Assembly: GCF_026210795.1 (NCBI RefSeq)
Contig: NC_089430.1
Span: forward strand, 1,674,001-1,738,000
Direction of reading: 5' to 3'
Source: Rhizophagus irregularis
Lineage: Eukaryota
Length of the DNA stretch: 64,000 nt
The notes beneath the pieces are model-generated. The model saw nothing but the letters and a program-made list of their open reading frames with translations, was not told the DNA's origin and did not search any database. This document shows positions 1 through 64,000 of the stretch, one piece after another. The translations under genes and the position numbers were made by a program. How positions within the stretch are numbered: the stretch's first letter is position 1; each line of letters starts with the position of its first letter.

Positions 1-937
1 TTTCATTACATTCCTTACATCTTCCATATCTTTCCTCATTATTTTTTGAAATACAATTCTCACAATATTTACTTTCTGTATCACTTATTTGTTTGCATCG
101 AATGCATTCATATATTAGTTCTTTTCCATCTAATGGATACATGACAAAATTTAAATTAAAAATTTTATTGTTAAAAATCTTTTTATCTTTGTAAATTTAT
201 CTACTGAAAATTTTTGTTGGAAATAATGGAACGATTTAGAACGTTTATACAGTATTTTTATATACCGTACTTCAGATGATCGACGTGATGTGCAATATCA
301 ATATCACATGCAATCTATACCATTTTTTCCAAGATAACAAAGATAGTTACACTACCTCATTTTAAATAATAAATAATTAAACAGTTACAAATATAGCAAA
401 AATGAACCTTTAACAAGATTAATAGAAAACTCATTCGGGATTAGAGTTATAAGCCTTTTTTTTTTGGCAAGAACCAAAATAAAGAATAAAAGAATAAAGT
501 AATGGTCTCATTCATCAAAACATTTTGGCGTATGTGGCCAATGAAAATGATCAATATTTATTATCAATCAAATTATTGCCGCTTTCAATTGACGTTGATC
601 ATTTAACACAAAATTTCTAAGCCACGCCGATCACAATTTTTTCTCTCCTACTATTTGTAATAAATGAATTATTTTTTTTTTTGTTTGATCCGATAAATAG
701 ACTCTTTACATACTGTATACTCTGAATTCGAAGTTTTTTTACTAGAAACAATTTAGTATATTTACTGCTTAACTTTGATATTGCACTTTAGATCACACTT
801 TTAGATCACACTTCGATCTGTAACGCTAAAATGACACTGTAAGTACTAATAAAAAACTCTTGTTGTATTTAAAGACAATAATCAAGACTTTTAAAGTTAT
901 ATATCATATATTTATTTGTAAAAAATTGTTTTTGGAC

Positions 938-1191
938 GCTTAATAAAAATACTAATAATCATATTTTAACTATAACGATAAAAACAAGTCAAGAGTACGT
1001 ATTATAGGTTTTGTTGCATACTTGTTAGCATGTAATAATTATGTATTATGTATAGAGTGCTTAATAAAATACTAATAATCATATTTAATTTATTTTTTAA
1101 CTATAGACGATAAAAACAAGTCAAGAGCACGTATTATTAGTAGTTTTATAGGGTTTGTTGCATATTTGTTAGCATGTAATAATTATGTATT
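938..1191. repeat. Two imperfect direct copies of a ~120-130 bp unit
   Basis: gcttaataaaa(a)tactaataatcatattt...aaaacaagtcaagag...gttagcatgtaataattatgtatt occurs at ~938 and ~1059. Confidence 0.75.
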
Positions 1192-1429
1192 GAAACTCTT
1201 TTTTTTTTAATTAGTCTACGCATTTTATTAAATTATTACCGTATAGCACTGACTAAAAGATCCCCCTTTGACGTTTCCCCATTATAATATACCCGGGTAT
1301 GATATGTGGTTTAGAATTACACACATGTTCCATATAAAATGCCCGGTTATAATTCAATTTTTAAAATAGATAAATAATTTATACCCTGAGTATTTTACTA
1401 TTTGAATAAATTACATCACAAATTTTTAT

Positions 1430-1710
1430 TGCTAAATTTTCATCATGACTTACTTCATGATATGGAGACAATCCAGAAATTATTTCATACGTAATTATAC
1501 CCAAAACTATAAAATATCAGATGCCTGCTTGGTATAATTTTGGTTCAGGTGCAACATAAGGTAAAATGCCATAGACATTATTTTCTGATGTATTGTAGTC
1601 TGCAGGTTTACATAATCCCATGTCAGTTATAACAGTATTATACTTGAGCTTTAATAAATTCCTAATATGTAAATCTTGGTGAATTAATTCGATTCCATAT
1701 GGTAAATGGA
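1430..1710 (-). pseudogene. Tyrosine-kinase-like protein kinase fragment
   Basis: HQDLHIRNLL, DMGLCKPAD and VYGILPYVAPE motifs; truncated and frame-broken. Confidence 0.75.
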
Positions 1711-3604
1711 TAATCTTACCATTCAGGGTTAATTTATGAACCATAGTGAGTATTAGGTACCCACACTTTGTACTCATGATTACTCAAAATATAAAGTATT
1801 TGTTTAAGAGAAAGCAATATGATATTACAATATGTCAATTTAAGTCATATTATTTACAATAAATTTATCATACTGACAAAAGCTGATTTATTTTGCAATG
1901 CTTAATTTGTATTAATGTATCAGTTTTATCACTTTTTATTTGTATTTTTAGAAATATTTTCTGAAAAAATGTATTATACGCAAATAATTATAATTATTAT
2001 CAAGAAAAAATAAGCATTATTATAATGAAACATACTTAATATAAATATTAAAAAATAAATCATCTTTTGTCAGTTTGACCCACTATTACAAAAAAAAAAA
2101 ATAAACTTTGAATTTTTAGTTTGTTATTTTTTGTAATAATGAGTCAAATTGACAATTAAATTTGCATTAATATATCAGTACAAGTCATATTATTTTTTGT
2201 ATTTAAGATGTCTAATTTCTTACTTTTTTTATAAATCCTATTTGCTTTTTTTATATTTTTTTATAAAAAAAAAATCCTATTTGCTTTTTTTTTATATTTT
2301 TTGAGTTAAAAAAATAATTAATAACTAATCATCATGAGTACAGGTGAAAATTATATTGGTTATGAAGCTCTTGTTTATTACTTAAATGAATCAAAAAATT
2401 TGTCATACCATGGATTTTTGACACTTAACCAAAATATTATTATTGCTTCATTAACTCAACTAACTACTAACTCTTCATTAACATCAGCCAAGTGGCAAAG
2501 CTTTAATATTACTTGGATTAAACACTTTTTGTATAAAGCAAAAGATTAATTGGATTCAAATACTTTTATTGAATTAAAAAAAAAGGTATGTTTTGTTTTT
2601 ATTTTGCAAAGGGTGGGTAACTCCTAATACTCTGCGTAGTCACTTTGTGAGAATTACTGGTCTCGTTCACTTGGTAACCACTCCAGGCTCTCATTCCAGG
2701 CACCCTAACTTTGTTGTTAGTAAAGTCTGCTAATTCTGGAGGAGGAATTGGCTATGTTCCTTCTTTACTACTAAATAAAAATTTAGCATACAATTAACAA
2801 TCTGCTTTCTCATAATAGGTAAATACAGAAGACTCGCAACGTAAGAAAGAGTTGCAAATATTCTGGCAAGAAGTTATTAAGGAATACAAAAAAAGTCAGA
2901 AAATTATTAAAGAATGTGAAAAAGAAAATACTTTTGCCACTGATACATTTCTTCCAAAAAAGTCAGTTAAACATTCTGAACCTTTACAACAAGATGCATC
3001 TTTACTTTCAAAAAATACAGTTTAAAAGTTCTGTTAAAAATCTTTCTAAATCTGAACAACTAGATTTATCTAAAAAGAATATTAAACTTACTAATTTCTG
3101 TTATGATATATTTCATGAACTTGAAAATGAATCTTATGCTAATTTATTTTCTGAAAAGAATATTAAAAATAAGGTTATAAAACATCCAATGGATCTATTT
3201 ACTATAAATTTAAAATTAGAAAATAATCAATACAAAAATTTAAAAGAATTTGAAAAAGATATTCGTTTAATGTTTCGTAATTGTTATACATACAATGATG
3301 TTAAAAGTAAAGAATATTGTTCAGGTGAAAAATTAGAATCTATTTTTAATGAAAAATGGAATGAAAAAATTATTCTTCAAGATAGACAAACAAGAGAACT
3401 GAGAAGAACAAGGGAATGATGCAGATCAATCTTGGAAGAAACAAAGACAAATTTTAGAACAAAATAAAAATAATTTAATATATAGACATGTTATTAATGA
3501 TGCACTTCTTGTTGCTTCAGCATATGAAAGCCTTGTTGTAGGTAATATTGTTAGATGTCAGTTCTTATACGCTTAAAAATAAGCTATGCATTAAAAAATG
3601 TTTA

Positions 3605-3860
3605 TATTTAATAAAGCAGAAGGTAATTTTAAAGATCAACGTACAGTATATGTTAAAATCAATCCAATCAGATGTGAATAGAGTATCGCTTCACACTGGC
3701 ACATACAATCAGACACAAATAAGGGAAAGCAGTATTTAATAAAGCAGAAAGTAATTTTAAAGATCAACGTACAGTATATGTTAAAATCAATCCAATCAGA
3801 TGTGAATAGAGTATCGCTTCACACTGGCACATACAATCAGACACAAATAAGGGAAAGCAG
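3605..3860. repeat. 128-bp tandem duplication (2 near-identical copies) inside the solo LTR
   Basis: 3605-3732 and 3733-3860 are almost identical. Confidence 0.9.
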
Positions 3861-4140
3861 ATTAACCATATAAAACCAAACTTAAAATTAAGGTGTATAT
3901 TAAAGGGTAAACATTTTATTAATTAAATTCTTCACACATGTTTCTATATTGAATAATGCTCTTAATTAAGGTCTAATTACAGGTCTATATATACATAAAA
4001 TTCCAAACTAAAAATGTTTAAAATGTTTGATATGTACCATATATACCATATGTGCAATATGTGCAATATACTGTATTTAATATATTTAATATATTAAACA
4101 TTTCGAACATTGATCTTGACGTTGATCATTCATCGGTAAT

Positions 4141-6756
4141 TTTATTTATTTATTTATTTTATGTGAAGACGGACAGACTATTAACAGGACATATACGTAA
4201 CCGTGCTATCCTACTTCTAGCTATCATCCCCCCGAAGACGGACCCGAACTTCTTTAAATCTAACGAACCAGAATGATCCCCTCCCCTACCAGAAAGGAAC
4301 CAATGAACCAATTAAAAAGCGAACTAATTAACCCGTATTTTTCTTTCAACCATAAAGGTCGCCACCTGTAAATACTGTCATAGGTGGAATGATTCACACT
4401 ATTTGTAATTGTTAATATCTAACTTAATATGAACCAAAAATTCAAAAAATGAATTACAAAAAAGAAACTAAGTTAATTTGATTTAACTACGAAATTTAAA
4501 GAATAAATCTATATTAGAGGGTAAGAAGTCATCTTCTTTGGTATCCCTACAATCAAAAAGACAAATTTTTTTTGTTAAAGGTATAAGATCACCATAATTA
4601 TTATAATGATTATGTTTCGCGCGACGCTTTTTTTGCCGACGTTCTAGTATTTTCGTGTCGTCGGAGGTATCACCTAGGTCGTCTTTTACGTATTCGATGT
4701 TGTTTGCTCGAATGATGGCATGGTATGGTTTAAAGGGGTAATGTTCATCCCTGTATTGTCGTCCATAATCTATTATCAATTTATTAAGACGGTTTGAAGC
4801 TCCTGGTCGTTTGTCGAAGGGTTTCCTTGTAGTTGCTCCATACGCGAATTTGCGAATACTGGCCATACGTTCATCAAAATTATCAGTCATTTGGGTAAAA
4901 AACTCCATAGCATTAGTACGCCTAAGATAATGTTTGGCAGAAGTATTATGATCTTTTATGTCCTTAATGACATTTAACCGTTCGTTAAGACGATCACGAG
5001 CTTTGATCTCACTGATGCGATCTTCATCTAAACCTAAAATATGTGCGTCTCTTAAGGATAGCTGAATTGTAGAGTCTTGTATTAAAAGCACAGCATCGAT
5101 GTATTCCGATGCACCTATACCATAGTGTTCGTCAATAAGATTCTTGATATACCAATTCCTATAAGAATTTTCAGATGTATCATCCCGGCCATCAATGGTT
5201 GAAGAAATATCCTCTTCTTCGGAGTCCTGATCCTTGATAGCACTGCGTAGTGCAGAGGTAATGTGAGGAGGGAAAAACCTATCATCAGGTAAATGTAAAA
5301 GAGTACAGTTCTGATCGTATGGAAAACGGAATAAGGGAACGCTTGGGAAGCGATTGAATAATCCCAAGTTGAACTTTAAGTGAAAAATCCGTTTATTGAT
5401 CCTTTGGTACGGATAGAAAAGGAATTTCCATTGATTCGCCAGTCTAATCTTTTGTCGGAGTTTGAGAGCCATCCCAGATTTGGGCTTATTACTATTGAAG
5501 ATACGTCGACAAGATCGGTCAAAACGAGCTTTTTGTCGTACAGCTGTTCGTGGATTAGAACTTAACATACGAGAGAAATTTTCATAAATCTTAGTGTACA
5601 TGGGACCAACAGCCTTGTAAGGGGGTAAAAGTGAGTCAAGGTTGTGCGCTTCATAACGCGTTGTATAAGAAATGCCCAATCGATTCGAAAAAATTTTTTG
5701 CTTTGAGTTATCATTATATTTTTCATAAATTATGTTGGCGTGAATACTCTTGTGATGAATGATGTTATTCACGGGTGCTGATGCAGCCTTATCCTCTGAG
5801 GGTGTATGTGTAATTTGAGCGATGGCCGAATGATGTTGGATACAAGCGTGTCGATTAAAATTTCTAACAAAAGGGCACGGTGTACGACATGGTGTTGTCT
5901 TATAATGGAGAGACTTCTTTGTAGGTAAGTAATTACAAGCTACATAGATACCAAAGTGAAATCTGTATCGTTTATAAGAGAAGTTAAAAAAAGTTTTCGT
6001 AATGTTGTTACTGCACGTGATTTTTCCTTCACGTGATGCTATCAGATTGAGTCTATCTAACAACTTGAGTCGTATCATGTTAAAAAATTTATTTTGAATA
6101 CGCCGAGGAATAACTCGTTGATGCAAAAAAAAATGCGTGAGGCACTTTGATATTTGAAATCGATGATTAGGTAATTTGCTTGTGGAATAATACCGAATTG
6201 GGGTAGATGACATATAATGATCGTTTGTGTAAATCTTCAGATGAATTTCATTGGTGTCTGGTATTTGATCGACAACCTCAAAAAAGAAACTTTTTGAATG
6301 CCTACATTCGTAGATCTTGTTATAACCTGCTTTGGACGCAGCGGTCACGTGAAATTTTTCGAAAGAGACCAAAAAAGAGAAGGTCGGAAGTGTTGAAGAA
6401 GGTAGAGGAACGTTGACTAAGATAGTCGGAAGTGTGTTATCCTGTGGTTTAATAGTCGTCTTTGAAACATCGTCTTTAGCAAGTCTGCCTTCAGGAATAT
6501 ATCGTCTGCTATTAGAATGTACGTCCAACTGCGGACAAGGTTTTGAAGGTTCATATGGAGCCACGGAAGAGTTGGGTTGGTTGTAACTTAAAGCTGACAT
6601 AGTCCCTTAGTATGGGATAAGATAAGAACTAAAAACCTTGTATAAGACCAAGGCGCCCGTTTGGGCCTCGTTCCCTTTAGCGTTTCAAATAGAAACTAAA
6701 AAAATAAAATTATCGCAAAAATACTGCGGAAAACAAACAAAAATGAAAAAAGGGGG
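4141..6756 (-). mobile_element. Non-LTR (LINE-mobilised) retroelement lacking RT
   Basis: 14-bp TSD CATTCATCGGTAAT at 4127-4140 and 6757-6770; (TAAA)n 3' tail on the minus strand at 4141-4160; single long ORF. Confidence 0.8.
4483..6600 (-). CDS. 705-aa basic hypothetical protein carried by the non-LTR element
   Basis: Uninterrupted intronless ORF with higher GC than the flanks; no recognisable RT (YxDD) or endonuclease motif. Confidence 0.7.
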   Translation of the reverse strand: MSALSYNQPNSSVAPYEPSKPCPQLDVHSNSRRYIPEGRLAKDDVSKTTIKPQDNTLPTILVNVPLPSSTLPTFSFLVSFEKFHVTAASKAGYNKIYECRHSKSFFFEVVDQIPDTNEIHLKIYTNDHYMSSTPIRYYSTSKLPNHRFQISKCLTHFFLHQRVIPRRIQNKFFNMIRLKLLDRLNLIASREGKITCSNNITKTFFNFSYKRYRFHFGIYVACNYLPTKKSLHYKTTPCRTPCPFVRNFNRHACIQHHSAIAQITHTPSEDKAASAPVNNIIHHKSIHANIIYEKYNDNSKQKIFSNRLGISYTTRYEAHNLDSLLPPYKAVGPMYTKIYENFSRMLSSNPRTAVRQKARFDRSCRRIFNSNKPKSGMALKLRQKIRLANQWKFLFYPYQRINKRIFHLKFNLGLFNRFPSVPLFRFPYDQNCTLLHLPDDRFFPPHITSALRSAIKDQDSEEEDISSTIDGRDDTSENSYRNWYIKNLIDEHYGIGASEYIDAVLLIQDSTIQLSLRDAHILGLDEDRISEIKARDRLNERLNVIKDIKDHNTSAKHYLRRTNAMEFFTQMTDNFDERMASIRKFAYGATTRKPFDKRPGASNRLNKLIIDYGRQYRDEHYPFKPYHAIIRANNIEYVKDDLGDTSDDTKILERRQKKRRAKHNHYNNYGDLIPLTKKICLFDCRDTKEDDFLPSNIDLFFKFRS

Positions 6757-9194
6757 CATTCATCGGTAATATTAATCGTTCCGGTAATTACCATTGATCA
6801 ACATCTATATCACGTGATTTCGTCACATTGTTTTTCATCGTAACAATATTATACCTTTTATTGAAATTTTAAAGACCTTTTTATTTTTAACAAGATCAAG
6901 GATGTCTTTATCTTCAGCAAATGAATCTATGCTTCAGGCAATTGTTGAAAATCTTCTACCACTAAAATATCGTATTCCAGAGCTTTCATTAGTAATGGAT
7001 GGTAAAAAGCTAAAGGGATAAGGTCGCTTTGGATATTCAGATATTTTTGTTTTGAAAGGAACAGGAGATAATTATATTAGCTTAGAATTAAAATATATTC
7101 CATTAATTGGTTTAATAGTAAATCAGAAAGTTAAATATGGTGCAATTGAATTAGAAAACTTAGATAAAATCCTTGAAAAGGAAGATGAAGAAATTTTATT
7201 AAAAAGATCATATACATATTGGTCTAAAGAGTGTAAAAGAACAAACCAAACAACTATAGGTAATAATAGTATAAGCCAATTGAAATCATATATGAATACA
7301 ATCTCAAAGGGAAGAGTTGCTGATTACTTTAGCCCAAGAATATTTGATGAACGTGTTAAAGTAGTTGAATCAAATCCTAATAAATTGAAAGGATTTGTCA
7401 TTTTAGTAATTGGTTTCCAACGTATTTTATGGAAACCTGTTGATGAAGTAATATCAAATTATACATATAATATAATTTAAGGTACTATTTTAGCAATACA
7501 GTAATTTTATATAAAGTTATTATGTAAAAAATATTAATTCATATATTCATTAATACTTATATATTCATTGTAAAAAATATTTAATATATACATTTATGTA
7601 TTAACATTAAAAGTTTGTCATGATAATTAATTTGTATATTTTTTCTGAAGTAAGGAGGCAATTTTGCGTACTAAACTTATAGAAACCTCCTGCGTACAGC
7701 TATTAATAAAAAATTTGAAAGTTACCTTGCCTTTTATATATGTTTCATTGTTTCGGGGTCTTATTTGACCATAATAAATTTACTGTATTATAGAATGAAA
7801 AACCCAGTTCCCTAATTAATTTACCGTCGATATGTTAAAATTTTATATATACGATATCGATATATAGCGCATTTTGATTGATCAATTATCATGTGACTAT
7901 TTTTTTTGACTACAAATAAATAAATAAATAATACAGTAAAATAAATAAGTTAATTTATAAATATTTTAGATTGATTTTAAAACTTGCTACTTTTAAGATG
8001 GTTACTTAAATATATTATATCAGTTGGGTATTGATTGTAGAATCATTTATCAATCATATTGAATTTATTGAGAAATTTTTTCCATCATTTTTAATACCAA
8101 TAATGTTTACACTATATCCGTTATTACTATTATACAAAACTAAAATGTAGTCGTACATGTACTATATTAATTTATGATTTTATTTATTCTTAATAGCAAA
8201 GAATATGTATTATAAATTTTAAATTATATTTTTATAAATTGATCCCTAATTAAACAAACTAATTGATATCAATATGCATAATAATAAATATTGCTTAATT
8301 ATAAACTGATTTATTATATATGACAAGATAAGTTTGTATCATCCCACCCTATAAATCAGTGTTAAGCAAAACTGAATGTACTTTCTATATATTATATAAA
8401 CCTCCCGAAATCGAAAAAGATAGTAGCCTATGAATATTTTGATTATAATAATTTATTATTTAATTATTGATGGATTAAACGCACTTTTGTTCGTAAATTA
8501 ATCAAATCGCTACAGTCAGATTTAGAAACTTCCTGTAAATGATTAGCAGTTAATATAAATAACCTGGTAAATAAACAAGTAAATGAAGATCAAATTATTA
8601 CCCGAATATTTCACGGTCGATATATTATCATACATTTCATAATAATTATCAGAATTCTTTAGTTCAGAAAGATTTTTGAAGCTAAGTGGGCTGCTTTTAT
8701 AAACAGCTTCAGGATGTATTATATTTGTTAAAGATGAATCATCAGTTGATGAAACATTATTAATTTTTCTGCTTCTTCAATTTGATTAATTAATTCTGTT
8801 TTAATTAATTCCGGTTGTTCATTCATGTACAGCACCTAACAAAATCTTTCAACCATTCTTGAAAGATCTTTTGCATATGTTCGATTTGATGGGTTTGCAT
8901 CTGAGCAGCTTTTAAATCTCGATGAATTAAATCTTTAATATAGAATTTTTCTAAGCCCAAGTGGAATATGGAATAAAATATAAATCTCATGTACTTTTAT
9001 GCAACATTGTTTTTTCATTGTTCAATGAATTCCGTAGATTACTTAGCATAATTCATAACCATAATATAATCTTTTGTATTGGGATCTTGAGTTTTTCCGT
9101 GACATTTAATAATAATTTGATCTGATATCTTATATTCGTGAACTTAGATAGTATATTGTAACCTAATTATTTTAAACAAATTTATTGACAAAAC

Positions 9195-9596
9195 CAGTGT
9201 ATGATTTTCAAACTTAAACATGTGTGCGGATAGCGCACACCGTATGGTGGGATCATGTGCGGAAATTGTAATGGGTAGTGCGCAAATGTCGCAAAGCGAA
9301 ATAATTTTTTAATGGTGCGCAAAAAAAAATTTTTATCACCATATTATGTAAATTTAGTTACTAAGTTTTTTTAAAAAAGAAGAAGTGCAATGTAATAATT
9401 ATAGTTACACAATACTTTTATTTTTCTTACAAAATTGAATATTCTTTATTAATTGAAAATGATAATCTCATAGTGTCAAAATTGTGCGCAACTGTACGAG
9501 ATATGTGCGGAACTGTGGCGGAACTGTTCGGGTTTGTGCAACTGTGCAGAAATTGTGCGCAAGCGCACACTTCCGCACTACCAAAATCACACACTG
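9195..9596. mobile_element. hAT-type MITE (402 bp)
   Basis: TIR CAGTGTATGATTTT / AAAATCACACACTG (13/14); 8-bp TSD GACAAAAC/AACAAAAC; subterminal GTGCGCAA/GTGCGGAA repeats. Confidence 0.8.
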
Positions 9597-9717
9597 AACA
9601 AAACTATAATTTTTAAAATTTAATAAATCAGATAACTAACATGATATAATTAAGATACCTCATTAATAAATTCCAATGAAACATTTTGTGAATTATTCAA
9701 AACTTTAAGAGCTACAA

Positions 9718-9915
9718 CCCTATAAAAAATTTTTATCCGAATATTTCCATTATTTCTCCGTGTCTTCCATAAAAATTCCGTGAAAATGATACATTCACGA
9801 TATCCGTGTTAGCGAGATGAAAATTTCCATGATTTAAGGCTATAAATTCCATGAAAATGATACATTCACGGAAAAAACATGGAAAGATAAAACACGGATC
9901 AGATTTTTTACAGGG
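9718..9915. mobile_element. CMC/CACTA-like MITE (198 bp)
   Basis: TIR CCCTATAAAAAAT / ATTTTTTACAGGG; 3-bp TSD CAA; removal restores the kinase frame GMFVALK. Confidence 0.8.
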
Positions 9916-10678
9916 CAAACATACCATCACTATGTCTTTTGTATCTCGAAATATAGCCACTTTTCCAACTTGCTCTATATATCTTTCCAAATCCATCTGC
10001 GATATATTTAGGATTTTATATTTGGAAATTATTTTTGCTGATAACTGTGTTTGAATGAACTTATCAATGTCATCATTACTACTAGTACGATTATGAAAAT
10101 TTTATTGAATTACAAGATCGACAACCTGTATATTTTTGGTAACATGTTCCGTGTTTTGGCTCTTTTTCATCTAATTGATTCATTCACAAATTAAATATTT
10201 GGTAAATTTTGATACCCAAAGATTTTGATAAATAAATGTAACAATGTCAACACAATAGATAGACGTATTTATATCTTAATAATTGACATGGCTCTTATGA
10301 CAAGGATCATGCTTTCGATAATGTAACCATTCTTTCTAATATTTATCTTTTTATTAATAATAATATTAATATTATTATTTGTTTATAGAAAGCTTATTCA
10401 GGTTAAGAGTTTAAGCTTTTTATGGAAAGGATCAGTAGGAATAAGACCAATCATGTTGATGCTAGTAACAGGGCCATTCACAGTAAAATTCTAGTGCGAG
10501 AAAATTTATTAATAGTATCGTTCAAGTTATACATAAAATATATACATTTTATTTTTTTTTATTTTTGTAAAGAATTTATTTTTTTTTTTAGCGGCAAAAG
10601 GAAAAAAAAGGAAATATGTATCACTCCATTCATCTATAGATTATCATAAATCTTTAATTTCCATAAGTTGCGAATCTT

Positions 10679-10878
10679 TATGGCACTCCATAAGCATAAA
10701 AAGAATATACATAAATTATTATTTGAATATACATTTTGTTATAATCAAATAACCATTTTTACATATGTAATGATAACTTTTATATATTCACATGTATAAA
10801 AGTGGTCATTTGAATATGTAAAATGTTTATTCAAATAATAATTTACGTATATTCTTTTTGTGCTTACGGCGGGTCATA
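10679..10878. repeat. ~200-bp imperfect palindrome (MITE-like hairpin)
   Basis: Left arm ...aaagaatatacataaattattatttgaatatacatttt pairs with right arm aaaatgtttattcaaataataatttacgtatattcttt... Confidence 0.65.
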
Positions 10879-11336
10879 CAAAAATGAAATTATACCGGAA
10901 TTGTGTGATACGGAATATATTAAAACGCAAATATACAAAACGTATCATTTCCGTATATAGATTTTTTATAAAGCAATCCAAATGATCGACATAATTTATA
11001 AGCTGCACAAAATCTCAGCCAAAAAACAAGTCAATTGGGTGCTAAAAAATTCCGGGTTCAGCACTTCAGGTCTTCAGCGATCTGATAATAAATTACTTGT
11101 CAAATATGGGAATGTAAAAAATGTGATCCACTTATCAACACAGTAACAAAAATTTTCTTTTTTATATTTCCATTAGGGTCACAAAATCTTTATATTATGA
11201 AATTCGGCATATTTCAACGCCAATATTAATTAACTACATATATAAGTGGGGAATTTAATCCCTCCCCCAAAAATTACATTCCTTTTGTAAGATAACATAG
11301 TCGAAAAAGGCAGCCAGTCTACAGACACTAAAAAAA

Positions 11337-11924
11337 ATGACCATACAAGACAATTGCAAGAAGAATTACGTTGCTAATCTCAACAATAACTATATCACTA
11401 AAGTTCTAGCAACCGGTCCTGTTCTAGAGGCGCAACGGGCTACATTTAGTAATCTGTTCACGCAATCTTTTTCCCATGCATACCGTGATTTGCAACTTGA
11501 CCTATTTGACCTACCGCAGGAACAAACTTTGAGTTCATATCTTGAGCATTCCTTTAATGCTACTTGGTCTCTAATACAATCGGGAAAACTACAATTATGG
11601 GTCGAGGTTTCTAGAGACTCTTCGGAACTTGTGGTTGGTTTCATATGTGTCCAAACAAAAGACGATATCTGTTATATCGAGCAGTTTGTAGTTCATCCAG
11701 ATTTCCAACGCATTAAGATTGGTTCAAATCTCATCAAAGCGGTTGAAGAGCGTTACCGTCTCATCTGGCTACATACGCGTCATATTAATGAGGTTGCAAT
11801 TTCATTCTACACGCGAAATGGCTTTATTCGCTCAGATGCTGATGACGGTGATATGGCGTATCCCATTGAGTTTCCCTCACGTTCTTCAAAAACTTTTATG
11901 CTGATGAAAAAAGTGATATCTTGA
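11337..11924 (+). CDS. GNAT-family N-acetyltransferase
   Basis: Acetyl-CoA motif A FVVHPDFQRIKIGSNLI and motif B LHTRHINEVAISFYTRNGF; intronless; TATA-like tatataag ~100 bp upstream. Confidence 0.85.
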   Translation: MTIQDNCKKNYVANLNNNYITKVLATGPVLEAQRATFSNLFTQSFSHAYRDLQLDLFDLPQEQTLSSYLEHSFNATWSLIQSGKLQLWVEVSRDSSELVVGFICVQTKDDICYIEQFVVHPDFQRIKIGSNLIKAVEERYRLIWLHTRHINEVAISFYTRNGFIRSDADDGDMAYPIEFPSRSSKTFMLMKKVIS

Positions 11925-13082
11925 TAACGAATAAAAGGTTTATTAGTATTAGATTAAAAATTTGAATTTGATGAGTAATAGTTTTATTTAATTATAATTA
12001 GAATGACAATATGTAACGTATTTTATATTTTAATTAAATGTAGTTGAAATACTTTTTTTTATTTTAAATTGGGAAATAAACAAACATTATTAAAAAAATC
12101 TTCTCATTTATTTTAAGAAACTTCTTAACTTCTCGATACTAATTCACTGTTTTCCAGGACATTTTTTCAATGTTTAAAGTTTCAAGATACATAAATTACT
12201 TTGGTGATGAACTGGATATATTTAAGTAATTATCCACCAGTTGTAATATTTATTGTTCATTACTCATTCTCTTTGTATTTAAATGTTTTTCAGGCTTGAT
12301 TTGTACCGTTATAAAATTTATTGAGAAGTTATTGAATTTCAACTTAAATTCTTCAAGATTATAGATTATTAAGTGTGAGGTTTTTTTTGTTTAGAGGAAA
12401 AATATATATATATATGAACTAAGTAACGAAAGAGAAAGTAATGATAGAATGATGGAGGAAGAGGCTAATCCAGTTTCGACTAATGAAATTTTGAAAATTT
12501 TGATCAGATTTATTTTTTTATTTTACTAACGAAAAAGGTTAACTTGGGACGATCAGCAGCCGCAGTAGAACGTTGATTTTTTTTAAAAAAAAAATTTTTA
12601 AATATATTTTTATCTCAGTTTTTTTTATTATTTTTTTTTATTACTTTTTATTACTTTTTATTCGGTTTATTACTTTTTTTTTTTAATTTCATTTTTTCAC
12701 CTTTTAGGTTTGGATCAGACCAGAACTGCTATAATAAAGATTTATAAAAAAAAAATATCCAGCCAAAAAATATAAGTATTATTTATTTCATGGGGAATAA
12801 TAGGGTTTTTTCCCCGAAGGGAAAAAATCCGAAATCAGTGACACTTCACACTTGGGATTATTTTGCCACCTCTATCACGTGATTCAATTAAATTAGCATG
12901 ACGTAAGTATCGATCATCTCTTATTTTAACTAACTTTTTTTTTGTAGGTGCTTTCTTATCTTGACTTTGGGGCTTCCGGTAATTTTTTTTTAACATTCAT
13001 ATTTTTTTGTTAATTAACATTAACTCTCTCTTTAATTCTTTTCAGCTTTAGATTTTGGTATCAGGGTCCAAGTAAATACACT

Positions 13083-13920
13083 TTGGTTGGAATTTTTTTT
13101 TGTGATTTAATTTCATTACTTTATTTCGTTTTGGGCTTCACCTTTTTTATTTCATTTTTCACTTCATCTTTTATCACCTTTTCATCCCTTATCGTTTCTT
13201 TTCATCATCCTTTCGCCTTTTCTCGTCTCTTCATTCCTCTTTCATTCCTAATTATTCTTTTCATTCCCTCATCTTTCTTTTTATTCCCCTTTCGTTCGTC
13301 ATCATTCTTTTCTTCCTTTTCGTCCTTTATCAATTTATTCATCATCTTTTCGTCTCCTACCTTTCTTTTTATCACCCTTTCATCTCTCATCGTTCTTTTT
13401 GCTTCCCTTTCATCCTTTATTTTCATTTTTTCATTTTTTCATTTTCTTTTTATGTTTCTTCGTCTTTTATCACGGTTTACCTTTTTTTTCGTTTCTCATC
13501 ATCTTCTTTCGTGTTTCTCATCATCTTCTTTCGTTTCTCATTATCATCTCTTCTCCTTTCTTTTGATCCCCATCATCATCTCTCATCATCATCATCATCT
13601 CATCTCCTTTCTCTTGATCTCCATCATCATCTCTCATCATCATCTCTTCTCCTTTCTTTTGATCCCATCATCATTTCTCATCATCATCATCTCTTCTCCT
13701 TTCTTTTGATCCCTATGACCCCATCATCATCTCTCATCATCATCTCATCTCCTTTCTTTTATTCTTCATCATCCTTCTCTCTTTTTTTGATCCCCTTTTA
13801 CCTTAATCTCTTTTCACACCTTTTCCTTTCCTTTCACTCCTATCATATTTTACTTTATCCCCTTTTACATCTTTTCATTATTTATTTTGTTTTTTATTAT
13901 TTTTTATTTTATTTTTTTTA
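13083..13920. repeat. Pyrimidine-rich low-complexity tract with ~40-bp (CAT)n-containing tandem units
   Basis: Repeated catcatcatctctcatcatc...tctcctttcttttgatc at ~13495-13800. Confidence 0.75.
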
Positions 13921-14202
13921 CCATTGTAATTTGTTGTTAGATGCTATTGTGTTTATTACGTACTGTTAAAAATAAATAATGTTTAGCTTATTTAGTAAAT
14001 AGTTAACTAAAACGTACTGAAAAATTTTGTCACATATACAGTAAATATAATTTTTAATTTTTTTTATGCCAATCAAATTTTACTTTAAATCACATGATAC
14101 GGTGATATTATTAAATTATATCAATACTTATTTAATATTGTTCTTTTTTATTATTAATTATTATAATTTATTTTATTTAATATAGTAAAATTTTAATCAA
14201 TA

Positions 14203-15664
14203 TTATTTTTCACTCACCAAATTATGAATAAGTAAAAGCTCTGAATTAATACTATAATTATTGTTATTACTTATTCTAAATTCATCACAAGAAGCTTGAC
14301 TATGGTAACAAATTAATTCATTGCAAGACTCTTGACTTCGTTTAACAAATAATTCATTATTTATCATAGGAAGCAATCTGCTGGTGTATACGGCCTCTGA
14401 ATGTATTTTGATCTTTGGTAGCTTTTTGATCGTACTATGATTTCTATCAGCTTTGCTCCACACATCATCACCTTCAAAAATATCATTCAACCATTTCTCT
14501 ATTTCTCTTACAATATTTGCAATATTTGGCCTTTCATTTGGATTTTTATGCCAGCATTTTTGCATCAGCTCTTTATAACATTCGGGAGTTCCTTCGACGA
14601 TCTCTGGACGAGACCCATCACAGATCTGAAGCGCAAGGTTGAGATCATGTGGAATGTTAGGGAAAGGTCTATGGCCTGAGGATAACTCCCACATGATTAT
14701 TCCAAAACTATAAATATCAGACGCCTGGGTGAACGGTTTACCCTTAACAACTCTGGAGCTACATACAGCATAACACCGTAAACTTTTTTTTTGGATACTG
14801 ATGAGTCTGCAGGATGACACAATCCCAGATCTCCAATACCCGCATAATTTACATCTATGAGGAGATTTCCACTATGAATATCTCTGTGCATCAATCCTTC
14901 TGAATGAATAGTATTGAGACCACGAGCAATATCCAAAAGATGATCAAGACATTTAGACCAAGTCAAGTCAGCAAAGTTTTCAAAAAGATATTTTCCCAAG
15001 TCTCCACGGGCACAGTATTCTAAAACCATTATATATCCTTTGGATTTCGGATCTTGTGAAATGCCGTGACAACGAACAATTTCTGAGCAAGTATTAGAAT
15101 TTCTGTATAATTTTAAGTGCGATGTAGTCTGCAAATAAAAATTATTGTTAAAATTGTAATTTGTAAATAATTAAAATTAATTTACGTATATCGATATTAC
15201 CTACTTAGAAAGTCTGATGAAATGTTATGAGAGTTGTACAGCATTTTCAAAGCAACAGGTACACGTGGCCATCTAAACCATTGTTTCTTCTTGCGATCCC
15301 AATACAGAATAGGTCCATTCGACCAGGTTGCCTTAAAGACTTGCCCAAATCCACCCTTACTAATAAATTTGATGTCAGTGAATTGATCGTAAGGTATCCA
15401 CTCAAATGTACTCTCATAATGGGATGTGTTAATTTGAGTTTTTCTTATAAGTTCATCAATATTGTTGTTACCGCTAGTCCAAGAAGGAAATTTGTCAATA
15501 AAGTGCTGACTATTACAGGATGTACACCACGTACTCCAATCATCACCAAAACTATTCAAATTGCCGCACTCTTTGCAAAATCCATTTTCCGATACTTTAT
15601 TTGACGTTTCAGAGACAGAATACCCTCTATATAGAGCCTTGACCTTTGATATGTGACTATCCAT
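14203..15664 (-). CDS. Tyrosine-kinase-like Ser/Thr/Tyr protein kinase (2 exons, two apparent 1-nt frameshifts)
   Basis: CxxC N-terminus, GGFGQVFKATW, VALK, HRDIHSGN, DLGL, YVAPE, SDIYSFG, CWHKNPNERP; intron 15129-15200; frame slips at the splice donor and at ~14742. Confidence 0.85.
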
Positions 15665-17545
15665 CCTATATATTGTTATAATATATGGAGATGAATATAC
15701 CGTACTGTATGTGGTCGATTATATAAATGCTGGTAAGCCCGCACAGTAATAATCTTGTATTAATATTAATAGGAAGTCCTTACTCCTTAAAAAAAAAGTT
15801 ATAGTTTAGAATTTAGACGCGAATGTGACTAGCAAAATTGCGATCATTAAATATGAAGTTCTCACAACTTATTTCTTTTTAAATTTTAAATTTCAGAATC
15901 GGTAAAACTTCTGTAAATAGCTTCCATTTTCTTAAATATAGCATATTCACGGAATTTATAACCTCAGAGAATGGAAATTACTACAAAGTAGTAGTTCATA
16001 GATTGGTTTCGGGTGTTACAGAATTATGTGTCTTTGTAGAAAAATTTGTAATTACTAATTGTGCGTAAACAATGACTTTGAATTAAATATAATATTGCCT
16101 CTTTAGAACAAAAAATCAGCTGATAATAAACCTAATCATTATTAACGGTAATGACTTTATTCTTCATCCTGATTTTTGCTATTAAAAGTTAATAAGTAAT
16201 AACTTACCGAATAACTTTTAGTGAATTTTAAAATGAATAGCGTACGTTTTTTAATAAATTGATTGCCCGGTTCCTTTTTATAAACATTATAAACAAATCA
16301 AAATCCGAAAATATAAAAAGAAAAGTTTGTATTATAATATTCCTGAGTTACATATTGTAATTAGCTTAATATTGTAACAATATATATTTTTTTATGATAG
16401 TAATTATGGTTTAAATCTTAGCTTAGTATGGATTTCAATAATTATATTGATTAGGGATTTTCTAACTAATTATATTGATTAGGGATTTTCTAACAAAGAG
16501 ACGTAATACAACCACGTGATATAGCTGATTACGCATGTAATTATTGGAAGACCATATGTGTTGTACTTCATGATGCAGCAAAAAGAAGATAGTATAGAAT
16601 TTCGGTCCTCACTCCTCAGTCATCAGACATTGCAAATTTGTGCAATATTTTTCCGAATATATTTTTGAATAAGAGTTATTTACATAATGTATTAATGTAT
16701 ACTTATTTTCTTTTGTGTTTTTTACTTTGTCTAATTTGTTTATATTGATTGTCATGACGCAGGTAAAATGAATATATCAAAACATGCTACTCCGGATATT
16801 TATACTATATTGGTTTATCTTATTATTATAAGTCCCAAATTGGTTAATTTTAATTTTCAAATAGAATATACATAGTTTTTTTTTCATCGGTTTCGTCCAA
16901 AATCAAATAAAAAAAAAGGGATAAGGATCATATTACTAATAAAAATTATATTACTAGATTGTAAAACAATAAAAAATATATATATATTTACTTTCTTTTT
17001 TGATATAATTCAAATTTTTTTGTTATCGATCGCTTTTTCTAATGAATTTATTACGTGAAAAAGAATTTTTTTTATTTTTGATTTTAAGAATTCTGTAAAT
17101 TATGTAACATTACCTTATCTTTACGTTCAAGAATGTGTTTACCATAAAAAAAATAAAAAAATAAAAAAAAGAGAAATAAAAAGATGAAAAAAATTAAATA
17201 TTATAAAATTTTTATTAATTATAATATATTATTGTAAAGTATTAACCAATTTATATTATAAAAAAAAGACAATTAATGAAAATTATATAATACACAAATT
17301 ATTATTCTAATTGCCTTGTTTTATTTAATGCAACCTTCAGCCCACAAAGAAGTAAAATTTTTTTTATTCTCACTAACGATTAGTAAATATGCGTATCTAA
17401 TTGAGTTACTTTTATGAAAAGAAAAAACTAACAATTTATAACAAAGCGGACATCTCTATATCATCACGAATTTGCCGATCATTTATTGACGTTGCCACAT
17501 AAGAATATGTGTCTATTTTTATATTATCCAAAAATGTGATATAAC

Positions 17546-17711
17546 TGTTGTGCCCCAAGTTGACGATTGCCCCAAATCAACGATCGGCCTAAATTATCAG
17601 CCCATCTTTATAATGCCTTAAGAATTTTCAAATCATTACTTTTCACATACAGTATAGTAATCATCGATGATTATTGTCAATTTGGGGCATATTGAGATTT
17701 GGGGCACAACA
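17546..17711. mobile_element. Small MITE with 13-bp TIRs
   Basis: TGTTGTGCCCCAA ... TTGGGGCACAACA plus an inner TGCCCCAAAT/ATTTGGGGCA pair; no clear TSD. Confidence 0.6.
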
Positions 17712-19694
17712 ACAATAAGGTAAGTTACATTTGGGATCAAAAATTAGAAATATTGATAACTCTGTGAACTTTAATGACCTGATGATAAGTTTAAAACATT
17801 GTATTCTAGGAATAAAAAAGAAAGTGATTTAAATTTACCAATTTATTTACAAAAACGAAAAAAAATACATCCAACATATGATAATAATAAAAAATACCTA
17901 GCTATTAAATAAGTGTATCAAATATTAGCTGAACTGCAAATATCTTTAACTCATAATTGGCTTATTTCACTAAAACTACAATTTATTATTAATCAACCTA
18001 ACAAGGATATGGTTTCTCTTTAGTTTCTCGATAATTTCACCAGTTACAAAAGATATTTCACTTGTCACTTCCATACTTGGCATTTTCGTACTTAACATTT
18101 CCCGATAACTACTATTTAAAAAATCATTTTAAAATAAGTAAAACTTTGAATTAACTTCATTTTTATTAATATTTACTAACCTTAGAGCAAAATATATAAA
18201 TCCTTTATTTGAAAATCAATGAGAAAATTATCCTAAGACCAAGTAATAAGAAATACTTCCATGAATTGGTTGTTAATCCTATTGAATGAGTAAGAAATAT
18301 AAGAATTAAAAAAAGAAAACCGATTACAAAACAAAATTTCCCTCAAATTTTTTAACGTCCGTTTTACAGGAGGATAACGTATAACCTCAATTTTAATATT
18401 ATCACTAGAATTATATTGAACTGAGTTGTAAATGATTTATTGTTATTTATTAGAACTTATCTATGTTTAAAATTTTTGAGACCATCGTTACCAAATCATA
18501 AACAATTGATTAACATGCCATTCATTTAACATTAAAATTTGTTTTGTTCCACATTTACCAAAAAAGTATTAATCATAACTTTAATTAGACTAGTTTGTAT
18601 GTAGTATACTGCTACGTATTGCTGTTTCATTGGCCTTGTTAATTTAATCATCATTCGTATTCATTCCCTTTTCTAATTGAAAATATCAAGCTTTTTCCAA
18701 TTTTTTAATATATTTTCTCTTAATAAACAAAATTTTGTTATTTTTCTTAAAAGTACTATCATTACAGTACTCTTTAAACCTTCAAAAGTAATTTAGTCCA
18801 GTCTTGATAATGGTCTTTAACTTATTCTAAAATTCTTTCTTATTATCTGTAATTTGATTGTTCATATTTTTTATTCTATGGGTTCCATTAGTTTTTTCCA
18901 TGATTCCTTTTGATTATTTCTCTTACATCATCTAAAAGTAAATGCTCCTTGTTTTTATTCTTGTCTTCTCTTACTTTAAAATTTTTAATTCTTTTCTATT
19001 ATGCTAAATATTTCTACTTTTATTATCGTAAAAATGGTCTTTATTAAGATAAGATCCTTATTTATAGTGAGTATTGTATTTCTGGTTCTACTTCATGATT
19101 TGATTCTGTCCTACTATCTCGCCACGCCGTTCTTTTCAATTTTGCCCTTTCTATTTTTAAATTTATGATTCTCTCAATAATTATTCAATTCGTTATTTGT
19201 TAAATATTCATGAAAAAATTGTCTTCCATTATTATCATATTGGTACGCCTTTTCCTATATTTTAATTTTTGTTACAGTAAAATTGTTTGTTCTTATATGT
19301 AGTATTTAATTATAATAACATTTGTTAAATTATAACCTTTCTATAATTTTTTTTCAATGATTTTTTATTGTCATATTTGTGACCTAAGATTATACAGTAG
19401 TTATTTTCTTTGTATTTACCGTAAATGATATACTAATTCTTTCATCTTCTGTATAGATGACAAGATCTATTCCATTGTTTTGGTAAACTCAGATATTCTT
19501 AACCCGTATTCCCGTAAACCATTTGTTCATTTTATGGTAGAGACCACGTGTTATAAAGCACGTGATTTGAGCATCTGATCATTAGTGTTACACTGTATAT
19601 CCGCCGAACTGCAGAATGCATATTACGCAATTTATCACATGTGGTACGTAACACCCTTAAAACGTAAAAGTATAAATTACTCTTTGCCCTACGT

Positions 19695-20262
19695 TGTAAT
19701 GCCGTAGTATACATAGTAAATTTATTAATTGTGAGGCGCAGTATTATATTTAATCTTAGTGTATAAAATTTTAATTTATTTTTAGTTGTATTAATAATTA
19801 GACCGAAAAGTCGTTAAACTATTGATCAGGTGATTCAAGGATAATTGGTCCGAGATGACATTAAACTATCAGTCACGAGATTTAAGGATAAATAAAGATC
19901 CGAAAGATACTAAATTAAATGAAGTCAAGTGATCTGAGGTGTCAAGTGATTAACTTGCTGATCATTACTTTAATATTATAAATCATAATTCAGGAGGTCA
20001 CGATGATCAAATGGATACAGAATTAAGATAATGGAAATACTTTGATAATTTAAATCCATGAATCGAAATTATGAATTTGGTTACACTAAAACAAATATAA
20101 AAGGGTGTGAAGATCACCTTTTGAGAAGGACATTCTTGGATGAATTTCAATTTAATGTTATTAAACCAAGCATATTATTGTATTTATTTATATTATTAAT
20201 AAAGAGATATTTTGTTAATACCTAAGGTGGCAACGTGATTTATCACGGGCTTAGGTGTTACA
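19695..20262 (+). repeat. 5' LTR (568 bp)
   Basis: TGTAATGCC...GGTGTTACA; matches the 3' LTR except a net 21-bp indel and one C/T difference seen by eye. Confidence 0.95.
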
Positions 20263-20264
20263 AG

Positions 20265-20282
20265 TGGTGCATGCTCCGAGAA
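20265..20282 (+). promoter_or_regulatory. Primer-binding site, probably tRNA-Gly
   Basis: TGGTGCATGCTCCGAGAA, 2 nt after the LTR; its complement TT-CTCGG-AGCATGC-A-CCA has tRNA 3'-end geometry, and GCA-starting acceptor stems are typical of eukaryotic tRNA-Gly. Confidence 0.8.
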
Positions 20283-20791
20283 AGGAAAAGTGATCATCCT
20301 CACATGATCACTACAGGTTACGAATAGGAGGATTTCCGAGAAAAGAAATGATCATTTATCACATGATCATCACAGGAAAAAGATTTAAAATCTTTCACCT
20401 AAGGATCGACAAAATTAAGAAGTTATAAAATTAAAAAGTTTAAAGTCTTGGTTGAAAAAGAATTTAAAAATGTATTAATGTTAAAATTTTAAGATATGCG
20501 AAAATAAAGGTTACCGATAAAAAAAATATTAATTCGAATAAATATAAACATGTAGGTAAAAATAATGTTCATAAATTATAATTTTTGATCTAACTTGACC
20601 ACCGGCTGATATGTCAATGAAAAATTATTATTACAATAATTTCCATGCATATGAATCAAATATGCATGGCAGTAATTGATTATCAAGGGAAATGCGAGGC
20701 TAATCAAGTTAGAAGGGGTTTTGAATAAAAATATTGTAAATAATTGAATGAGAGGATTAAGATTAAGTCTTGTATGGACTTTGATCATACT

Positions 20792-20938
20792 AAGTGTACC
20801 CAGAGCTGACACTATAAATTAAGATGGCGGGGATAATATAAAAGTGTACCCAGAGCCGACACTATAAATTAAGATGGCGGGGATAATATAAAAGTGTACC
20901 CAGGGCCGACGCTATAAATTAAGATGGCAGGGTTAATA
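20792..20938 (+). repeat. Three tandem 50-bp repeats in the retroelement 5' leader
   Basis: aagtgtacccagagc(t/c)gacactataaattaagatggcggggataatata at 20792, 20842 and 20892. Confidence 0.9.
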
Positions 20939-21584
20939 CTGTGTGATTCTGTGTGATTCTGTGTGAACTCAATTGAGGTATTCTGTGTGATCAATTGGGA
21001 ATAGGTCTGAGAAGGACCTTTAAAGATAATTCTGTGTGAACTTAGCTAAGAATAATTCTATGAGGGTACCCAAGAAAAATTATGATTAACGTTAACAAGA
21101 ATTAAAAATATTTGCTGGACAAATATATTCAAAGAAAGTTGTTAAAAATTAATAAGGATATAAATGATAAGAGATTTTGTAGCGTAGTAAAATTATATAA
21201 AATGTTAATACAGGTGTCGAGATTATTAATTAAAGATTATCAAAGCACAGTAAATTTTAGGATATAATAGAATTAGAGGCGTAGTAGAAGTATATGAAAG
21301 AGGGAGATTTGAATCTCCCACTTATTAAATGAATTGTTGACACCGTGGAAAGATACATCAGTCTTGGAAATACAACAAATAATCGGACAAATCAAATATG
21401 GATTCACACTTCAACCTTAGGTTGGAAAATTTTATGGAATATAAATTTATTTGTACAAACCTGTAAACTACCATACTCAGTAATGAACAAATGAGGTAAA
21501 GGCAAGCCCAGTATAGGTCAAATAAAATATAAAAGAAGGATAAAAAGTAAAAGATGTGAAAATTTTCAGAGAATTTTATTAAAA

Positions 21585-24500
21585 ATGGAATGGTACCATG
21601 TTTGGAATGCTGGATATATAAACCATAAACAAGAACACGACCTAGGAGTGATAGAACCAGAGGAATGTTTAGCATGTGAAATATGTAACCCAATAGAAAG
21701 AGAAGTATCAGCAGCATTCAAGAAATTTTGGGATGCTTTATTTAAATTTAAGGATACAATACTAATGTACAATAATGTGACACATAAAGAATTATTGAAT
21801 TTATTAAGTATGGACAATAGAGAAAGGGAGGATACAATACATAAAGGAAAATGTAGGAATATAGTAGATAGAATAATTGAATCAATAAGGTACAGACAAC
21901 AACCAAAAATGAAAGAAAAAGGTTTAAGGATAATAATTGTAGTAATTGTAAGGGATTGTATTGAAGGAGACTTAGAAAATGAAGTATTTGACCGATTAAT
22001 TGGATGTCCAGAAATAATGGAACATGGATACATTTTAGAAGATTGGGATGTTGAAAATAGATTTCAAAAATTTTGGGATTGGTATAACACGATATTGGAA
22101 AATGAAATGAAAGCAATACATGTTAAGAAGTTAGCAATAAAGTTATTCAGGGATTTATTATATGAAGAAACAGAAGATCTGTTGAGGAGTGAAAAGGTAG
22201 TTGAATTAATACTCCAGATAGAACATCAGAATAGATGTGAGGCAGACACTCAAGAAGGAAAGGATGCATGGAAGAGATTGATGCAGAAAGTAGGACAAAG
22301 ATTTATTGACACCAAACAATTTACAAGGGAACCTGAGGACCCAGAAAGTGATAGTCCTGAAAGTTATGAACTAGAGGACAGTGATGGTAGTATACATTAT
22401 GAAATAAAAATAGAGGACAATGTCGAATGGACAGTGGAATTATTAAAAAGAAAAATTGAAGAAATGGGTGGAAGGTTCACTGACAAAGATATACAAAGAA
22501 TGTGGGACCTAAGGATAAGGATAGAATTGATATTAACAGAGGATTTTTTAGGTACATTTTTCGAATTAATGGGACTAAGTGATGAAAAATTAAAAGATGA
22601 AATAAATGAATGGTTGACAAAAGAAACATTGAGATGTGGAAATTGTAGAAATAGAAAGTTACCTGATATGATAGCAGACATTGGACAATGTAAAATTTGT
22701 GAACAAAAAGAATTATTAGAATTAAAGGATGACTTAGAAAAACTAGGATACGAATTAAATGTGTCAGAAATAGAGAGAATAAGAAAATTCAGGATAAGCA
22801 ATAGTATAATATTAACAACGGAATTTATGGAAAAATATTTCCAGGAAATTGATACGAATGACAAAGAATTAAGGATAAAATTATATGAATGGATAAATGA
22901 AAATACCACATTTTGTAATGAATGTGGAATAAGATGGATGAACAATAAATTTGACGAAGGAAAAACCAAGTGTAGGGATTGTGAGAATGACGAAAATGAA
23001 ATTGATATCAGGGTCAAAAGATTAAAACAAATATGTGATGATAATAAAATAGAAATAACTGATGGAGAGTTATTAAGGTTAATCAGTATGGGATATACTG
23101 ATGGAGAAATATTGGATCAAGAATTTATTGAAATATTCCAAGGAAATAAAAATGATTTGGAGAAAAATTTAAAACGGATATTGGATAAATTTCTAAAACA
23201 ACAAGCTGGAATTGAGGATAGTGAAAGTAGTGGAAATGAATCTGATAATGAAAAATCTGATGGATCTGAAAAAGAATCAGATGGATCTGGAAAAGATGGA
23301 GAAATTTTAAATCCAAATGATACCGATAGCAATGAAAATTTTGAAGAACCTTATGAAGAAAACATTATAAATAGACCTGGTTTTGACTCAAGTGAAAGTT
23401 CAGAACCAAATTCTGAGGATAAAAGTGAAATATCTGATTATAATATAGAAAATTTATCTGAAACACCTTTAACACCACCGATACCACCAATCCCACCAAT
23501 AGTACCAATAATTATGGGAGCAACAAGAGCTGAAGTAAGGGAAGATTTTAGAGCGGCTTTACTAGCAGCAACGGGACATGATATAGGAGGTAATTGGGCT
23601 GGATTAGTCGCAGCCAACCCATTAGCAAATGCAATTGAGGATGCAGGAAATGTAGCTGGAGGAATAATTAGTATGCCACAATTTTATGGAAAGGAAGAAG
23701 AAGATGTTAATGATTGGGTAAGACAATTCGAAATAGCATTTACTGCTATAGGAAAAGCAGCAGGAGTAAATGGAGCTAGACAAGCAGCAATGGCAGCTAC
23801 CTGTTTGAAAGGTGCAGCAGCACAATGGTATAATGAAAAGAAGGAAGCAAACAATGGTTATTTGATAAATTGGCAAGATAACGATAATGATAATGATTTA
23901 AAACATAGGATTAAACAAAGATTTACCAGGGAAGATGTTAGAAAAAGGAAAATGTTAGAATTAAGGAAAATAACACAAGGAGTAAATGAAAATGTTGAGG
24001 CATATACGATAAGGTTTAGACAAATATTAAGGATAGCTACCAGAGGCCATGCATTAGATGATGAATTACAAGTGGATAATTATATCGAAGGATTAACACC
24101 AGAATTGGGATATCAAGTCAGAAGACAAAACCCAGCAAATTTAAATGATGCAGTGAATACAGCAAGAAGAGAGGAGGAAGCTACTAATGAATTAATAAGA
24201 AGAACACGTAATATACCAGTTAGTACCCAAAGAAAAGGAATTGATATACAGGATGACAAGCCAAAGAATATATTTGAAAAACCATTGGAGAAAAATTATG
24301 AGGATGACCTTACCGAGATGTTTAAAAAATTAGAGGTAAAATTGACAAATCAACTTAGTGGACAAAGGAGACCACCAAATAACAATAGACAAGGACAACC
24401 ATTGCGAGCATGTTATAAATGTCAACAACCAGGACATTATGCAAGGGAATGTAGAGTAAATAATGGTCAAGCAAACTATAGAAGACCAAACAACCAAAAT

Positions 24501-25169
24501 TATAATAAAGGACCAAATAATTATAATGGAAGATCAAATAATTATAACAGACAACCAAATTACCAAAATAATAATCGAGGATTTAATACGATGGAATTTG
24601 ATAACTATAATGATTACAATGACCAATACGATTACGATGGCCAAGTTTATCAAGATGATTATGACCAAGAATACAATTATGGTGACCCATATTACCAAAA
24701 CAATGATATAGTATTTAACCATGTTGATCAAGATTTTTATAATAATCCAAGACAAACAAGGAGTAATATAAAAAATAGGTCAAGTGATCGAGATATAGAT
24801 ATGGAAATTGATCGAGAACAAGCACGCAGAAGAAATGATAAATATGCCAGTCAACAGAATAAGGCAGCAGCATTACCAAAAAGGGGATTTACTAGTGAGA
24901 GTTTGAGAAAAGCTCAGGAAACAAAAAGAAATAATAATACATGTGGAAATTGTGGACAAAAAGGTCACTATGCATCAGAATGTAAAAATGAACGTGTTGA
25001 AGGTATTCATAGGACAAGCGCATTTCAAAGAAATATACCAAAATATAACGTATTAGAGGATATGAAAAGTACCAGAGCAAATGCAACTTTTTCACAAATT
25101 ATAGATATAAGCCCAGAACAAAGAAAAATATATTATGATGGTATGAGAAGATATCCACAAGTAGATTGA
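21585..25169 (+). CDS. gag: Gag polyprotein with long N-terminal extension and two CCHC zinc knuckles
   Basis: Capsid-like FYGKEEEDVNDWVRQFE...LKGAAAQWY...QGVNENVEAY..RF; knuckles CYKCQQPGHYAREC and CGNCGQKGHYASEC. Confidence 0.9.
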   Translation: MEWYHVWNAGYINHKQEHDLGVIEPEECLACEICNPIEREVSAAFKKFWDALFKFKDTILMYNNVTHKELLNLLSMDNREREDTIHKGKCRNIVDRIIESIRYRQQPKMKEKGLRIIIVVIVRDCIEGDLENEVFDRLIGCPEIMEHGYILEDWDVENRFQKFWDWYNTILENEMKAIHVKKLAIKLFRDLLYEETEDLLRSEKVVELILQIEHQNRCEADTQEGKDAWKRLMQKVGQRFIDTKQFTREPEDPESDSPESYELEDSDGSIHYEIKIEDNVEWTVELLKRKIEEMGGRFTDKDIQRMWDLRIRIELILTEDFLGTFFELMGLSDEKLKDEINEWLTKETLRCGNCRNRKLPDMIADIGQCKICEQKELLELKDDLEKLGYELNVSEIERIRKFRISNSIILTTEFMEKYFQEIDTNDKELRIKLYEWINENTTFCNECGIRWMNNKFDEGKTKCRDCENDENEIDIRVKRLKQICDDNKIEITDGELLRLISMGYTDGEILDQEFIEIFQGNKNDLEKNLKRILDKFLKQQAGIEDSESSGNESDNEKSDGSEKESDGSGKDGEILNPNDTDSNENFEEPYEENIINRPGFDSSESSEPNSEDKSEISDYNIENLSETPLTPPIPPIPPIVPIIMGATRAEVREDFRAALLAATGHDIGGNWAGLVAANPLANAIEDAGNVAGGIISMPQFYGKEEEDVNDWVRQFEIAFTAIGKAAGVNGARQAAMAATCLKGAAAQWYNEKKEANNGYLINWQDNDNDNDLKHRIKQRFTREDVRKRKMLELRKITQGVNENVEAYTIRFRQILRIATRGHALDDELQVDNYIEGLTPELGYQVRRQNPANLNDAVNTARREEEATNELIRRTRNIPVSTQRKGIDIQDDKPKNIFEKPLEKNYEDDLTEMFKKLEVKLTNQLSGQRRPPNNNRQGQPLRACYKCQQPGHYARECRVNNGQANYRRPNNQNYNKGPNNYNGRSNNYNRQPNYQNNNRGFNTMEFDNYNDYNDQYDYDGQVYQDDYDQEYNYGDPYYQNNDIVFNHVDQDFYNNPRQTRSNIKNRSSDRDIDMEIDREQARRRNDKYASQQNKAAALPKRGFTSESLRKAQETKRNNNTCGNCGQKGHYASECKNERVEGIHRTSAFQRNIPKYNVLEDMKSTRANATFSQIIDISPEQRKIYYDGMRRYPQVD

Positions 25170-25709
25170 CTACAAGAACCAATAAATAACATTGAAGCTG
25201 AACATTTGACAGCATTAAGGGGTAAACTAATAATAAATCAAGAATTGAAGGATGTAATGTTTGATACAGGGGCAGCAGTAAATGTAATAACTAGTCAAAT
25301 AATGGATGAAATGGACCTAAGAATTGAAGAGCCAAGTACAGTAAGATGTGTGATGATAAATGAGGATAAAGTAGCATCAAGAGGTACCACAACAATATAC
25401 ATACAGTTTGGGGATAAGGAGATACCCATTAAGGTCGAAGTAATTGATTCTGGAAAGAATGAAATTGTGTTAGGGAATGGAGTATTAGATATGTTTAAGG
25501 CGAATATAGATTACACAGATAAAACAATAATACTTAGAATGGATGATGAAACCATGGATGTACCAGTAAAATATATACAAAAGACCATCAAAGGATTCGA
25601 AGAGACATTGATTGAAGATGAATTATTAGATGAATTATACCAAGATGAATTATACAATATATATGAAGATGATTATGAGAATTATGAAAATGAAAATTTT
25701 AAAGTATAA
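25170..25709 (+). CDS. Retropepsin-like aspartic protease, in frame with gag after a single TGA
   Basis: Active site MFDTGAAVNVI and IVLGNG motif; no ATG start upstream of the domain (ORF-track start is TTG). Confidence 0.88.
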   Translation, partial: LQEPINNIEAEHLTALRGKLIINQELKDVMFDTGAAVNVITSQIMDEMDLRIEEPSTVRCVMINEDKVASRGTTTIYIQFGDKEIPIKVEVIDSGKNEIVLGNGVLDMFKANIDYTDKTIILRMDDETMDVPVKYIQKTIKGFEETLIEDELLDELYQDELYNIYEDDYENYENENFKV

Positions 25710-27184
25710 GTCTTGGTCAGAATGATACTGAAGAGACGATAAAGAAGCATAAAAATGACCATGAAAAATTTATTGAAAAATTTAAAGTAGGGGATATAAC
25801 CAATGAACAAAAGGGTAAATTAAAAGTATTAGTAGAAAAATATAAGGATATATTTGAGTACGATGGTGAAAAATATAACAGGACAAATCTAGTGAAACAT
25901 GAGATAAGACTAAAAGAAGGTACTGAACCGATAGCTCAAAAGAGATACAAAGAAAACGACGAAAAAGGTAAATTTATTAGAAAAGAGGTAGATGAAATGG
26001 TAAAATTAGGAAAAATTAGAGAATCCAGAAGCCCTTGGTCTTCACCAGTGACTTTAGCAGGAAAAAAGTCTGGAAATTATAGATTTTGCATCGATTATAG
26101 AAAATTAAATAAAGTTACAATAGCAGATGCATATCCATTACCAAGGATTGACGAACAATTAGAAAGGATAAGCTCAGGAAAATGGTTCACAAGCTTAGAC
26201 TTAGCATCAGGGTTCAATCAGATAGAGATGGCCGAGGAAGATATTGAGAAAACAGCATTCATATGCTCAGCAGGATTATATGAATATAATGTCATGCCAT
26301 TTGGGTTAACAAATGCGCCTGCAAGTTTTCAAAGGTTAATGGATAAAGTATTAAAGGAATACCTGAATGAATTTGTAATAGTGTACATTGATGATATAAT
26401 GATATATTCGGAAAATTTTGAAGACCACCTAAAACACATAAAGTTAGTGTTAGAAAAATTAAAGGAAGCCAGTTTAATACTAAAGTTAAAGAAATGTATA
26501 TTTGGAAAAACAGAAATAGAATTTTTAGGACATGTAGTTGGTAAAAATGGATTAAAACCAAGTCCAGGAAAAGTCGAAAAGATACAAAAATTAACAGCAC
26601 CTACAAATATAAAAGGTGTAAGGTCAATATTAGGATTATGTACGTATTATAGAAAATTTATTAAAGACTTTTCAAAAATAGTAAAACCAATAACGTCTTT
26701 ATTGAGAAAAGATGAAAAGTTTGAATGGGGTATCAAACAACATGAAGCATTAGAAATATTAAAAAGGAAATTAACCGAAGAACCAGTGTTAAGACAACCA
26801 GATTGGTTAAGGAAATTTATATTAATTACAGATGCTTCAGGAATAAGATTAGGGGCAGTATTAGCTCAAAAAGATGATAAAGGTCAAGAATACGTAATAG
26901 AATATGCCAGTAAAAGTTTAAACAGGACAGAACAAAGATGGCCAATAACTGAACAAGAATGTTATGCAATTGTATGGGGAATACAACATTTCCATAAATA
27001 CTTGATCAATAGAAAATTTGAGGTAGTGACAGATCATGCAGCTTTGAAAGGATTGATGACTGCAAAAGTACCAAAAGGAAAGAGATCAAGATGGGTCATG
27101 GAATTAGAACAGTATGATTTTGAAATAACCCATAGACCAGGAAAAGAAAATAAAAATGCGGATGCATTATCAAGAATAATATAA
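25703..27184 (+). CDS. pol: Reverse transcriptase + RNase H
   Basis: SPWSSP, RFCIDYRKLN, LDLASGF, MPFGLTNAP, YIDD, TDAS, EQECYAIVW, TDH, NADALSR; frame open from 25703. Confidence 0.95.
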   Translation, partial: SISLGQNDTEETIKKHKNDHEKFIEKFKVGDITNEQKGKLKVLVEKYKDIFEYDGEKYNRTNLVKHEIRLKEGTEPIAQKRYKENDEKGKFIRKEVDEMVKLGKIRESRSPWSSPVTLAGKKSGNYRFCIDYRKLNKVTIADAYPLPRIDEQLERISSGKWFTSLDLASGFNQIEMAEEDIEKTAFICSAGLYEYNVMPFGLTNAPASFQRLMDKVLKEYLNEFVIVYIDDIMIYSENFEDHLKHIKLVLEKLKEASLILKLKKCIFGKTEIEFLGHVVGKNGLKPSPGKVEKIQKLTAPTNIKGVRSILGLCTYYRKFIKDFSKIVKPITSLLRKDEKFEWGIKQHEALEILKRKLTEEPVLRQPDWLRKFILITDASGIRLGAVLAQKDDKGQEYVIEYASKSLNRTEQRWPITEQECYAIVWGIQHFHKYLINRKFEVVTDHAALKGLMTAKVPKGKRSRWVMELEQYDFEITHRPGKENKNADALSRII

Positions 27185-27273
27185 ATAGATAGGTAAAAGA
27201 CTTGAGACTCAAAAATATATAACAAAAGAGTTAAGCAGGATAAATAAATTGAAATTACCCGAGCAATGTAAAA

Positions 27274-29055
27274 ATGGGACCTAAAATAATAATTATATGT
27301 GGAGTTGATGGTACTGGAAAAACATTCATCGTAAATAAACTTATAAAAGAATTTGAAAAAGTAGGACAAAGTGTGAGGTTTAACACCTTTAAAAGGAGAA
27401 GAGAGGACAATGATAAGTATAAAATACCAAAGAAAGGTATAGAATGGGAATTCAGGAAGGAAGTTGTCGAACAAATCAACAGGAGAATGGAAGAACATGA
27501 TAATGAGGATTGGTTAATATTAGATAAAAGTCCTTATAGTGAGTACTTTTATCAACAGACACCATCATTTGATAGAGGATACATATCAAGATATGAGAAC
27601 CACCTATTAGAAAAGGAAATATTTAGGAACAAAAGGATAATTGATGAATCAATAGTGATATTTTTAGAAAATGAAAAATGTTGGGAAAATTACAAAGGTA
27701 GAGAATATTCGAAAAAGGATCAAGGACATAAAACATCATACCCATTGTTAAATGAAGAAAGATATATGGAGATGGTGAAATCATTTAAAGAATGTCAAGA
27801 TATTTACGAAGGAGAAAAATATGCTAATATTAAAATATCAAATAATGACACAGATTGGGAAAGAGTATATAATAAAATAATAGAATTAGATGGAGATAAA
27901 CCACCAATAGAGGTTAAAAATGTTGAGATTAAGGATAACATCAGAGTAACTGATGGTAAAAAGTATATTGAGAAAAATAGTAAAAACATCAGAGTAATAG
28001 AAGACTTTGAAAAGATGGGAGCATTATATTTGGCTCACAGTCATGAATTATCGGCACATATGGGAATCAAAAGTACTTATGATAATTTAAAAGATAAATA
28101 TTATTGGGAAAATATGCTGAATGATGTTGAAAGATATGTAAGGACATGTGATAAATGTCAGAGAAGAGGAAAACCACAAGGGAAAAATGAATTACACCCA
28201 ATTAAAGTAGTAGAACCATGGTATCAAATCGGGATTGACTTTGTCGGACCATTGAACACAACAACAAATGGTAATAAATACATCATAGTAGTGATGGATT
28301 ATTTTACAAAATGGCCAGAAGCCAAAGCAGTAAAAGAAGCAACTGCTAAAGAAGTATCAAAATTTATTTATGAAGATATCATCTGTAGACATGGATGTCC
28401 AATGAAGATATTGAGTGATAGAGGAAGTCACTTTAACAATGAAATGATTAAAGAATTAATGGAAAAATTCAGGATAAAATGGAATTTTTCTACCAGTTAC
28501 CATCCAGAAACAAATGGATTGGTTGAAAGATTCAATCGAACATTAGGTCAAGCATTAGCAAAATTATCAACTAAGGATGATTGGGATCAAAAGATAGCAC
28601 CCATATTATTCGCCTACAGAAATAAAAAGCACAGTTCAACAAAAATTCGACCATTTTATCTAACATATGGAAGAAATGTACGGACAATAATGGATGAAGA
28701 TATCAAAGGAATCAACCTAAGTGACAGAATAGTTGGATTATTAGAAGAATTACCAAAAATCTGATATGAAGCCAAAGAACAAATATTAAAATCTCAAATA
28801 AAACAAAAAGAGTATCATGACAGAAAAATAATTAAAGAACATACCTTTGGAATTGGAGATAAAATATTACTTTATGATAAAGCCAAAGCACAACAATTAT
28901 CTGGAAAATTGGAATCAAAATGGTTGGGACCATTTTACATTCATGAAATACTACCAAACGGAGCCTACAAAATTAAAGATATTAAGGGTGTAATCAAGAA
29001 AACACCTGTAAATGGAGAATTGTTAAAGACTTACCATACACCGATGAGTAAATGA
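27274..29055 (+). CDS. P-loop nucleotide-kinase-like domain fused to integrase (one in-frame TGA at 28762-28764)
   Basis: N-terminal IIIICGVDGTGKT and LILDKSPYSEYFYQ; then HHCC finger (HSHELSAH...CDKC) and DDE core (IDF, SDRG, GLVER); after the stop, QIKQKEYHD and KWLGPF. Confidence 0.9.
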
Positions 29056-29273
29056 TAACCATCATCAATGGACTTAGAAAAATAAAGATAATTTATAATC
29101 ATGTGAAATAAAATCACATGACATAAAAATAATTTTGGAAAAATAGGAAAAATTAATGAAAATTTCCAAAGAAAGACCTAAGTGAAATCCGGTACAAGAA
29201 AACCGTGAAATTCAAAAGAACACATGACAAACCACGGGAACAGCTGCAGGACGCAGCTAAGTCAAGTAACAAC

Positions 29274-29335
29274 GCATGCTTGATTTAGTAGTATAATTCG
29301 CACCTACCACTTCGAGACACGAGTTCGATTCTTAG
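29274..29335 (+). tRNA. Degenerate tRNA-Gly-like sequence lacking the 3' acceptor strand
   Basis: GCATGCT-TG-ATTT-AGTAGTA-TAAT-T-CGCAC-CTACCAC-...-ACGAG-TTCGATT-CTTAG: A-box-like and B-box-like motifs and a Gly-type anticodon loop (ACC). Confidence 0.65.
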
Positions 29336-29368
29336 AATAAATTTAATGAGGGCATTAAATTTTCATGC

Positions 29369-29377
29369 GGGGGATAG
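29369..29377 (+). promoter_or_regulatory. Polypurine tract
   Basis: GGGGGATAG immediately before the 3' LTR; preceded by a 10-bp-stem hairpin at 29339-29362. Confidence 0.75.
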
Positions 29378-29378
29378 T

Positions 29379-29967
29379 TGTAATGCCGTAGTATACATAG
29401 TAAATTTATTAATTGTGAGGCGCAGTATTATATTTAATCTTAGTGTATAAAATTTTAATTTATTTTTAGTTGTATTAATAATTAGACCGAAAAGTCGTTA
29501 AACTATTGATCAGGTGATTCAAGGATAATTGGTCCGAGATGACATTAAACTATCAGTCACGAGATTTAAGGATAAATAAAGATCCGAAAGATACTAAATT
29601 AAATGAAGTCAAGTGATCTGAGGTGTCAAGTGATTAACTTGCTGATCATTACTTTAATATTATAAATCATAATTCAGGAGGTCACGATGATCAAATGGAT
29701 ACAGAATTAAGATAATGGAAATACTTTGATAATTTAAATCCATGAATCGAAATTATGAATTTGGTTACACTAAAACAAATATAAAAGGGTGTGAAGATCA
29801 CCTTTTGAGAAGGACATTCTTGGATGAATTTCGATAATGAATTATTTATTAGTTATTTAATGTTATTAAACCAAGCATATTATTGTATTTATTTATATTA
29901 TTAATAAAGAGATATTTTGTTAATACCTAAGGTGGCAATGTGATTTATCACGGGCTTAGGTGTTACA
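29379..29967 (+). repeat. 3' LTR (589 bp)
   Basis: Direct repeat of 19695-20262. Confidence 0.95.
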
Positions 29968-30172
29968 ACGTTGTATTAACTTTACGTAATAATATTGATT
30001 GTATTTTTTCTTATTGAGACGTCCCATTAGGTTTAAATATGTTTCGGAAATACAAATGCAATTCATTAAGACTTTATGCATAAATGTAACAATATTTAGA
30101 TATACATTGCCTATAAATACACAATAAAATAAGTTAAATATTCATCTTACAAATTCGCCACACGAATTCGCT

Positions 30173-31378
30173 ATGAAAAATTATCAAAGAATTAAAAAGC
30201 AAAATGTTCATGATTTTATCATGTTCAAGAATGGGATTAACCACAATACTATTAAAAAGAAAACTAGTGGGATATCAAACCTTTTGAATTTTATCATTTG
30301 GAATATTATGTTCTTTTCACTATTTCCACTTGCTTCAGCATCAATTGCATCATTTGTTGACATAGATTATGTATCACATACAGATTTGTATGATGCAATT
30401 CTCAACACATTTTTTCCAATTTTTTTTGTGATTTTTCTCAATGCTTCAGGTAAAGATGGGTCCATCAAAAATATAGTATTACCATTACTAGATGATGTAT
30501 TGTATAATATGATCACTTGGGTGATTCCATTTGTAGTTTCTTTTGCCTATGATGACTTGATGAGCATAAAGATATTTTCAATCATAAACATGTGTTTACA
30601 TTTAATTTGCGCATTTCTCGTAATAATTAAAGGAAAAAGAATTGGTTATTTTGCTGGTGATCACTATGATTATAATTATGAGGAAACTTTCTTTGGTTCA
30701 ATTTTTTTTTTCTTGACACTTTTTCCAGTTCTAGTTATTCCAATATTCTGGATAATTACCATCACACATAAACATATTTTTAATTCAATTTCTATAATAT
30801 TTCTTATATTATTCGGAATATGCTTAGTTTCTTTTGTGTTATTTATAATTGTTATTATAATTGAAGATATGGGTGGCATGACGCAAATGGTGGCATGGAG
30901 AATATATTATGTATTATCTATTATATGTTTTTATTTTCCAAATATTCTTCAAACATTATTGATTACATTATTTTGGCCAATCAATTTTTACTTTGTTAAA
31001 GCATGCGTGTTTATACTGATTCTATCATTAACAAGAAATGTGTCCTATTTTGTTGATAAGATTCCTGGTAACTTTCTGGCTACTTCAACAACAATGACTC
31101 AATTTTTTATTAAGGCTTTTACAACAAAAAACATAAAAGAAAATATTAAGGGAGCACAAATATCAATAGAAGAAATGCAGGAAAAAATTTTAAAAATTGA
31201 TGGGATGCAAACGAAAATTGACAAAATTGATGAGATACAGGCAACAATGCAGACAACAACACATACAATTGATGATATGCAAAAAACAATGCAGACGAAA
31301 ATGGATGAAATACAGAAGATAATGGATGAAATAAAAACATCAGTGGAGGAGACAAAAAAAAATTCAACCAAAGGATGA
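30173..31378 (+). CDS. Multi-pass membrane protein with C-terminal coiled coil, unknown function
   Basis: 401-aa ORF with roughly 8-9 hydrophobic segments and a heptad-like tail (MQTKIDKIDEIQ...MQTKMDEIQ); TATAAA ~60 bp upstream. Confidence 0.8.
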   Translation: MKNYQRIKKQNVHDFIMFKNGINHNTIKKKTSGISNLLNFIIWNIMFFSLFPLASASIASFVDIDYVSHTDLYDAILNTFFPIFFVIFLNASGKDGSIKNIVLPLLDDVLYNMITWVIPFVVSFAYDDLMSIKIFSIINMCLHLICAFLVIIKGKRIGYFAGDHYDYNYEETFFGSIFFFLTLFPVLVIPIFWIITITHKHIFNSISIIFLILFGICLVSFVLFIIVIIIEDMGGMTQMVAWRIYYVLSIICFYFPNILQTLLITLFWPINFYFVKACVFILILSLTRNVSYFVDKIPGNFLATSTTMTQFFIKAFTTKNIKENIKGAQISIEEMQEKILKIDGMQTKIDKIDEIQATMQTTTHTIDDMQKTMQTKMDEIQKIMDEIKTSVEETKKNSTKG

Positions 31379-32639
31379 TAATACAGAAGCTTACCCTTAT
31401 TAAAATTTTTATTTTATTTTATTTTTTTTTTTAGTTAAATTAGTTTAAAATTTAAAACAATATTTTTCACATTTAGTATCCATTAATATGTTGATTGCAA
31501 TGTACCTTAGAATATTATATTGATTTTCTGATTTTCATATATTATCTAAATAAATAAATTAAATATTTTAAATGAATAATGCATTATAATTTTTTTTTTA
31601 AAAAAATGATTATAATTAAAAATTTATTTATTCCAGGGAAAAAACGCGCAATAATTTTATGTTCTAATTACTCAATTCTATCAATTTTCATTTCTATTCT
31701 ATACTAAAGTTAATAATAAATAAAAGATCGAAAAATATATCTGCTAGAATTTCATATAATTCTTTCCATATATTTCACAAAGTATTTTTTCATTATCGGA
31801 TATAAATTTATTGATTGATTATAATAGTATGATATTAAAAATAAATTAATTTAATAAATAAAAGCATAAAAATAATAGTTTATTTGAAAGATGGATAACC
31901 ACTAATTTTAAAGAAATTCTAAAGTAGTATTTTTATCATTCAAAGCAACTATTTAAATTTTTAATATCATATATACGAAAAATAAACATGTTAAAAATAT
32001 GGAAAAGATTTTATTCATTGAACTTGGAGAAAAGAATACCAAAAAGCTTGTACAATAATGTGTTTAATATGGTCTTTAATTAATATTTTTAATTTTCTCA
32101 TTTATTATTAATATATTCAAAACTAACGAAAATATTAAGTCATGGTAAAATTAACAGGTTTTCTAATAAAAGCCTTCAATAATTCTTTAGCAAAAATTGT
32201 CCAAGTTAGAAATAATATCAGTATAACTGGGCTGAATTCAGATCAAAGAATATCTTTAAATTTTAATTATATGCAAAGTCATATGCAATGTCCGTGTGTT
32301 TTTTACATAAATTATTAAATAAAAAAATAAATTAAATTAAAATAACGAGTCTTTCACGTTTCATTGCTTTCTTGGTTTTTCTTTTGACGTTTTCGCTTCC
32401 TTTCATGTTAGCAATGAATTATGTGCAAGTGTTATACAGTATATGAAATATTATTAATAAATACGAATTTTATTTATCACACAAAACAAATGTTGCAGTA
32501 CTGTGAAATTCACAAATTCATTACAAAAACAATTTTATATAAGTAGTTTATTGTTACATTGTTACAAAAAAAATCTTTTTTTTTATCTTAAAAAATTCCA
32601 TTGTAGCATTAAAAAAAATTACATCCTCTAGAAAAAAAA

Positions 32640-33480
32640 ATATCTCACTAAAAAAAAAAATTCCCAGAAAAATTAATTATAACGATCTATCGTTACAAAA
32701 ATAAATGAATAAGTAATTATGTTAGTCTATTATTGAGCTTGATACGGCCTAAAAAATAATAATATTATTATTAATAAGAATCGGGAAGAAAGACAATTGC
32801 CGTGGCGCCGCAGCATCGATCCAAAACTTAAATGGTGAATGTATTCGGGAAAGAAAAAAAAAAGCCAAACCGAAAAAGGAAAAAGGGGGGAAAATTTCGG
32901 ATTGAAGAAAAAGTTAACCGGAAAAAACAGAAAAAAAAAATAAAAATAAAAATAATTCGAAAAAATAAAAACTAAAAAAAAAATTTGGGGAGGGAAAAAG
33001 AGAAAAATCGGGTTGAAAAAAAAATCGAAAGAAAAAGAAAAAAAAACGAAAAAAAATTTAAATCTGGGAGAAAGGAAATCGGTTTTAAAAAAAATAAGTA
33101 CTGAAAATTCTGAAAAAAAAAGAAATAATTCGTCCAAAAAGACCGAAAAAAAAATTCAAAAAAAAAATAATAATATGGTCTAAAAAAAAGACTGAAAAAA
33201 ATTAAAAAAAAAATAATAATAATTTTTCGGTTTTGGAAAAAAAAACAAAATCTAAACGGAAAAAAAGAAAAAAAAAACAAAAAAAAAGGAAAAAGGAAAA
33301 AAAACGAAAAATTTTAAAAAAAGAAAAGAAAGGAAAAGAAAAAGGTGTTTCGAAAGAGAAAAAAGGAAATTTTTTTTAAAAAAAGAACCATTTGTAAAAA
33401 TTAAAATTAAAAAAAGATGGGTTAAAAAAATGAAAATAAAAAAAAAAGATTAAAATTTCATTAACCAGAATTGGATTAGA
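32640..33480. repeat. Copy of a dispersed strand-biased (A-rich) repeat family
   Basis: 32730-32836 is homologous in inverted orientation to ~55360-55490; the end near 33455-33480 matches inverted ~48188 and ~12467. Confidence 0.6.
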
Positions 33481-33873
33481 TGTACAACATGACTTTCCGA
33501 TAAAGCAGGTCTTAACTATAAAGAATATGGATCAGCAATTCATACAGGCTAATCTAAACGTTAGTCACGCCACCTCTCACTTTTATTAACAGGAGCAATA
33601 ATTTAAATCATAGTATTTGGAATTTTAACAATAATATCTCTAATAATTAAATATTGTAAAGCTTCTACTTGATGAGTTATTTTCATATGTTTTGAGTACT
33701 GTACTTTCGATATTATTATGTTAAATAAAAAATTATTTGATTAATGTTAATATCTTTAATAAATTAATAAATTGTTTATTGTCTACTAAATAATCTGATT
33801 TTGTTTTTAATAAAATCAAATACTTTTTAAACTGGCGCGTTTAACTATTTATAAATGGTTAAAACTTTTGAAA

Positions 33874-35050
33874 CAGGATGGGCGTTCTTATCATTTCTTT
33901 TTTAATCTCGTCATTATTTAAACTCTTGTAAAATAAAGAATGTGTTTCCTTTTAAAAATTCTTGTCTCTTAATCACTAATTAAACAAAAATAGGGTTTCT
34001 CTCAAAATTCTTTCTATGAGTATTCAGGTTAAGATTAGTAGCTACTAAATTTTTTTTTTTCAATTAACGCACATAAAAACAAAAAAAAATTGTTTCGAAA
34101 TCTTTTTATTGATAGAATATAAATTTAATACTGATTATGATGATAAGTATTACTGATAAAGATTATAAAAAAATATACAACCTATAGACGATAATGCAGC
34201 TCAATCAAATTATCACTAATACTCAAATTGAAGAATTTTATAAATTTGGAGCAAAGATTCATTGAACTATGAAGAAAGTGAAATGTCTGAAGCTCAGAAG
34301 TAGTTTGATAAAAAATCAGCATAACAAGATATTGAAGCATTTAAAAAAGACTCAAAACTGCTCAAATCAGCAAAACATGTTTTAATTAGGATGTTCGCCA
34401 ACCATTAAAAACATCCCATTGCCATTACTGTTGAATCCACCAGGAGTTGATTCTATCTTTAACAACATTGACTAAATCTCATGTAACATCCGCTTCTAGA
34501 ATGTCGCAGCTTTAATTTAAATAACCCAAAGAATCCATTAGGTGTGAATTTAGTATGCCCTGCTACTAAACATACTTTGTCCTTTTTCTTCTGTTTTGCT
34601 TGTTCGATTAATTGTGTTAATGCCGACTGTTTCATAAATTAATAAAAAGCAAAACCGTTTTATATTGAGTTATGTAGAAATTAAAACAGCAGTAAAAGAA
34701 GGATTTCAACCAATAAATTTGACTAAAAAGGACACGGAGTAACTTATTCATCATTCCCAAAGAAATAATAATACCTAAAGGAATAACACCAGAACGAAAA
34801 TGGTACCTTTATGAAAAGGTACGACAACATATTCAAGATCCATCTGAACAGGATTCGTATTGTCCTTTGCCTTTCATTACAAAGCCAAAATACAACAAAA
34901 AAGGAAAATTTTATATTAAACATTTCTATTGAATATTAAATATTATTATAATAAAGAATGTAATAAAAAAAATAAAAATTAAACTAAAATTACATTTCCA
35001 TAACTTTCCTTGAACAAGATTTGCTAAAGTGCCTAAGAAGCCCGTTCTCG
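33874..35050. mobile_element. Degenerate DNA transposon (Sola1-like transposase remnants)
   Basis: VAGHTKFTPNGFFGLFKLKL on the minus strand (~34505-34570) and PKGITPERKWYLYEKVRQHI...CPLP on the plus strand (~34770-34875); weak TIR-like ends. Confidence 0.45.
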
Positions 35051-36980
35051 TTAATTATATTCTTTAATAATTCCAAAAATTCAACTTCGTCAATCTGAAC
35101 TTTATGATCTTTAAAAAAAACTATTCCGGAAGCAATGTTATTTTCCTACTAAAAAGAAAAAAAAAGAATGTTAAAATTACATTCTTTAAATATTTTCAAT
35201 TCACAAAATTATGAGACGAACTTTACCTTCAAAAACCATTTTGTCTGTCTTTTTGATGAACCGATCGAAAGGTTTTAACAAAATGGAATTGTTTAAAGAA
35301 ATATAATTCTAAAAGAAGACGTTAATATACGGTGAATGTGACATAGCGTAACATTGATATTCAACTGATGCTGTTATGTAAATTTGGTTAAAATATTTTG
35401 ATATTGCTTACAGATGACGCATACACATGACCTTATGACATATAATCATATATACAAATCGTACTTTGTGTTTTGTGTTTCATGAAATATCCGGGTAATG
35501 TGACCCTTATTTTCGGTCATGTACAACTAATCATTTTTATTTCTACTTGTTAGAACATAGTAAAGTCAAAAATATAATATGTCTTGTTGTTATGCAACTC
35601 AACGATGATAACATGAAAAGGTAGCAAGAGAAAACATGTTGGTGTCGTGAGTTTCAAGTGGGTCAAATAGTGAATTAATATGACAGCATCTAGTTTCGCA
35701 GATTTCATTAGGGACCGAAGGATGATATTTTCATTGTATCGTACTTTAGGAACAAATAGGTCCACTAAAAACTGTTGAATGAGTATCCCATAGTAGATGC
35801 TAGAAAAACAGCTGTATCACAAGAGTGTAAAAGGAAATGACACAAAAAAAGCCCAAATTCACTGTATACGTTAGTACGTATCACATGACAAAAAACTACC
35901 AATGCAAGAGATTTTACGTACGACACTGGTGTAACATAATTCGTCAGCTTTTTAATTTCCCGAGAATATTGAAATTTCTTTTTACATAATTCCTTGGTGG
36001 ATGCATGAGAATGCATAAATACTGTAGGTTGGCAAATCAAAATAGGGGGCAGTAACAATTCCTTCCGAACTGCAAGGCATTGCTTCTTTTCAAAATTACC
36101 AGAACAGTATTAACGAAAATTCTGATGAAGAAATAACTTTTAGTTATCACATGAAAATAGAAACCAATTTCCTGGGGTTGGGTCTCCAATCATTTTGATT
36201 AGATAAATTTTTACGCTATTCTGTATTTCTTTTCTTACGTTTATAAGTTTCTTTCTCCCTGCTTTTACGTTTTCGATCCACTAATATAAACTATTTATTA
36301 AAATTAAATTCGATCGATCATTTAAACTTTAAACTATAAAAATGGTTACACATCCTGATTGGGTAGACAGACATACATTTTCGGTAATGCTTCGGACAAT
36401 AATTCTATTGTTCATTTCGCAATGATGATTGTATAAATTAAGAAAATTTTTTATTTAATTTTCTATAAATAGTGTCGATTTGTACTAGTAATTAATAGAG
36501 AAAAGGAAAGGGGTATTAATATTTTGCGATTGTTACAATAGCAAGCGATCGGATAAAAAAAATGTATACATTTCAAAGAACGAATTCATATGTATATGAC
36601 AAATTTTTATGCACAAACAATGTAAAAAAAAAAATCCTAAAGAACCATAATTGGAAGACTTCAATCGAAATAAATAAGCATGCATGATGCATTCATGCAC
36701 GTATTCTATTTTTAATTATAGAATGAACTTTAAATGAGCAATTTATTTTTTCCTGAAATATATATATTATATTTTTTAATTAATTATTTTTTCCTAAATT
36801 AAGTAAGACTTATATTTAATAAATTTTATCTTGATAAGATGATGGTAAATTAATGATTCTTGACAAATATAAAAGAAGCGACAATTTGCTTCACTTCCCT
36901 AACCAAAAAAAAATAATTCTATTATAACGATAATTATTAATTATAAATTAATTTTATTCAACAATTTTTCAAAAATCAAA

Positions 36981-37406
36981 ATGATCTCAAGAAAATTGCT
37001 CCTTTTGGCCACGGTCGCCTTGTTTTGTATGATCTTTATTGGATCAACTCAAACAGCTCCATTGAATAAACGAGAAGCCACCGCTATCGCTGACTTTAAT
37101 AATGGGATTTCAGGTGAAAGCACCTTCATAGATGTTGGTTCTTATCGTTTAACTGGATCATTTACTAGAGGTTTCGAAAAAGATACGAATATTCAAAATT
37201 ATGAATTTTTTGTAATAACCAAGGATAGAAAGAAGATTGATTATACTAAAGACTTTATAAAAAGTGTCAAAATTTTTCCAGCTGGTGGTACTTCACCTTT
37301 TCAAAAAGTTTATGAAGGTTTTCACATTTGTGATCTTGTTGGCGGTACCTTTTTTGTTAATCATAAAGGAAAGAAATTTTCTGAAGCTTTAATTAAATAT
37401 GCTTAA
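36981..37406 (+). CDS. Small secreted protein (candidate effector)
   Basis: Signal peptide MISRKLLLLATVALFCMIFIGSTQTA, then PLNKR Kex2-like site; 141 aa; TATA-like box ~110 bp upstream. Confidence 0.85.
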   Translation: MISRKLLLLATVALFCMIFIGSTQTAPLNKREATAIADFNNGISGESTFIDVGSYRLTGSFTRGFEKDTNIQNYEFFVITKDRKKIDYTKDFIKSVKIFPAGGTSPFQKVYEGFHICDLVGGTFFVNHKGKKFSEALIKYA

Positions 37407-37958
37407 AAAAAATATAAAAAATTTACGAATTCTAATAATATTCTTTTTTTTTAAAAAAAAAAATATTATAGTATATATACTGTATGTAGTTTCTTCCTAT
37501 TCCTATAATTTTTTTTAATTATCAAAATAGTAGATAGATATGTTTTCGTAGTATCTTAATAATAAAACGTTCATAATCAGTTAAATACTTTGTGTTCAAT
37601 AAAATTTTTTATTATGCGCTCTCCAATATTTATACAGTGCTTATAATGATTTAATTGTGTGTCAAATAGTTTCTTTTAAAAATTATACCATGATCAGTGA
37701 TAATTAAAAAAATAAATAATTTCGTTCAAGAATTATATATTATACACTAAATATAATTTATAAAAATCTAATTTATATTACATGGTGTAAATCAATTAGT
37801 TATAATAATTTAATATTAAAATCTGAATATAAAGCTTACAAAAAGTTAATAAAAAGTTTGTCGCTAATCAATATGATGCTCTACGGGTTGACGGGTGTTA
37901 TGCCACTTCGTGCACACATCATCATATCATTATTAAGCATCGTACAATAATATATTAT

Positions 37959-38067
37959 CCCTATAAAAAATTTTTCAGAAAAATGATCACGTGTCTGAGT
38001 TTCTTCGGAATAAAAACTAGAAAAATAATTTTATTTATCAGAGTTTTTCCAGAATTTTTTTATAGGG
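37959..38067. mobile_element. Short MITE of the CCCTATAAAAAA family
   Basis: Same TIR as 9718-9915; TSD imperfect (TAT/CAT); lone ends of the family also at ~39786 and ~53682. Confidence 0.6.
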
Positions 38068-40799
38068 CATGAAATAGAAATATCTTTCTTTGTTGCATTT
38101 TTATAAATTTATATTATCCTAATACAATACTTTTTGAATAGTACAAGAAAAGTTGATAGGTTTATATTTGAGTGATTATTTTGCAATACACAAAACCTTT
38201 CTTTTTTTTGGATAATGTCATGTAATTCTGACCCTGAAGAGATGCGTATAGTTAATAGTAAATGAGTTATTACCTACTATCTATGTATTACTCGGGTCCT
38301 AAAACCTCCTTTTTGTGTGTGTGTGATGTATGACAATTTATTTATTTTATCCGGGTATTTATGCATGATTTCGTTCCCCGGTTTTTTAATTTTTATTATT
38401 TTGGATAATAAATTTATTCGTTAAATTTATTTTTCCATAAAAATATGGCATAATAATAAAAATATGGCGTGATAATCGAATTCATTTCAAAATATGCAAT
38501 ATTTTATAAACAGCAATTTTTAATACGCATTTATATATATATATGAATAAATTAATGATTGCTAAATTTAGAGTTAGGTTGTGATAAATAAAGTAGAATT
38601 TAATGCATGTATAATGTAGACAGTCTGTGCATATATTTAACTTATTTTTGTAAAAATAGTTTTGCACTCGAAGCACAAATCACGTGATTATTTGTATTAC
38701 TAAACAGAATAGTCATTTACTGATAAAAGTATAGTTGACTCTGAAAATAATACTAATTGTGTGGATTTAGATGTCGAAGAATAACATGCCGTACATCATA
38801 TGATATTCAGTTGTCTCAGAACTTTAGTTTGACTGCATTAATTAAAAAAGTTGTATTTTCACACAGTCGTTGACAAAAGATATACTTAATTTTACATTAA
38901 AAATAATAGATAGCATAAAATTTGTTTGATTGATTTTAAAACTATTACAATCTAAAATTCTATTTAAATATCATTCAAATCCTTTTTCTTTGATAAAACC
39001 ATTCTTTTAATTCCAATTTTAGATCTATTTAAAGAAGAATTTCACAATTTCATTTATAAAAAAAAACGAAAAAAAATACATCCAATATATGATAATAATA
39101 GAGCCAAATTTCACAAAATTATGATACTGGATAAAAGCTTTTAATTGTTTTACTTTGAGAAATACTAAAGTTTGTTGAAAAATAATAAATTCTTTATAAT
39201 AAATTTCAAAATTAATTAATTACAGTAAATAAAAGTATTTAAAATATTATTATATGAAACTGCAAAATATCTTATAACTCACGGTTGGTAGTTAGCTTCT
39301 TATTTCACTAAAACTGCACGTACGTCATCAAAGTACAAAATTTTTCATAAAATTTTATTATATATTATTCTACTACATCATCAAATTAATATCAAATTAA
39401 TTTTATTTATTTTATTTTATTTAAAAAATGCTAACATTAAAAAAAGAATTGGAACATGACTTATTTAATTTGAAAAATTCAAAAATATTTTTTAATAAAT
39501 TTCTATATATGTACCTCGGACACATTCCTTCCAAAGAAATTTTTGAAAAAAAAGTTTCCATATATATTCCGGACATTTTCTGTATTAGAAATCACAATTT
39601 TTTTTTTAATAATAATTTCAACATATTTTGATCAAACAAAAATTTCCGTACGTTATCTGGAGATTTAATAAATAGGACAAAAATATATCGTATAACGCAG
39701 GCCATGTATAATTTCTCCCCTCTTTTTATGAAAAAATCTCCAATTTCTTTTAATTTCACTATTTAAACATTTTAATTCTATCCAGCCCTATAAAAAAATT
39801 GGATACGTTTTTTATAAAGTTTTTATACGATTTTTTTCCTTAGAAATAACGTATCATAATAGGATACGGAAAATGCACAATTCCGTATCACTAAAAATAT
39901 GGTTTGGATATGGAATTTGCACGGGATTCATATGGAATTTACATGATTTGATCACTGATTTTATCACAAAATTTATACGATTTGGTCACATAAATCTAAT
40001 TTTACTTTATTAAATTAAATAAAAAATAAAAAATAAACAAAATACAATTACATTATAAAAATTCCCTCCTTATTAAAACCACCTATTGCAACCAAAATTA
40101 TCTATAAGTTCACAACCTAAAAAAATAAAAAAGAAAGAAACATAAGAATGTTTAACTTAATTGGAAACAAAACTCACCCCTCATATAGTATCTGCAAACA
40201 TCCAAGTCACCAAAGGTCAGCATTCCTATAAAAAAAGAAAAAGAACTCCAGAATGTCTGACCTACATAAAAGAAAAGAATTATGAAAAAGAAACCAAAAC
40301 AACAAAATAAATCCAAAACTGACTTACAAAAAAAGAAGACTCTGAAGTAACAAAACTGAAACAACCTACAAAAAAAAAGAATCTGAACCCAACTTACAAA
40401 AAAAAAAGAAAATTTGAACTGACCTAAAAAAAAAAAAATCCTGAACCATCCTACAAAAAGGAAAGAACTTCCAAACTGATCTACAAAAAAGAAAAAAGAA
40501 ACTGAATCTTCTCACAAAAAAAAATCTGCTGGCCTATGAAATAAAAAAAGGGATAATATAAATAAAAAAGAAAGGGGAATAAAGAATAAATCAAAAAAAA
40601 AAATTTTTTTAATCTTTACCACACACCAGGATCACTAACTAAAGCTATATTACCTATTATGTTTTTAATTTTAGCAGTAAATGATTCAGTTTATTCGTAA
40701 TTAGTATTTCTAATAGAACCATTAACTAAAAAAAAGAAAAAAAATAAATATAATATTCTTAAAATAATTTTCAAATTAATTATTTACCATATATTATTT

Positions 40800-41330
40800 C
40801 TTTTAAAGTTGAAATTTCTTCATTCTATCAGTGATTGTAAATCTCTGCATTTACCTATTATGAGAAAGAAGAAATTATTAATAGTGTGCTAAATTTTTAT
40901 TTAATGGTAAAGAAGACATAGCCAATTCCTCCTTTAGAATTAGCAGACTTTATCAATAACAAAGTAGGATGTTATTTGCTTGAGTTGGTTATCAAGTGAA
41001 CAAGAGAAATAAAAAAAAAGAAAAAAAAGAAAAAAAGGGAATAAAAAAATAAAAATAAAAATAAAAAAGAAAAAGCAGGTAATTTCAAGGAATTACCCAC
41101 TTTGCTCACCCTTACCCAACCCAAACAAATAAATCCAGTACCCTCCTAAGTAAAATTTGTGAACTCCCCGACTCAATGAGTTATCCGTTCTAATTTTAGC
41201 TTAGGAAGTTACCCACTTTGCAAATAAAAAATACACACCTCTTTTAAAGTCTCTTGAGCCATTTTACACTCATCTAGAAAACTGGTAATGCACCATTCAG
41301 AGAGCTTTCATCAGTTGTCTAATGTTTCAA
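40800..41330 (-). pseudogene. Gene relic sharing the intron of the 2334-7480 gene
   Basis: Intron 41238-40855 is homologous to 2586-2818; the downstream exon starts gtaaatgcagag versus gtaaatacagaa. Confidence 0.6.
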
Positions 41331-44170
41331 TACAAAATAGTGCTATAACTGATAAATAAAAAAAGGAATAAATATGATCCAATGATAAGAAGTCAGATAA
41401 CAAATATAAAGTATAAGTATAAACATAAAAAAAAAAAAATTTTCGCGTTTTTAATATTTGATACACACCCTTTTTCAAGAACTCCTCTAAGAAATAAGTT
41501 TATAAAACAACTGAAAACTCCACAAATAATATGTGGAGTGTTTTATGTGCACCTTCATTTTCATTTTATCCTATCGTTCTATAATAAAAAAAAAGATTTT
41601 TTTAATATTAATAATAAAGATTCAAGTATAAAAATAATAAAGTAATAAATATTTACTATTAGCTTTGCTGAAATATTGACAAAAATTTGATCACGGACGT
41701 CACTTCGTCCCTTTCATAGGTGTACGCGACGTCTTTGTTTATTAGGCTTCTTCAGAACGGTCTTAGCCTAGGGGTGATGATGAGTTTTCTGCTAATACAG
41801 AAGATATAAAGGAACAGGGTATGGGTGGATGGTGCGTGTTTGTTTGTGTATTTCTCACTCTTCTCTCGTTTTCCCTCTTTCTCTAGGTCTTCTCTTATAG
41901 TTCCCTTTCCTTTACATCTTCTATTAGATATGTAGGCTGGAAGTGTGGGTTGTGCGTAAGGGTAGAGTATGAGAGTATTTTTTTTTTTAGAAAAACCTGA
42001 TGGTATATATATATGTTGAGAGTATATATATATTTGTAAAAAAATCGCGACGCGTGAGTAAAAAAATGATGACTAACATTGTATCTATTGTATCTCGTGA
42101 TTCTGCAATTGATGAGATTGATGAGATGATGTGCGGAGCTTAATTATTATAATATAATATTATTTATGATTATAATAACCAATACTTTGTTGTGGCTTAG
42201 TGATTAGTAATCATATTTGAAGTTAGATATAATATTATTAAATATAATTTTAAGATATTAAAGTGGCTTTGTGATTAAAAAAATAGTATTTTATACAATA
42301 ATTTTATGTCCGACATGGATGATGTCAAATCATTGTACTACATGCTGAATCACCTGATCATCTCAAATAATTTATTCATTTACACGTTATAAAATTAATG
42401 TTTCTTCATAAAATTTATTAATTGTACAATTTTTATATTATCAATAACATTATTTTTTTTTTCATTGACTAGTGATTAAAATTGCATCAAATTTGACTAT
42501 ACATATTATGAGTAAACATTTACTAAATGTTTTAGGTCAGGATCGATTTCCAACGATGAGCATGATCACGAACCAGAGAAAATTATTTGTTCGTGTACCC
42601 CAAATTTTATTCATATGAATGGCATAGTTAACAATAACAATTCAAAAGCATCAGTATATCATCTGTTATGTCATATTTATTTAATTAGTCTTAAAAATTT
42701 GCTTTATTTTCGATCAAAATGAAAATCTTATTAACGTGATGGTTAACATTCTTACCAAACGATTTACAATAGTTAAGTCAGTCATTACTTATTTATTTCT
42801 TTTAATGAAATGTAATTTAGATATGTATATTACGCATTTTTAAATACATTATGTAACAACACTAACGACCTAACCTTAACATGATATATGAATCTGAAAT
42901 AATAGTTATTGCGTCAATCAAAAGTTCAATATGACTCACATTGACCTAATATTATTATTAGAGTTAGATATATTATGTAATAATTGTGTCTGATCTTTCC
43001 ACTCTTAGCCTCAAACGCGTAGAAATGAGGCAACTAAATTCCTCAAGGGTGCAACAGTATGCAAGAAAAAAAAATAATTTTCTTTTCTTCAGCCAACAAC
43101 TTCCGTTTAACACTAAAGAAAAAAAAAAGTATTTCTGGATAATTGATTATGTTCTGCTTCAGAATTATTATTATTATTATTATTAGACCTATCATTTGAT
43201 TTTCGATACTCTCGAAGATCAACGTGATCTTCACTACGACGACGAGAAGGTTTTGATCGTTCATGATCAGGTAATGGAGTATTGTGAGTAATATTCGGTA
43301 TATACCGTACCCATTTATCTTTGCCTTTTTTAGAAGAACTCTGGCATTTATGAATACGAAAATGGAATTACAAAAGATTTAGTTAAAGCGATTTATTGGT
43401 ATGAAATATCTTCCAAACGAGATTATCAATATGCGCAAAAAAATATTTTGAAATCTTTCATCAATTACGGTTTATTTTATATAGTTACCTGAAAAATGAA
43501 TAATAAATAATTTATTAAAATTTTTACTATTTTATGTTTTATAATGATGGAACCGAAAATATATCTAAATTTTAGAAGATTGCTATTCTAATATGTCTTT
43601 TCATTACATATGAATCCAAAATTTGCAAGTATCGACCCTAGTATTTTAATAAAAAAAAAAATGGTTTTAAAAAAATTTCCGAAGAAAAAAAAAAAACTTT
43701 AAAATATAGATGCAAGACTATAATTTTGGATATATGACGGGGAATGCAGAATCTTGTTGCAAAAGGAAATTTTTTTACCGATCTGCTTGTGTAATAATCA
43801 CCTGCTACAACTACAGCCGAAATACAAATACAGCAAAGGGTCTGTTGCAAAATAGGTCTCCTGGCGGACATTTGATATGTTTAAAGTTAAAAATGAATTA
43901 CAACTTATCCGTTATCGTTACTTTATAATTGTCCTTATTGAAAAAATTATTTTATATCAAACAATATCAATATTTTTTTTTCTTTACCAAATTGCCAAAT
44001 TCATGTCGTGCGATATGAACACCTAGCATGTAGCACAAGTTTGTGCGACAATGTTTCATATATATATGCGCTAAACCGCTTCCATTAAAAAATTTTCCGC
44101 TCATATCTTCTATGCAATAATATCTTATGATATTTGAATCAATTTTAAAGTCAAAATTGGATGAAAAAAA

Positions 44171-46372
44171 ATGGATCTGCAAAAAATTAGAATCCTTGTT
44201 GCTATAGATTTCGGAACGACTCATTCGAGTTTTGTCTATGTGCATATAGAAAATCCGGAAACTATCGTAATGAACTCTACTTGGTAAATTAAATATTTTT
44301 TTTTTACTTTTTTTTTGACGAGTGTTTTTAGTAAAATAATTAATTAAAAGGCCAGGACGTGAAGGTGTTTCTAAAATTCCTACTGCACTTAAGTATAATG
44401 AAACTTATACTCAAGTTATAAATTGGGGTGACTTGGCATTAGATGAGGAACTGGATGATACAGTTGATGATTTAAATAAGCGTTCTTGTCCAATTGAACT
44501 GTTTAAATTACATCTATCTAATTTAAGAGAAGATCAAAAACCTTGGTTACCTCCGCAATTAAATTACAAGAAAGCAATCGTAGATTATTTAACTCAAATG
44601 CGGATATTGATTAAAAGTACACTAGAAAGGATGTGGCCGACAATTAGTTTTCCGCAGCAAGTTGGTTTAATTCTAACCATTCCTGCTGAATGGGTATGTC
44701 GTACAAGATATGTTATTAGTAGTTATTTATTTTACAACTAATAATTAAATTCTTTAATAATATTAATTGAAGCCACCCCATAATACAACTGTCATGCGCG
44801 AATGTGCATATAAAGCTAGTCTCTTGACTACATTAAACTCTACACATCTTGAGTTTACTACTGAACGTGTGTATAATGATTAATTATTTCATGTCATTGG
44901 ATTAGGACGGTGAACTAATTTTTTCTTTGTTACAGCGGATGCAATTGCTTTATATTGCCTAAATGTTAAGGGGCATAATCTTCATTATGGAGGTAGTGGA
45001 TTTTTTTATGTAAAAAAAAATTATAATAATTGCTTTTTATAGATTACTTATCTGTTATATACTTTTTTTAAAAATAAAGATTCTTTCCTAGTTGCAGATT
45101 GTGGTGATGACACAGTCGATATTATAACGCGAAATTTCTTCAAAACAACCGATTAAATGAGATTACTAAACGTGTCGGCGATCTATGTGGTTTTACATTT
45201 GTTGATAAGGAATTTTTACACTTTCTTGAGCGTAAAGTTGGAATTCAAGCATTAGAAAAATTAAAACAATGTGAATATGGACAAGTACAGTGTTTGATTA
45301 AACAATTTTTTTCTACTCGGATTAGATTTAAATTTAACGAGGATCGTGAATGTTTTAGGACATGCAAGCTTAATTTGCAACAATATTGTCCTGATTTACA
45401 GGAATATGTTACGGGAGAATTTAAAGAGCAAATGGAAGAAGCTGGATGGATCATAAAGCTCGATTTTGAATCAGTGAAAAGGATGTTTGATCCAGTTGTA
45501 GATAGAATCATAAAATTGATTGATGGTCAATTAAATGATGTTAAGGAACGATGCCGTGCAATATTTTTAGTAGGTGAATTTAGTAAATCGCCTTATCTTT
45601 TGAGTAGAGTAAAAAAAAGCCTTTATAGATCAAGTTCCGATTATTGCATTGCCAACAGCCGCAGTTATTAGAGGTGCTATAATAAATGGATTAAACGTTA
45701 AACCTACTCACGACTTGTCAAATGAGGCATCTTCTGTTCATCGTATTTATGGTATGAGTGCGTTAAGATAGATTAATATTAGTAATGGCTGTAAATTTAT
45801 TGACTAATTCTTTATTACAAATTCGTAAAATCAATACAATATGGATTGATACTAGACGAGCTAGATAATTTAAATAAAATAAAAACAGTTTCATCTTCAT
45901 CGCGTGTTTTTGAAAGACATATGGTAAGTTGTAAACTAATTAATTAAAAAATACAGTATAATAAACTCCTATTTTATCTCTTTTAGGAATCAAAGCTACT
46001 CGCAAATGGAATCCTAGTGATCCAATTGAACGTAAACTTTCAGATGGAATGATTAATATTTTTTTACAAATAGCTAAACAAGGGAATGAAATTCCCATTG
46101 ATACAGGAATCTCAATGATTTTTAGTTCAAATTTCATTTCACGAAATAGTATAGATTTATTTATTACAGATGAACATGATGTAAAATATTGTGATTCTCC
46201 TGGGGTAAATTTAATTGGTACATTGAAGATTAGTACGCCCAGTACAATTAAAAACAGTGCTATTTCGATTACTTTATTGTTTAGTAATATAACAATTAAG
46301 GTTGTTGCTCAAGAAGTTGATGATAAAACTGGTTGGAAATATGAAACTTTATTTAATAATATAAGTTATTAA
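44171..46372 (+). CDS. HSPA12-like Hsp70/actin-fold ATPase, multi-exon, with apparent frameshifts
   Basis: VAIDFGTTHS, KIPTALKY, FKLHL, ILTIPAEW, FLVADCG, MFDPVVDRII, IFLVGEFSKSPYL; several GT-AG introns; frame slips near 45130 and 45615. Confidence 0.85.
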
Positions 46373-47351
46373 TATTTGTTAATTATTATTATTATTATAT
46401 AACATCCCATATTATACTAATAAATTATATAACAATTATTTACATTCCGAATATCACTGTGATATCTTATGTTGCACCAACAAATATTTACCTTATGATT
46501 TTCTATGTGTAATACCTTTCAGATAATTAAATCTCATATTCAAATCAAAACTTCTATGATCAACATCATAAAATTTAGTACTACGATATAATCTCATAAA
46601 AATAAAGAAATGGATACTACGCAAAATATACGTTTTTTTAAAATAATTTATAATACCAGATATACTGTACTATATATATATATTACTAGTATATATATTA
46701 TTATATATATAAGTGAATTGTAGCACTTACCAGAGGTAAAATTCACCAGAGGGAAATTCACCTCAGGTAAAATTCACCTTTACCATATTATATATTTATA
46801 TTTATTTCAGTATAAAAAAAACTAAATTTTTTACAATTTTAGTGCATATTATATATAAAATAAATGAATAAAAACTTGCCTAAAAATTAGTTTTTATACA
46901 TTATATAAATAAGGTAAAATTTATAATTTAACTCTTTATAAAATCAAAAATCATCATTTGGATAACAAAAAGTTATCCCATGCTTTTGTCTATTTTCATT
47001 CCTTCTAGATGCAATAATTTCATATTGACCAAAGGTTAGTCCGAAATCAATCCTTCTATTATCAAGATGTACGTCTAATAATGATTACAAAAAAGTTAAT
47101 TATAATTTATATATTTAGGTTATACAATTAACTCTGGCCAAATTATAATTCCGGCCGAAATTAAGAAATTAAAGTAATTTTACTGTGCAATAACTAAAGG
47201 AAAATAAATTAATTTACATAAAAATAATAAAAAATAAATTAATTAATTTAAAAAAATAAAGGCTAAAAAAAATTGAATTACTGCGCCACAATAAAGATTC
47301 GATTTTTTAATTCGATTTTTGATTAATCGATTTTGCTAGAATCGATTCCAT

Positions 47352-47713
47352 TCTCTACCTTCGCTTACGCTGACTTTTCTAATGGGGATGCAGGTCAATG
47401 GACCTGGACAACTGGTTATTTTAATTTGATAAAAGGTCCAGTACTGATTCTTATCATTTTCGTGGATTATTTACTAGAGGTTTCGAAAAAGATACGAATA
47501 TCCAAAATTATGAATTTTTTGTAATAACCAAGGATGGGAAAAAGATTGATTATACTAAAGACATTTGAAAATGTCAAAATTTTCTCAGCTGGTGGTACTT
47601 CACCTTTTCAAAAAGATTATAAAGGTCTTAAAGTTATAGAACTTGCTGGCAGTACCTTTTTTGTTAAGCATAAAGGAAAGAAATTTTCCGAAGCTTCAAT
47701 TAAATGTGTTTAA
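47352..47713 (+). pseudogene. 5'-truncated paralog of the 36981-37406 secreted protein
   Basis: High similarity from tttactagaggtttcgaaaaagatacgaat to the stop; the 3' flank stays similar to ~48045; no signal peptide; frame broken. Confidence 0.85.
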
Positions 47714-49094
47714 AAAAAAAAATAAAAAGATTTGTGAATCCTAACAATATTCTTTTTTTAAAAAAAAATATTATAGTATATACTGTATGTAGTTTCTTCC
47801 TATTCCTATAATTTTTTTTTAATTATCAAAATAGTAGATAGATATATTGTCGTAGTATCTTAATAAAAAGTTCATAATCTTTTAAATATTTTGTGTTCAA
47901 TAAAATGTTTTATTATACGTCCATTAATATTTATATAGCGTGTTTATAATGATTTAATTGTGTCAAATAATTTCTTTTAAAAATTATACCACCAATCTGT
48001 GATAATTAAAAAAATAAAAAATAAATAATTTCATTCAAGAATTATAAAATCTATATAACTAAAAAAATTTTCTTCCGTATAAATAATTTGAATTGTGTAA
48101 CTTGAAATCCCATACCATATAATTAAACCCCATGACGTGCCTCTGCCTATGGTCAAAAACTATTCGATCCATGTGCATTCCAATCAACTAATCCAATTTC
48201 AGTTAATAAATTTTACTTTATTCATAATGATTATTAATTTTTTTTGCCCAAAATATTATTTTTTGGTTCCTTTTTCAGACTGAAAAAAATTTTTTCTCCC
48301 TTTTCTTCTTTCGGTTTGGTTTTTTTTTTTGGGACCAAAAAATTTGTTTTTCTCATTCTTTTCCCGTTCAGGTTTAATTTTTTTTTCCCAAACTGAAAAA
48401 TTTTTTTTTTTATTAAATAATCTCATTGTTTCGGTCTTTTAAGACCGATTTTTTTTATATTATTTTTTTTTCGATCTTTTTTTTTAGACCGTATTGTTAT
48501 TTTTTTTTAAATTGATTTTTTTTTTGTTTTTTTCTTTCCCCAAATTTTTTTAAATTTTTTTTTCTTTTTTTATTATCAAATAAAGAAATAAAATATTATA
48601 ATAAATATATTTAAAAAATTATTATTTTTTTAAAAAAAATCAATATAACATATAAGGTCGACGTTGATAGAAAGTTGATTAAGATTTTTTCAATTAAATC
48701 GAACGCTGGATAAATAGTTTGATTTTCAAATTCATAAAAATCAAAAAAATTGACATTTTTTCAATATTTTATAATTAATTAATTGAAGAAATTGTTGATT
48801 TAATAATAACCAAATCCATATCCGAAATTTTCTAAATAATCACCAGATTTTTGAATAAAGGTTTTAACTCAAATGGTTTAGTTAAATTAATAATTTATCG
48901 AGTAAAACGAGTATCAAAAGAATAATATTATGAAAATACTACAAATATTTTTTTAATTAATTATAAATTTTATAATTATTTCTTATTTTATATTACGTCA
49001 ATCTTAAACTTATAACCAACTTAGGAAAAATATTTGAATAATTAAATGTGTTAGAATCTGTTCATTTCATTTATTATTAAAGTTTTTTCGAAAA

Positions 49095-49500
49095 TACTTC
49101 TGAAAAATTAATCAAAAAGAATGAGGGTGAATGAAAAAAATAGGGAGAGTAAAGGGAATAAAAGAAACGAAGGGGAAGTGAGGGAGGAACGAAATGGAGC
49201 AAAGGGGGAGTGAAAAAAACGAAAGGGAATGAAAAAAAAATGAAAAAAATGAAGGGGACGAAATGGAGCAAAGGGAATAAAAAATGAAAGGAACAAAGGG
49301 TAAAGAGATGTGGGAATGGAATAAAAACGAAAGGAATGAAGGTAGTGTAAAGGAATGAAAAAGACGAAAGAAATAAAAAACAACGGAAAAAACGAAGGAA
49401 AGGAAGAATAAAAAGAGCAAAAGAAATGAAGAGACAAAACAAAAAAATGGAGAAGGGACGAAAATGAGATAAACAGGGGGACCAAGTAAAAACCAAACCC
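49095..49500. repeat. Purine-rich low-complexity tract
   Basis: G/A-rich degenerate units such as acgaaatggagcaaaggg. Confidence 0.6.
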
Positions 49501-49853
49501 ATAAAATACAAGAAGAAATAAAGTTAGTAGGGAACAGAAATTACATGTAATAAATAAACGAAAACAAAAAAATAAAAAACATACCTTAGTGGTTGCAGAG
49601 AAGAACCAAAAGACCTAAAAAGAACGAAATACAAAATGTAAGAAACGAAATATTAAGAATGGAATAAAAAATAACGAAACGGCCATATAATGGTGTTCAT
49701 ATCTTAATTGCAAAATCGAAAGAGCCAAAGGACCTAAAAAATAAAATAAAGTTAGTAGGAAACAAAATGCAAGAAGCAAAATTGAAAAAAAAAGTACCTT
49801 AAGTGTCGTGCAAAGGAGTGAAAGGACCTAAAGAAAAAAAAGATTTATCTTAA

Positions 49854-50862
49854 GATTCGATCCGCCTATGATCGACAGAAAATTACTATATAAATTCGGG
49901 GGAAATTTTATTGCAAAAAATAAACTAAATAGGCAAAATTTTGCCAATCAAAATCATCACAAATCATGTTGTGATACCAAGTCATGTGATGAAACTTAAA
50001 AATGCCAAGAAAAATATCGAGAAAAATATTTTCACATAGAAACTCACAATAAACGCTAAAATCTGACACCTACCGTGTCTTAAATATTCATTTATTCAGT
50101 AAAATTGCTTCACGCATGAAAATTACTCAAATATTATTGTCAAAGGGATGGTTTTTTGGCTAAAAACAAGCGTAACTAACGTACAAATAGAAAAGATCTA
50201 AAAATGAAAAATTCAACCTAAAATAACCTATCTGCTATATAAATCCTTCTAAAAGCCATTATTACCTATTGTTCTGGTAATTGTATGTTATTTTTTTTTA
50301 TATTATTGTTACAACACTTTCAAAAAGCTAATAATATTTTGCAAACTAATGCTAAGAGTTTGTGTGATGCACTCAAATTGAAAAACTAGATAAGAATACA
50401 TATACCAAAACTTCCACCATTTGAAATTAATTTACGGGTTACTCCTCATGAAAATAGAAAGAGATCATAGTAACATGTGAACTAAAAGCAAGAGAAAATA
50501 TTAGAATTATATAAAACAAGTAGTTTCAAACATATAAAATACATGAGAACATAATTTTAAGTGTTCATATATGTTAAAATAACGTAATATACGACTTGAA
50601 ATTCTCACATATATATATATACATACCTGTCAAATCTGACGCTGCCTCAAAGTAAAGTTTTGAACAAATAAATAAATTTCTCAATTTTTTTTTATTTTTT
50701 TCATCTTTGACATTTAAGGAATCATCATGTGAATTTTGGTGCCACAGCATGATGATCTGCGGTTTTTATAGCCCATAAAATTTAGCCAATTTTGGCATTT
50801 TTATAATAACCTCGCCCCGAATTTATATAGTAATTTTCTGTCGTTCGTAGGCGGATCGGCTC
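49854..50862. mobile_element. Non-autonomous TIR element with TTAA TSD (Sola3/Kolobok-like)
   Basis: ~50-bp TIR GA..CGATCCGCCTA.GA.CGACAGAAAATTACTATATAAATTCGGGG at both ends; TTAA at 49850-49853 and 50863-50866. Confidence 0.8.
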
Positions 50863-51105
50863 TTAATAAACATAAGAAATGATCAGCACATTAATTAGCC
50901 AATAAAATTTAATAGGGTGCGCATAATAATGAGGGTAATTATATAGGTTAAATCACCCTAGGTGAAAAATTGTTATATAATCTTCCTTAATTATCCGAAT
51001 TTCATTCTACACTCAAACGTCAAATCATTAATATAAGCTAAATTATTATAAATATAATTTATATTATTCTAATATTAAATTTTTCTATTTAAAAAAACTC
51101 ATTGG

Positions 51106-51132
51106 TCCCGATGCGAAGCAACGGATGACTAA
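51106..51132 (+). mobile_element. Helitron-like 3' terminus
   Basis: GC-rich hairpin CCGATGCGAAGCAACGG followed by CTAA|T, then a TCTAT.. start. Confidence 0.5.
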
Positions 51133-51925
51133 TCTATCTATCTATATTTATAAAAAAATCCCTGTGCGCCCATAACGTTTAGACTACCCCGCATAAAAAG
51201 GTGGATTTAATTCCTCTTCTCATCAACATAACCCCAAAATTGATGTCCATTTTCACAGATCATGATAAATATTTGTTAAATATACCAAAATTGACATTAA
51301 TAACCTGCCAGATATGAAGATATGAAACAAAAAAAAAAATATTAATTTAAATTGGATCGTCCAGCATCATGCGCCTGCGCCCTGTGCTACAGATTCTTAT
51401 ATAGGATTCAGAGTGGCGCATCATTTGCCATTTATTTGCTTAATTGGGCAGCCCTAATCCTAATACAATTTTGAATTAGGCTGCATAAATGATTGGCGTA
51501 GGACAGATTTAAGCAACTAAACCAATAAAAAATTTGTTAAGCTATAAAAATAATTTAATCGGGACAATGAAATTCTTCACATGAGAAATCATCATTGTCT
51601 TTTTAGAAATAGTCATTGTTTTTTTTAAAAAAAAAAATTTCAGTTTTTTGAATTTTCCCATATGACAAATTTTCTTTTTTTTTAAAAAAAAAATATTTTT
51701 CAGTTTTTTTTGGATTTTCCCACATGACGAAAAAAATCCACCTTTTCTTTTAAAAAAAATTTTACATTTAAATTTTTAATTTCTTCATCACGAATTTGCC
51801 GATCATTTATTGACATTGTTACCTAAGAAAAGGTGACTATTTTATATAAATTCTACAGATCAACATTTACCGTTAAATTGTCCAGATAGGTACGATTATA
51901 TAGAAAACATGTAGCGTACGGTGAG

Positions 51926-52061
51926 CTATGTATGTACGTATAGTGGTCAATGTATGGCAATGTCCGGTATACATCACTCTACAGTATACACCACCCCACC
52001 CTACAGTATGGTAAAAATGACCATACATACCGTACGTTGATCACTATACAGACATACATAG
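51926..52061. mobile_element. Small palindromic MITE-like element
   Basis: ~32-bp imperfect inverted arms ctatgtatgtacgtatagtggtcaatgtatgg / ccgtacgttgatcactatacagacatacatag. Confidence 0.55.
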
Positions 52062-52742
52062 GCTTCTATACATGACATGTTTCCGTCGTACCCGATAGGT
52101 ACCTACAAAATAAAAAAAAGGCGGATCCCTGTTGCTGAAAAGCGACGTGAGACGATATTTCCTTTTTGGAAATTAATGTAACCAAAAATTTTCCTTTAGG
52201 AATACTATTCATTTTTGTTTGTGTAACATAACTGATGAGCGGGAGAAAAGCTACACAATTACACAATTCAAAGGAGTCTTAACGTGACACCACATGATTG
52301 CAATGATTTCAAATAATAGATAAAGATAATACAACAATATATAAAAAAAAAATATATATAATGATATAGTATTTTAGGACAATACTCATACTGAATTTTA
52401 AAAAAATATTGTTAACACACAAATATGGTGAAAATATTGTCTGTATGAAATTCTTTTGTATGTTGTGATGTTTCAGCTCCTAAAAAAGTGTAACTAAAAA
52501 TTTGACGTATTGTAGATCAATTACAATTGTTTTTTCAAACACGGAGACATGCGTAAATGCACACAATATTAAACATTTTTCAATCCAAAAGTATGAAAAA
52601 GTATAAATTAGCAAAAAATTTTCTTTAGAAGACAAAAAATTAAAATTCAATCAAAAAAAGAAAAAGAAAAATACTTTGATAGTTTTTTTCGCATAATTCA
52701 AACTCATTAAAATCAATTAAATTCTTTAAATTTCCTAACAAA

Positions 52743-52844
52743 ATGAATCAGACTGAAGTTACCATTAAACTATCCATTCCATCTATCGCAACTGCTGAAG
52801 CCACTGAAAAACCGGGTGAATCTGGTGGCTGTACAATTATGTAA
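52743..52844 (+). CDS. 33-aa CaaX-terminated peptide, candidate lipopeptide pheromone precursor
   Basis: MNQTEVTIKLSIPSIATAEATEKPGESGGCTIM*; A-rich start context (caaaATG); GC-richer island; TATAAA at ~52602; below the ORF-track length cutoff. Confidence 0.6.
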   Translation: MNQTEVTIKLSIPSIATAEATEKPGESGGCTIM

Positions 52845-53075
52845 TAAAATAAAATTCTTTACATTTACGAATTTTATCGTCAGATCTGATTGGAAATTAA
52901 ACATTTATGTATTGTTAAATAATCATTTGTCTATAGTTTATCTATTTATTTGTAATAATACATTGTACATTTGTACTTTATATATATATATTTCGTTAGT
53001 TTACTTGTGTTATTATATTATCAAATTACTTAATATTCGAATCACTATTACATATTTTGTCTTGTATTCTGTATT

Positions 53076-53255
53076 TAGGGACATGTTTTAAAACGATTTC
53101 GGTGTTTTAAAACATGTGTTAAAAAATGTTTTAAAACACTTCGATATTATAAGCTTAATGCTTTAAATCTTAAATTTAGGTTAAAAAATCAATTTATATA
53201 TAATAAAACGAAAACTGTTTTAGAACATGTTGTTTTAAATTACGTGCCATACCTA
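53076..53255. mobile_element. hAT-type MITE (180 bp)
   Basis: TAGG...CCTA termini; perfect 8-bp TSD TCTGTATT (53068-53075, 53256-53263); repeated GTTTTAAAAC subterminal motifs. Confidence 0.8.
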
Positions 53256-54849
53256 TCTGTATTTTATCATTTGTGTATTCTAAAAATTACAAAAATAAAA
53301 TCACATCTTTAAATTCATTATTTAAAATGTTCTAAATTCTAATAATTTTGGCAAGTTTGAGGTTGCCTTAAAAGTTGTCTAAACCATAACTAATTTTCTA
53401 ATAGTGTACACAGAAAATTTTCTATGCTGATCACGTAATAAGAAAAAAAATCTTTTTGATGCAAATACACAATATTTATTAGGACCAGTTGATCATCTTT
53501 ATAAGTAACGATAAATTAACATTTTTGTTAGAAGATATCATTTCTGTAAAAGATTTATCCGTAATTTCTATATTACGGAAAAATAACTAAAAATCTATAC
53601 ATTTTGAGGCTATAAATTCCGTGAATATAATACATTTACGGGAATAACAGAATAAAAAACACGGAATAAATTTATTATAGGGAATCCTATATTATTATTA
53701 AGATAAACACAAGGTTAATGATAATTAAAAACTCGATAAAATATATATTATGGCGGAACCAACTATGGGAACTCTTCCCGCCGATCATTCGGACCAAAAA
53801 TTTCAGGACGAAAAAAGGTGGAAGAGTTCAAAAGTGCTTATGGAAATTAATTGTTTTACGCATTTCAACATCACCAACTGTTTATTCAGTCCTTTCTGAA
53901 CATTTTGATATGAAGTTTAGAAGAAGTTTGCTAGAAGGTTACAGATTTTTTCGACCAAAAAATTTATTTCTCGTTGTCAACTTAATGGTAGTGACCCAAA
54001 AATGCCAAGGAAGGGCTAGGTGTTGCTCCACATAAAAGTTTATCAGTGGGCAATAATAGAGGCTTGGAAAAATAAAAAGTTGGCCTTTGGAAGCTTCTTG
54101 GATAGCTTGGAAATAGTGGTTTCTTGGGAATTTTTCGTCACAGAATTTTTTGTCAGCGCAGCAAAAATTTAGCACGCGGATGAAATCTAAAAGTAGAAAC
54201 GGAAGATTCAGTGAGGAACCAATTGGATGGTCAGGAAATGAGGTGATTTACTGCGGGACAAATTGCGGCAACAAATTATCTGAGGGGATCGCCATATCCG
54301 CAGTAATCACATGAGAGAAGAGATGAGGATTCTAGTTTTGACTTGGGCGGTAGCAATGTAAATAAATGTAGGTTGTTAGGAAGATTTTTTAGTTTGGTTT
54401 AGAATTAGGGTAGTTTTTGTTGTTTCATTTTACTTTTGAGAAGTGTGAAATGCGTAAGGAAGGATTTTTGTGATTAATAAAGTATCTATATGTGGGAGTT
54501 CGAGGGAGTTTAGCATTGGCGCAAACGCTTGGTTAAAAAAAAAATTTGTTAAAACCAGGAGTATAAATAGCTAGTGTTAAATTTCGTGTTTTCTTTTTTA
54601 TTGTTGGGTTTAGTTTTAGTTTTTCTTCTTGTATGTTTTTTTTTTGATTTGTTTTTGATTGTAGTAGATAGATACTTTATTAGCAGATGCATGTCGTCTA
54701 GAACATGATGCGCTGTTTCAGCGATCATCATGTTATTAATAAAGTTTTTTTTTAAAAAAAAAAAAATATATATATATATTATTGTAAGTGATCATCTAAA
54801 CTCGATATTGTATGAAATTTTAATCGACCGATTTATATTCATTTTTTTT

Positions 54850-55660
54850 AAAAAATTTTATCTTTTCTTTCGAACCGAATTGAATTCTTTCAGTTCCCTT
54901 TTTTTTAATTTTCTTTTTTTTTCCTTGAATCGATTTTTACTTTCAGTTCTTTCTTTTTTTTAAGTTTCCTCTTTTCTCTTTCGTTCCTTTTTCCTTTTTC
55001 TTTTCCTTTTTTTAAAAAAAAAATTTTCATTTTTTTTTCTCTTTCGGTTTGGTTTTTTTTCCAACCCGAGAATTTCATTGGTTTTTTTTCCCAAACTGAA
55101 AAATTTTAAATTTTTTTTATTGGTCTTTTAAGACCGATTTTTTTTTATATTATTATTTTTTCGGTCTTTTTTTTTAGACCGTATTATTAATTTATTTTAA
55201 ATTTTTTTTTCAGTCTTTTTTGGACCAGATTTATTGTTCTTTTTTTTCAGAATTTTTTTCGGTACTTATTTTTTTTACGGATTCCTTTTTCTTTTCCCCC
55301 AAATTTTATTTTTCGCTTTTTTTTCAATTTTCTTCATTGTTATTTTTTTTTCCCAAACCACCATTTAGATTTGGATCGGTGATCGGATTGACGTGGCACT
55401 ACGGTAATTGCCTTTTTCCCGATTCTTCTTATTATTATTAGTAATAATATTTTCCCTAATTAATTTTTAGGCTCAATATAAATAGACTGACATGTAATTT
55501 ACTTATTTATATTTTGTAACAATAGATCGGTTTAATAAATTCTATGGGAAATTGTTTTTGTCATGACAATAGATTGTTATAATTGGAGAATTTTTTTTTC
55601 ATAGCAATAGATTGTTATAATTGATTTTTGGGAGATTGTGAGATATTTTTTTGGGAGGAT
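54850..55660. repeat. Inverted copy of the dispersed repeat at 32640-33480
   Basis: T-rich strand; shares blocks with 48240-48560 (direct) and 32700-33300 (inverted). Confidence 0.6.
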
Positions 55661-56101
55661 TGCTAACCGATCACCGCCTGGGTTTTTTTCCAAATATGTC
55701 ACATGATGTACAAATTTATTAGTCGGCTGATGGTTGATTTTTTAACTTAGCTATTTTGATCGGTTAAACTTAAAATTTTATTGCGAAGATATTTTTTTAA
55801 AAAATTTTTTTGCATATTTTATTCAAAATAATCTTATTTAATGAAATTTTATTTGCAAATATTAAAATTTAAGCCACACATCTACGATTTTAAAGAAAAA
55901 AATCACCGTATTTAAACAATAACAATAAATAAAAAGATAAATAAATTACAATGACCAAGGAGAAAGATGCTAATAAAAACATGAAATAACAATGGAGTAA
56001 TGGAAAGTAATAGAAGATGAAAGAGAAAAAAAGAGTAATGATAAGTGATAGGAAACAAAAAGGAGAAATAGGAGTACAGGACATGATGAGAGATGAAAAG
56101 T

Positions 56102-56494
56102 AGTGATGGCCTGATGGGAAGCGAAAAGAAGTGATGGGAGACGAAAAGGAGTGATGGGAGACGAAAATAAGTGATGGGAGATGAAGAGAAGTGATGGGAG
56201 ACGATGAGAGACGAAGAGAAGTGATGGGAGGCGAAGAGGAGTGATGGGAGACGAAAAGAAGTGATGGGAGACGAAGAGAAGTGATGGAAGACGAAGAGGA
56301 GTGATGGGAGACGAAAAGAAGTGATGGGAGACGAAAAGGAGCGATGGGAGACGTAAAGGAGCGATGGGAGACGTAAAGAAGTGATGAGAATATGAAGAGG
56401 AGTGATGGGAGACGAAAAGAAGTGATGGGAGACGAAAAAGAGCGATGGGAGACGTAAAAAAGTGATGAGAAGATGAAGAGGAGTGATGGGAGAC
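56102..56494. repeat. 20-bp minisatellite
   Basis: ~19 copies of gtgatgggagacgaa(a/g)ag(a/g)a. Confidence 0.92.
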
Positions 56495-56548
56495 GTGTGT
56501 TATTATTACTCTCTTTATTACTCTCTTACTTGATGGGCAAGTATCATT

Positions 56549-56577
56549 CCCGCCGCAACGCGACGGTTACACCTCGT
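56549..56577 (+). mobile_element. Helitron-like 3' terminus
   Basis: Hairpin CCGCCGC-AAC-GCGACGG followed by CTCG|T. Confidence 0.5.
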
Positions 56578-57146
56578 TATTACTAAAAAAAATGAATTTA
56601 TGATAATTCAAATTAGGATATTCACGCGTATGTAATATGATTTTATTTGAACATTATGTAATATTTTACGCGATTTTTAAAAAAAAATGTTTTGCCAATA
56701 CTGGTTCTGAATATGAAAACTATGCACTATCAGTTTACACGAACTTTCCATAAATGTTACAATTAAATTATCGCGTTATACAGTCTGTAATCATATAATT
56801 TAAGTACAAACTTTTCTATAAAAATAATTAATATATCCAAATTAAATCTCAGTTTACGCGAACTTTCCATAAAGATTTGTCACCCAATCCAAATGATCGA
56901 CATAGTTTATAAGCTGGAATTTCGGGCACAAAACATCAGATAAGAAGCTGTCCATGGTCAGATCAGACCATGGGATTTGATTGGTTAATACTTGATTAAT
57001 ATTAAGCTATCAAATAAGGCAATTCTATAATTTCTGACTGCAGATTTGCCTATAAACCAGCATGTAAGGATTGCAATAATATGTATTTTGTACTACCTAA
57101 TAACCAAAAAAAGTCAAAAAAAATTTTAAGGTTACACATTAATTAT

Positions 57147-57840
57147 AGCCAAAATTAAGGTAATTCAAGGTAATTTAGGCCAAATCATTTTGGACAAAAT
57201 TGTCCACTTATTTTCAAATTAGCCAATCAAATTCTGCAAATCATTTTGGACAAAATTGTCCACTTACTTTTAAATTAGCCAATCAAATTCTGTAAAATTA
57301 CACCATAAATTCAGCCAAAATTAAGGTAATTCAAGGTAATTTAGGCCAAATCATTTTGGACAAAATTGTCCACTTATTTTCAAATTAGCCAATCAAATTC
57401 TGCAAAACATTTTGGACAAAATTGTCCATTTACTTTTAAATTAGCCAATCAAATTCTGCAAAATTATACCATAAATTCAGCCAAAATTAAGGTAATTCAA
57501 GGTAATTCGGGGCAAATCATTTTGGACAAAATTGTCCACTTATTTTCAAATTAGCCAATCAAATTCTGCAAAACATTTTGGACAAAATTGTCCACTTACT
57601 TTTAAATTAGCCAATCAAATTCTGCAAAATTACACCATAAATTCAGCCAAAATTAAGGTAATTCAAGGTAATTCAGGCCAAATAATTTTGGACAAAATTG
57701 TCCACTTATTTTCAAATTAACCAATCAAATTCTGTAATCAAATTATCAGTTACGTAATAAATTCAGCCAAAATTGAAGTAATTCTGGCCAAATCACTTTG
57801 GACAAAATTGTCCACTTGCTTTTAAATTAGCCAATCAAAT
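57147..57840. repeat. 166-bp tandem array (~4 copies)
   Basis: Each unit has two TGGACAAAATTGTCCA inverted repeats and two GCCAATCA motifs; near-identical ORFs at 57366 and 57532 confirm the period. Confidence 0.92.
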
Positions 57841-58366
57841 TAATTAACCAATTTAAATAGTCCAGTTAGAATTAAATAATGATGTAAAAATATCTATTTT
57901 TGGATAATTTTCTAAAATTTTCTGGAAGTAAAATTTTAAAATTTCCTTTTTTAAAAATTTGTATAACATTATATAACTTTAACACAAATAGGATTAAATA
58001 GGATCCTGGGCATCTCTTATAGAACTCACAATTGACTTTTTGCCAAAAAAGACTCAATTTGCTCTTTTTTTATTTTCCGTTTTTTGCGATTATCTCAGCA
58101 TTCAGTGATCCGATTCATGCGGATTATTTTTTATTTTGTAGAGCTCGATGAGAGCTACAAAACAAAAAAAAGTTCACACAAATTGGACCACTGAATGCCA
58201 AGATAATTGCAAAAAACTGATTTTTTTTTGTGAAATTTAGGTCAATCTGTGAAATAGTTACCCTCTGAGTTGTATATGTAATGTTCAGGATCCTGATTAA
58301 ATGGTATAAATGCTGGTCAGATTACCAAATTTTAACTACCAATATGTAATTTTGGCTAATATTTAA

Positions 58367-59140
58367 TTAACCAATCAAATTTTATGGGCTGATTTTGTCC
58401 ATGGACAGTTTTATAGCTAAGATTTTCTGCGCAAATCTTCAGCTTATAAACTTTATCATTTTAACTTAACCAATCAAATTTCATGGTCATTTTGTCCATG
58501 AACAGTTTTATAGCTAAGATTTTCTGCGCAAATCTTCAGCTTATAAACTTTATCATTTTAACTTAACCAATCAAATTTTATGGGCTGATTTTGTCCATGG
58601 ACAGTTTTATAGCTAAGATTTTCTGCGCAAATCTTCAGCTTATAAACTTTATCATTTTAACTTAACCAATCAAATTTCATGGTCATTTTGTCCATGGACA
58701 GTTTTATAGCTAAGATTTTCTGCGCAAATCTTCAGCTTATAAACTTTATCATTTTAACTTAACCAATCAAATTTAATGGTCATTTTGTCCATGTGGACAG
58801 TTTTATAGCTAAGATTTTCTGCGCAAATCTTCAGCTTATAAACTTTATCATTTTAACTTAACCAATCAAATTTCATGGTCATTTTTTGTCCATTGGACAG
58901 TTTTATAGCTAAGATTTCTACGCATCTTCAGCTTTATAAAGCTTTATCATTTAAGCAACAATCAAATTTCGTAGTCGTTTGTCAATGGACAGTTTTATAA
59001 CTAAGATTTTCTGCGCAAATCTTCAGCTTATAAACTTTATCATTTTAACTTAACCAATCAAATTTCATGGTCATTTTGTCCATGGGTAGTTTCTTAACTG
59101 ATTTTTTATGCAAAACCTTTTAGCTTATAAACTATATTAT
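58367..59140. repeat. ~97-99 bp tandem array (~7-8 copies)
   Basis: Unit ttaaccaatcaaat...TGTCCATGGACA...ctgcgcaaatcttcagcttataaactttatcattttaac. Confidence 0.92.
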
Positions 59141-61439
59141 TTGACTATCGGCCAAATTTATAAATATTGGCCAAATTTATAAATTAATTTTGATAATTCT
59201 GATGTTATAATATTATTTTTACATTTTAGTTTAATTTTACATATATATATATATATATACTATATAAGGAAATTATGCAACTTTATGCATTAAGGTTACA
59301 CAAAGTAAATTTAGGTTTAAAATAAAGCTATACACATCAGGAATAATACTATGGAATCAAAATTATAAAATCTATAAATAAAAAAAATACTGTTATATTT
59401 AGATTACCTGTATAAATAAATTTAAATTGTATAACATTACTCCTATTAGCATTTTATCACGTGACATTATGCGAATTCCTAAAAAATGGAAATTTTGCAT
59501 AAAAATAGGAATTTTAGTTTTGCAAGTATTCCAAAAAAAGGAAATTTTACTTCTTATAAAAATAGGAATTTTGGTTTTGCAAATATTCCAAAAAAGGAAA
59601 TTTTTGCACTGATTATATAATTCTGGCCAGAATTAAAAATATTGCCTTTTGTTATGAAGTAATAGGTCATAACTAGTAATTGATTTTAAAGATTTGTTTA
59701 TTTTAAATAATAATATTTTATTTAAATTGAAATAATATCAATAAAATAATATCAATTAAATTTTATTAATCTTCTTTGTATTTTTATAAATTATATAACA
59801 AATTTTATTAAAATTAGAATAATTTTAATTAAATTAATTTTATAGTTTAGCTTAATAAAGTAGTAAAATATTGTATAAATTTATTAATGATTTTTTTTTA
59901 AAATTTTATTATAGATGCAGTCTTATCATATTATAACTATCATAATAAATTTATTAATAATATTAAATTTTTTTTTAATAATTTAAAATTAAGTATTTTT
60001 TATATATATTAATTTTAGCTAAAATATAATTTAAACTAAAATCCTTATAATTTTTGCCAAAAATACTTATTTTTGAATAATATTTAATTTTAAAAAATGA
60101 TTTTTTTTTAATATTTAATTAATATATATATTAATATATATTTATTATATTATATATATTATATTATTATTATTAGAAGTTATTTTAACATTACACTTAA
60201 AAAAATTATAAAAAAATATAAATATAAAAAAATGTTGTTTGTATTATGTTTTACAATTTATACATATAAAAAAATATTTTTTATGAATTTTTTTAAACTG
60301 TAACTTTTTTCCAAACATACTATTAACTTCCAAAGTTTTATATTTTTTTATTTAATAACTTTAGAGTGTAATTTCACTAGTCACCACTTTAGTCAAATGA
60401 AATCCTTGTATATTAATTTTTATAAGTGTATGTATAATAGGACCCAAACAATATATATATATAGGTCAGATGAAAAATTCAAAATTTACTAAGGTCAATA
60501 AGCAAATATTTTTCATGTTTACTAAGCAAACTTTTATCTAACCCATAAATTTTTTACATTGCTAAGCAACTTATTTTATGACATATATATATATATAATT
60601 TTTTTTATAAAATATGTATATAAAAAAAACTAAAAAAAAACAAAAATTTTTGAAATAATGCATGGATAAAGCTATTATTATTTTTTATTTTTTTTTTGTA
60701 ATATTATAAATGTTTCTTATAAATATTTTCGTATATCTGTTCTGTAACTTCGGAGCGTAATTTAGGCACTTCGGTCAAAGGATACGTCCAAAACCTTCTT
60801 AAGTAAAGTTGTTCAGCATGTTCGAATCTACTTATATACAAATTTTTATCATTATTGAATAGATATTTGTGGATTTATTCATGTTTTTTGTAATGCTACC
60901 AATACGCGGAATTTTTATTTTTTTAAAAAAAAATTTCTAAGTAAAAACGAAATAACTTTTATTGATTATTACAAAAATTATAGTGTAAAATTAAAAAAAA
61001 AAACCAGAAAAACACTTTTTCCCTTTTCACCCACCTGTTCTTCTCATATATTTTTTTTAGTATTACACAGACGCGTATATGTTATATTTTAATGTTACGC
61101 AATCACGTATTTGTTATGTCAAAAACATGTTACACGATCACGTCTAGTAAAAATGTTTCCTGTATCACGTATACAATTAACTAGTACACAAATATGTTTA
61201 TAAATTTGTTTACATTATTTTATTAAATTTTTTTAATGTAAAAAAATGAAAAAAATGTAAAATATATATTGTATTAAAAAAATCTATTCTACTACACAAA
61301 TATGTATCTGACTATTATTTTAAAATTATGTTATCAAATAAGCAATAATAAATCTCTCATAGGAAAAATTTTTATATTTCAACTAAGAAAACTCAAAACT
61401 TACATTTATATATATTGTTTGAGGTTCTGGTATGATACA

Positions 61440-62285
61440 TATAAAGAAACCCATATTTTTTCATAATAGTATTAACTTTCAATTTTTTTATTTATTTATT
61501 AACTTCAGCACATAATTTTACCACTTTAGTCAAATAAAATCAACTTTTTAAATTAATTGAAAATTGTTCAGCAAGATCAAAACCACTTGTATATTAATTT
61601 TTATGGGTATAGGTATAATACATATAGAGAAACCTACATTTTTTATAATGGTACTAACTTTCAAATTTTTGTTCTATTTATTAACTTCAGCACGTAATTT
61701 TACCACTTTAGTCAAATAAAATCAACTTTTTAAATTAATTAAAAATTGTTCAGCAAGATCAAAACCACTTGTATATTAATTTTTATGGGTATAGGTATAA
61801 TACATATAGAGAAACCTACATTTTTTATAATGGTACTAACTTTCAAATTTTTATTCTATTTATTAACTTCAGCACGTAATTTTACCACTTTAGTCAAATG
61901 AAATCAACTTTCTAAATTAATTGAAAATTGTTCAGCAAGGTCGAAACTACTTGTATATTAATTTTTATGGATATAGGTATAATATATATGGAGAAATCTA
62001 CATTTTCATAATAGTACTAACTTTCAAATTTTTTATTTATTTATTAACTTCAGCACGTAATTTCATCATTTTAGTCAAATGAAATCAATTTTCTAAATTA
62101 ATTAAAAATTGTTCAGCAAGGTTGAAACTACTTGTATATTAATTTTCATGGGTATAGGTATAATACATATGGGAAAATCTACATTTTTCATAATAGTACT
62201 AACTTCCAAATTTTTCTTTTTTTTATTTACTAACTTTGGAGCGTAATTTCACCACTTTAGTCAAATGAAATCAACTTTCTTTATT
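61440..62285. repeat. ~182-bp tandem array (~4.5 copies)
   Basis: taacttcagcac(g/a)taatttt.ccactttagtcaaat recurs at ~61499, 61681, 61864, 62045 and (diverged) 62230; a further diverged copy lies near 60300-60440. Confidence 0.9.
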
Positions 62286-64000
62286 AATTAAAAGTTATTT
62301 AGCAGTATAAAATCTACTTAATACTTATAAGACTTATTACATTTTTTATATTAATACTAACTTATGAATTATTGTATAATATATTATTATATTTAAACTA
62401 TATACTTTATATAAATATTTTTATTAATAAATTTATTAGTTTTTTCAAAACAAAACAATTTAAATTTTAATAAATTATGTAATATAAGTGAACTTTACCT
62501 TGGGTGAATTTTATCTCTGATAAATATTAAAATTACTCTTTTAAATAGTATTTAATTTTAAAAAATAATTTTTTTAATATTTAATTAATATATTATTATT
62601 ATTATTATTAGAAGTTATTTTAACATTACACTTTAAAAAATTTATGAAAAATATAAATATAAAAAAATGTATAAATGATTTTTAAAATTAATAATAGAAG
62701 TTATTTCAACATTATATATATATATTATATATATTATTAAAAAATTTATAAAAAAAAATAATTTCTAAAATTAATAAATCAATATATTTAACTAATTATT
62801 ATATTTTATTGTTTAATATAAATAATTAACAAGTATTTTTTTGTTTAATTTATAGTAAAAATTTGTTTAAATTATTTGAATTGTAAAAAAATTAAAATTT
62901 TTACTTTTTAATTAAAACAAATAAAATAAAAAAAAATAAATGCCAAAATCTAATTTTTTAAAATCATAAATAACTTAAATTTCAGAAATTATAATAATTG
63001 AATTACTAGTTATTAATAAATCATTTTCAAAAATCACAAAAATTTTGATTTTTATTTAAATTGATCATCAATTTTTGTAATTTTTGAAAGTATAAAAATT
63101 GCAAATCATCAATTTTTGTGATTTTTGAAAACTAATTTTTTAACAACTAGTAATTCAATTATTATGATTTTTGAAATATAAGTTATTTATGATTTTAAAA
63201 AATCAGATTTTGGCATTTATTTTTTTTTATTTTATTTGTTTTAATTAAAAAGTAAAAATTTTAATTTTTTTACAATTCAAATAATTTAAACAAATTTTTA
63301 CTATAAATTAAACAAAAAAATACTTGTTAATTATTTATATTAAACAATAAAATATAATAATTAGTTAAATATATTGATTTATTAATTTTAGAAATTATTT
63401 TTTTTTATAAATTTTTTAATAATATATATATATAATGTTGAAATAACTTCTATTATTAATTTTAAAAATCATTTATACATTTTTTTATATTTATATTTTT
63501 CATAAATTTTTTAAAGTGTAATGTTAAAATAACTTCTAATAATAATAATAATAATATATTAATTAAATATTAAAAAAATTATTTTTTAAAATTAAATATT
63601 ATTTAAAAGAGTAATTTTAATATTTATCAGAGATAAAATTCACCCAAGGTAAAGTTCACTTATATTACATAATTTATTAAAATTTAAATTGTTTTGTTTT
63701 GAAAAAACTAATAAATTTATTAATAAAAATATTTATATAAAGTATATAGTTTAAATATAATAATATATTATACAATAATTCATAAGTTAGTATTAATATA
63801 AAAAATGTAATAAGTCTTATAAGTATTAAGTAGATTTTATACTGCTAAATAACTTTTAATTAATAAAGAAAGTTGATTTCATTTGACTAAAGTGGTGAAA
63901 TTACGCTCCAAAGTTAGTAAATAAAAAAAGAAAAATTTGGAAGTTAGTACTATTATGAAAAATGTAGATTTTCCCATATGTATTATACCTATACCCATGA
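62146..64000. repeat. Giant near-perfect palindrome, truncated by the window end
   Basis: The last bases of the window are the reverse complement of 62146 onward; arms of ~900 bp pair inward to ~63043/63111. Confidence 0.9.

Follow-up and report, generated by a model that had tools for sequence, protein, structure and literature searches.

A conserved nucleotide-kinase-like P-loop domain at the RNase H-integrase junction of Gypsy retrotransposons in Glomeraceae

Throughout a Gypsy retrotransposon clade of the Glomeraceae, the junction of RNase H and integrase carries as conserved cargo a P-loop domain with the predicted thymidylate kinase (TMPK)/deoxynucleoside kinase (dNK) fold. Its partner varies: the domain is joined to the C-terminus of RNase H, stands as a free ORF or is joined to the N-terminus of integrase, a form that occurs only in one young subfamily of Rhizophagus irregularis. 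Codon comparisons show purifying selection on the kinase domain as strong as that on the integrase. We give about an even chance to the reading that it is a conserved, ATP-dependent (d)NMP kinase-like accessory enzyme which would raise the dNTP supply for reverse transcription.

The element and its reading frames

We analyzed a 64-kb stretch of DNA, here called the window, in which the domain lies inside a complete Gypsy-type LTR retrotransposon (19695-29967). Its features, in window coordinates, are:

19691..19694, + strand: 5' target-site duplication ACGT (from sequence; repeated at 29968-29971)
19695..20262, + strand: 5' LTR, TG...CA, 568 nt
20265..20281, + strand: primer-binding-site-like sequence beginning TGG (from sequence)
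21495..25169, + strand: long gag ORF, first ATG at 21585, with an N-terminal region of ~640 aa, capsid and two CCHC knuckles
25170..25709, + strand: aspartic protease, in frame beyond the TGA-CTA stop of gag and probably reached by readthrough
25703..27184, + strand: reverse transcriptase (RT)-RNase H ORF, in a frame different from that of the protease
27274..27891, + strand: TMPK/dNK-fold P-loop kinase domain, aa 1-206 (sequence profiles, predicted structure)
27301-27324, + strand: kinase P-loop
27523-27555, + strand: kinase DKSPYSEYFYQ
27892..28761, + strand: linker and integrase HHCC and DDE core, in the same frame as the kinase
28762..28764, + strand: in-frame stop (TGA), in this copy only
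28765..29055, + strand: C-terminal part of integrase, GPF motif/SH3-like domain
29367..29377, + strand: polypurine-tract-like sequence (from sequence)
29379..29967, + strand: 3' LTR, 589 nt
29968..29971, + strand: 3' target-site duplication ACGT

The domain order gag-PR-RT-RH-IN with HHCC, DDE and GPF motifs, the last of these beyond the copy-specific stop, is that of Ty3/Gypsy, and the TG...CA ends of the LTRs together with the target-site duplication are as expected of a Ty3/Gypsy LTR retrotransposon. The LTRs, already described in a preliminary description of this DNA as a matched pair around the kinase ORF, differ by two mismatches and one 21-nt indel, and because they are near-identical and have ACGT on either flank, the insertion is recent. 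No tRNA gene was found within the 64-kb window, and the C-terminal part of the integrase (28765-29055) gave no chromodomain match. The ~640 aa N-terminal to the capsid (21585-23500) have no Pfam match and contain several CxxC pairs and one acidic stretch. Gag ends at a TGA with CTA next to it, a context that we take to be of readthrough type, and the protease follows in frame both in the window (25167-25172) and in a metagenome locus (L011:372-377). Protease and RT use different reading frames in the window (25703-25720), as they do at L011:887-900 and L019:60-75, with AAGTCTTGG conserved at the junction; an early RT ATG is absent in the window, and entry into RT by frameshift or splicing is conceivable. 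The sequence AGTCTTGG occurs three times in the window, always inside the Gypsy element.

Elsewhere in the window, a 416-aa ORF, rich in hydrophobic stretches and ending in a coiled coil, begins 160 nt past the 3' LTR (30128-31378) and has no significant Pfam match. Pieces of host genes encode a bromodomain, a GNAT acetyltransferase and a Tyr/Ser-Thr protein kinase (2823-3419, 11301-11924 and 14203-14871), and a long inverted repeat at 61439-64000, with arms of 536 and 308 nt at 97-98% and 182-nt tandem units, is foldback- or MITE-like.

The RT-RNase H and kinase ORFs are kept apart by a stop and an 89-nt spacer and lie in different frames. As first described, a P-loop and a downstream motif open the ORF after RNase H: from the ATG at 27274 it carries IIIICGVDGTGKT (aa 5-17) and LILDKSPYSEYFYQ (aa 81-94), and behind aa 1-206 the integrase follows in frame, with Pfam matches to Integrase_H2C2 (aa 251-299, E 1.7e-17) and rve (aa 318-411, E 6.3e-11). 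That description had also read one uninterrupted HHCC-DDE-GPF frame; HHCC and DDE are indeed in frame, but the TGA at 28762-28764 divides the DDE core from the GPF/SH3 tail (28765-29055), so that the ORF is not open to 29055. Arg occupies this position in each of the nine full-length 593-aa R. irregularis paralogues fetched, which come from the 15 members listed for a cluster of 47, and the stop is therefore specific to this copy. The nearest proteins, at 97-98% identity, are from R. irregularis, which makes this fungus the likely source of the window. Other copies diverge upstream of 27266 yet retain the 8 nt preceding the ATG, a pattern consistent with 27274 being the real start.

Distribution and architecture of the kinase family

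Two word-index searches returned 36 and 40 relatives, and a profile search over 1.84 billion representatives returned 45 at E<=1e-10. The named relatives come from R. irregularis, R. clarus, R. diaphanus and Glomus cerebriforme, and the remainder are metagenomic. RT/RNase H or integrase adjoins the kinase in 20 of 22 metagenome loci, the other two being contigs of about 1.1-1.2 kb. Kinase and RNase H occupy one ORF in five loci (L002, L004, L009, L011, L013), and the kinase is a separate ORF in at least eight (L003, L010, L012, L015, L017, L019, L021, L022); the remaining loci are cut or unclear on the 5' side of the kinase. At none of the 13 loci with a downstream integrase do kinase and integrase share an ORF. 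These loci do not support treating the integrase fusion, on which the preliminary description centred, as the essence of the element.

A quick tree with 121 rows groups the window sequence and its paralogues in 13 rows (SH-aLRT 100) that adjoin free-standing kinases with a support of 85-88, below the starred level, and so suggests that the integrase fusion is derived; the architecture labels of this tree derive from motif patterns, and its "KIN" label includes truncated rows. Further candidates for kinase-integrase fusion (P0012/P0197, P0081, P0095 and P0097), of which P0012 is the one other row with a kinase-integrase label in the tree, were set aside as likely gene-model joins, because the last helix of the kinase or more is missing from them and the cluster mate P0196 ends there. 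Pattern searches, which reach close relatives only, found no family members in viral contigs, GTDB genomes or phage records; two viral-contig loci matched over only 35-48 residues around the P-loop, and the phage records gave weak TMPK matches (best E 8e-3).

In one subclade, a conserved ORF of ~48-52 aa follows the kinase (L001:863-1010, L002:2254-2410, L006:679-829, L009:977-1118, L018:634-778) and in L006, L009 and L018 lies between kinase and integrase; the two of these ORFs examined have no Pfam match. At L014:670-1086, kinase and integrase are separated by an ORF for an F-box protein (F-box E 2e-5, above the cut-off), and for this reason the kinase-integrase junction may be regarded as a cargo slot.

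An ORF of at least 25 aa begins between -8 and +6 nt of the kinase stop in 14 of the 18 loci that have such a stop (raw count), with stop/start overlaps in the form of ATGA five times and of TAATG once, and the integrase itself starts within -8..+6 nt of the kinase stop at L003, L004, L007, L010, L011, L012, L015, L016 and L020. This spacing suggests a polycistronic pol that may be read by termination-reinitiation, a process that occurs in fungal viruses and in the SART1 LINE. The kinase would then be made together with Pol, through fusion or through stop-restart coupling, and the fusion in the window would represent a stop-restart junction converted into a linker.

Selection on the kinase domain

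The kinase codon set comprised the window sequence and 18 of the 22 loci, with L017 left out for a stop and L020-L022 for short matches. Over these 19 sequences and 201 codons, omega was 0.040 (GY) or 0.067 (MG), next to 0.050 (GY) and 0.067 (MG) for integrase in 12 sequences and 0.045 (GY) and 0.077 (MG) for RNase H in nine. The kinase log-likelihood was -6447.8 with omega free against -7185.7 at omega=1, and the Nei-Gojobori ratio was below 1 in every one of the 168 unsaturated pairs (of 171), with a median of 0.21. For the fused subfamily, contigs of four runs were mapped onto it: of 20 variant sites in the kinase domain, 14 are synonymous, where random transitions would lead one to expect 31% (p=0.0004). 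Among the remaining six are a stop and a site whose reads probably belong to a different subfamily and were cross-mapped. Kinase and integrase distances are correlated over 12 elements (Mantel rho 0.54, p 0.0002); the correlation of kinase and RNase H distances over seven elements is not significant (p 0.077).

Conservation of the domain with dN/dS below 1, a check proposed at the outset, is thus borne out (kinase 0.04, integrase 0.05), and the decaying single insertion that had been named as the refuting case is excluded. A passenger gene fragment without function would fit the integrase stop in this copy and the fact that some copies are broken (L017; one stop variant), but an omega of 0.04, dozens of diverged intact relatives (43-67% identity) and a conserved position stand against it; the selection test refutes this explanation, which keeps next to no probability.

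Fold of the kinase domain

An AlphaFold2 (AF2) model built from the 41-sequence alignment has a mean pLDDT of 91 over the kinase domain and predicts a five-stranded P-loop core with NMP-binding and lid regions. Membership in the TMPK/dNK superfamily is secure and assignment to a family is not. A VIA structure search over 48,161 chains, independent of Foldseek, placed Staphylococcus aureus thymidylate kinase at the top (Z 15.9, rmsd 3.1, 178 aligned), followed by Giardia deoxyadenosine kinase (dAK; Z 15.3, rmsd 3.2, 189 aligned), human dGK (Z 15.0, rmsd 3.4, 194 aligned), Thermus TMPK (Z 14.7), Drosophila dNK (Z 14.5), NadR (Z 14.2 and 13.4), the PPK3 homologue ST1543 (Z 13.6) and a PPK2 (Z 12.0). 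Adenylate, shikimate and tRNA kinases scored at about 10-12, with PSTK at Z 10.4 and Kti12 at Z 10.0, and T4-type polynucleotide kinase was not among the best 50 VIA rows. TMPKs and dNKs also lead the Foldseek rows on PDB, where Giardia dAK ranks first, and on viral models. Identity to solved kinases is 10-19%, and 12% to the top structure. The fold proposed in the preliminary description is therefore supported by whole-domain matches at Z 15-16, in which TMPK and dNK are tied, and by Foldseek and PHROG 761; because TMPK, dNK, NadR and a PPK3 homologue all fall within Z 13.4-15.9, the fold leaves the substrate unfixed.

Among sequence profiles, PHROG 761 "thymidylate kinase" is the only strong whole-domain match (aa 3-195, E 2.3e-12). 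Pfam Thymidylate_kin is matched at E<=0.01 by 36 of the 41 family members and Pfam dNK by five, and all members fall short of the TIGR00041 dTMP-kinase cut-off (best E 4.9e-8). The window protein stays below the curated cut-offs of PF02223 (21.2 of 27 bits) and TIGR00041 (21.6 of 83 bits), and as an isolated domain scores 27.2-27.3 bits against the cut-off of 27 for Pfam AAA_28 (NadR-type). KTI12 is weakly matched by 29 of 41 members, in the window protein over aa 5-90 only. Matches to PPK2 profiles cover the P-loop alone (E about 0.03), and FtsY matches were rejected for covering the P-loop alone. Profile alignment (hhalign) gave probabilities of 98.9 for a TMPK-like set and 98.4 for a dNK-like set, both small and taken from matches to the family's own profile, and hence biased towards it. 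Atlas neighbours of the homologue P0079 are phage/bacterial TMPK-like and AAA_28 clusters (0.92-0.94), which we regard as leads only.

Active-site residues

Residue conservation was taken from 41 aligned sequences with gaps excluded, and residue equivalences were set by alignment and by eye. The P-loop pattern [ED]GxDGxGK[TS] of thymidylate kinase is present, with D or E in 34 of 39 sequences, D12 in 38/39, G15 in 40/40, K16 in 39/40 and T/S17 in 40/40. The residue ahead of the P-loop is D in 31, C in 5 and E in 3 of 39 (two gaps), so that the Cys of the window copy, first noted as a caveat, is a minority variant (5/39); the replacement of DR by DK, noted alongside it, proves to be family-wide, the arginine of the DRx motif being Lys in 41/41 sequences. 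PMC12995831 describes this arginine as essential in dTMPKs and PPK2s and its loss as the explanation for inactive rPPK3; the DRx motif is also named in PMC8679000. D84 and the lid arginine R143 are present in 41/41, and the invariant set comprises N37, K40, R43, F60, R61, N69, R71, DKSPY, Y91, Y93, W137, N139, Y140 and R143. Within it, a basic cluster of K40, R43, R61 and R71 (41/41), with R or K at 41 and 42, aligns with the dTMP-binding place of TMPK.

The element kinase resembles thymidylate kinase (PF02223, TIGR00041, PHROG 761) in fold, P-loop and D-x-x-x-x-S-x-x-x-Y-Q spacing, the P-loop and the S-x-x-x-Y-Q part being recognizable against the Aquifex TMPK, but it has DK for DR and FKRRR for (R)EP. 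In the alignment with Aquifex TMPK, R61 falls on the Arg of FxxxR, with the aromatic shifted and EP missing. Its likeness to dNKs (PF01712; Giardia dAK 8puu, human dGK 2ocp) extends to the fold and several core motifs, with W-x-F-R, DKSPYSE and RG-x-IS as the segments that look dNK-like against Giardia dAK; it differs from them in a TMPK-type P-loop, in the missing EP Glu and in an Asn at the first lid Arg. The Glu of the dNK EP motif is catalytic, and the post-beta2 segment NTFKRRR has no Glu where dNKs carry it. The dNK lid pattern is RxxxRxRxxE, and the lid here, W-x-N-Y-x-x-R-E, keeps one Arg; DKS replaces the [ED]RS motif of dNKs. Since the DR arginine is always Lys and the dNK catalytic Glu is absent, the family matches neither the canonical TMPK nor the canonical dNK type. 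A deoxynucleoside (salvage) kinase would account for the correspondences seen by eye (W-x-F-R with F-x-M/F-Q, DKSPYSE with DRSIYED, RG-x-IS with QG-x-MS), for the first rank of Giardia dAK in Foldseek and for the hhalign probability of 98.4, but NTFKRRR is without Glu and only five of 41 members match Pfam dNK, and we consider this assignment improbable.

Proposed function

On the (d)NMP kinase-like reading, which takes up the dNTP-supply idea of the preliminary description and fits best, the kinase would use ATP to phosphorylate a (deoxy)nucleoside monophosphate, and the raised dNTP pool would serve the element's own reverse transcription. Since the catalytic Glu of dNKs has given way to a basic stretch, the acceptor is probably a monophosphate and not a nucleoside; its base may be that of dTMP or another. 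The base composition of the element, 43% A in this element alone, fits a demand for dTTP. The enzyme may work in or near the particle, as retroviral and fungal Gypsy dUTPases are thought to do.

The preliminary description had also suggested that the domain acts as a nucleotide sensor for integration. With RNase H, no partner or integrase beside it, and with none of 13 loci integrase-fused, such a role is unlikely; a partner that changes freely and may be missing altogether agrees better with an accessory enzyme that is diffusible or packaged. The same facts bear on a wider proposal, that of a non- or weakly catalytic nucleotide-binding pseudokinase which regulates or scaffolds particle proteins, an integration sensor included. 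The invariant Arg-to-Lys change in the catalytic clamp speaks for it, as does a dNK-fold pseudo-enzyme (complex I NDUFA10) among the structural matches; the partner is not fixed, however (RNase H at five loci, free ORF at at least eight, integrase at 0/13), the P-loop, D84 and the lid Arg are kept, and Lys preserves the charge. We judge a pseudokinase unlikely.

The basic cluster, which by alignment lies at the dTMP-binding place of TMPK, admits two other interpretations. One is a polyphosphate-using nucleotide kinase analogous to PPK3, which would draw on host polyphosphate to make nucleotides. Arbuscular mycorrhizal fungi store much polyphosphate, and ST1543 and PPK2 are among the structural matches (Z 13.6 and 12.0). 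TMPK-fold proteins with a basic cleft at this place proved to be polyphosphate kinases (PMC12995831), and the element kinase is like PPK3 in its TMPK fold and in a basic surface replacing the dTMP-binding residues, in its own case by alignment only. Unlike it, the kinase has Lys where catalytic PPK3 and PPK2 retain the DRx Arg (PMC12995831), and no signature in common with PPK3 emerged; TMPK and dNK structures score above PPK3/PPK2, no sequence-level affinity to PPK3 was seen, and PPK2 matches the P-loop only. We think a PPK3-like enzyme decidedly unlikely, and lend little credence to the more specific idea that a new DK-motif kinase subfamily uses host polyphosphate as donor and would so tie transposition to the phosphate status of the symbiont. 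The other interpretation is that the cluster binds nucleic acid, in a kinase that acts on polynucleotides or tRNA ends and repairs the 5'-OH ends of primers or cDNA. Weak KTI12 matches in 29 of 41 members and a weak PHROG polynucleotide-kinase match in one Nudix-fused relative agree with this, but PSTK (Z 10.4) and Kti12 (Z 10.0) lie well under TMPK/dNK and the KTI12 match in the window protein is limited to aa 5-90; an end kinase is accordingly very improbable.

Origin of the domain

Outside the family, the relatives that come next (24-44% identity) are metagenomic and have the same DK-motif kinase behind a MutT-like Nudix domain (P0034, P0089, P0090, P0114, P0144). P0199 also belongs to this family of Nudix-kinase fusions, and 71 members make up the cluster of P0089. 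In the predicted structure of P0089, residues 18-172 adopt a Nudix fold (Z 16.3, rmsd 2.2, 127 aligned) and residues 174-383 a dNK/TMPK fold (Z 14.9). As the nearest outside relatives carry a Nudix hydrolase, they point to nucleotide metabolism. No Nudix-kinase proteins of 689-2000 aa were present among the matches listed. Past the Nudix-kinase relatives, only generic TMPKs and dNKs follow, with similarity down at E about 1e-5, which makes capture of a host thymidylate kinase gene unlikely; the profile search of 1.84 billion representatives gave no close match of the kinase to a recognizable host Cdc8/TMPK. The PHROG 761 match suggests that the ancestry may be phage- or bacterium-derived, and in the quick tree the outgroup branches are too long for placing the family among TMPKs or dNKs. 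A ~45-aa N-terminal extension of the Gypsy kinases was considered as a remnant of the Nudix C-terminus, but support fell short: the extension aligns there, and the Nudix fold stops directly ahead of the kinase, but an HMM of the extension alone, tried on 11 proteins, beat all 200 shuffles in just one, P0102, a protein without a Nudix match, and two other proteins gave 7 and 9 of 200 shuffles.

Relation to other retroelement cargo

Large DNA viruses and phages commonly carry nucleotide kinases, and many nucleotide-kinase rows from these sources occur among the Foldseek viral models. Among retroelements, the dUTPase of non-primate lentiviruses is placed between RNase H and integrase and has been linked to replication in cells that do not divide (PMC4531489); in fungal Gypsy elements the position of dUTPase varies (PMC2864245). 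The element kinase is comparable as an accessory domain of nucleotide metabolism in the same RNase H-integrase slot as lentiviral dUTPase; it differs in being a P-loop kinase and not a hydrolase, of unrelated fold and chemistry, and in often being a separate ORF and not part of Pol. An orchid AlkB is similarly a fixed extra enzyme domain of one Gypsy lineage, but of another enzyme class and close to host genes (PMC9289625), whereas the kinase gave no close match to a recognizable host Cdc8/TMPK in the profile search.

In the open literature we found no description of a retrotransposon-borne thymidylate or deoxynucleoside kinase; supplements, repeat libraries and subscription journals may mention one, and some family members already carry the automatic label "thymidylate kinase". 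The accessible parts of three AMF transposon papers (PMC11075540, PMC11952901, PMC8647823) have only protein-kinase gene families under "kinase", and the word is absent from those of PMC3248453, PMC6416283, PMC6431247 and PMC9289625. In the literature searched, the nucleotide-metabolism cargo so far reported for LTR retroelements is dUTPase, to which the kinase adds. Its family defines a divergent subfamily with an invariant DK motif and a basic acceptor site, and the modular stop-restart pol of the clade, with a cargo slot before the integrase, may be a second oddity. If the (d)NMP kinase-like reading is true, dNTP supply would limit retrotransposition in these fungi, and the element would supply the remedy itself.

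Follow-up and report, generated by a model that had tools for sequence, protein, structure and literature searches.

The retrotransposon at the locus

The window, by which we mean the whole 64-kb stretch of Rhizophagus irregularis DNA that was analysed, contains a coding Ty3/Gypsy LTR retrotransposon of about 10.3 kb at positions 19695-29967. The element has TG...CA LTR ends and a 4-bp duplication on both sides, and the Gypsy domain order gag-PR-RT-RH-IN (Pfam) is present together with a primer-binding site (PBS) as well as a polypurine tract (PPT). In the alignment of the LTR pair, 567 of 590 columns were identical and 21 were gap columns. Because the LTRs differ by just 2 substitutions and one 21-nt indel, the insertion is a young one. 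The annotated parts are the following (window coordinates; + is the forward strand).

19691-19694 and 29968-29971: target-site duplication ACGT, 4 bp, left and right copy
19695-20262, +: 5' LTR, TGT...ACA, from the LTR-LTR alignment
20227-20232, +: U5 hexamer GTGGCA (copy in the 3' LTR at 29932-29937), complementary to the Gly(GCC) anticodon loop; putative primer pairing
20265-20282, +: PBS, 18 nt, 2 bases past the 5' LTR
21495-25166, +: gag-containing frame, 1224 aa from stop to stop, with a capsid-like domain and a zinc knuckle (Pfam) in its C-terminal half
25170-25706, +: aspartyl protease frame, in the phase of gag with one stop between
25703-27181, +: reverse transcriptase and RNase H frame
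27274-29055, +: separate ORF, P-loop nucleotide-kinase-like domain fused to an integrase, in-frame stop at 28762-28764
29274-29335, +: tRNA-derived segment, in sense orientation, matching the PBS-cognate tRNA from position 1 to 62 (in decayed form to 65) and lacking the 3' acceptor strand
29281-29291, +: A-box-like stretch of the D-arm, in which a G at 29290 re-creates the GG in the majority of sibling contigs
29314-29332, +: V-loop/T-arm piece, common to the U5 of six related families, with an intact B box at 29323-29331
29339-29362, +: pre-PPT hairpin, 10 bp, purine-rich loop
29369-29377, +: PPT
29379-29967, +: 3' LTR

A single stop at 25167-25169 closes gag, the protease continues in phase behind it, and the reverse transcriptase opens in another frame at 25703; these breaks between gag, protease and reverse transcriptase may represent readthrough or frameshift signals or may be due to decay. 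About 750 residues ahead of the capsid domain (21495-23700) had no Pfam match. The kinase part of the separate ORF (27274-27900) was matched weakly, below the cut-off, by dTMP-kinase models, and the kinase-integrase ORF shares 97% identity with a protein of Rhizophagus irregularis. In P0003 and P0004, too, a P-loop nucleotide-kinase-like domain is joined to an integrase that is encoded separately. We found no published description of the element or of its kinase in a search that extended neither to Repbase nor to most subscription papers. Elsewhere in the window, a 707-aa open frame without a Pfam match is present on the minus strand at 4483-6606, and an extensive, almost perfect inverted repeat (536 nt at 98% and 308 nt at 97%) adjoins a 182-nt tandem array at 62146-64000.

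A partial sense copy of the cognate primer tRNA

The first-pass annotation had described the segment starting with GCATGCT at 29274 as a Gly-shaped sense copy of what looked like the element's own primer tRNA, with the 3' acceptor strand gone and a perfect hairpin following at 29339-29362. These letters are present as noted, and the T-loop GTTCGA starts at 29323. The 18-nt PBS implies tRNA positions 59-76, and the 5' acceptor strand of the segment pairs with the implied strand at 7 of 7 positions. The D-loop, the anticodon loop, a 4-nt variable region and the T-loop lie in register, which we take to be the layout of eukaryotic tRNA-Gly. In a score of 28 features, composed of the PBS-predicted acceptor and T-stem letters and the universal tRNA letters, position 29274 reached 24, and no other position on either strand of the window exceeded 19. 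For a second scan, with ARAGORN, the 18-nt 3' end implied by the PBS was added in silico to each of the 10,218 plus-strand 55-mers of the element. The completed 29274 came out on top with a score of 91.4, and the best non-overlapping position of the element reached 76.5. Because the segment ranks first in both null scans, the resemblance is not a matter of chance.

Its positions 50-62 also match the antisense evidence, which consists of the PBS and of a copy in the related locus L022, in 13 of 13 letters. The segment thus corresponds, in sense orientation, to the tRNA implied by the PBS over positions 1-62. The donor was likely tRNA-Gly(GCC), positions 1-48 of the primer being deduced largely from the element-borne copies themselves. 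The window copy carries the change C49A and a one-base deletion. It contains four CpG within 62 nt, corresponding to an observed/expected ratio of 1.48 compared with 0.40 in the coding region. Pattern searches of viral contigs for the primer tRNA yielded 13 unrelated matches, 2 unrelated matches or none, a blastn search of phages gave just one 21-nt T-arm match (E 7), and the available portions of PMC4786338, PMC5324750 and PMC6317226 contained no tRNA-Gly sequence.

An unrelated tRNA-derived SINE inserted at this site, or a fortuitous likeness, would agree with the missing covariance-model call and the negative ARAGORN result reported below. We regard this as very improbable and as largely refuted by the wide margin by which both scans rank the segment first and by its identity with the one tRNA implied by the PBS; the flanks share no word of at least 5 nt as a target-site duplication, and no tail is visible.

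In its own context, the segment is not a tRNA gene. ARAGORN at default settings called no tRNA genes in the 64-kb window, and it called the segment only at 60% of the threshold, with 28 other calls in the window already at 80%. The covariance-model check proposed with the first annotation was made against Rfam and gave no tRNA match for the segment at E values up to 10; the cloverleaf is thus below the thresholds of both programs. The segment folds like its own shuffles (z = -0.04), its T and anticodon stems are broken, and with positions 66-76 missing it has neither a seven-pair acceptor stem nor a discriminator. The anticodon loop reads ACC, and no variant of it was listed among the sibling contigs.

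These features bear on one of the initial suggestions, namely a family that supplies its primer tRNA from its own sequence or formerly did so. Indeed, the copy begins at position 1 and agrees with the cognate primer. However, the 3' strand that would pair with the PBS (positions 66-76) is absent from the window, from the sibling contigs, including a divergent one from soil, and from all 8 relatives bearing a sense piece, in which tRNA identity stops at or before position 62. Moreover, no tRNA gene was found in 80-81 related loci (the best 80 of 291). For present copies, a self-encoded primer is refuted, and we consider this explanation hardly credible overall.

Sibling copies were represented by contigs from seven runs, matched at 80% likeness, and the segment is indeed present in them, as a check on sibling elements had been expected to decide. 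At 29290, the A of the window is the rarer state and recurs in at least two contigs. Most siblings have a G, which restores the D-loop GG of the A box; in run X1, this GG accounted for 26467 of 27033 of the summed depth over 16 contigs. tRNA position 10 differs from the A-box G in all contigs but one. No contig, loose end or variant at 80% likeness contained the acceptor 3' end. One soil contig (depth 6.8, a single record) matches 29269-29334 with 8 differences (58 of 66 letters) and continues into a different hairpin, and another sibling contig matches from 29251 onward after unlike upstream DNA. Because these divergent contigs, few as the records are, carry the segment, the module appears to be older than the window copy. 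A rise in depth over the segment was set aside as a measure of copy number, since summed overlapping contigs give no copy number.

Primer-related sequences in distant relatives

Relatives of the element were collected as metagenome loci with related integrase ends, of which the best 80 of 291 confirmed ones were used; viral contigs contained none, and genome contigs gave one weak match. Nine of the best 80 run through the LTR into the PBS, and all nine have the PBS of the window, three of them with one substitution and two with 1-2 nt inserted. In the latter two, L025 (at 2184) and L038 (at 2709), the insertion lies between the acceptor-pairing and the T-stem-pairing parts, which suggests that copying of the tRNA does not restore the PBS in every cycle. 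The same has been reported for Ty1 and Ty3 in the available part of PMC5371799. In six of the nine, pairing reaches 1-3 nt beyond the 18 nt, with the letters predicted by the T-loop of the window; two of these six are 1-nt extensions, for which the chance expectation is one in three or four.

The hexamer GTGGCA occurs 38-66 nt ahead of the PBS in 9 of 10 LTR ends (window, L018, L019, L020, L025, L031, L035, L038 and L045), and no other hexamer, counted within 100 nt of the PBS, is present in more than five. Because it is complementary to positions 33-38 of the GCC anticodon loop, it points to tRNA-Gly(GCC) as the primer, and the A34 of the segment is probably a mutation. The remaining LTR end, that of L022, has neither the U5 hexamer nor a sense piece, even though L022 and L020 hardly differ in their integrases. 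At 1344-1360, about 60 nt past its PBS, L022 carries an antisense copy of primer positions 50-66.

With 4 substitutions at most, the 19-mer at 29314-29332 is found again in 8 of the 80 relatives (best 80 of 291), belonging to six families, compared with 0-1 matches on both strands in the shuffle control. All eight pieces are in the LTR on the plus strand, 104-181 nt ahead of the PBS in the six loci that reach one. Agreement across the six families amounts to 48/54 at positions 43-52, 35/36 at 53-58 and 20/24 at 59-62, and the match to the primer drops to 3/24 at positions 63-66; the flanks agree at 29-36 of 60, or about half. Three of the six families share with the window an intact B box; in the other three (5 of 8 loci), it is broken. 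In two of the latter families, it is broken in both loci seen of each, and positions 43-52 are still conserved. Conservation therefore reaches letters outside the B box and involves no stem. There is no A box upstream of the piece in the relatives, and in L038 it is directly preceded by 11 letters of the tRNA 5' end.

The six families are scattered over the integrase tree (4 changes), and their integrases are 59-65% identical to that of P0001. The tree is a quick one of the window, two proteins and 35 of the 80 loci, chosen to include the labelled ones with L030 omitted; 12 of its 35 inner branches are open, and the clustering of the U5 label on it is not significant, since a value as low occurred in 63 of 500 shuffles. 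Among the 50 relatives with a PPT-like call, no near-complete copy was found ahead of the PPT, and the 5' half of the tRNA copy was found in none of the 80 (best 80 of 291), so the near-complete pre-PPT copy is limited to the window family and one divergent contig. L022, L031 and L045, three of the nine relatives reaching the PBS, are without any sense piece, which is thus dispensable.

The captured piece may have been kept as a DNA element, serving as a Pol III promoter with A and B box in the window family and as a lone TFIIIC site in the relatives, and acting either as an insulator or through a short RNA that ends at T runs past the hairpin. This would agree with the B boxes that are intact, the D-loop GG of most siblings and the four retained CpG, and the window offers runs of four T at 29360-29363 and of five T at 29463. 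Helenus elements likewise retain tRNA pieces with conserved A and B boxes, as described in the accessible text of PMC10886601. The broken B boxes next to conserved positions 43-52, the relatives' missing A box and the deviating position 10 argue against it, and it leaves unexplained why the tRNA is that of the primer. As a promoter, the reading is possible in part, namely for the window family, and unfit for all relatives together; on balance, we think it unlikely, if worth keeping in mind.

Selection may also have played no role, accidental primer copies riding along and decaying, perhaps refreshed by copy-choice with packaged tRNA. No structure is kept, the piece is missing from three of the nine relatives that reach the PBS, the pre-PPT position is empty in all relatives fetched, and sense orientation and boundaries are what capture alone yields. 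It is hard to reconcile with this explanation that the 19-nt piece keeps a likeness of about 90% among families with widely separated integrases, with flanks at background level and in CpG-depleted elements, and we therefore consider neutral persistence rather improbable.

Two neighbouring features that had been connected with the tRNA copy at first turned out to be separate from it. The hairpin at 29339-29362, a perfect 10-bp stem with a 4-nt loop, had been noted as following the tRNA copy; that it belongs to one unit with the tRNA is not supported. Relatives that have no tRNA piece at this place carry it ahead of their PPT as well, which makes it a general, lineage-wide pre-PPT signal. Hairpins with a purine-rich loop and a stem of at least 7 bp occur before the PPT in 18 of 39 distinct regions compared with 16% in shuffles, the regions being unpicked and some PPT calls misplaced. 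In the window and 15 relatives, which were picked for having the hairpin and whose relatedness was uncontrolled, the hairpin covaries, with 15 cells showing double changes and 0 of 500 shuffles as high. The kinase had been taken together with the tRNA as a hint of an element provisioning its own replication. This link was not upheld: of the four kinase-bearing relatives (L036, L042, L049 and L053), three have their LTR start 70-84 nt past the integrase match, too close for the segment to fit in, and the fourth is too short to tell. In a sister group (L059, L061, L067, L068, L079 and L081), integrase and hairpin-PPT are separated by about 450 nt that apparently form a short ORF. A likeness of the 3' UTR to old LTR sequence is not claimed, since it consists of short motifs only and blastn found none.

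Origin, possible function and known systems

The segment very probably originated from primer capture during minus-strand synthesis, in agreement with the fossil of primer capture that had been one of the initial suggestions. Reverse transcriptase would have switched from the genomic RNA to the packaged primer, and such a switch would yield a sense copy, on the plus strand, of the part that the PBS leaves free, beginning at mature position 1. The switch is assigned to the minus strand because a sense copy requires the tRNA as minus-strand template; plus-strand read-through of the primer would instead leave antisense sequence past the PBS, as seen in L022. What capture predicts is found in the segment: it is derived from the cognate tRNA, starts at position 1 (compared with the inferred tRNA) and ends near the PBS-paired part.

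As to why the copy has been retained, we tentatively propose that its complement in minus-strand DNA pairs with the free 5' part of the attached primer, an idea to which we give somewhat less than even weight. The minus strand would carry the antisense of tRNA positions 1-62 (about 37-62 in the U5 families), which would fold back on the covalently attached primer to form an RNA:DNA hybrid. At about position 58, this hybrid would either stop plus-strand synthesis or expose the primer to cleavage by RNase H, and plus-strand strong-stop DNA would then end at the PBS boundary. If capture is granted, such a hybrid or trimming step has, by our reading of the sequence, a chance only slightly short of even. 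Positions up to 58, which the PBS leaves free, are the best-kept part of the piece. Having the same sense as the tRNA, the segment cannot bind the 5' part of the primer on genomic RNA. That in a Gypsy lineage related to elements of mycorrhizal fungi a sense copy provides an antisense guide only in minus-strand cDNA, and thereby a cis-encoded substitute for the m1A58 stop, would be an undescribed step of LTR reverse transcription, and in this full form we regard the idea as speculative and rather unlikely. In HIV-1, m1A58 controls the plus-strand strong-stop step, according to the available part of PMC13191261. The different placement of the piece, in U5 or before the PPT, weighs against the proposal, as a single mechanism would have to account for both, and C49A and the one-base deletion would weaken the hybrid in the window copy. 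We found no precedent for a minus-strand antisense-primer mechanism in our literature search. Pairing of the segment with the R-U5-PBS RNA was also considered and discarded, because it was better than that of random 62-mers of the element (8 of 300 as good), but not than that of its own shuffles (52 of 200).

The segment offers a clean test of plus-strand strong-stop ending and primer removal. Even as a fossil, it records primer capture, which is one route by which LTRs may gain tRNA promoters without a SINE, and tRNA-like matches in mycorrhizal genomes may be element-borne. Our literature search, which extended neither to Repbase nor to most subscription papers, yielded no Gypsy element described as carrying its cognate primer in sense orientation, and an earlier annotation in Repbase is possible.

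The nearest known case is Helenus/TRIMp3 (Kojima 2024), non-autonomous elements of 311-1263 bp containing a tRNA-like sequence without complementarity to their own PBS; a fair number of LTRs in Repbase contain tRNA-like portions (both from the available text of PMC10886601). As far as that text goes, they share with our lineage a non-functional tRNA-derived sequence in an LTR retrotransposon, located inside the LTR in the six families of relatives. In contrast, the window element is a coding one of 10.3 kb with gag, pol and integrase, its tRNA is the PBS-cognate one, and the single copy lies outside the LTRs (inside the LTR in the 8 relatives). Regarding the A and B boxes that are conserved in Helenus, the B box is intact and the A box nearly so in the window family, whereas the related families have no A box and half of them a broken B box.

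Extra primer-related sequence at the 3' end is also known from the bipartite PBS of Ty3 and the 3' PBS of Drosophila gypsy (accessible parts of PMC5371799 and PMC1635307), and HIV-1 has a tRNA-Lys3-like sequence in U3/R (S1) that is bound by the primer on genomic RNA (accessible part of PMC9757044). As described there, all of these sites are complementary to the primer on RNA, whereas the segment of the window is sense. Judged by the available part of PMC13191261, the U5 hexamer resembles the A-rich loop contact of HIV-1, the PBS extensions the primer over-extension sequence of lentiviruses, and both together with the antisense copy of L022 look like the A-rich loop, primer activation signal and over-extension contacts. 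These secondary contacts are putative here and concern the 5' end of the lineage, not the sense copy. Relics of tRNAs in LTR elements are thus known either as primer-unrelated Pol III promoters (Helenus) or as complementary primer sites (Ty3, HIV-1), and a sense copy of the cognate primer that is partly kept across distant coding families fits neither type.

What the first reader, a model, noticed from the sequence alone, without database searches (positions are those of the whole stretch)
52743..52844. Tiny CaaX peptide gene resembling a fungal lipopeptide mating-pheromone precursor
Seen: a 33-codon ORF MNQTEVTIKLSIPSIATAEATEKPGESGGCTIM with TATA box and A-rich start context, in otherwise non-coding AT-rich DNA, missed by the ORF track. 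Known: a-factor-type and basidiomycete pheromone precursors are ~30-60 aa, lack signal peptides, and have S/T/A-rich pro-regions. They carry a short G/S-rich mature peptide, often starting at a charged dipeptide, and end in a farnesylation CaaX box. EKPGESGGC-TIM fits that pattern. Inference: a candidate prenylated signalling peptide, notable if the host is an arbuscular mycorrhizal fungus, where sex has not been observed.
Basis: partly seen in the sequence, partly recalled or inferred. Interest (0 to 1): 0.75.

Follow-up and report, generated by a model that had tools for sequence, protein, structure and literature searches.

The report
Candidate lipopeptide pheromone family, mycorrhizal fungus
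A tiny 33-codon gene of the root-symbiotic fungus Rhizophagus irregularis turns up in RNA libraries and belongs to a family of copies that keep a lipid-attachment signal while changing the few residues before it, so it likely encodes the kind of lipid-tagged peptide signal that other fungi use for mate recognition and that earlier work sought in these supposedly sexless fungi without finding.

Summary
The ORF is real: 33 codons ending CTIM-stop, 40% GC in about 20% GC flanks. A lone CaaX ORF is unremarkable (26 of 100 shuffled windows have one), but outside data support a gene. The host is Rhizophagus irregularis. Contigs from 4 RNA runs (3 studies) carry the ORF unspliced and without substitutions, so the longer spliced database models look wrong. 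It belongs to a family of 33-38-codon copies with a conserved 22-codon N-terminus, a hypervariable 7-12-residue stretch with in-frame indels, and a kept CTIM/CTVM/CTLM end, plus two broken copies. All three motifs are predicted to be prenylated and cleaved. A 2013 study found Ste3 and Ste6 orthologues in these fungi but no pheromone gene. Best reading: a-factor-class lipopeptide precursors for hypha-to-hypha recognition (0.58; mating specifically about 0.35-0.4). Against: no Ste3 in the window, no yeast-type Asn site, a polar putative mature part, and a conservation pattern opposite to yeasts, which also fits an intracellular membrane-anchored micropeptide with a free linker (0.28). Translation, prenylation, export and receptor activation are untested. 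No relative was identified outside Rhizophagus.

The parts
52602..52608 (+). TATA-like heptamer, 141 nt before the ATG (weak; common in AT-rich DNA)
   Evidence: sequence
52674..52742 (+). 5' untranslated region (minimum extent; contigs cannot show the start). The in-frame upstream stretch is closed by a stop at 52680-52682 and carries 1-nt indels in other copies
   Evidence: (X15 record 2 begins at 52674; 1-nt deletions at 52683, 52706, 52731)
52743..52844 (+). 33-codon ORF with stop, candidate lipopeptide precursor
52743..52808 (+). Conserved N-terminal segment, codons 1-22 (putative pro-region; alternatively a binding motif)
   Evidence: pN 0.047, pS 0.10 in three diverged copies
52806..52832 (+). 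Putative mature peptide E22-C30 (9 residues; 13-14 in other members); the cleavage point is inferred
   Evidence: charged-doublet rule
52809..52829 (+). Hypervariable segment, codons 23-29, with frame-keeping insertions in other copies
   Evidence: pN 0.37
52830..52844 (+). CaaX box CTIM plus stop; CTVM and CTLM in other members
52845..53209 (+). 3' untranslated region (longest RNA contig); varies by substitutions and indels between runs
52743..53309 (+). Stretch (gene plus about 470 nt downstream) present near-identically on two different contigs of one public R. irregularis assembly, i.e. a recently duplicated cassette

Best explanation
This is a small multi-copy gene of Rhizophagus irregularis, present unspliced in RNA libraries, whose 33-residue product ends in a CaaX box predicted to be prenylated and trimmed, and which likely serves as the precursor of an exported a-factor-class lipopeptide used in hypha-to-hypha recognition (mating or pre-fusion self/non-self signalling). 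Shown: the ORF, its unspliced presence in RNA contigs, the family, and the kept CaaX end. Predicted: prenylation (probably farnesyl) of Cys30, removal of TIM and carboxymethylation. Inferred: removal of the conserved N-terminal ~21 residues near the E-x-P junction to free a 9-14-residue peptide; export by the Ste6-type ABC transporter; binding to the Ste3-type receptor and MAPK signalling. The copies differ mainly in this released part, which would give several signal specificities.
For: (1) 4 of 4 RNA runs laid (3 studies; 4 of the 6 RNA holders) have a contig over the ORF with no substitution in it and no splice joint; nearby flanks are largely uncovered. (2) Family members with a readable end: 4 end in CaaX (X7 record 18 CTIM-stop after a +6-nt in-frame insertion; X3 record 15 loose end in frame, TKTS-CTVM-stop; P0028 CTLM; P0030 CTIM), 4 are partly readable and consistent, 2 are broken. 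(3) In the two diverged copies that cover it, the CaaX box has 0 nonsynonymous and 2 synonymous changes, against pN 0.37 just upstream (Fisher p 0.0003) and 10 changes in 28 nt just downstream. (4) CTIM, CTVM and CTLM are all scored prenylated and cleaved by the yeast-trained models (PMC9231725 supplements); CTLM supports a-factor bioactivity in yeast (PMC5014548). (5) Short, cytosolic-looking, multi-copy, long 3' UTR, charged doublet 12-16 residues from the C-terminus: features listed for a-factor-class precursors. (6) One Ste3 and a Ste6 orthologue are reported in Rhizophagus with no ligand found (PMC3834313).
Against: No translation, prenylation, export or receptor data exist here. In yeasts the mature peptide is the conserved part and the N-terminus varies; here it is the reverse. 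The variable stretch changes at about the 3' UTR rate (18/63 vs 10/28, p 0.62), as a neutral linker would, and aligner-placed indels inflate its counts. Putative mature parts are polar: 1 aromatic residue in 5 stored members. There is no conserved Asn cleavage site. EK is not kept in the two RNA/DNA contigs of the TKTS type that show the junction. No Ste3 or homeodomain Pfam match among 114 window ORFs of 62 aa or more. Only one Ste3 is reported for several peptide types. A co-inoculation study saw no pheromone gene upregulated, although it could only test annotated genes. RNA contigs differ from the window in the 3' UTR, so they may come from other alleles or near-identical copies; contigs show neither strand nor level. 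CTIM is also yeast Rho4's motif, described as geranylgeranylated or cross-prenylated.
Confidence: 0.58

Rival explanations
1. An intracellular, membrane-anchored micropeptide. The conserved 22-residue N-terminus is the working part (a short binding motif; its alternating V/I/L pattern could form a beta strand), the variable G/P/K/S stretch is a free linker like the hypervariable region before the CaaX box of Ras-family proteins (family knowledge, recalled), and the prenyl group only tethers it.
For: The N-terminus is strongly conserved (pN 0.047) while the stretch before the CaaX drifts at the UTR rate and tolerates indels. It lacks the aromatic residues seen in the predicted mature pheromones read. 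CTIM is the motif of yeast Rho4 and CTLM that of the G-gamma subunit Ste18, both intracellular proteins.
Against: No known family matches (Pfam; Atlas; representatives). Copy-number turnover with broken copies and several tail types resembles pheromone families. The variable part's pN (0.37) exceeds the pro-region's pS (0.10; p 0.003), which allows diversifying selection, though gene conversion or misalignment would give the same.
Confidence: 0.28
2. An exported lipopeptide aimed at something other than the fungus's own Ste3, e.g. the plant host or other microbes.
For: The RNA holders are metatranscriptomes or plant metagenome libraries, and variable tails would suit outside targets. Same export anatomy as the best explanation.
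Against: No direct evidence. The fungus has an orphan a-factor-type receptor that needs a ligand.
Confidence: 0.08
3. Not a functional 33-aa gene: either the first exon of a longer spliced gene as in database models P0027, P0029 and P0031, or a duplicated non-coding repeat with an accidental ORF.
For: Three public gene models splice at or before the stop and run on. A near-identical cassette is duplicated. Two copies are broken. Contigs drop rare splice forms.
Against: 4 of 4 RNA contigs cross the modelled donor sites unspliced and no joint is listed; the modelled downstream exons carry frame-breaking indels between runs. Diverged copies keep frame and CaaX while both UTRs drift.
Confidence: 0.06

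Closest known systems
Basidiomycete lipopeptide pheromone precursors (Agaricomycete P/R-locus Pp/phb genes, e.g. Rhizopogon and Flammulina; Phaffia MFA1/MFA2)
   Same: Short CaaX-ended ORFs missed by annotation; charged doublet about 10-15 residues before the C-terminus; several copies giving different mature peptides.
   Different: 33-38 aa rather than 40-100; no Ste3 gene within the window; doublet is EK and not invariant; putative mature parts nearly lack aromatic residues; N-terminus highly conserved between copies; host is a Glomeromycotina fungus; no sequence similarity detected.
Saccharomycotina a-factor precursors (S. cerevisiae MFA1/MFA2 class)
   Same: Under 100 aa, single exon, multi-copy with turnover, CaaX predicted to be farnesylated and cleaved; Ste6 and Ste3 orthologues reported in the host.
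   Different: No Asn cleavage site 5-20 residues before the Cys; the conservation pattern is inverted (mature part variable, N-terminus conserved).
h-type precursor HPP1 of Trichoderma reesei
   Same: Tiny ORF, long 3' UTR, Met-ended CaaX of the C(S/T)VM kind.
   Different: HPP1 has three CaaX-like repeats and Kex2 sites; this gene has one terminal box.

Membership tests
a-factor-class lipopeptide pheromone precursors (general) | Short ORF (within 100 residues) that is expressed | tested here: met
   33 aa; contigs in 4 of 4 RNA runs laid. Strand, level and which copy is read are not shown.
a-factor-class lipopeptide pheromone precursors (general) | C-terminal CaaX that can be prenylated and cleaved | tested here: met
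   CTIM/CTVM/CTLM scored positive in published yeast-trained models; kept in diverged copies. Prediction only; prenyl type open.
a-factor-class lipopeptide pheromone precursors (general) | No signal peptide | tested here: inconclusive
   Highest 8-residue hydropathy 1.34, no long hydrophobic run; no signal-peptide predictor was available.
a-factor-class lipopeptide pheromone precursors (general) | N-terminal processing, export by Ste6 and activation of Ste3 | not testable with these tools
   Orthologues reported in the host; no functional data.
a-factor-class lipopeptide pheromone precursors (general) | Mating-type-specific alleles or expression | not testable with these tools
   No genome was held and run names are coded.
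Saccharomycotina a-factor | Asn cleavage site 5-20 residues before the prenylated Cys | tested here: not met
   The only Asn of P0001 is residue 2; rule.
Saccharomycotina a-factor | Mature peptide is the most conserved part among copies | tested here: not met
   pN 0.37 in codons 23-29 vs 0.047 in codons 1-22; rule.
Agaricomycete P/R-locus pheromone precursors | Charged doublet 10-15 residues before the C-terminus | tested here: inconclusive
   EK at -12 in P0001-P0004 and -16 in P0028 and P0030; only the Glu is kept in X16 record 5 and X10 record 2.
Agaricomycete P/R-locus pheromone precursors | Precursor of 40-100 aa | tested here: not met
   33-38 aa; rule.
Agaricomycete P/R-locus pheromone precursors | Linked to Ste3 receptor genes | tested here: not met
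   No Ste3 or homeodomain match among 114 ORFs of 62 aa or more in the window. Short exons, and anything beyond 11 kb downstream, were not seen.
Agaricomycete P/R-locus pheromone precursors | Several copies with different mature peptides | tested here: met
   At least six tail types; paralogue versus allele is only partly resolved.

The most novel reading that the evidence does not exclude
This family is the missing peptide-pheromone system of arbuscular mycorrhizal fungi and the first a-factor-class family outside the Dikarya: dispersed genes with a shared pro-region release a set of divergent lipopeptides that act as a mate- or fusion-recognition code through Ste3.
Probability: 0.38. Interest if true: 0.92.

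Novelty: new variant of a known kind. Interest (0 to 1): 0.76.

Why it matters
Arbuscular mycorrhizal fungi partner most land plants, and sex has not been observed in them. A receptor (Ste3) and an exporter (Ste6) for a farnesylated pheromone were reported in 2013, but the ligand gene was not found (PMC3834313), and a 2019 survey called the pheromones of most early-diverging fungi largely unknown (PMC6339444). These peptides are short enough to synthesise and test on the receptor in yeast and on germinating spores, so the question becomes directly testable. A positive result would extend lipopeptide pheromones beyond the Dikarya and could give a handle on crossing or fusion between inoculant strains. 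A negative result would still leave an undescribed family of prenylated micropeptides that current annotations mis-splice.

Tried and rejected
No whole genome was held, so copy number, map positions and distance to Ste3 or the MAT locus could not be computed. Metagenome scan with the family alignment: 369 pattern matches, 0 related. Pfam: no family for the peptide or its relatives. ESM Atlas: no usable hit for P0001; only leads under 0.9 for the P0030 segment. HMMER over 1.84 billion representatives: 5 hits, 3 of them named R. irregularis records and 2 unnamed; no remote homologue. AlphaFold of the peptide alone gave no secondary structure, pTM 0.16, uninformative. I tested whether the 401-aa multi-membrane protein at 30173-31378 is a receptor: no Pfam match, no PDB match below E 0.2, model pLDDT 37.7, so no fold search was run. 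Contig depths (e.g. 708 vs about 58 in X3) were not used as copy number or expression because the run kind is only guessed. One PRE-like heptamer at 52469 (motif recalled) is chance-level. My early note that N-terminal changes are mostly synonymous was wrong: 6 of 12 sites are (p 0.06-0.11). Earlier scan notes on CaaX candidates concerned other fungi and did not bear on this locus.

Full report
1. Observation. The ORF at 52743-52844 (+) is as described: 33 codons ending CTIM-stop, A-rich start, TATAAAT at 52602-52608, 40% GC against 21% and 18.5% in the flanks. It is 1 of 389 ATG ORFs of 20-70 aa and the only one with a strict CaaX. Shuffles give 0.30 such ORFs per window (26 of 100 have one; 4 of 100 with an A-rich start), so the motif alone proves little. 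No second copy lies in the window.

2. Host. Three window proteins are exact database entries whose named cluster members are Rhizophagus irregularis, with one R. diaphanus and one generically named JGI record. No whole genome was held.

3. Transcription and gene structure. 20 of 24 listed runs hold the stretch, 6 of them RNA runs from 3 studies. I laid 4 of those 6. Each has a contig over the ORF (52674-53209, 52707-52968, 52726-53014, 52752-52940) with no substitution inside the ORF, no splice joint, and indels or substitutions only in the UTRs; in three of the four runs most of the flanks have no cover. Limits: the runs were found with this gene, contigs show neither strand nor level, one contig starts 9 nt inside the ORF, and the 3' UTR differences mean the RNA may come from other alleles or near-identical copies. 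The frame upstream of the ATG is closed by a stop at 52680-52682 and carries 1-nt indels in other copies, so it is not the last exon of a longer gene. Public models P0027, P0029 and P0031 begin with this N-terminus and run on past the CaaX. P0027 and P0029 map onto the window's downstream non-coding DNA in pieces; for P0031 a splice at the same AT|GT is my inference. All four RNA contigs cross those donor sites unspliced, so I read the models as mis-annotation; rare spliced forms cannot be excluded.

4. The family. The exact peptide is in a 4-member cluster whose variants all end CTIM. Laying 4 further runs (kind guessed as DNA or unknown) showed several diverged copies; 18 of 22 pieces were displayed, and 9 indel rows and 3 loose ends were not. 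Protein searches added P0027-P0032. Tally of non-identical members by their 3' end. Four end in CaaX: X7 record 18 (+6 nt in frame, CTIM-stop, all 11 gaps accounted for), X3 record 15 (loose end in frame, TKTS-CTVM-stop; frame, translated by hand), P0028 (CTLM) and P0030 (last 37 residues, CTIM; same type as X7 record 17). Four are partly readable and consistent: P0031 (CTL, then the model continues), X10 record 3 (CaaX codons kept with a synonymous change, frame not verifiable), and X16 record 5 and X10 record 2 (in-frame TKTS, display cut at the Cys). Two are broken: a copy with an internal deletion after codon 6 (X3 record 11, X2 record 7) and P0032 (N-terminus, then unrelated sequence, no CaaX; source unnamed). 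Six could not be read (P0029, X17 record 6, X3 records 12-14, X10 record 4). P0027 and P0029 lie on different contigs of one named assembly and both match about 470 nt of downstream DNA, and P0028 and P0030 lie on different contigs of another, so at least some members are paralogues; which others are alleles is open.

5. Pattern of change. In the three contigs that span the ORF, codons 1-22 have pN 0.047 and pS 0.10, codons 23-29 have pN 0.37, and the CaaX box plus stop has 0 nonsynonymous and 2 synonymous changes in the two contigs that cover it away from their ends (p 0.0003 against the variable part); the first 14 nt of 3' UTR have 10 changes in 28. A tail drifting at the variable part's rate would keep C-T-[IVL]-M-stop 3% of the time per copy, at the N-terminal rate 52% (copies are related, so these do not multiply cleanly). 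Caveats: contigs that align through the CaaX are favoured by the 80% likeness cut, although the X3 loose end is free of that bias; indel placement inflates counts in the variable part; some differences near contig ends are not listed. Only 6 of 12 N-terminal sites are synonymous (p 0.06-0.11). The variable part's rate equals the 3' UTR's (p 0.62) but exceeds the N-terminal pS (p 0.003), so neutrality, diversifying selection and gene conversion are not separated.

6. Processing. CTIM, CTVM and CTLM score as prenylated and cleaved in the yeast-trained models (FlexPepBind dissents for CTIM and CTLM) (PMC9231725, supplement rows). CTLM is fully farnesylated and supports a-factor bioactivity in yeast (PMC5014548, passages). 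CTIM is yeast Rho4's motif and is listed among geranylgeranylated or cross-prenylated ones (PMC11304957, passages), so the lipid type is open. Cutting before the E-K-P junction gives 9, 13, 13 and 14 residues in stored members, polar, with 1 aromatic residue in 5.

7. Mechanism and rivals. Best reading (0.58): a-factor-class precursors whose released lipopeptides are exported by Ste6 and read by Ste3 in hypha-to-hypha recognition. I put mating specifically at about 0.35-0.4, the rest being fusion or self/non-self signalling. Halary et al. report one Ste3 and a Ste6 orthologue in Rhizophagus and no peptide pheromone gene, and note their method also missed those of Ustilago (PMC3834313, passages, section 12, supplement search). 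The main rival (0.28) is an intracellular prenyl-anchored micropeptide with a conserved binding motif and a free linker, which explains the inverted conservation pattern and the polar tail equally well. Smaller rivals: an exported signal for other organisms (0.08), or no functional short gene (0.06).

8. Comparison with known families. It works like an a-factor-class precursor but fails membership tests for the named subfamilies. Yeast type: no Asn site and the mature part is not the conserved one (bioRxiv 10.1101/2021.09.28.462209, passages). Agaricomycete type: shorter than 40 aa, doublet not invariant, and no Ste3 or homeodomain match among 114 window ORFs of 62 aa or more (rules from PMC5473757, PMC5100862 and PMC5103461, passages; PMC3248468 passages, for general processing). 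It shares with them multiple copies with different tails and, with HPP1 and others, a long 3' UTR (PMC3068285, passages). No Pfam family matches.

9. Novelty. Six searches aimed at a reported peptide pheromone or CaaX precursor in arbuscular mycorrhizal or Mucoromycota fungi listed no paper whose title, abstract start or read passages describe one; searches added none. Passages of PMC7490403, PMC6339444, PMC7411241 and bioRxiv 10.1101/546531 name none either; the other listed papers I saw only as listings. The library lacks most subscription journals, and bioRxiv supplements were not seen, so a prior report is possible. No relative was identified outside Rhizophagus, which may reflect fast change and the absence of tiny ORFs from annotations. 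Rating: new variant of a known kind.

10. Verdict. Observation confirmed; interpretation partly supported and strengthened by the family, but untested in function. Interest 0.76 because it supplies concrete, synthesisable candidates for a ligand that was sought and not found.

Noticed in passing
window 21495-29055 (+): Ty3/gypsy-type retroelement (gag, protease, RT/RNase H, integrase) whose integrase-bearing ORF 27253-28764 begins with a roughly 200-aa P-loop domain with weak nucleotide-kinase/thymidylate-kinase-like Pfam hits below cut-off.
   Followed up: no
window 30173-31378 (+): 401-aa protein with about 7-8 hydrophobic segments and a coiled-coil tail, conserved across R. irregularis records; no Pfam or PDB match, model uninformative.
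   Followed up: partly
window 36981-37406 and about 47327-47713 (+): Small 141-aa protein with a hydrophobic N-terminus, and a broken second copy 10 kb away.
   Followed up: no
window 51905-52082: 53-nt imperfect inverted repeat (74%) about 660 nt upstream of the gene, possibly a small transposon remnant.
   Followed up: no
window about 53774-54000: Stretch matched by many diverged contigs in one RNA run, i.e. a repeat element downstream of the gene.
   Followed up: no
public records P0027, P0028, P0029, P0030, P0031: Five R. irregularis 'hypothetical proteins' appear to be mis-annotations that contain members of this family by splicing past the stop or fusing to upstream ORFs.
   Followed up: partly
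L073, L084 (match positions for L073): Unrelated short metagenome ORFs of 31 and 38 aa with an A-rich start and CTIM/CTVM ends, the second Cys-rich; may be chance.
   Followed up: no
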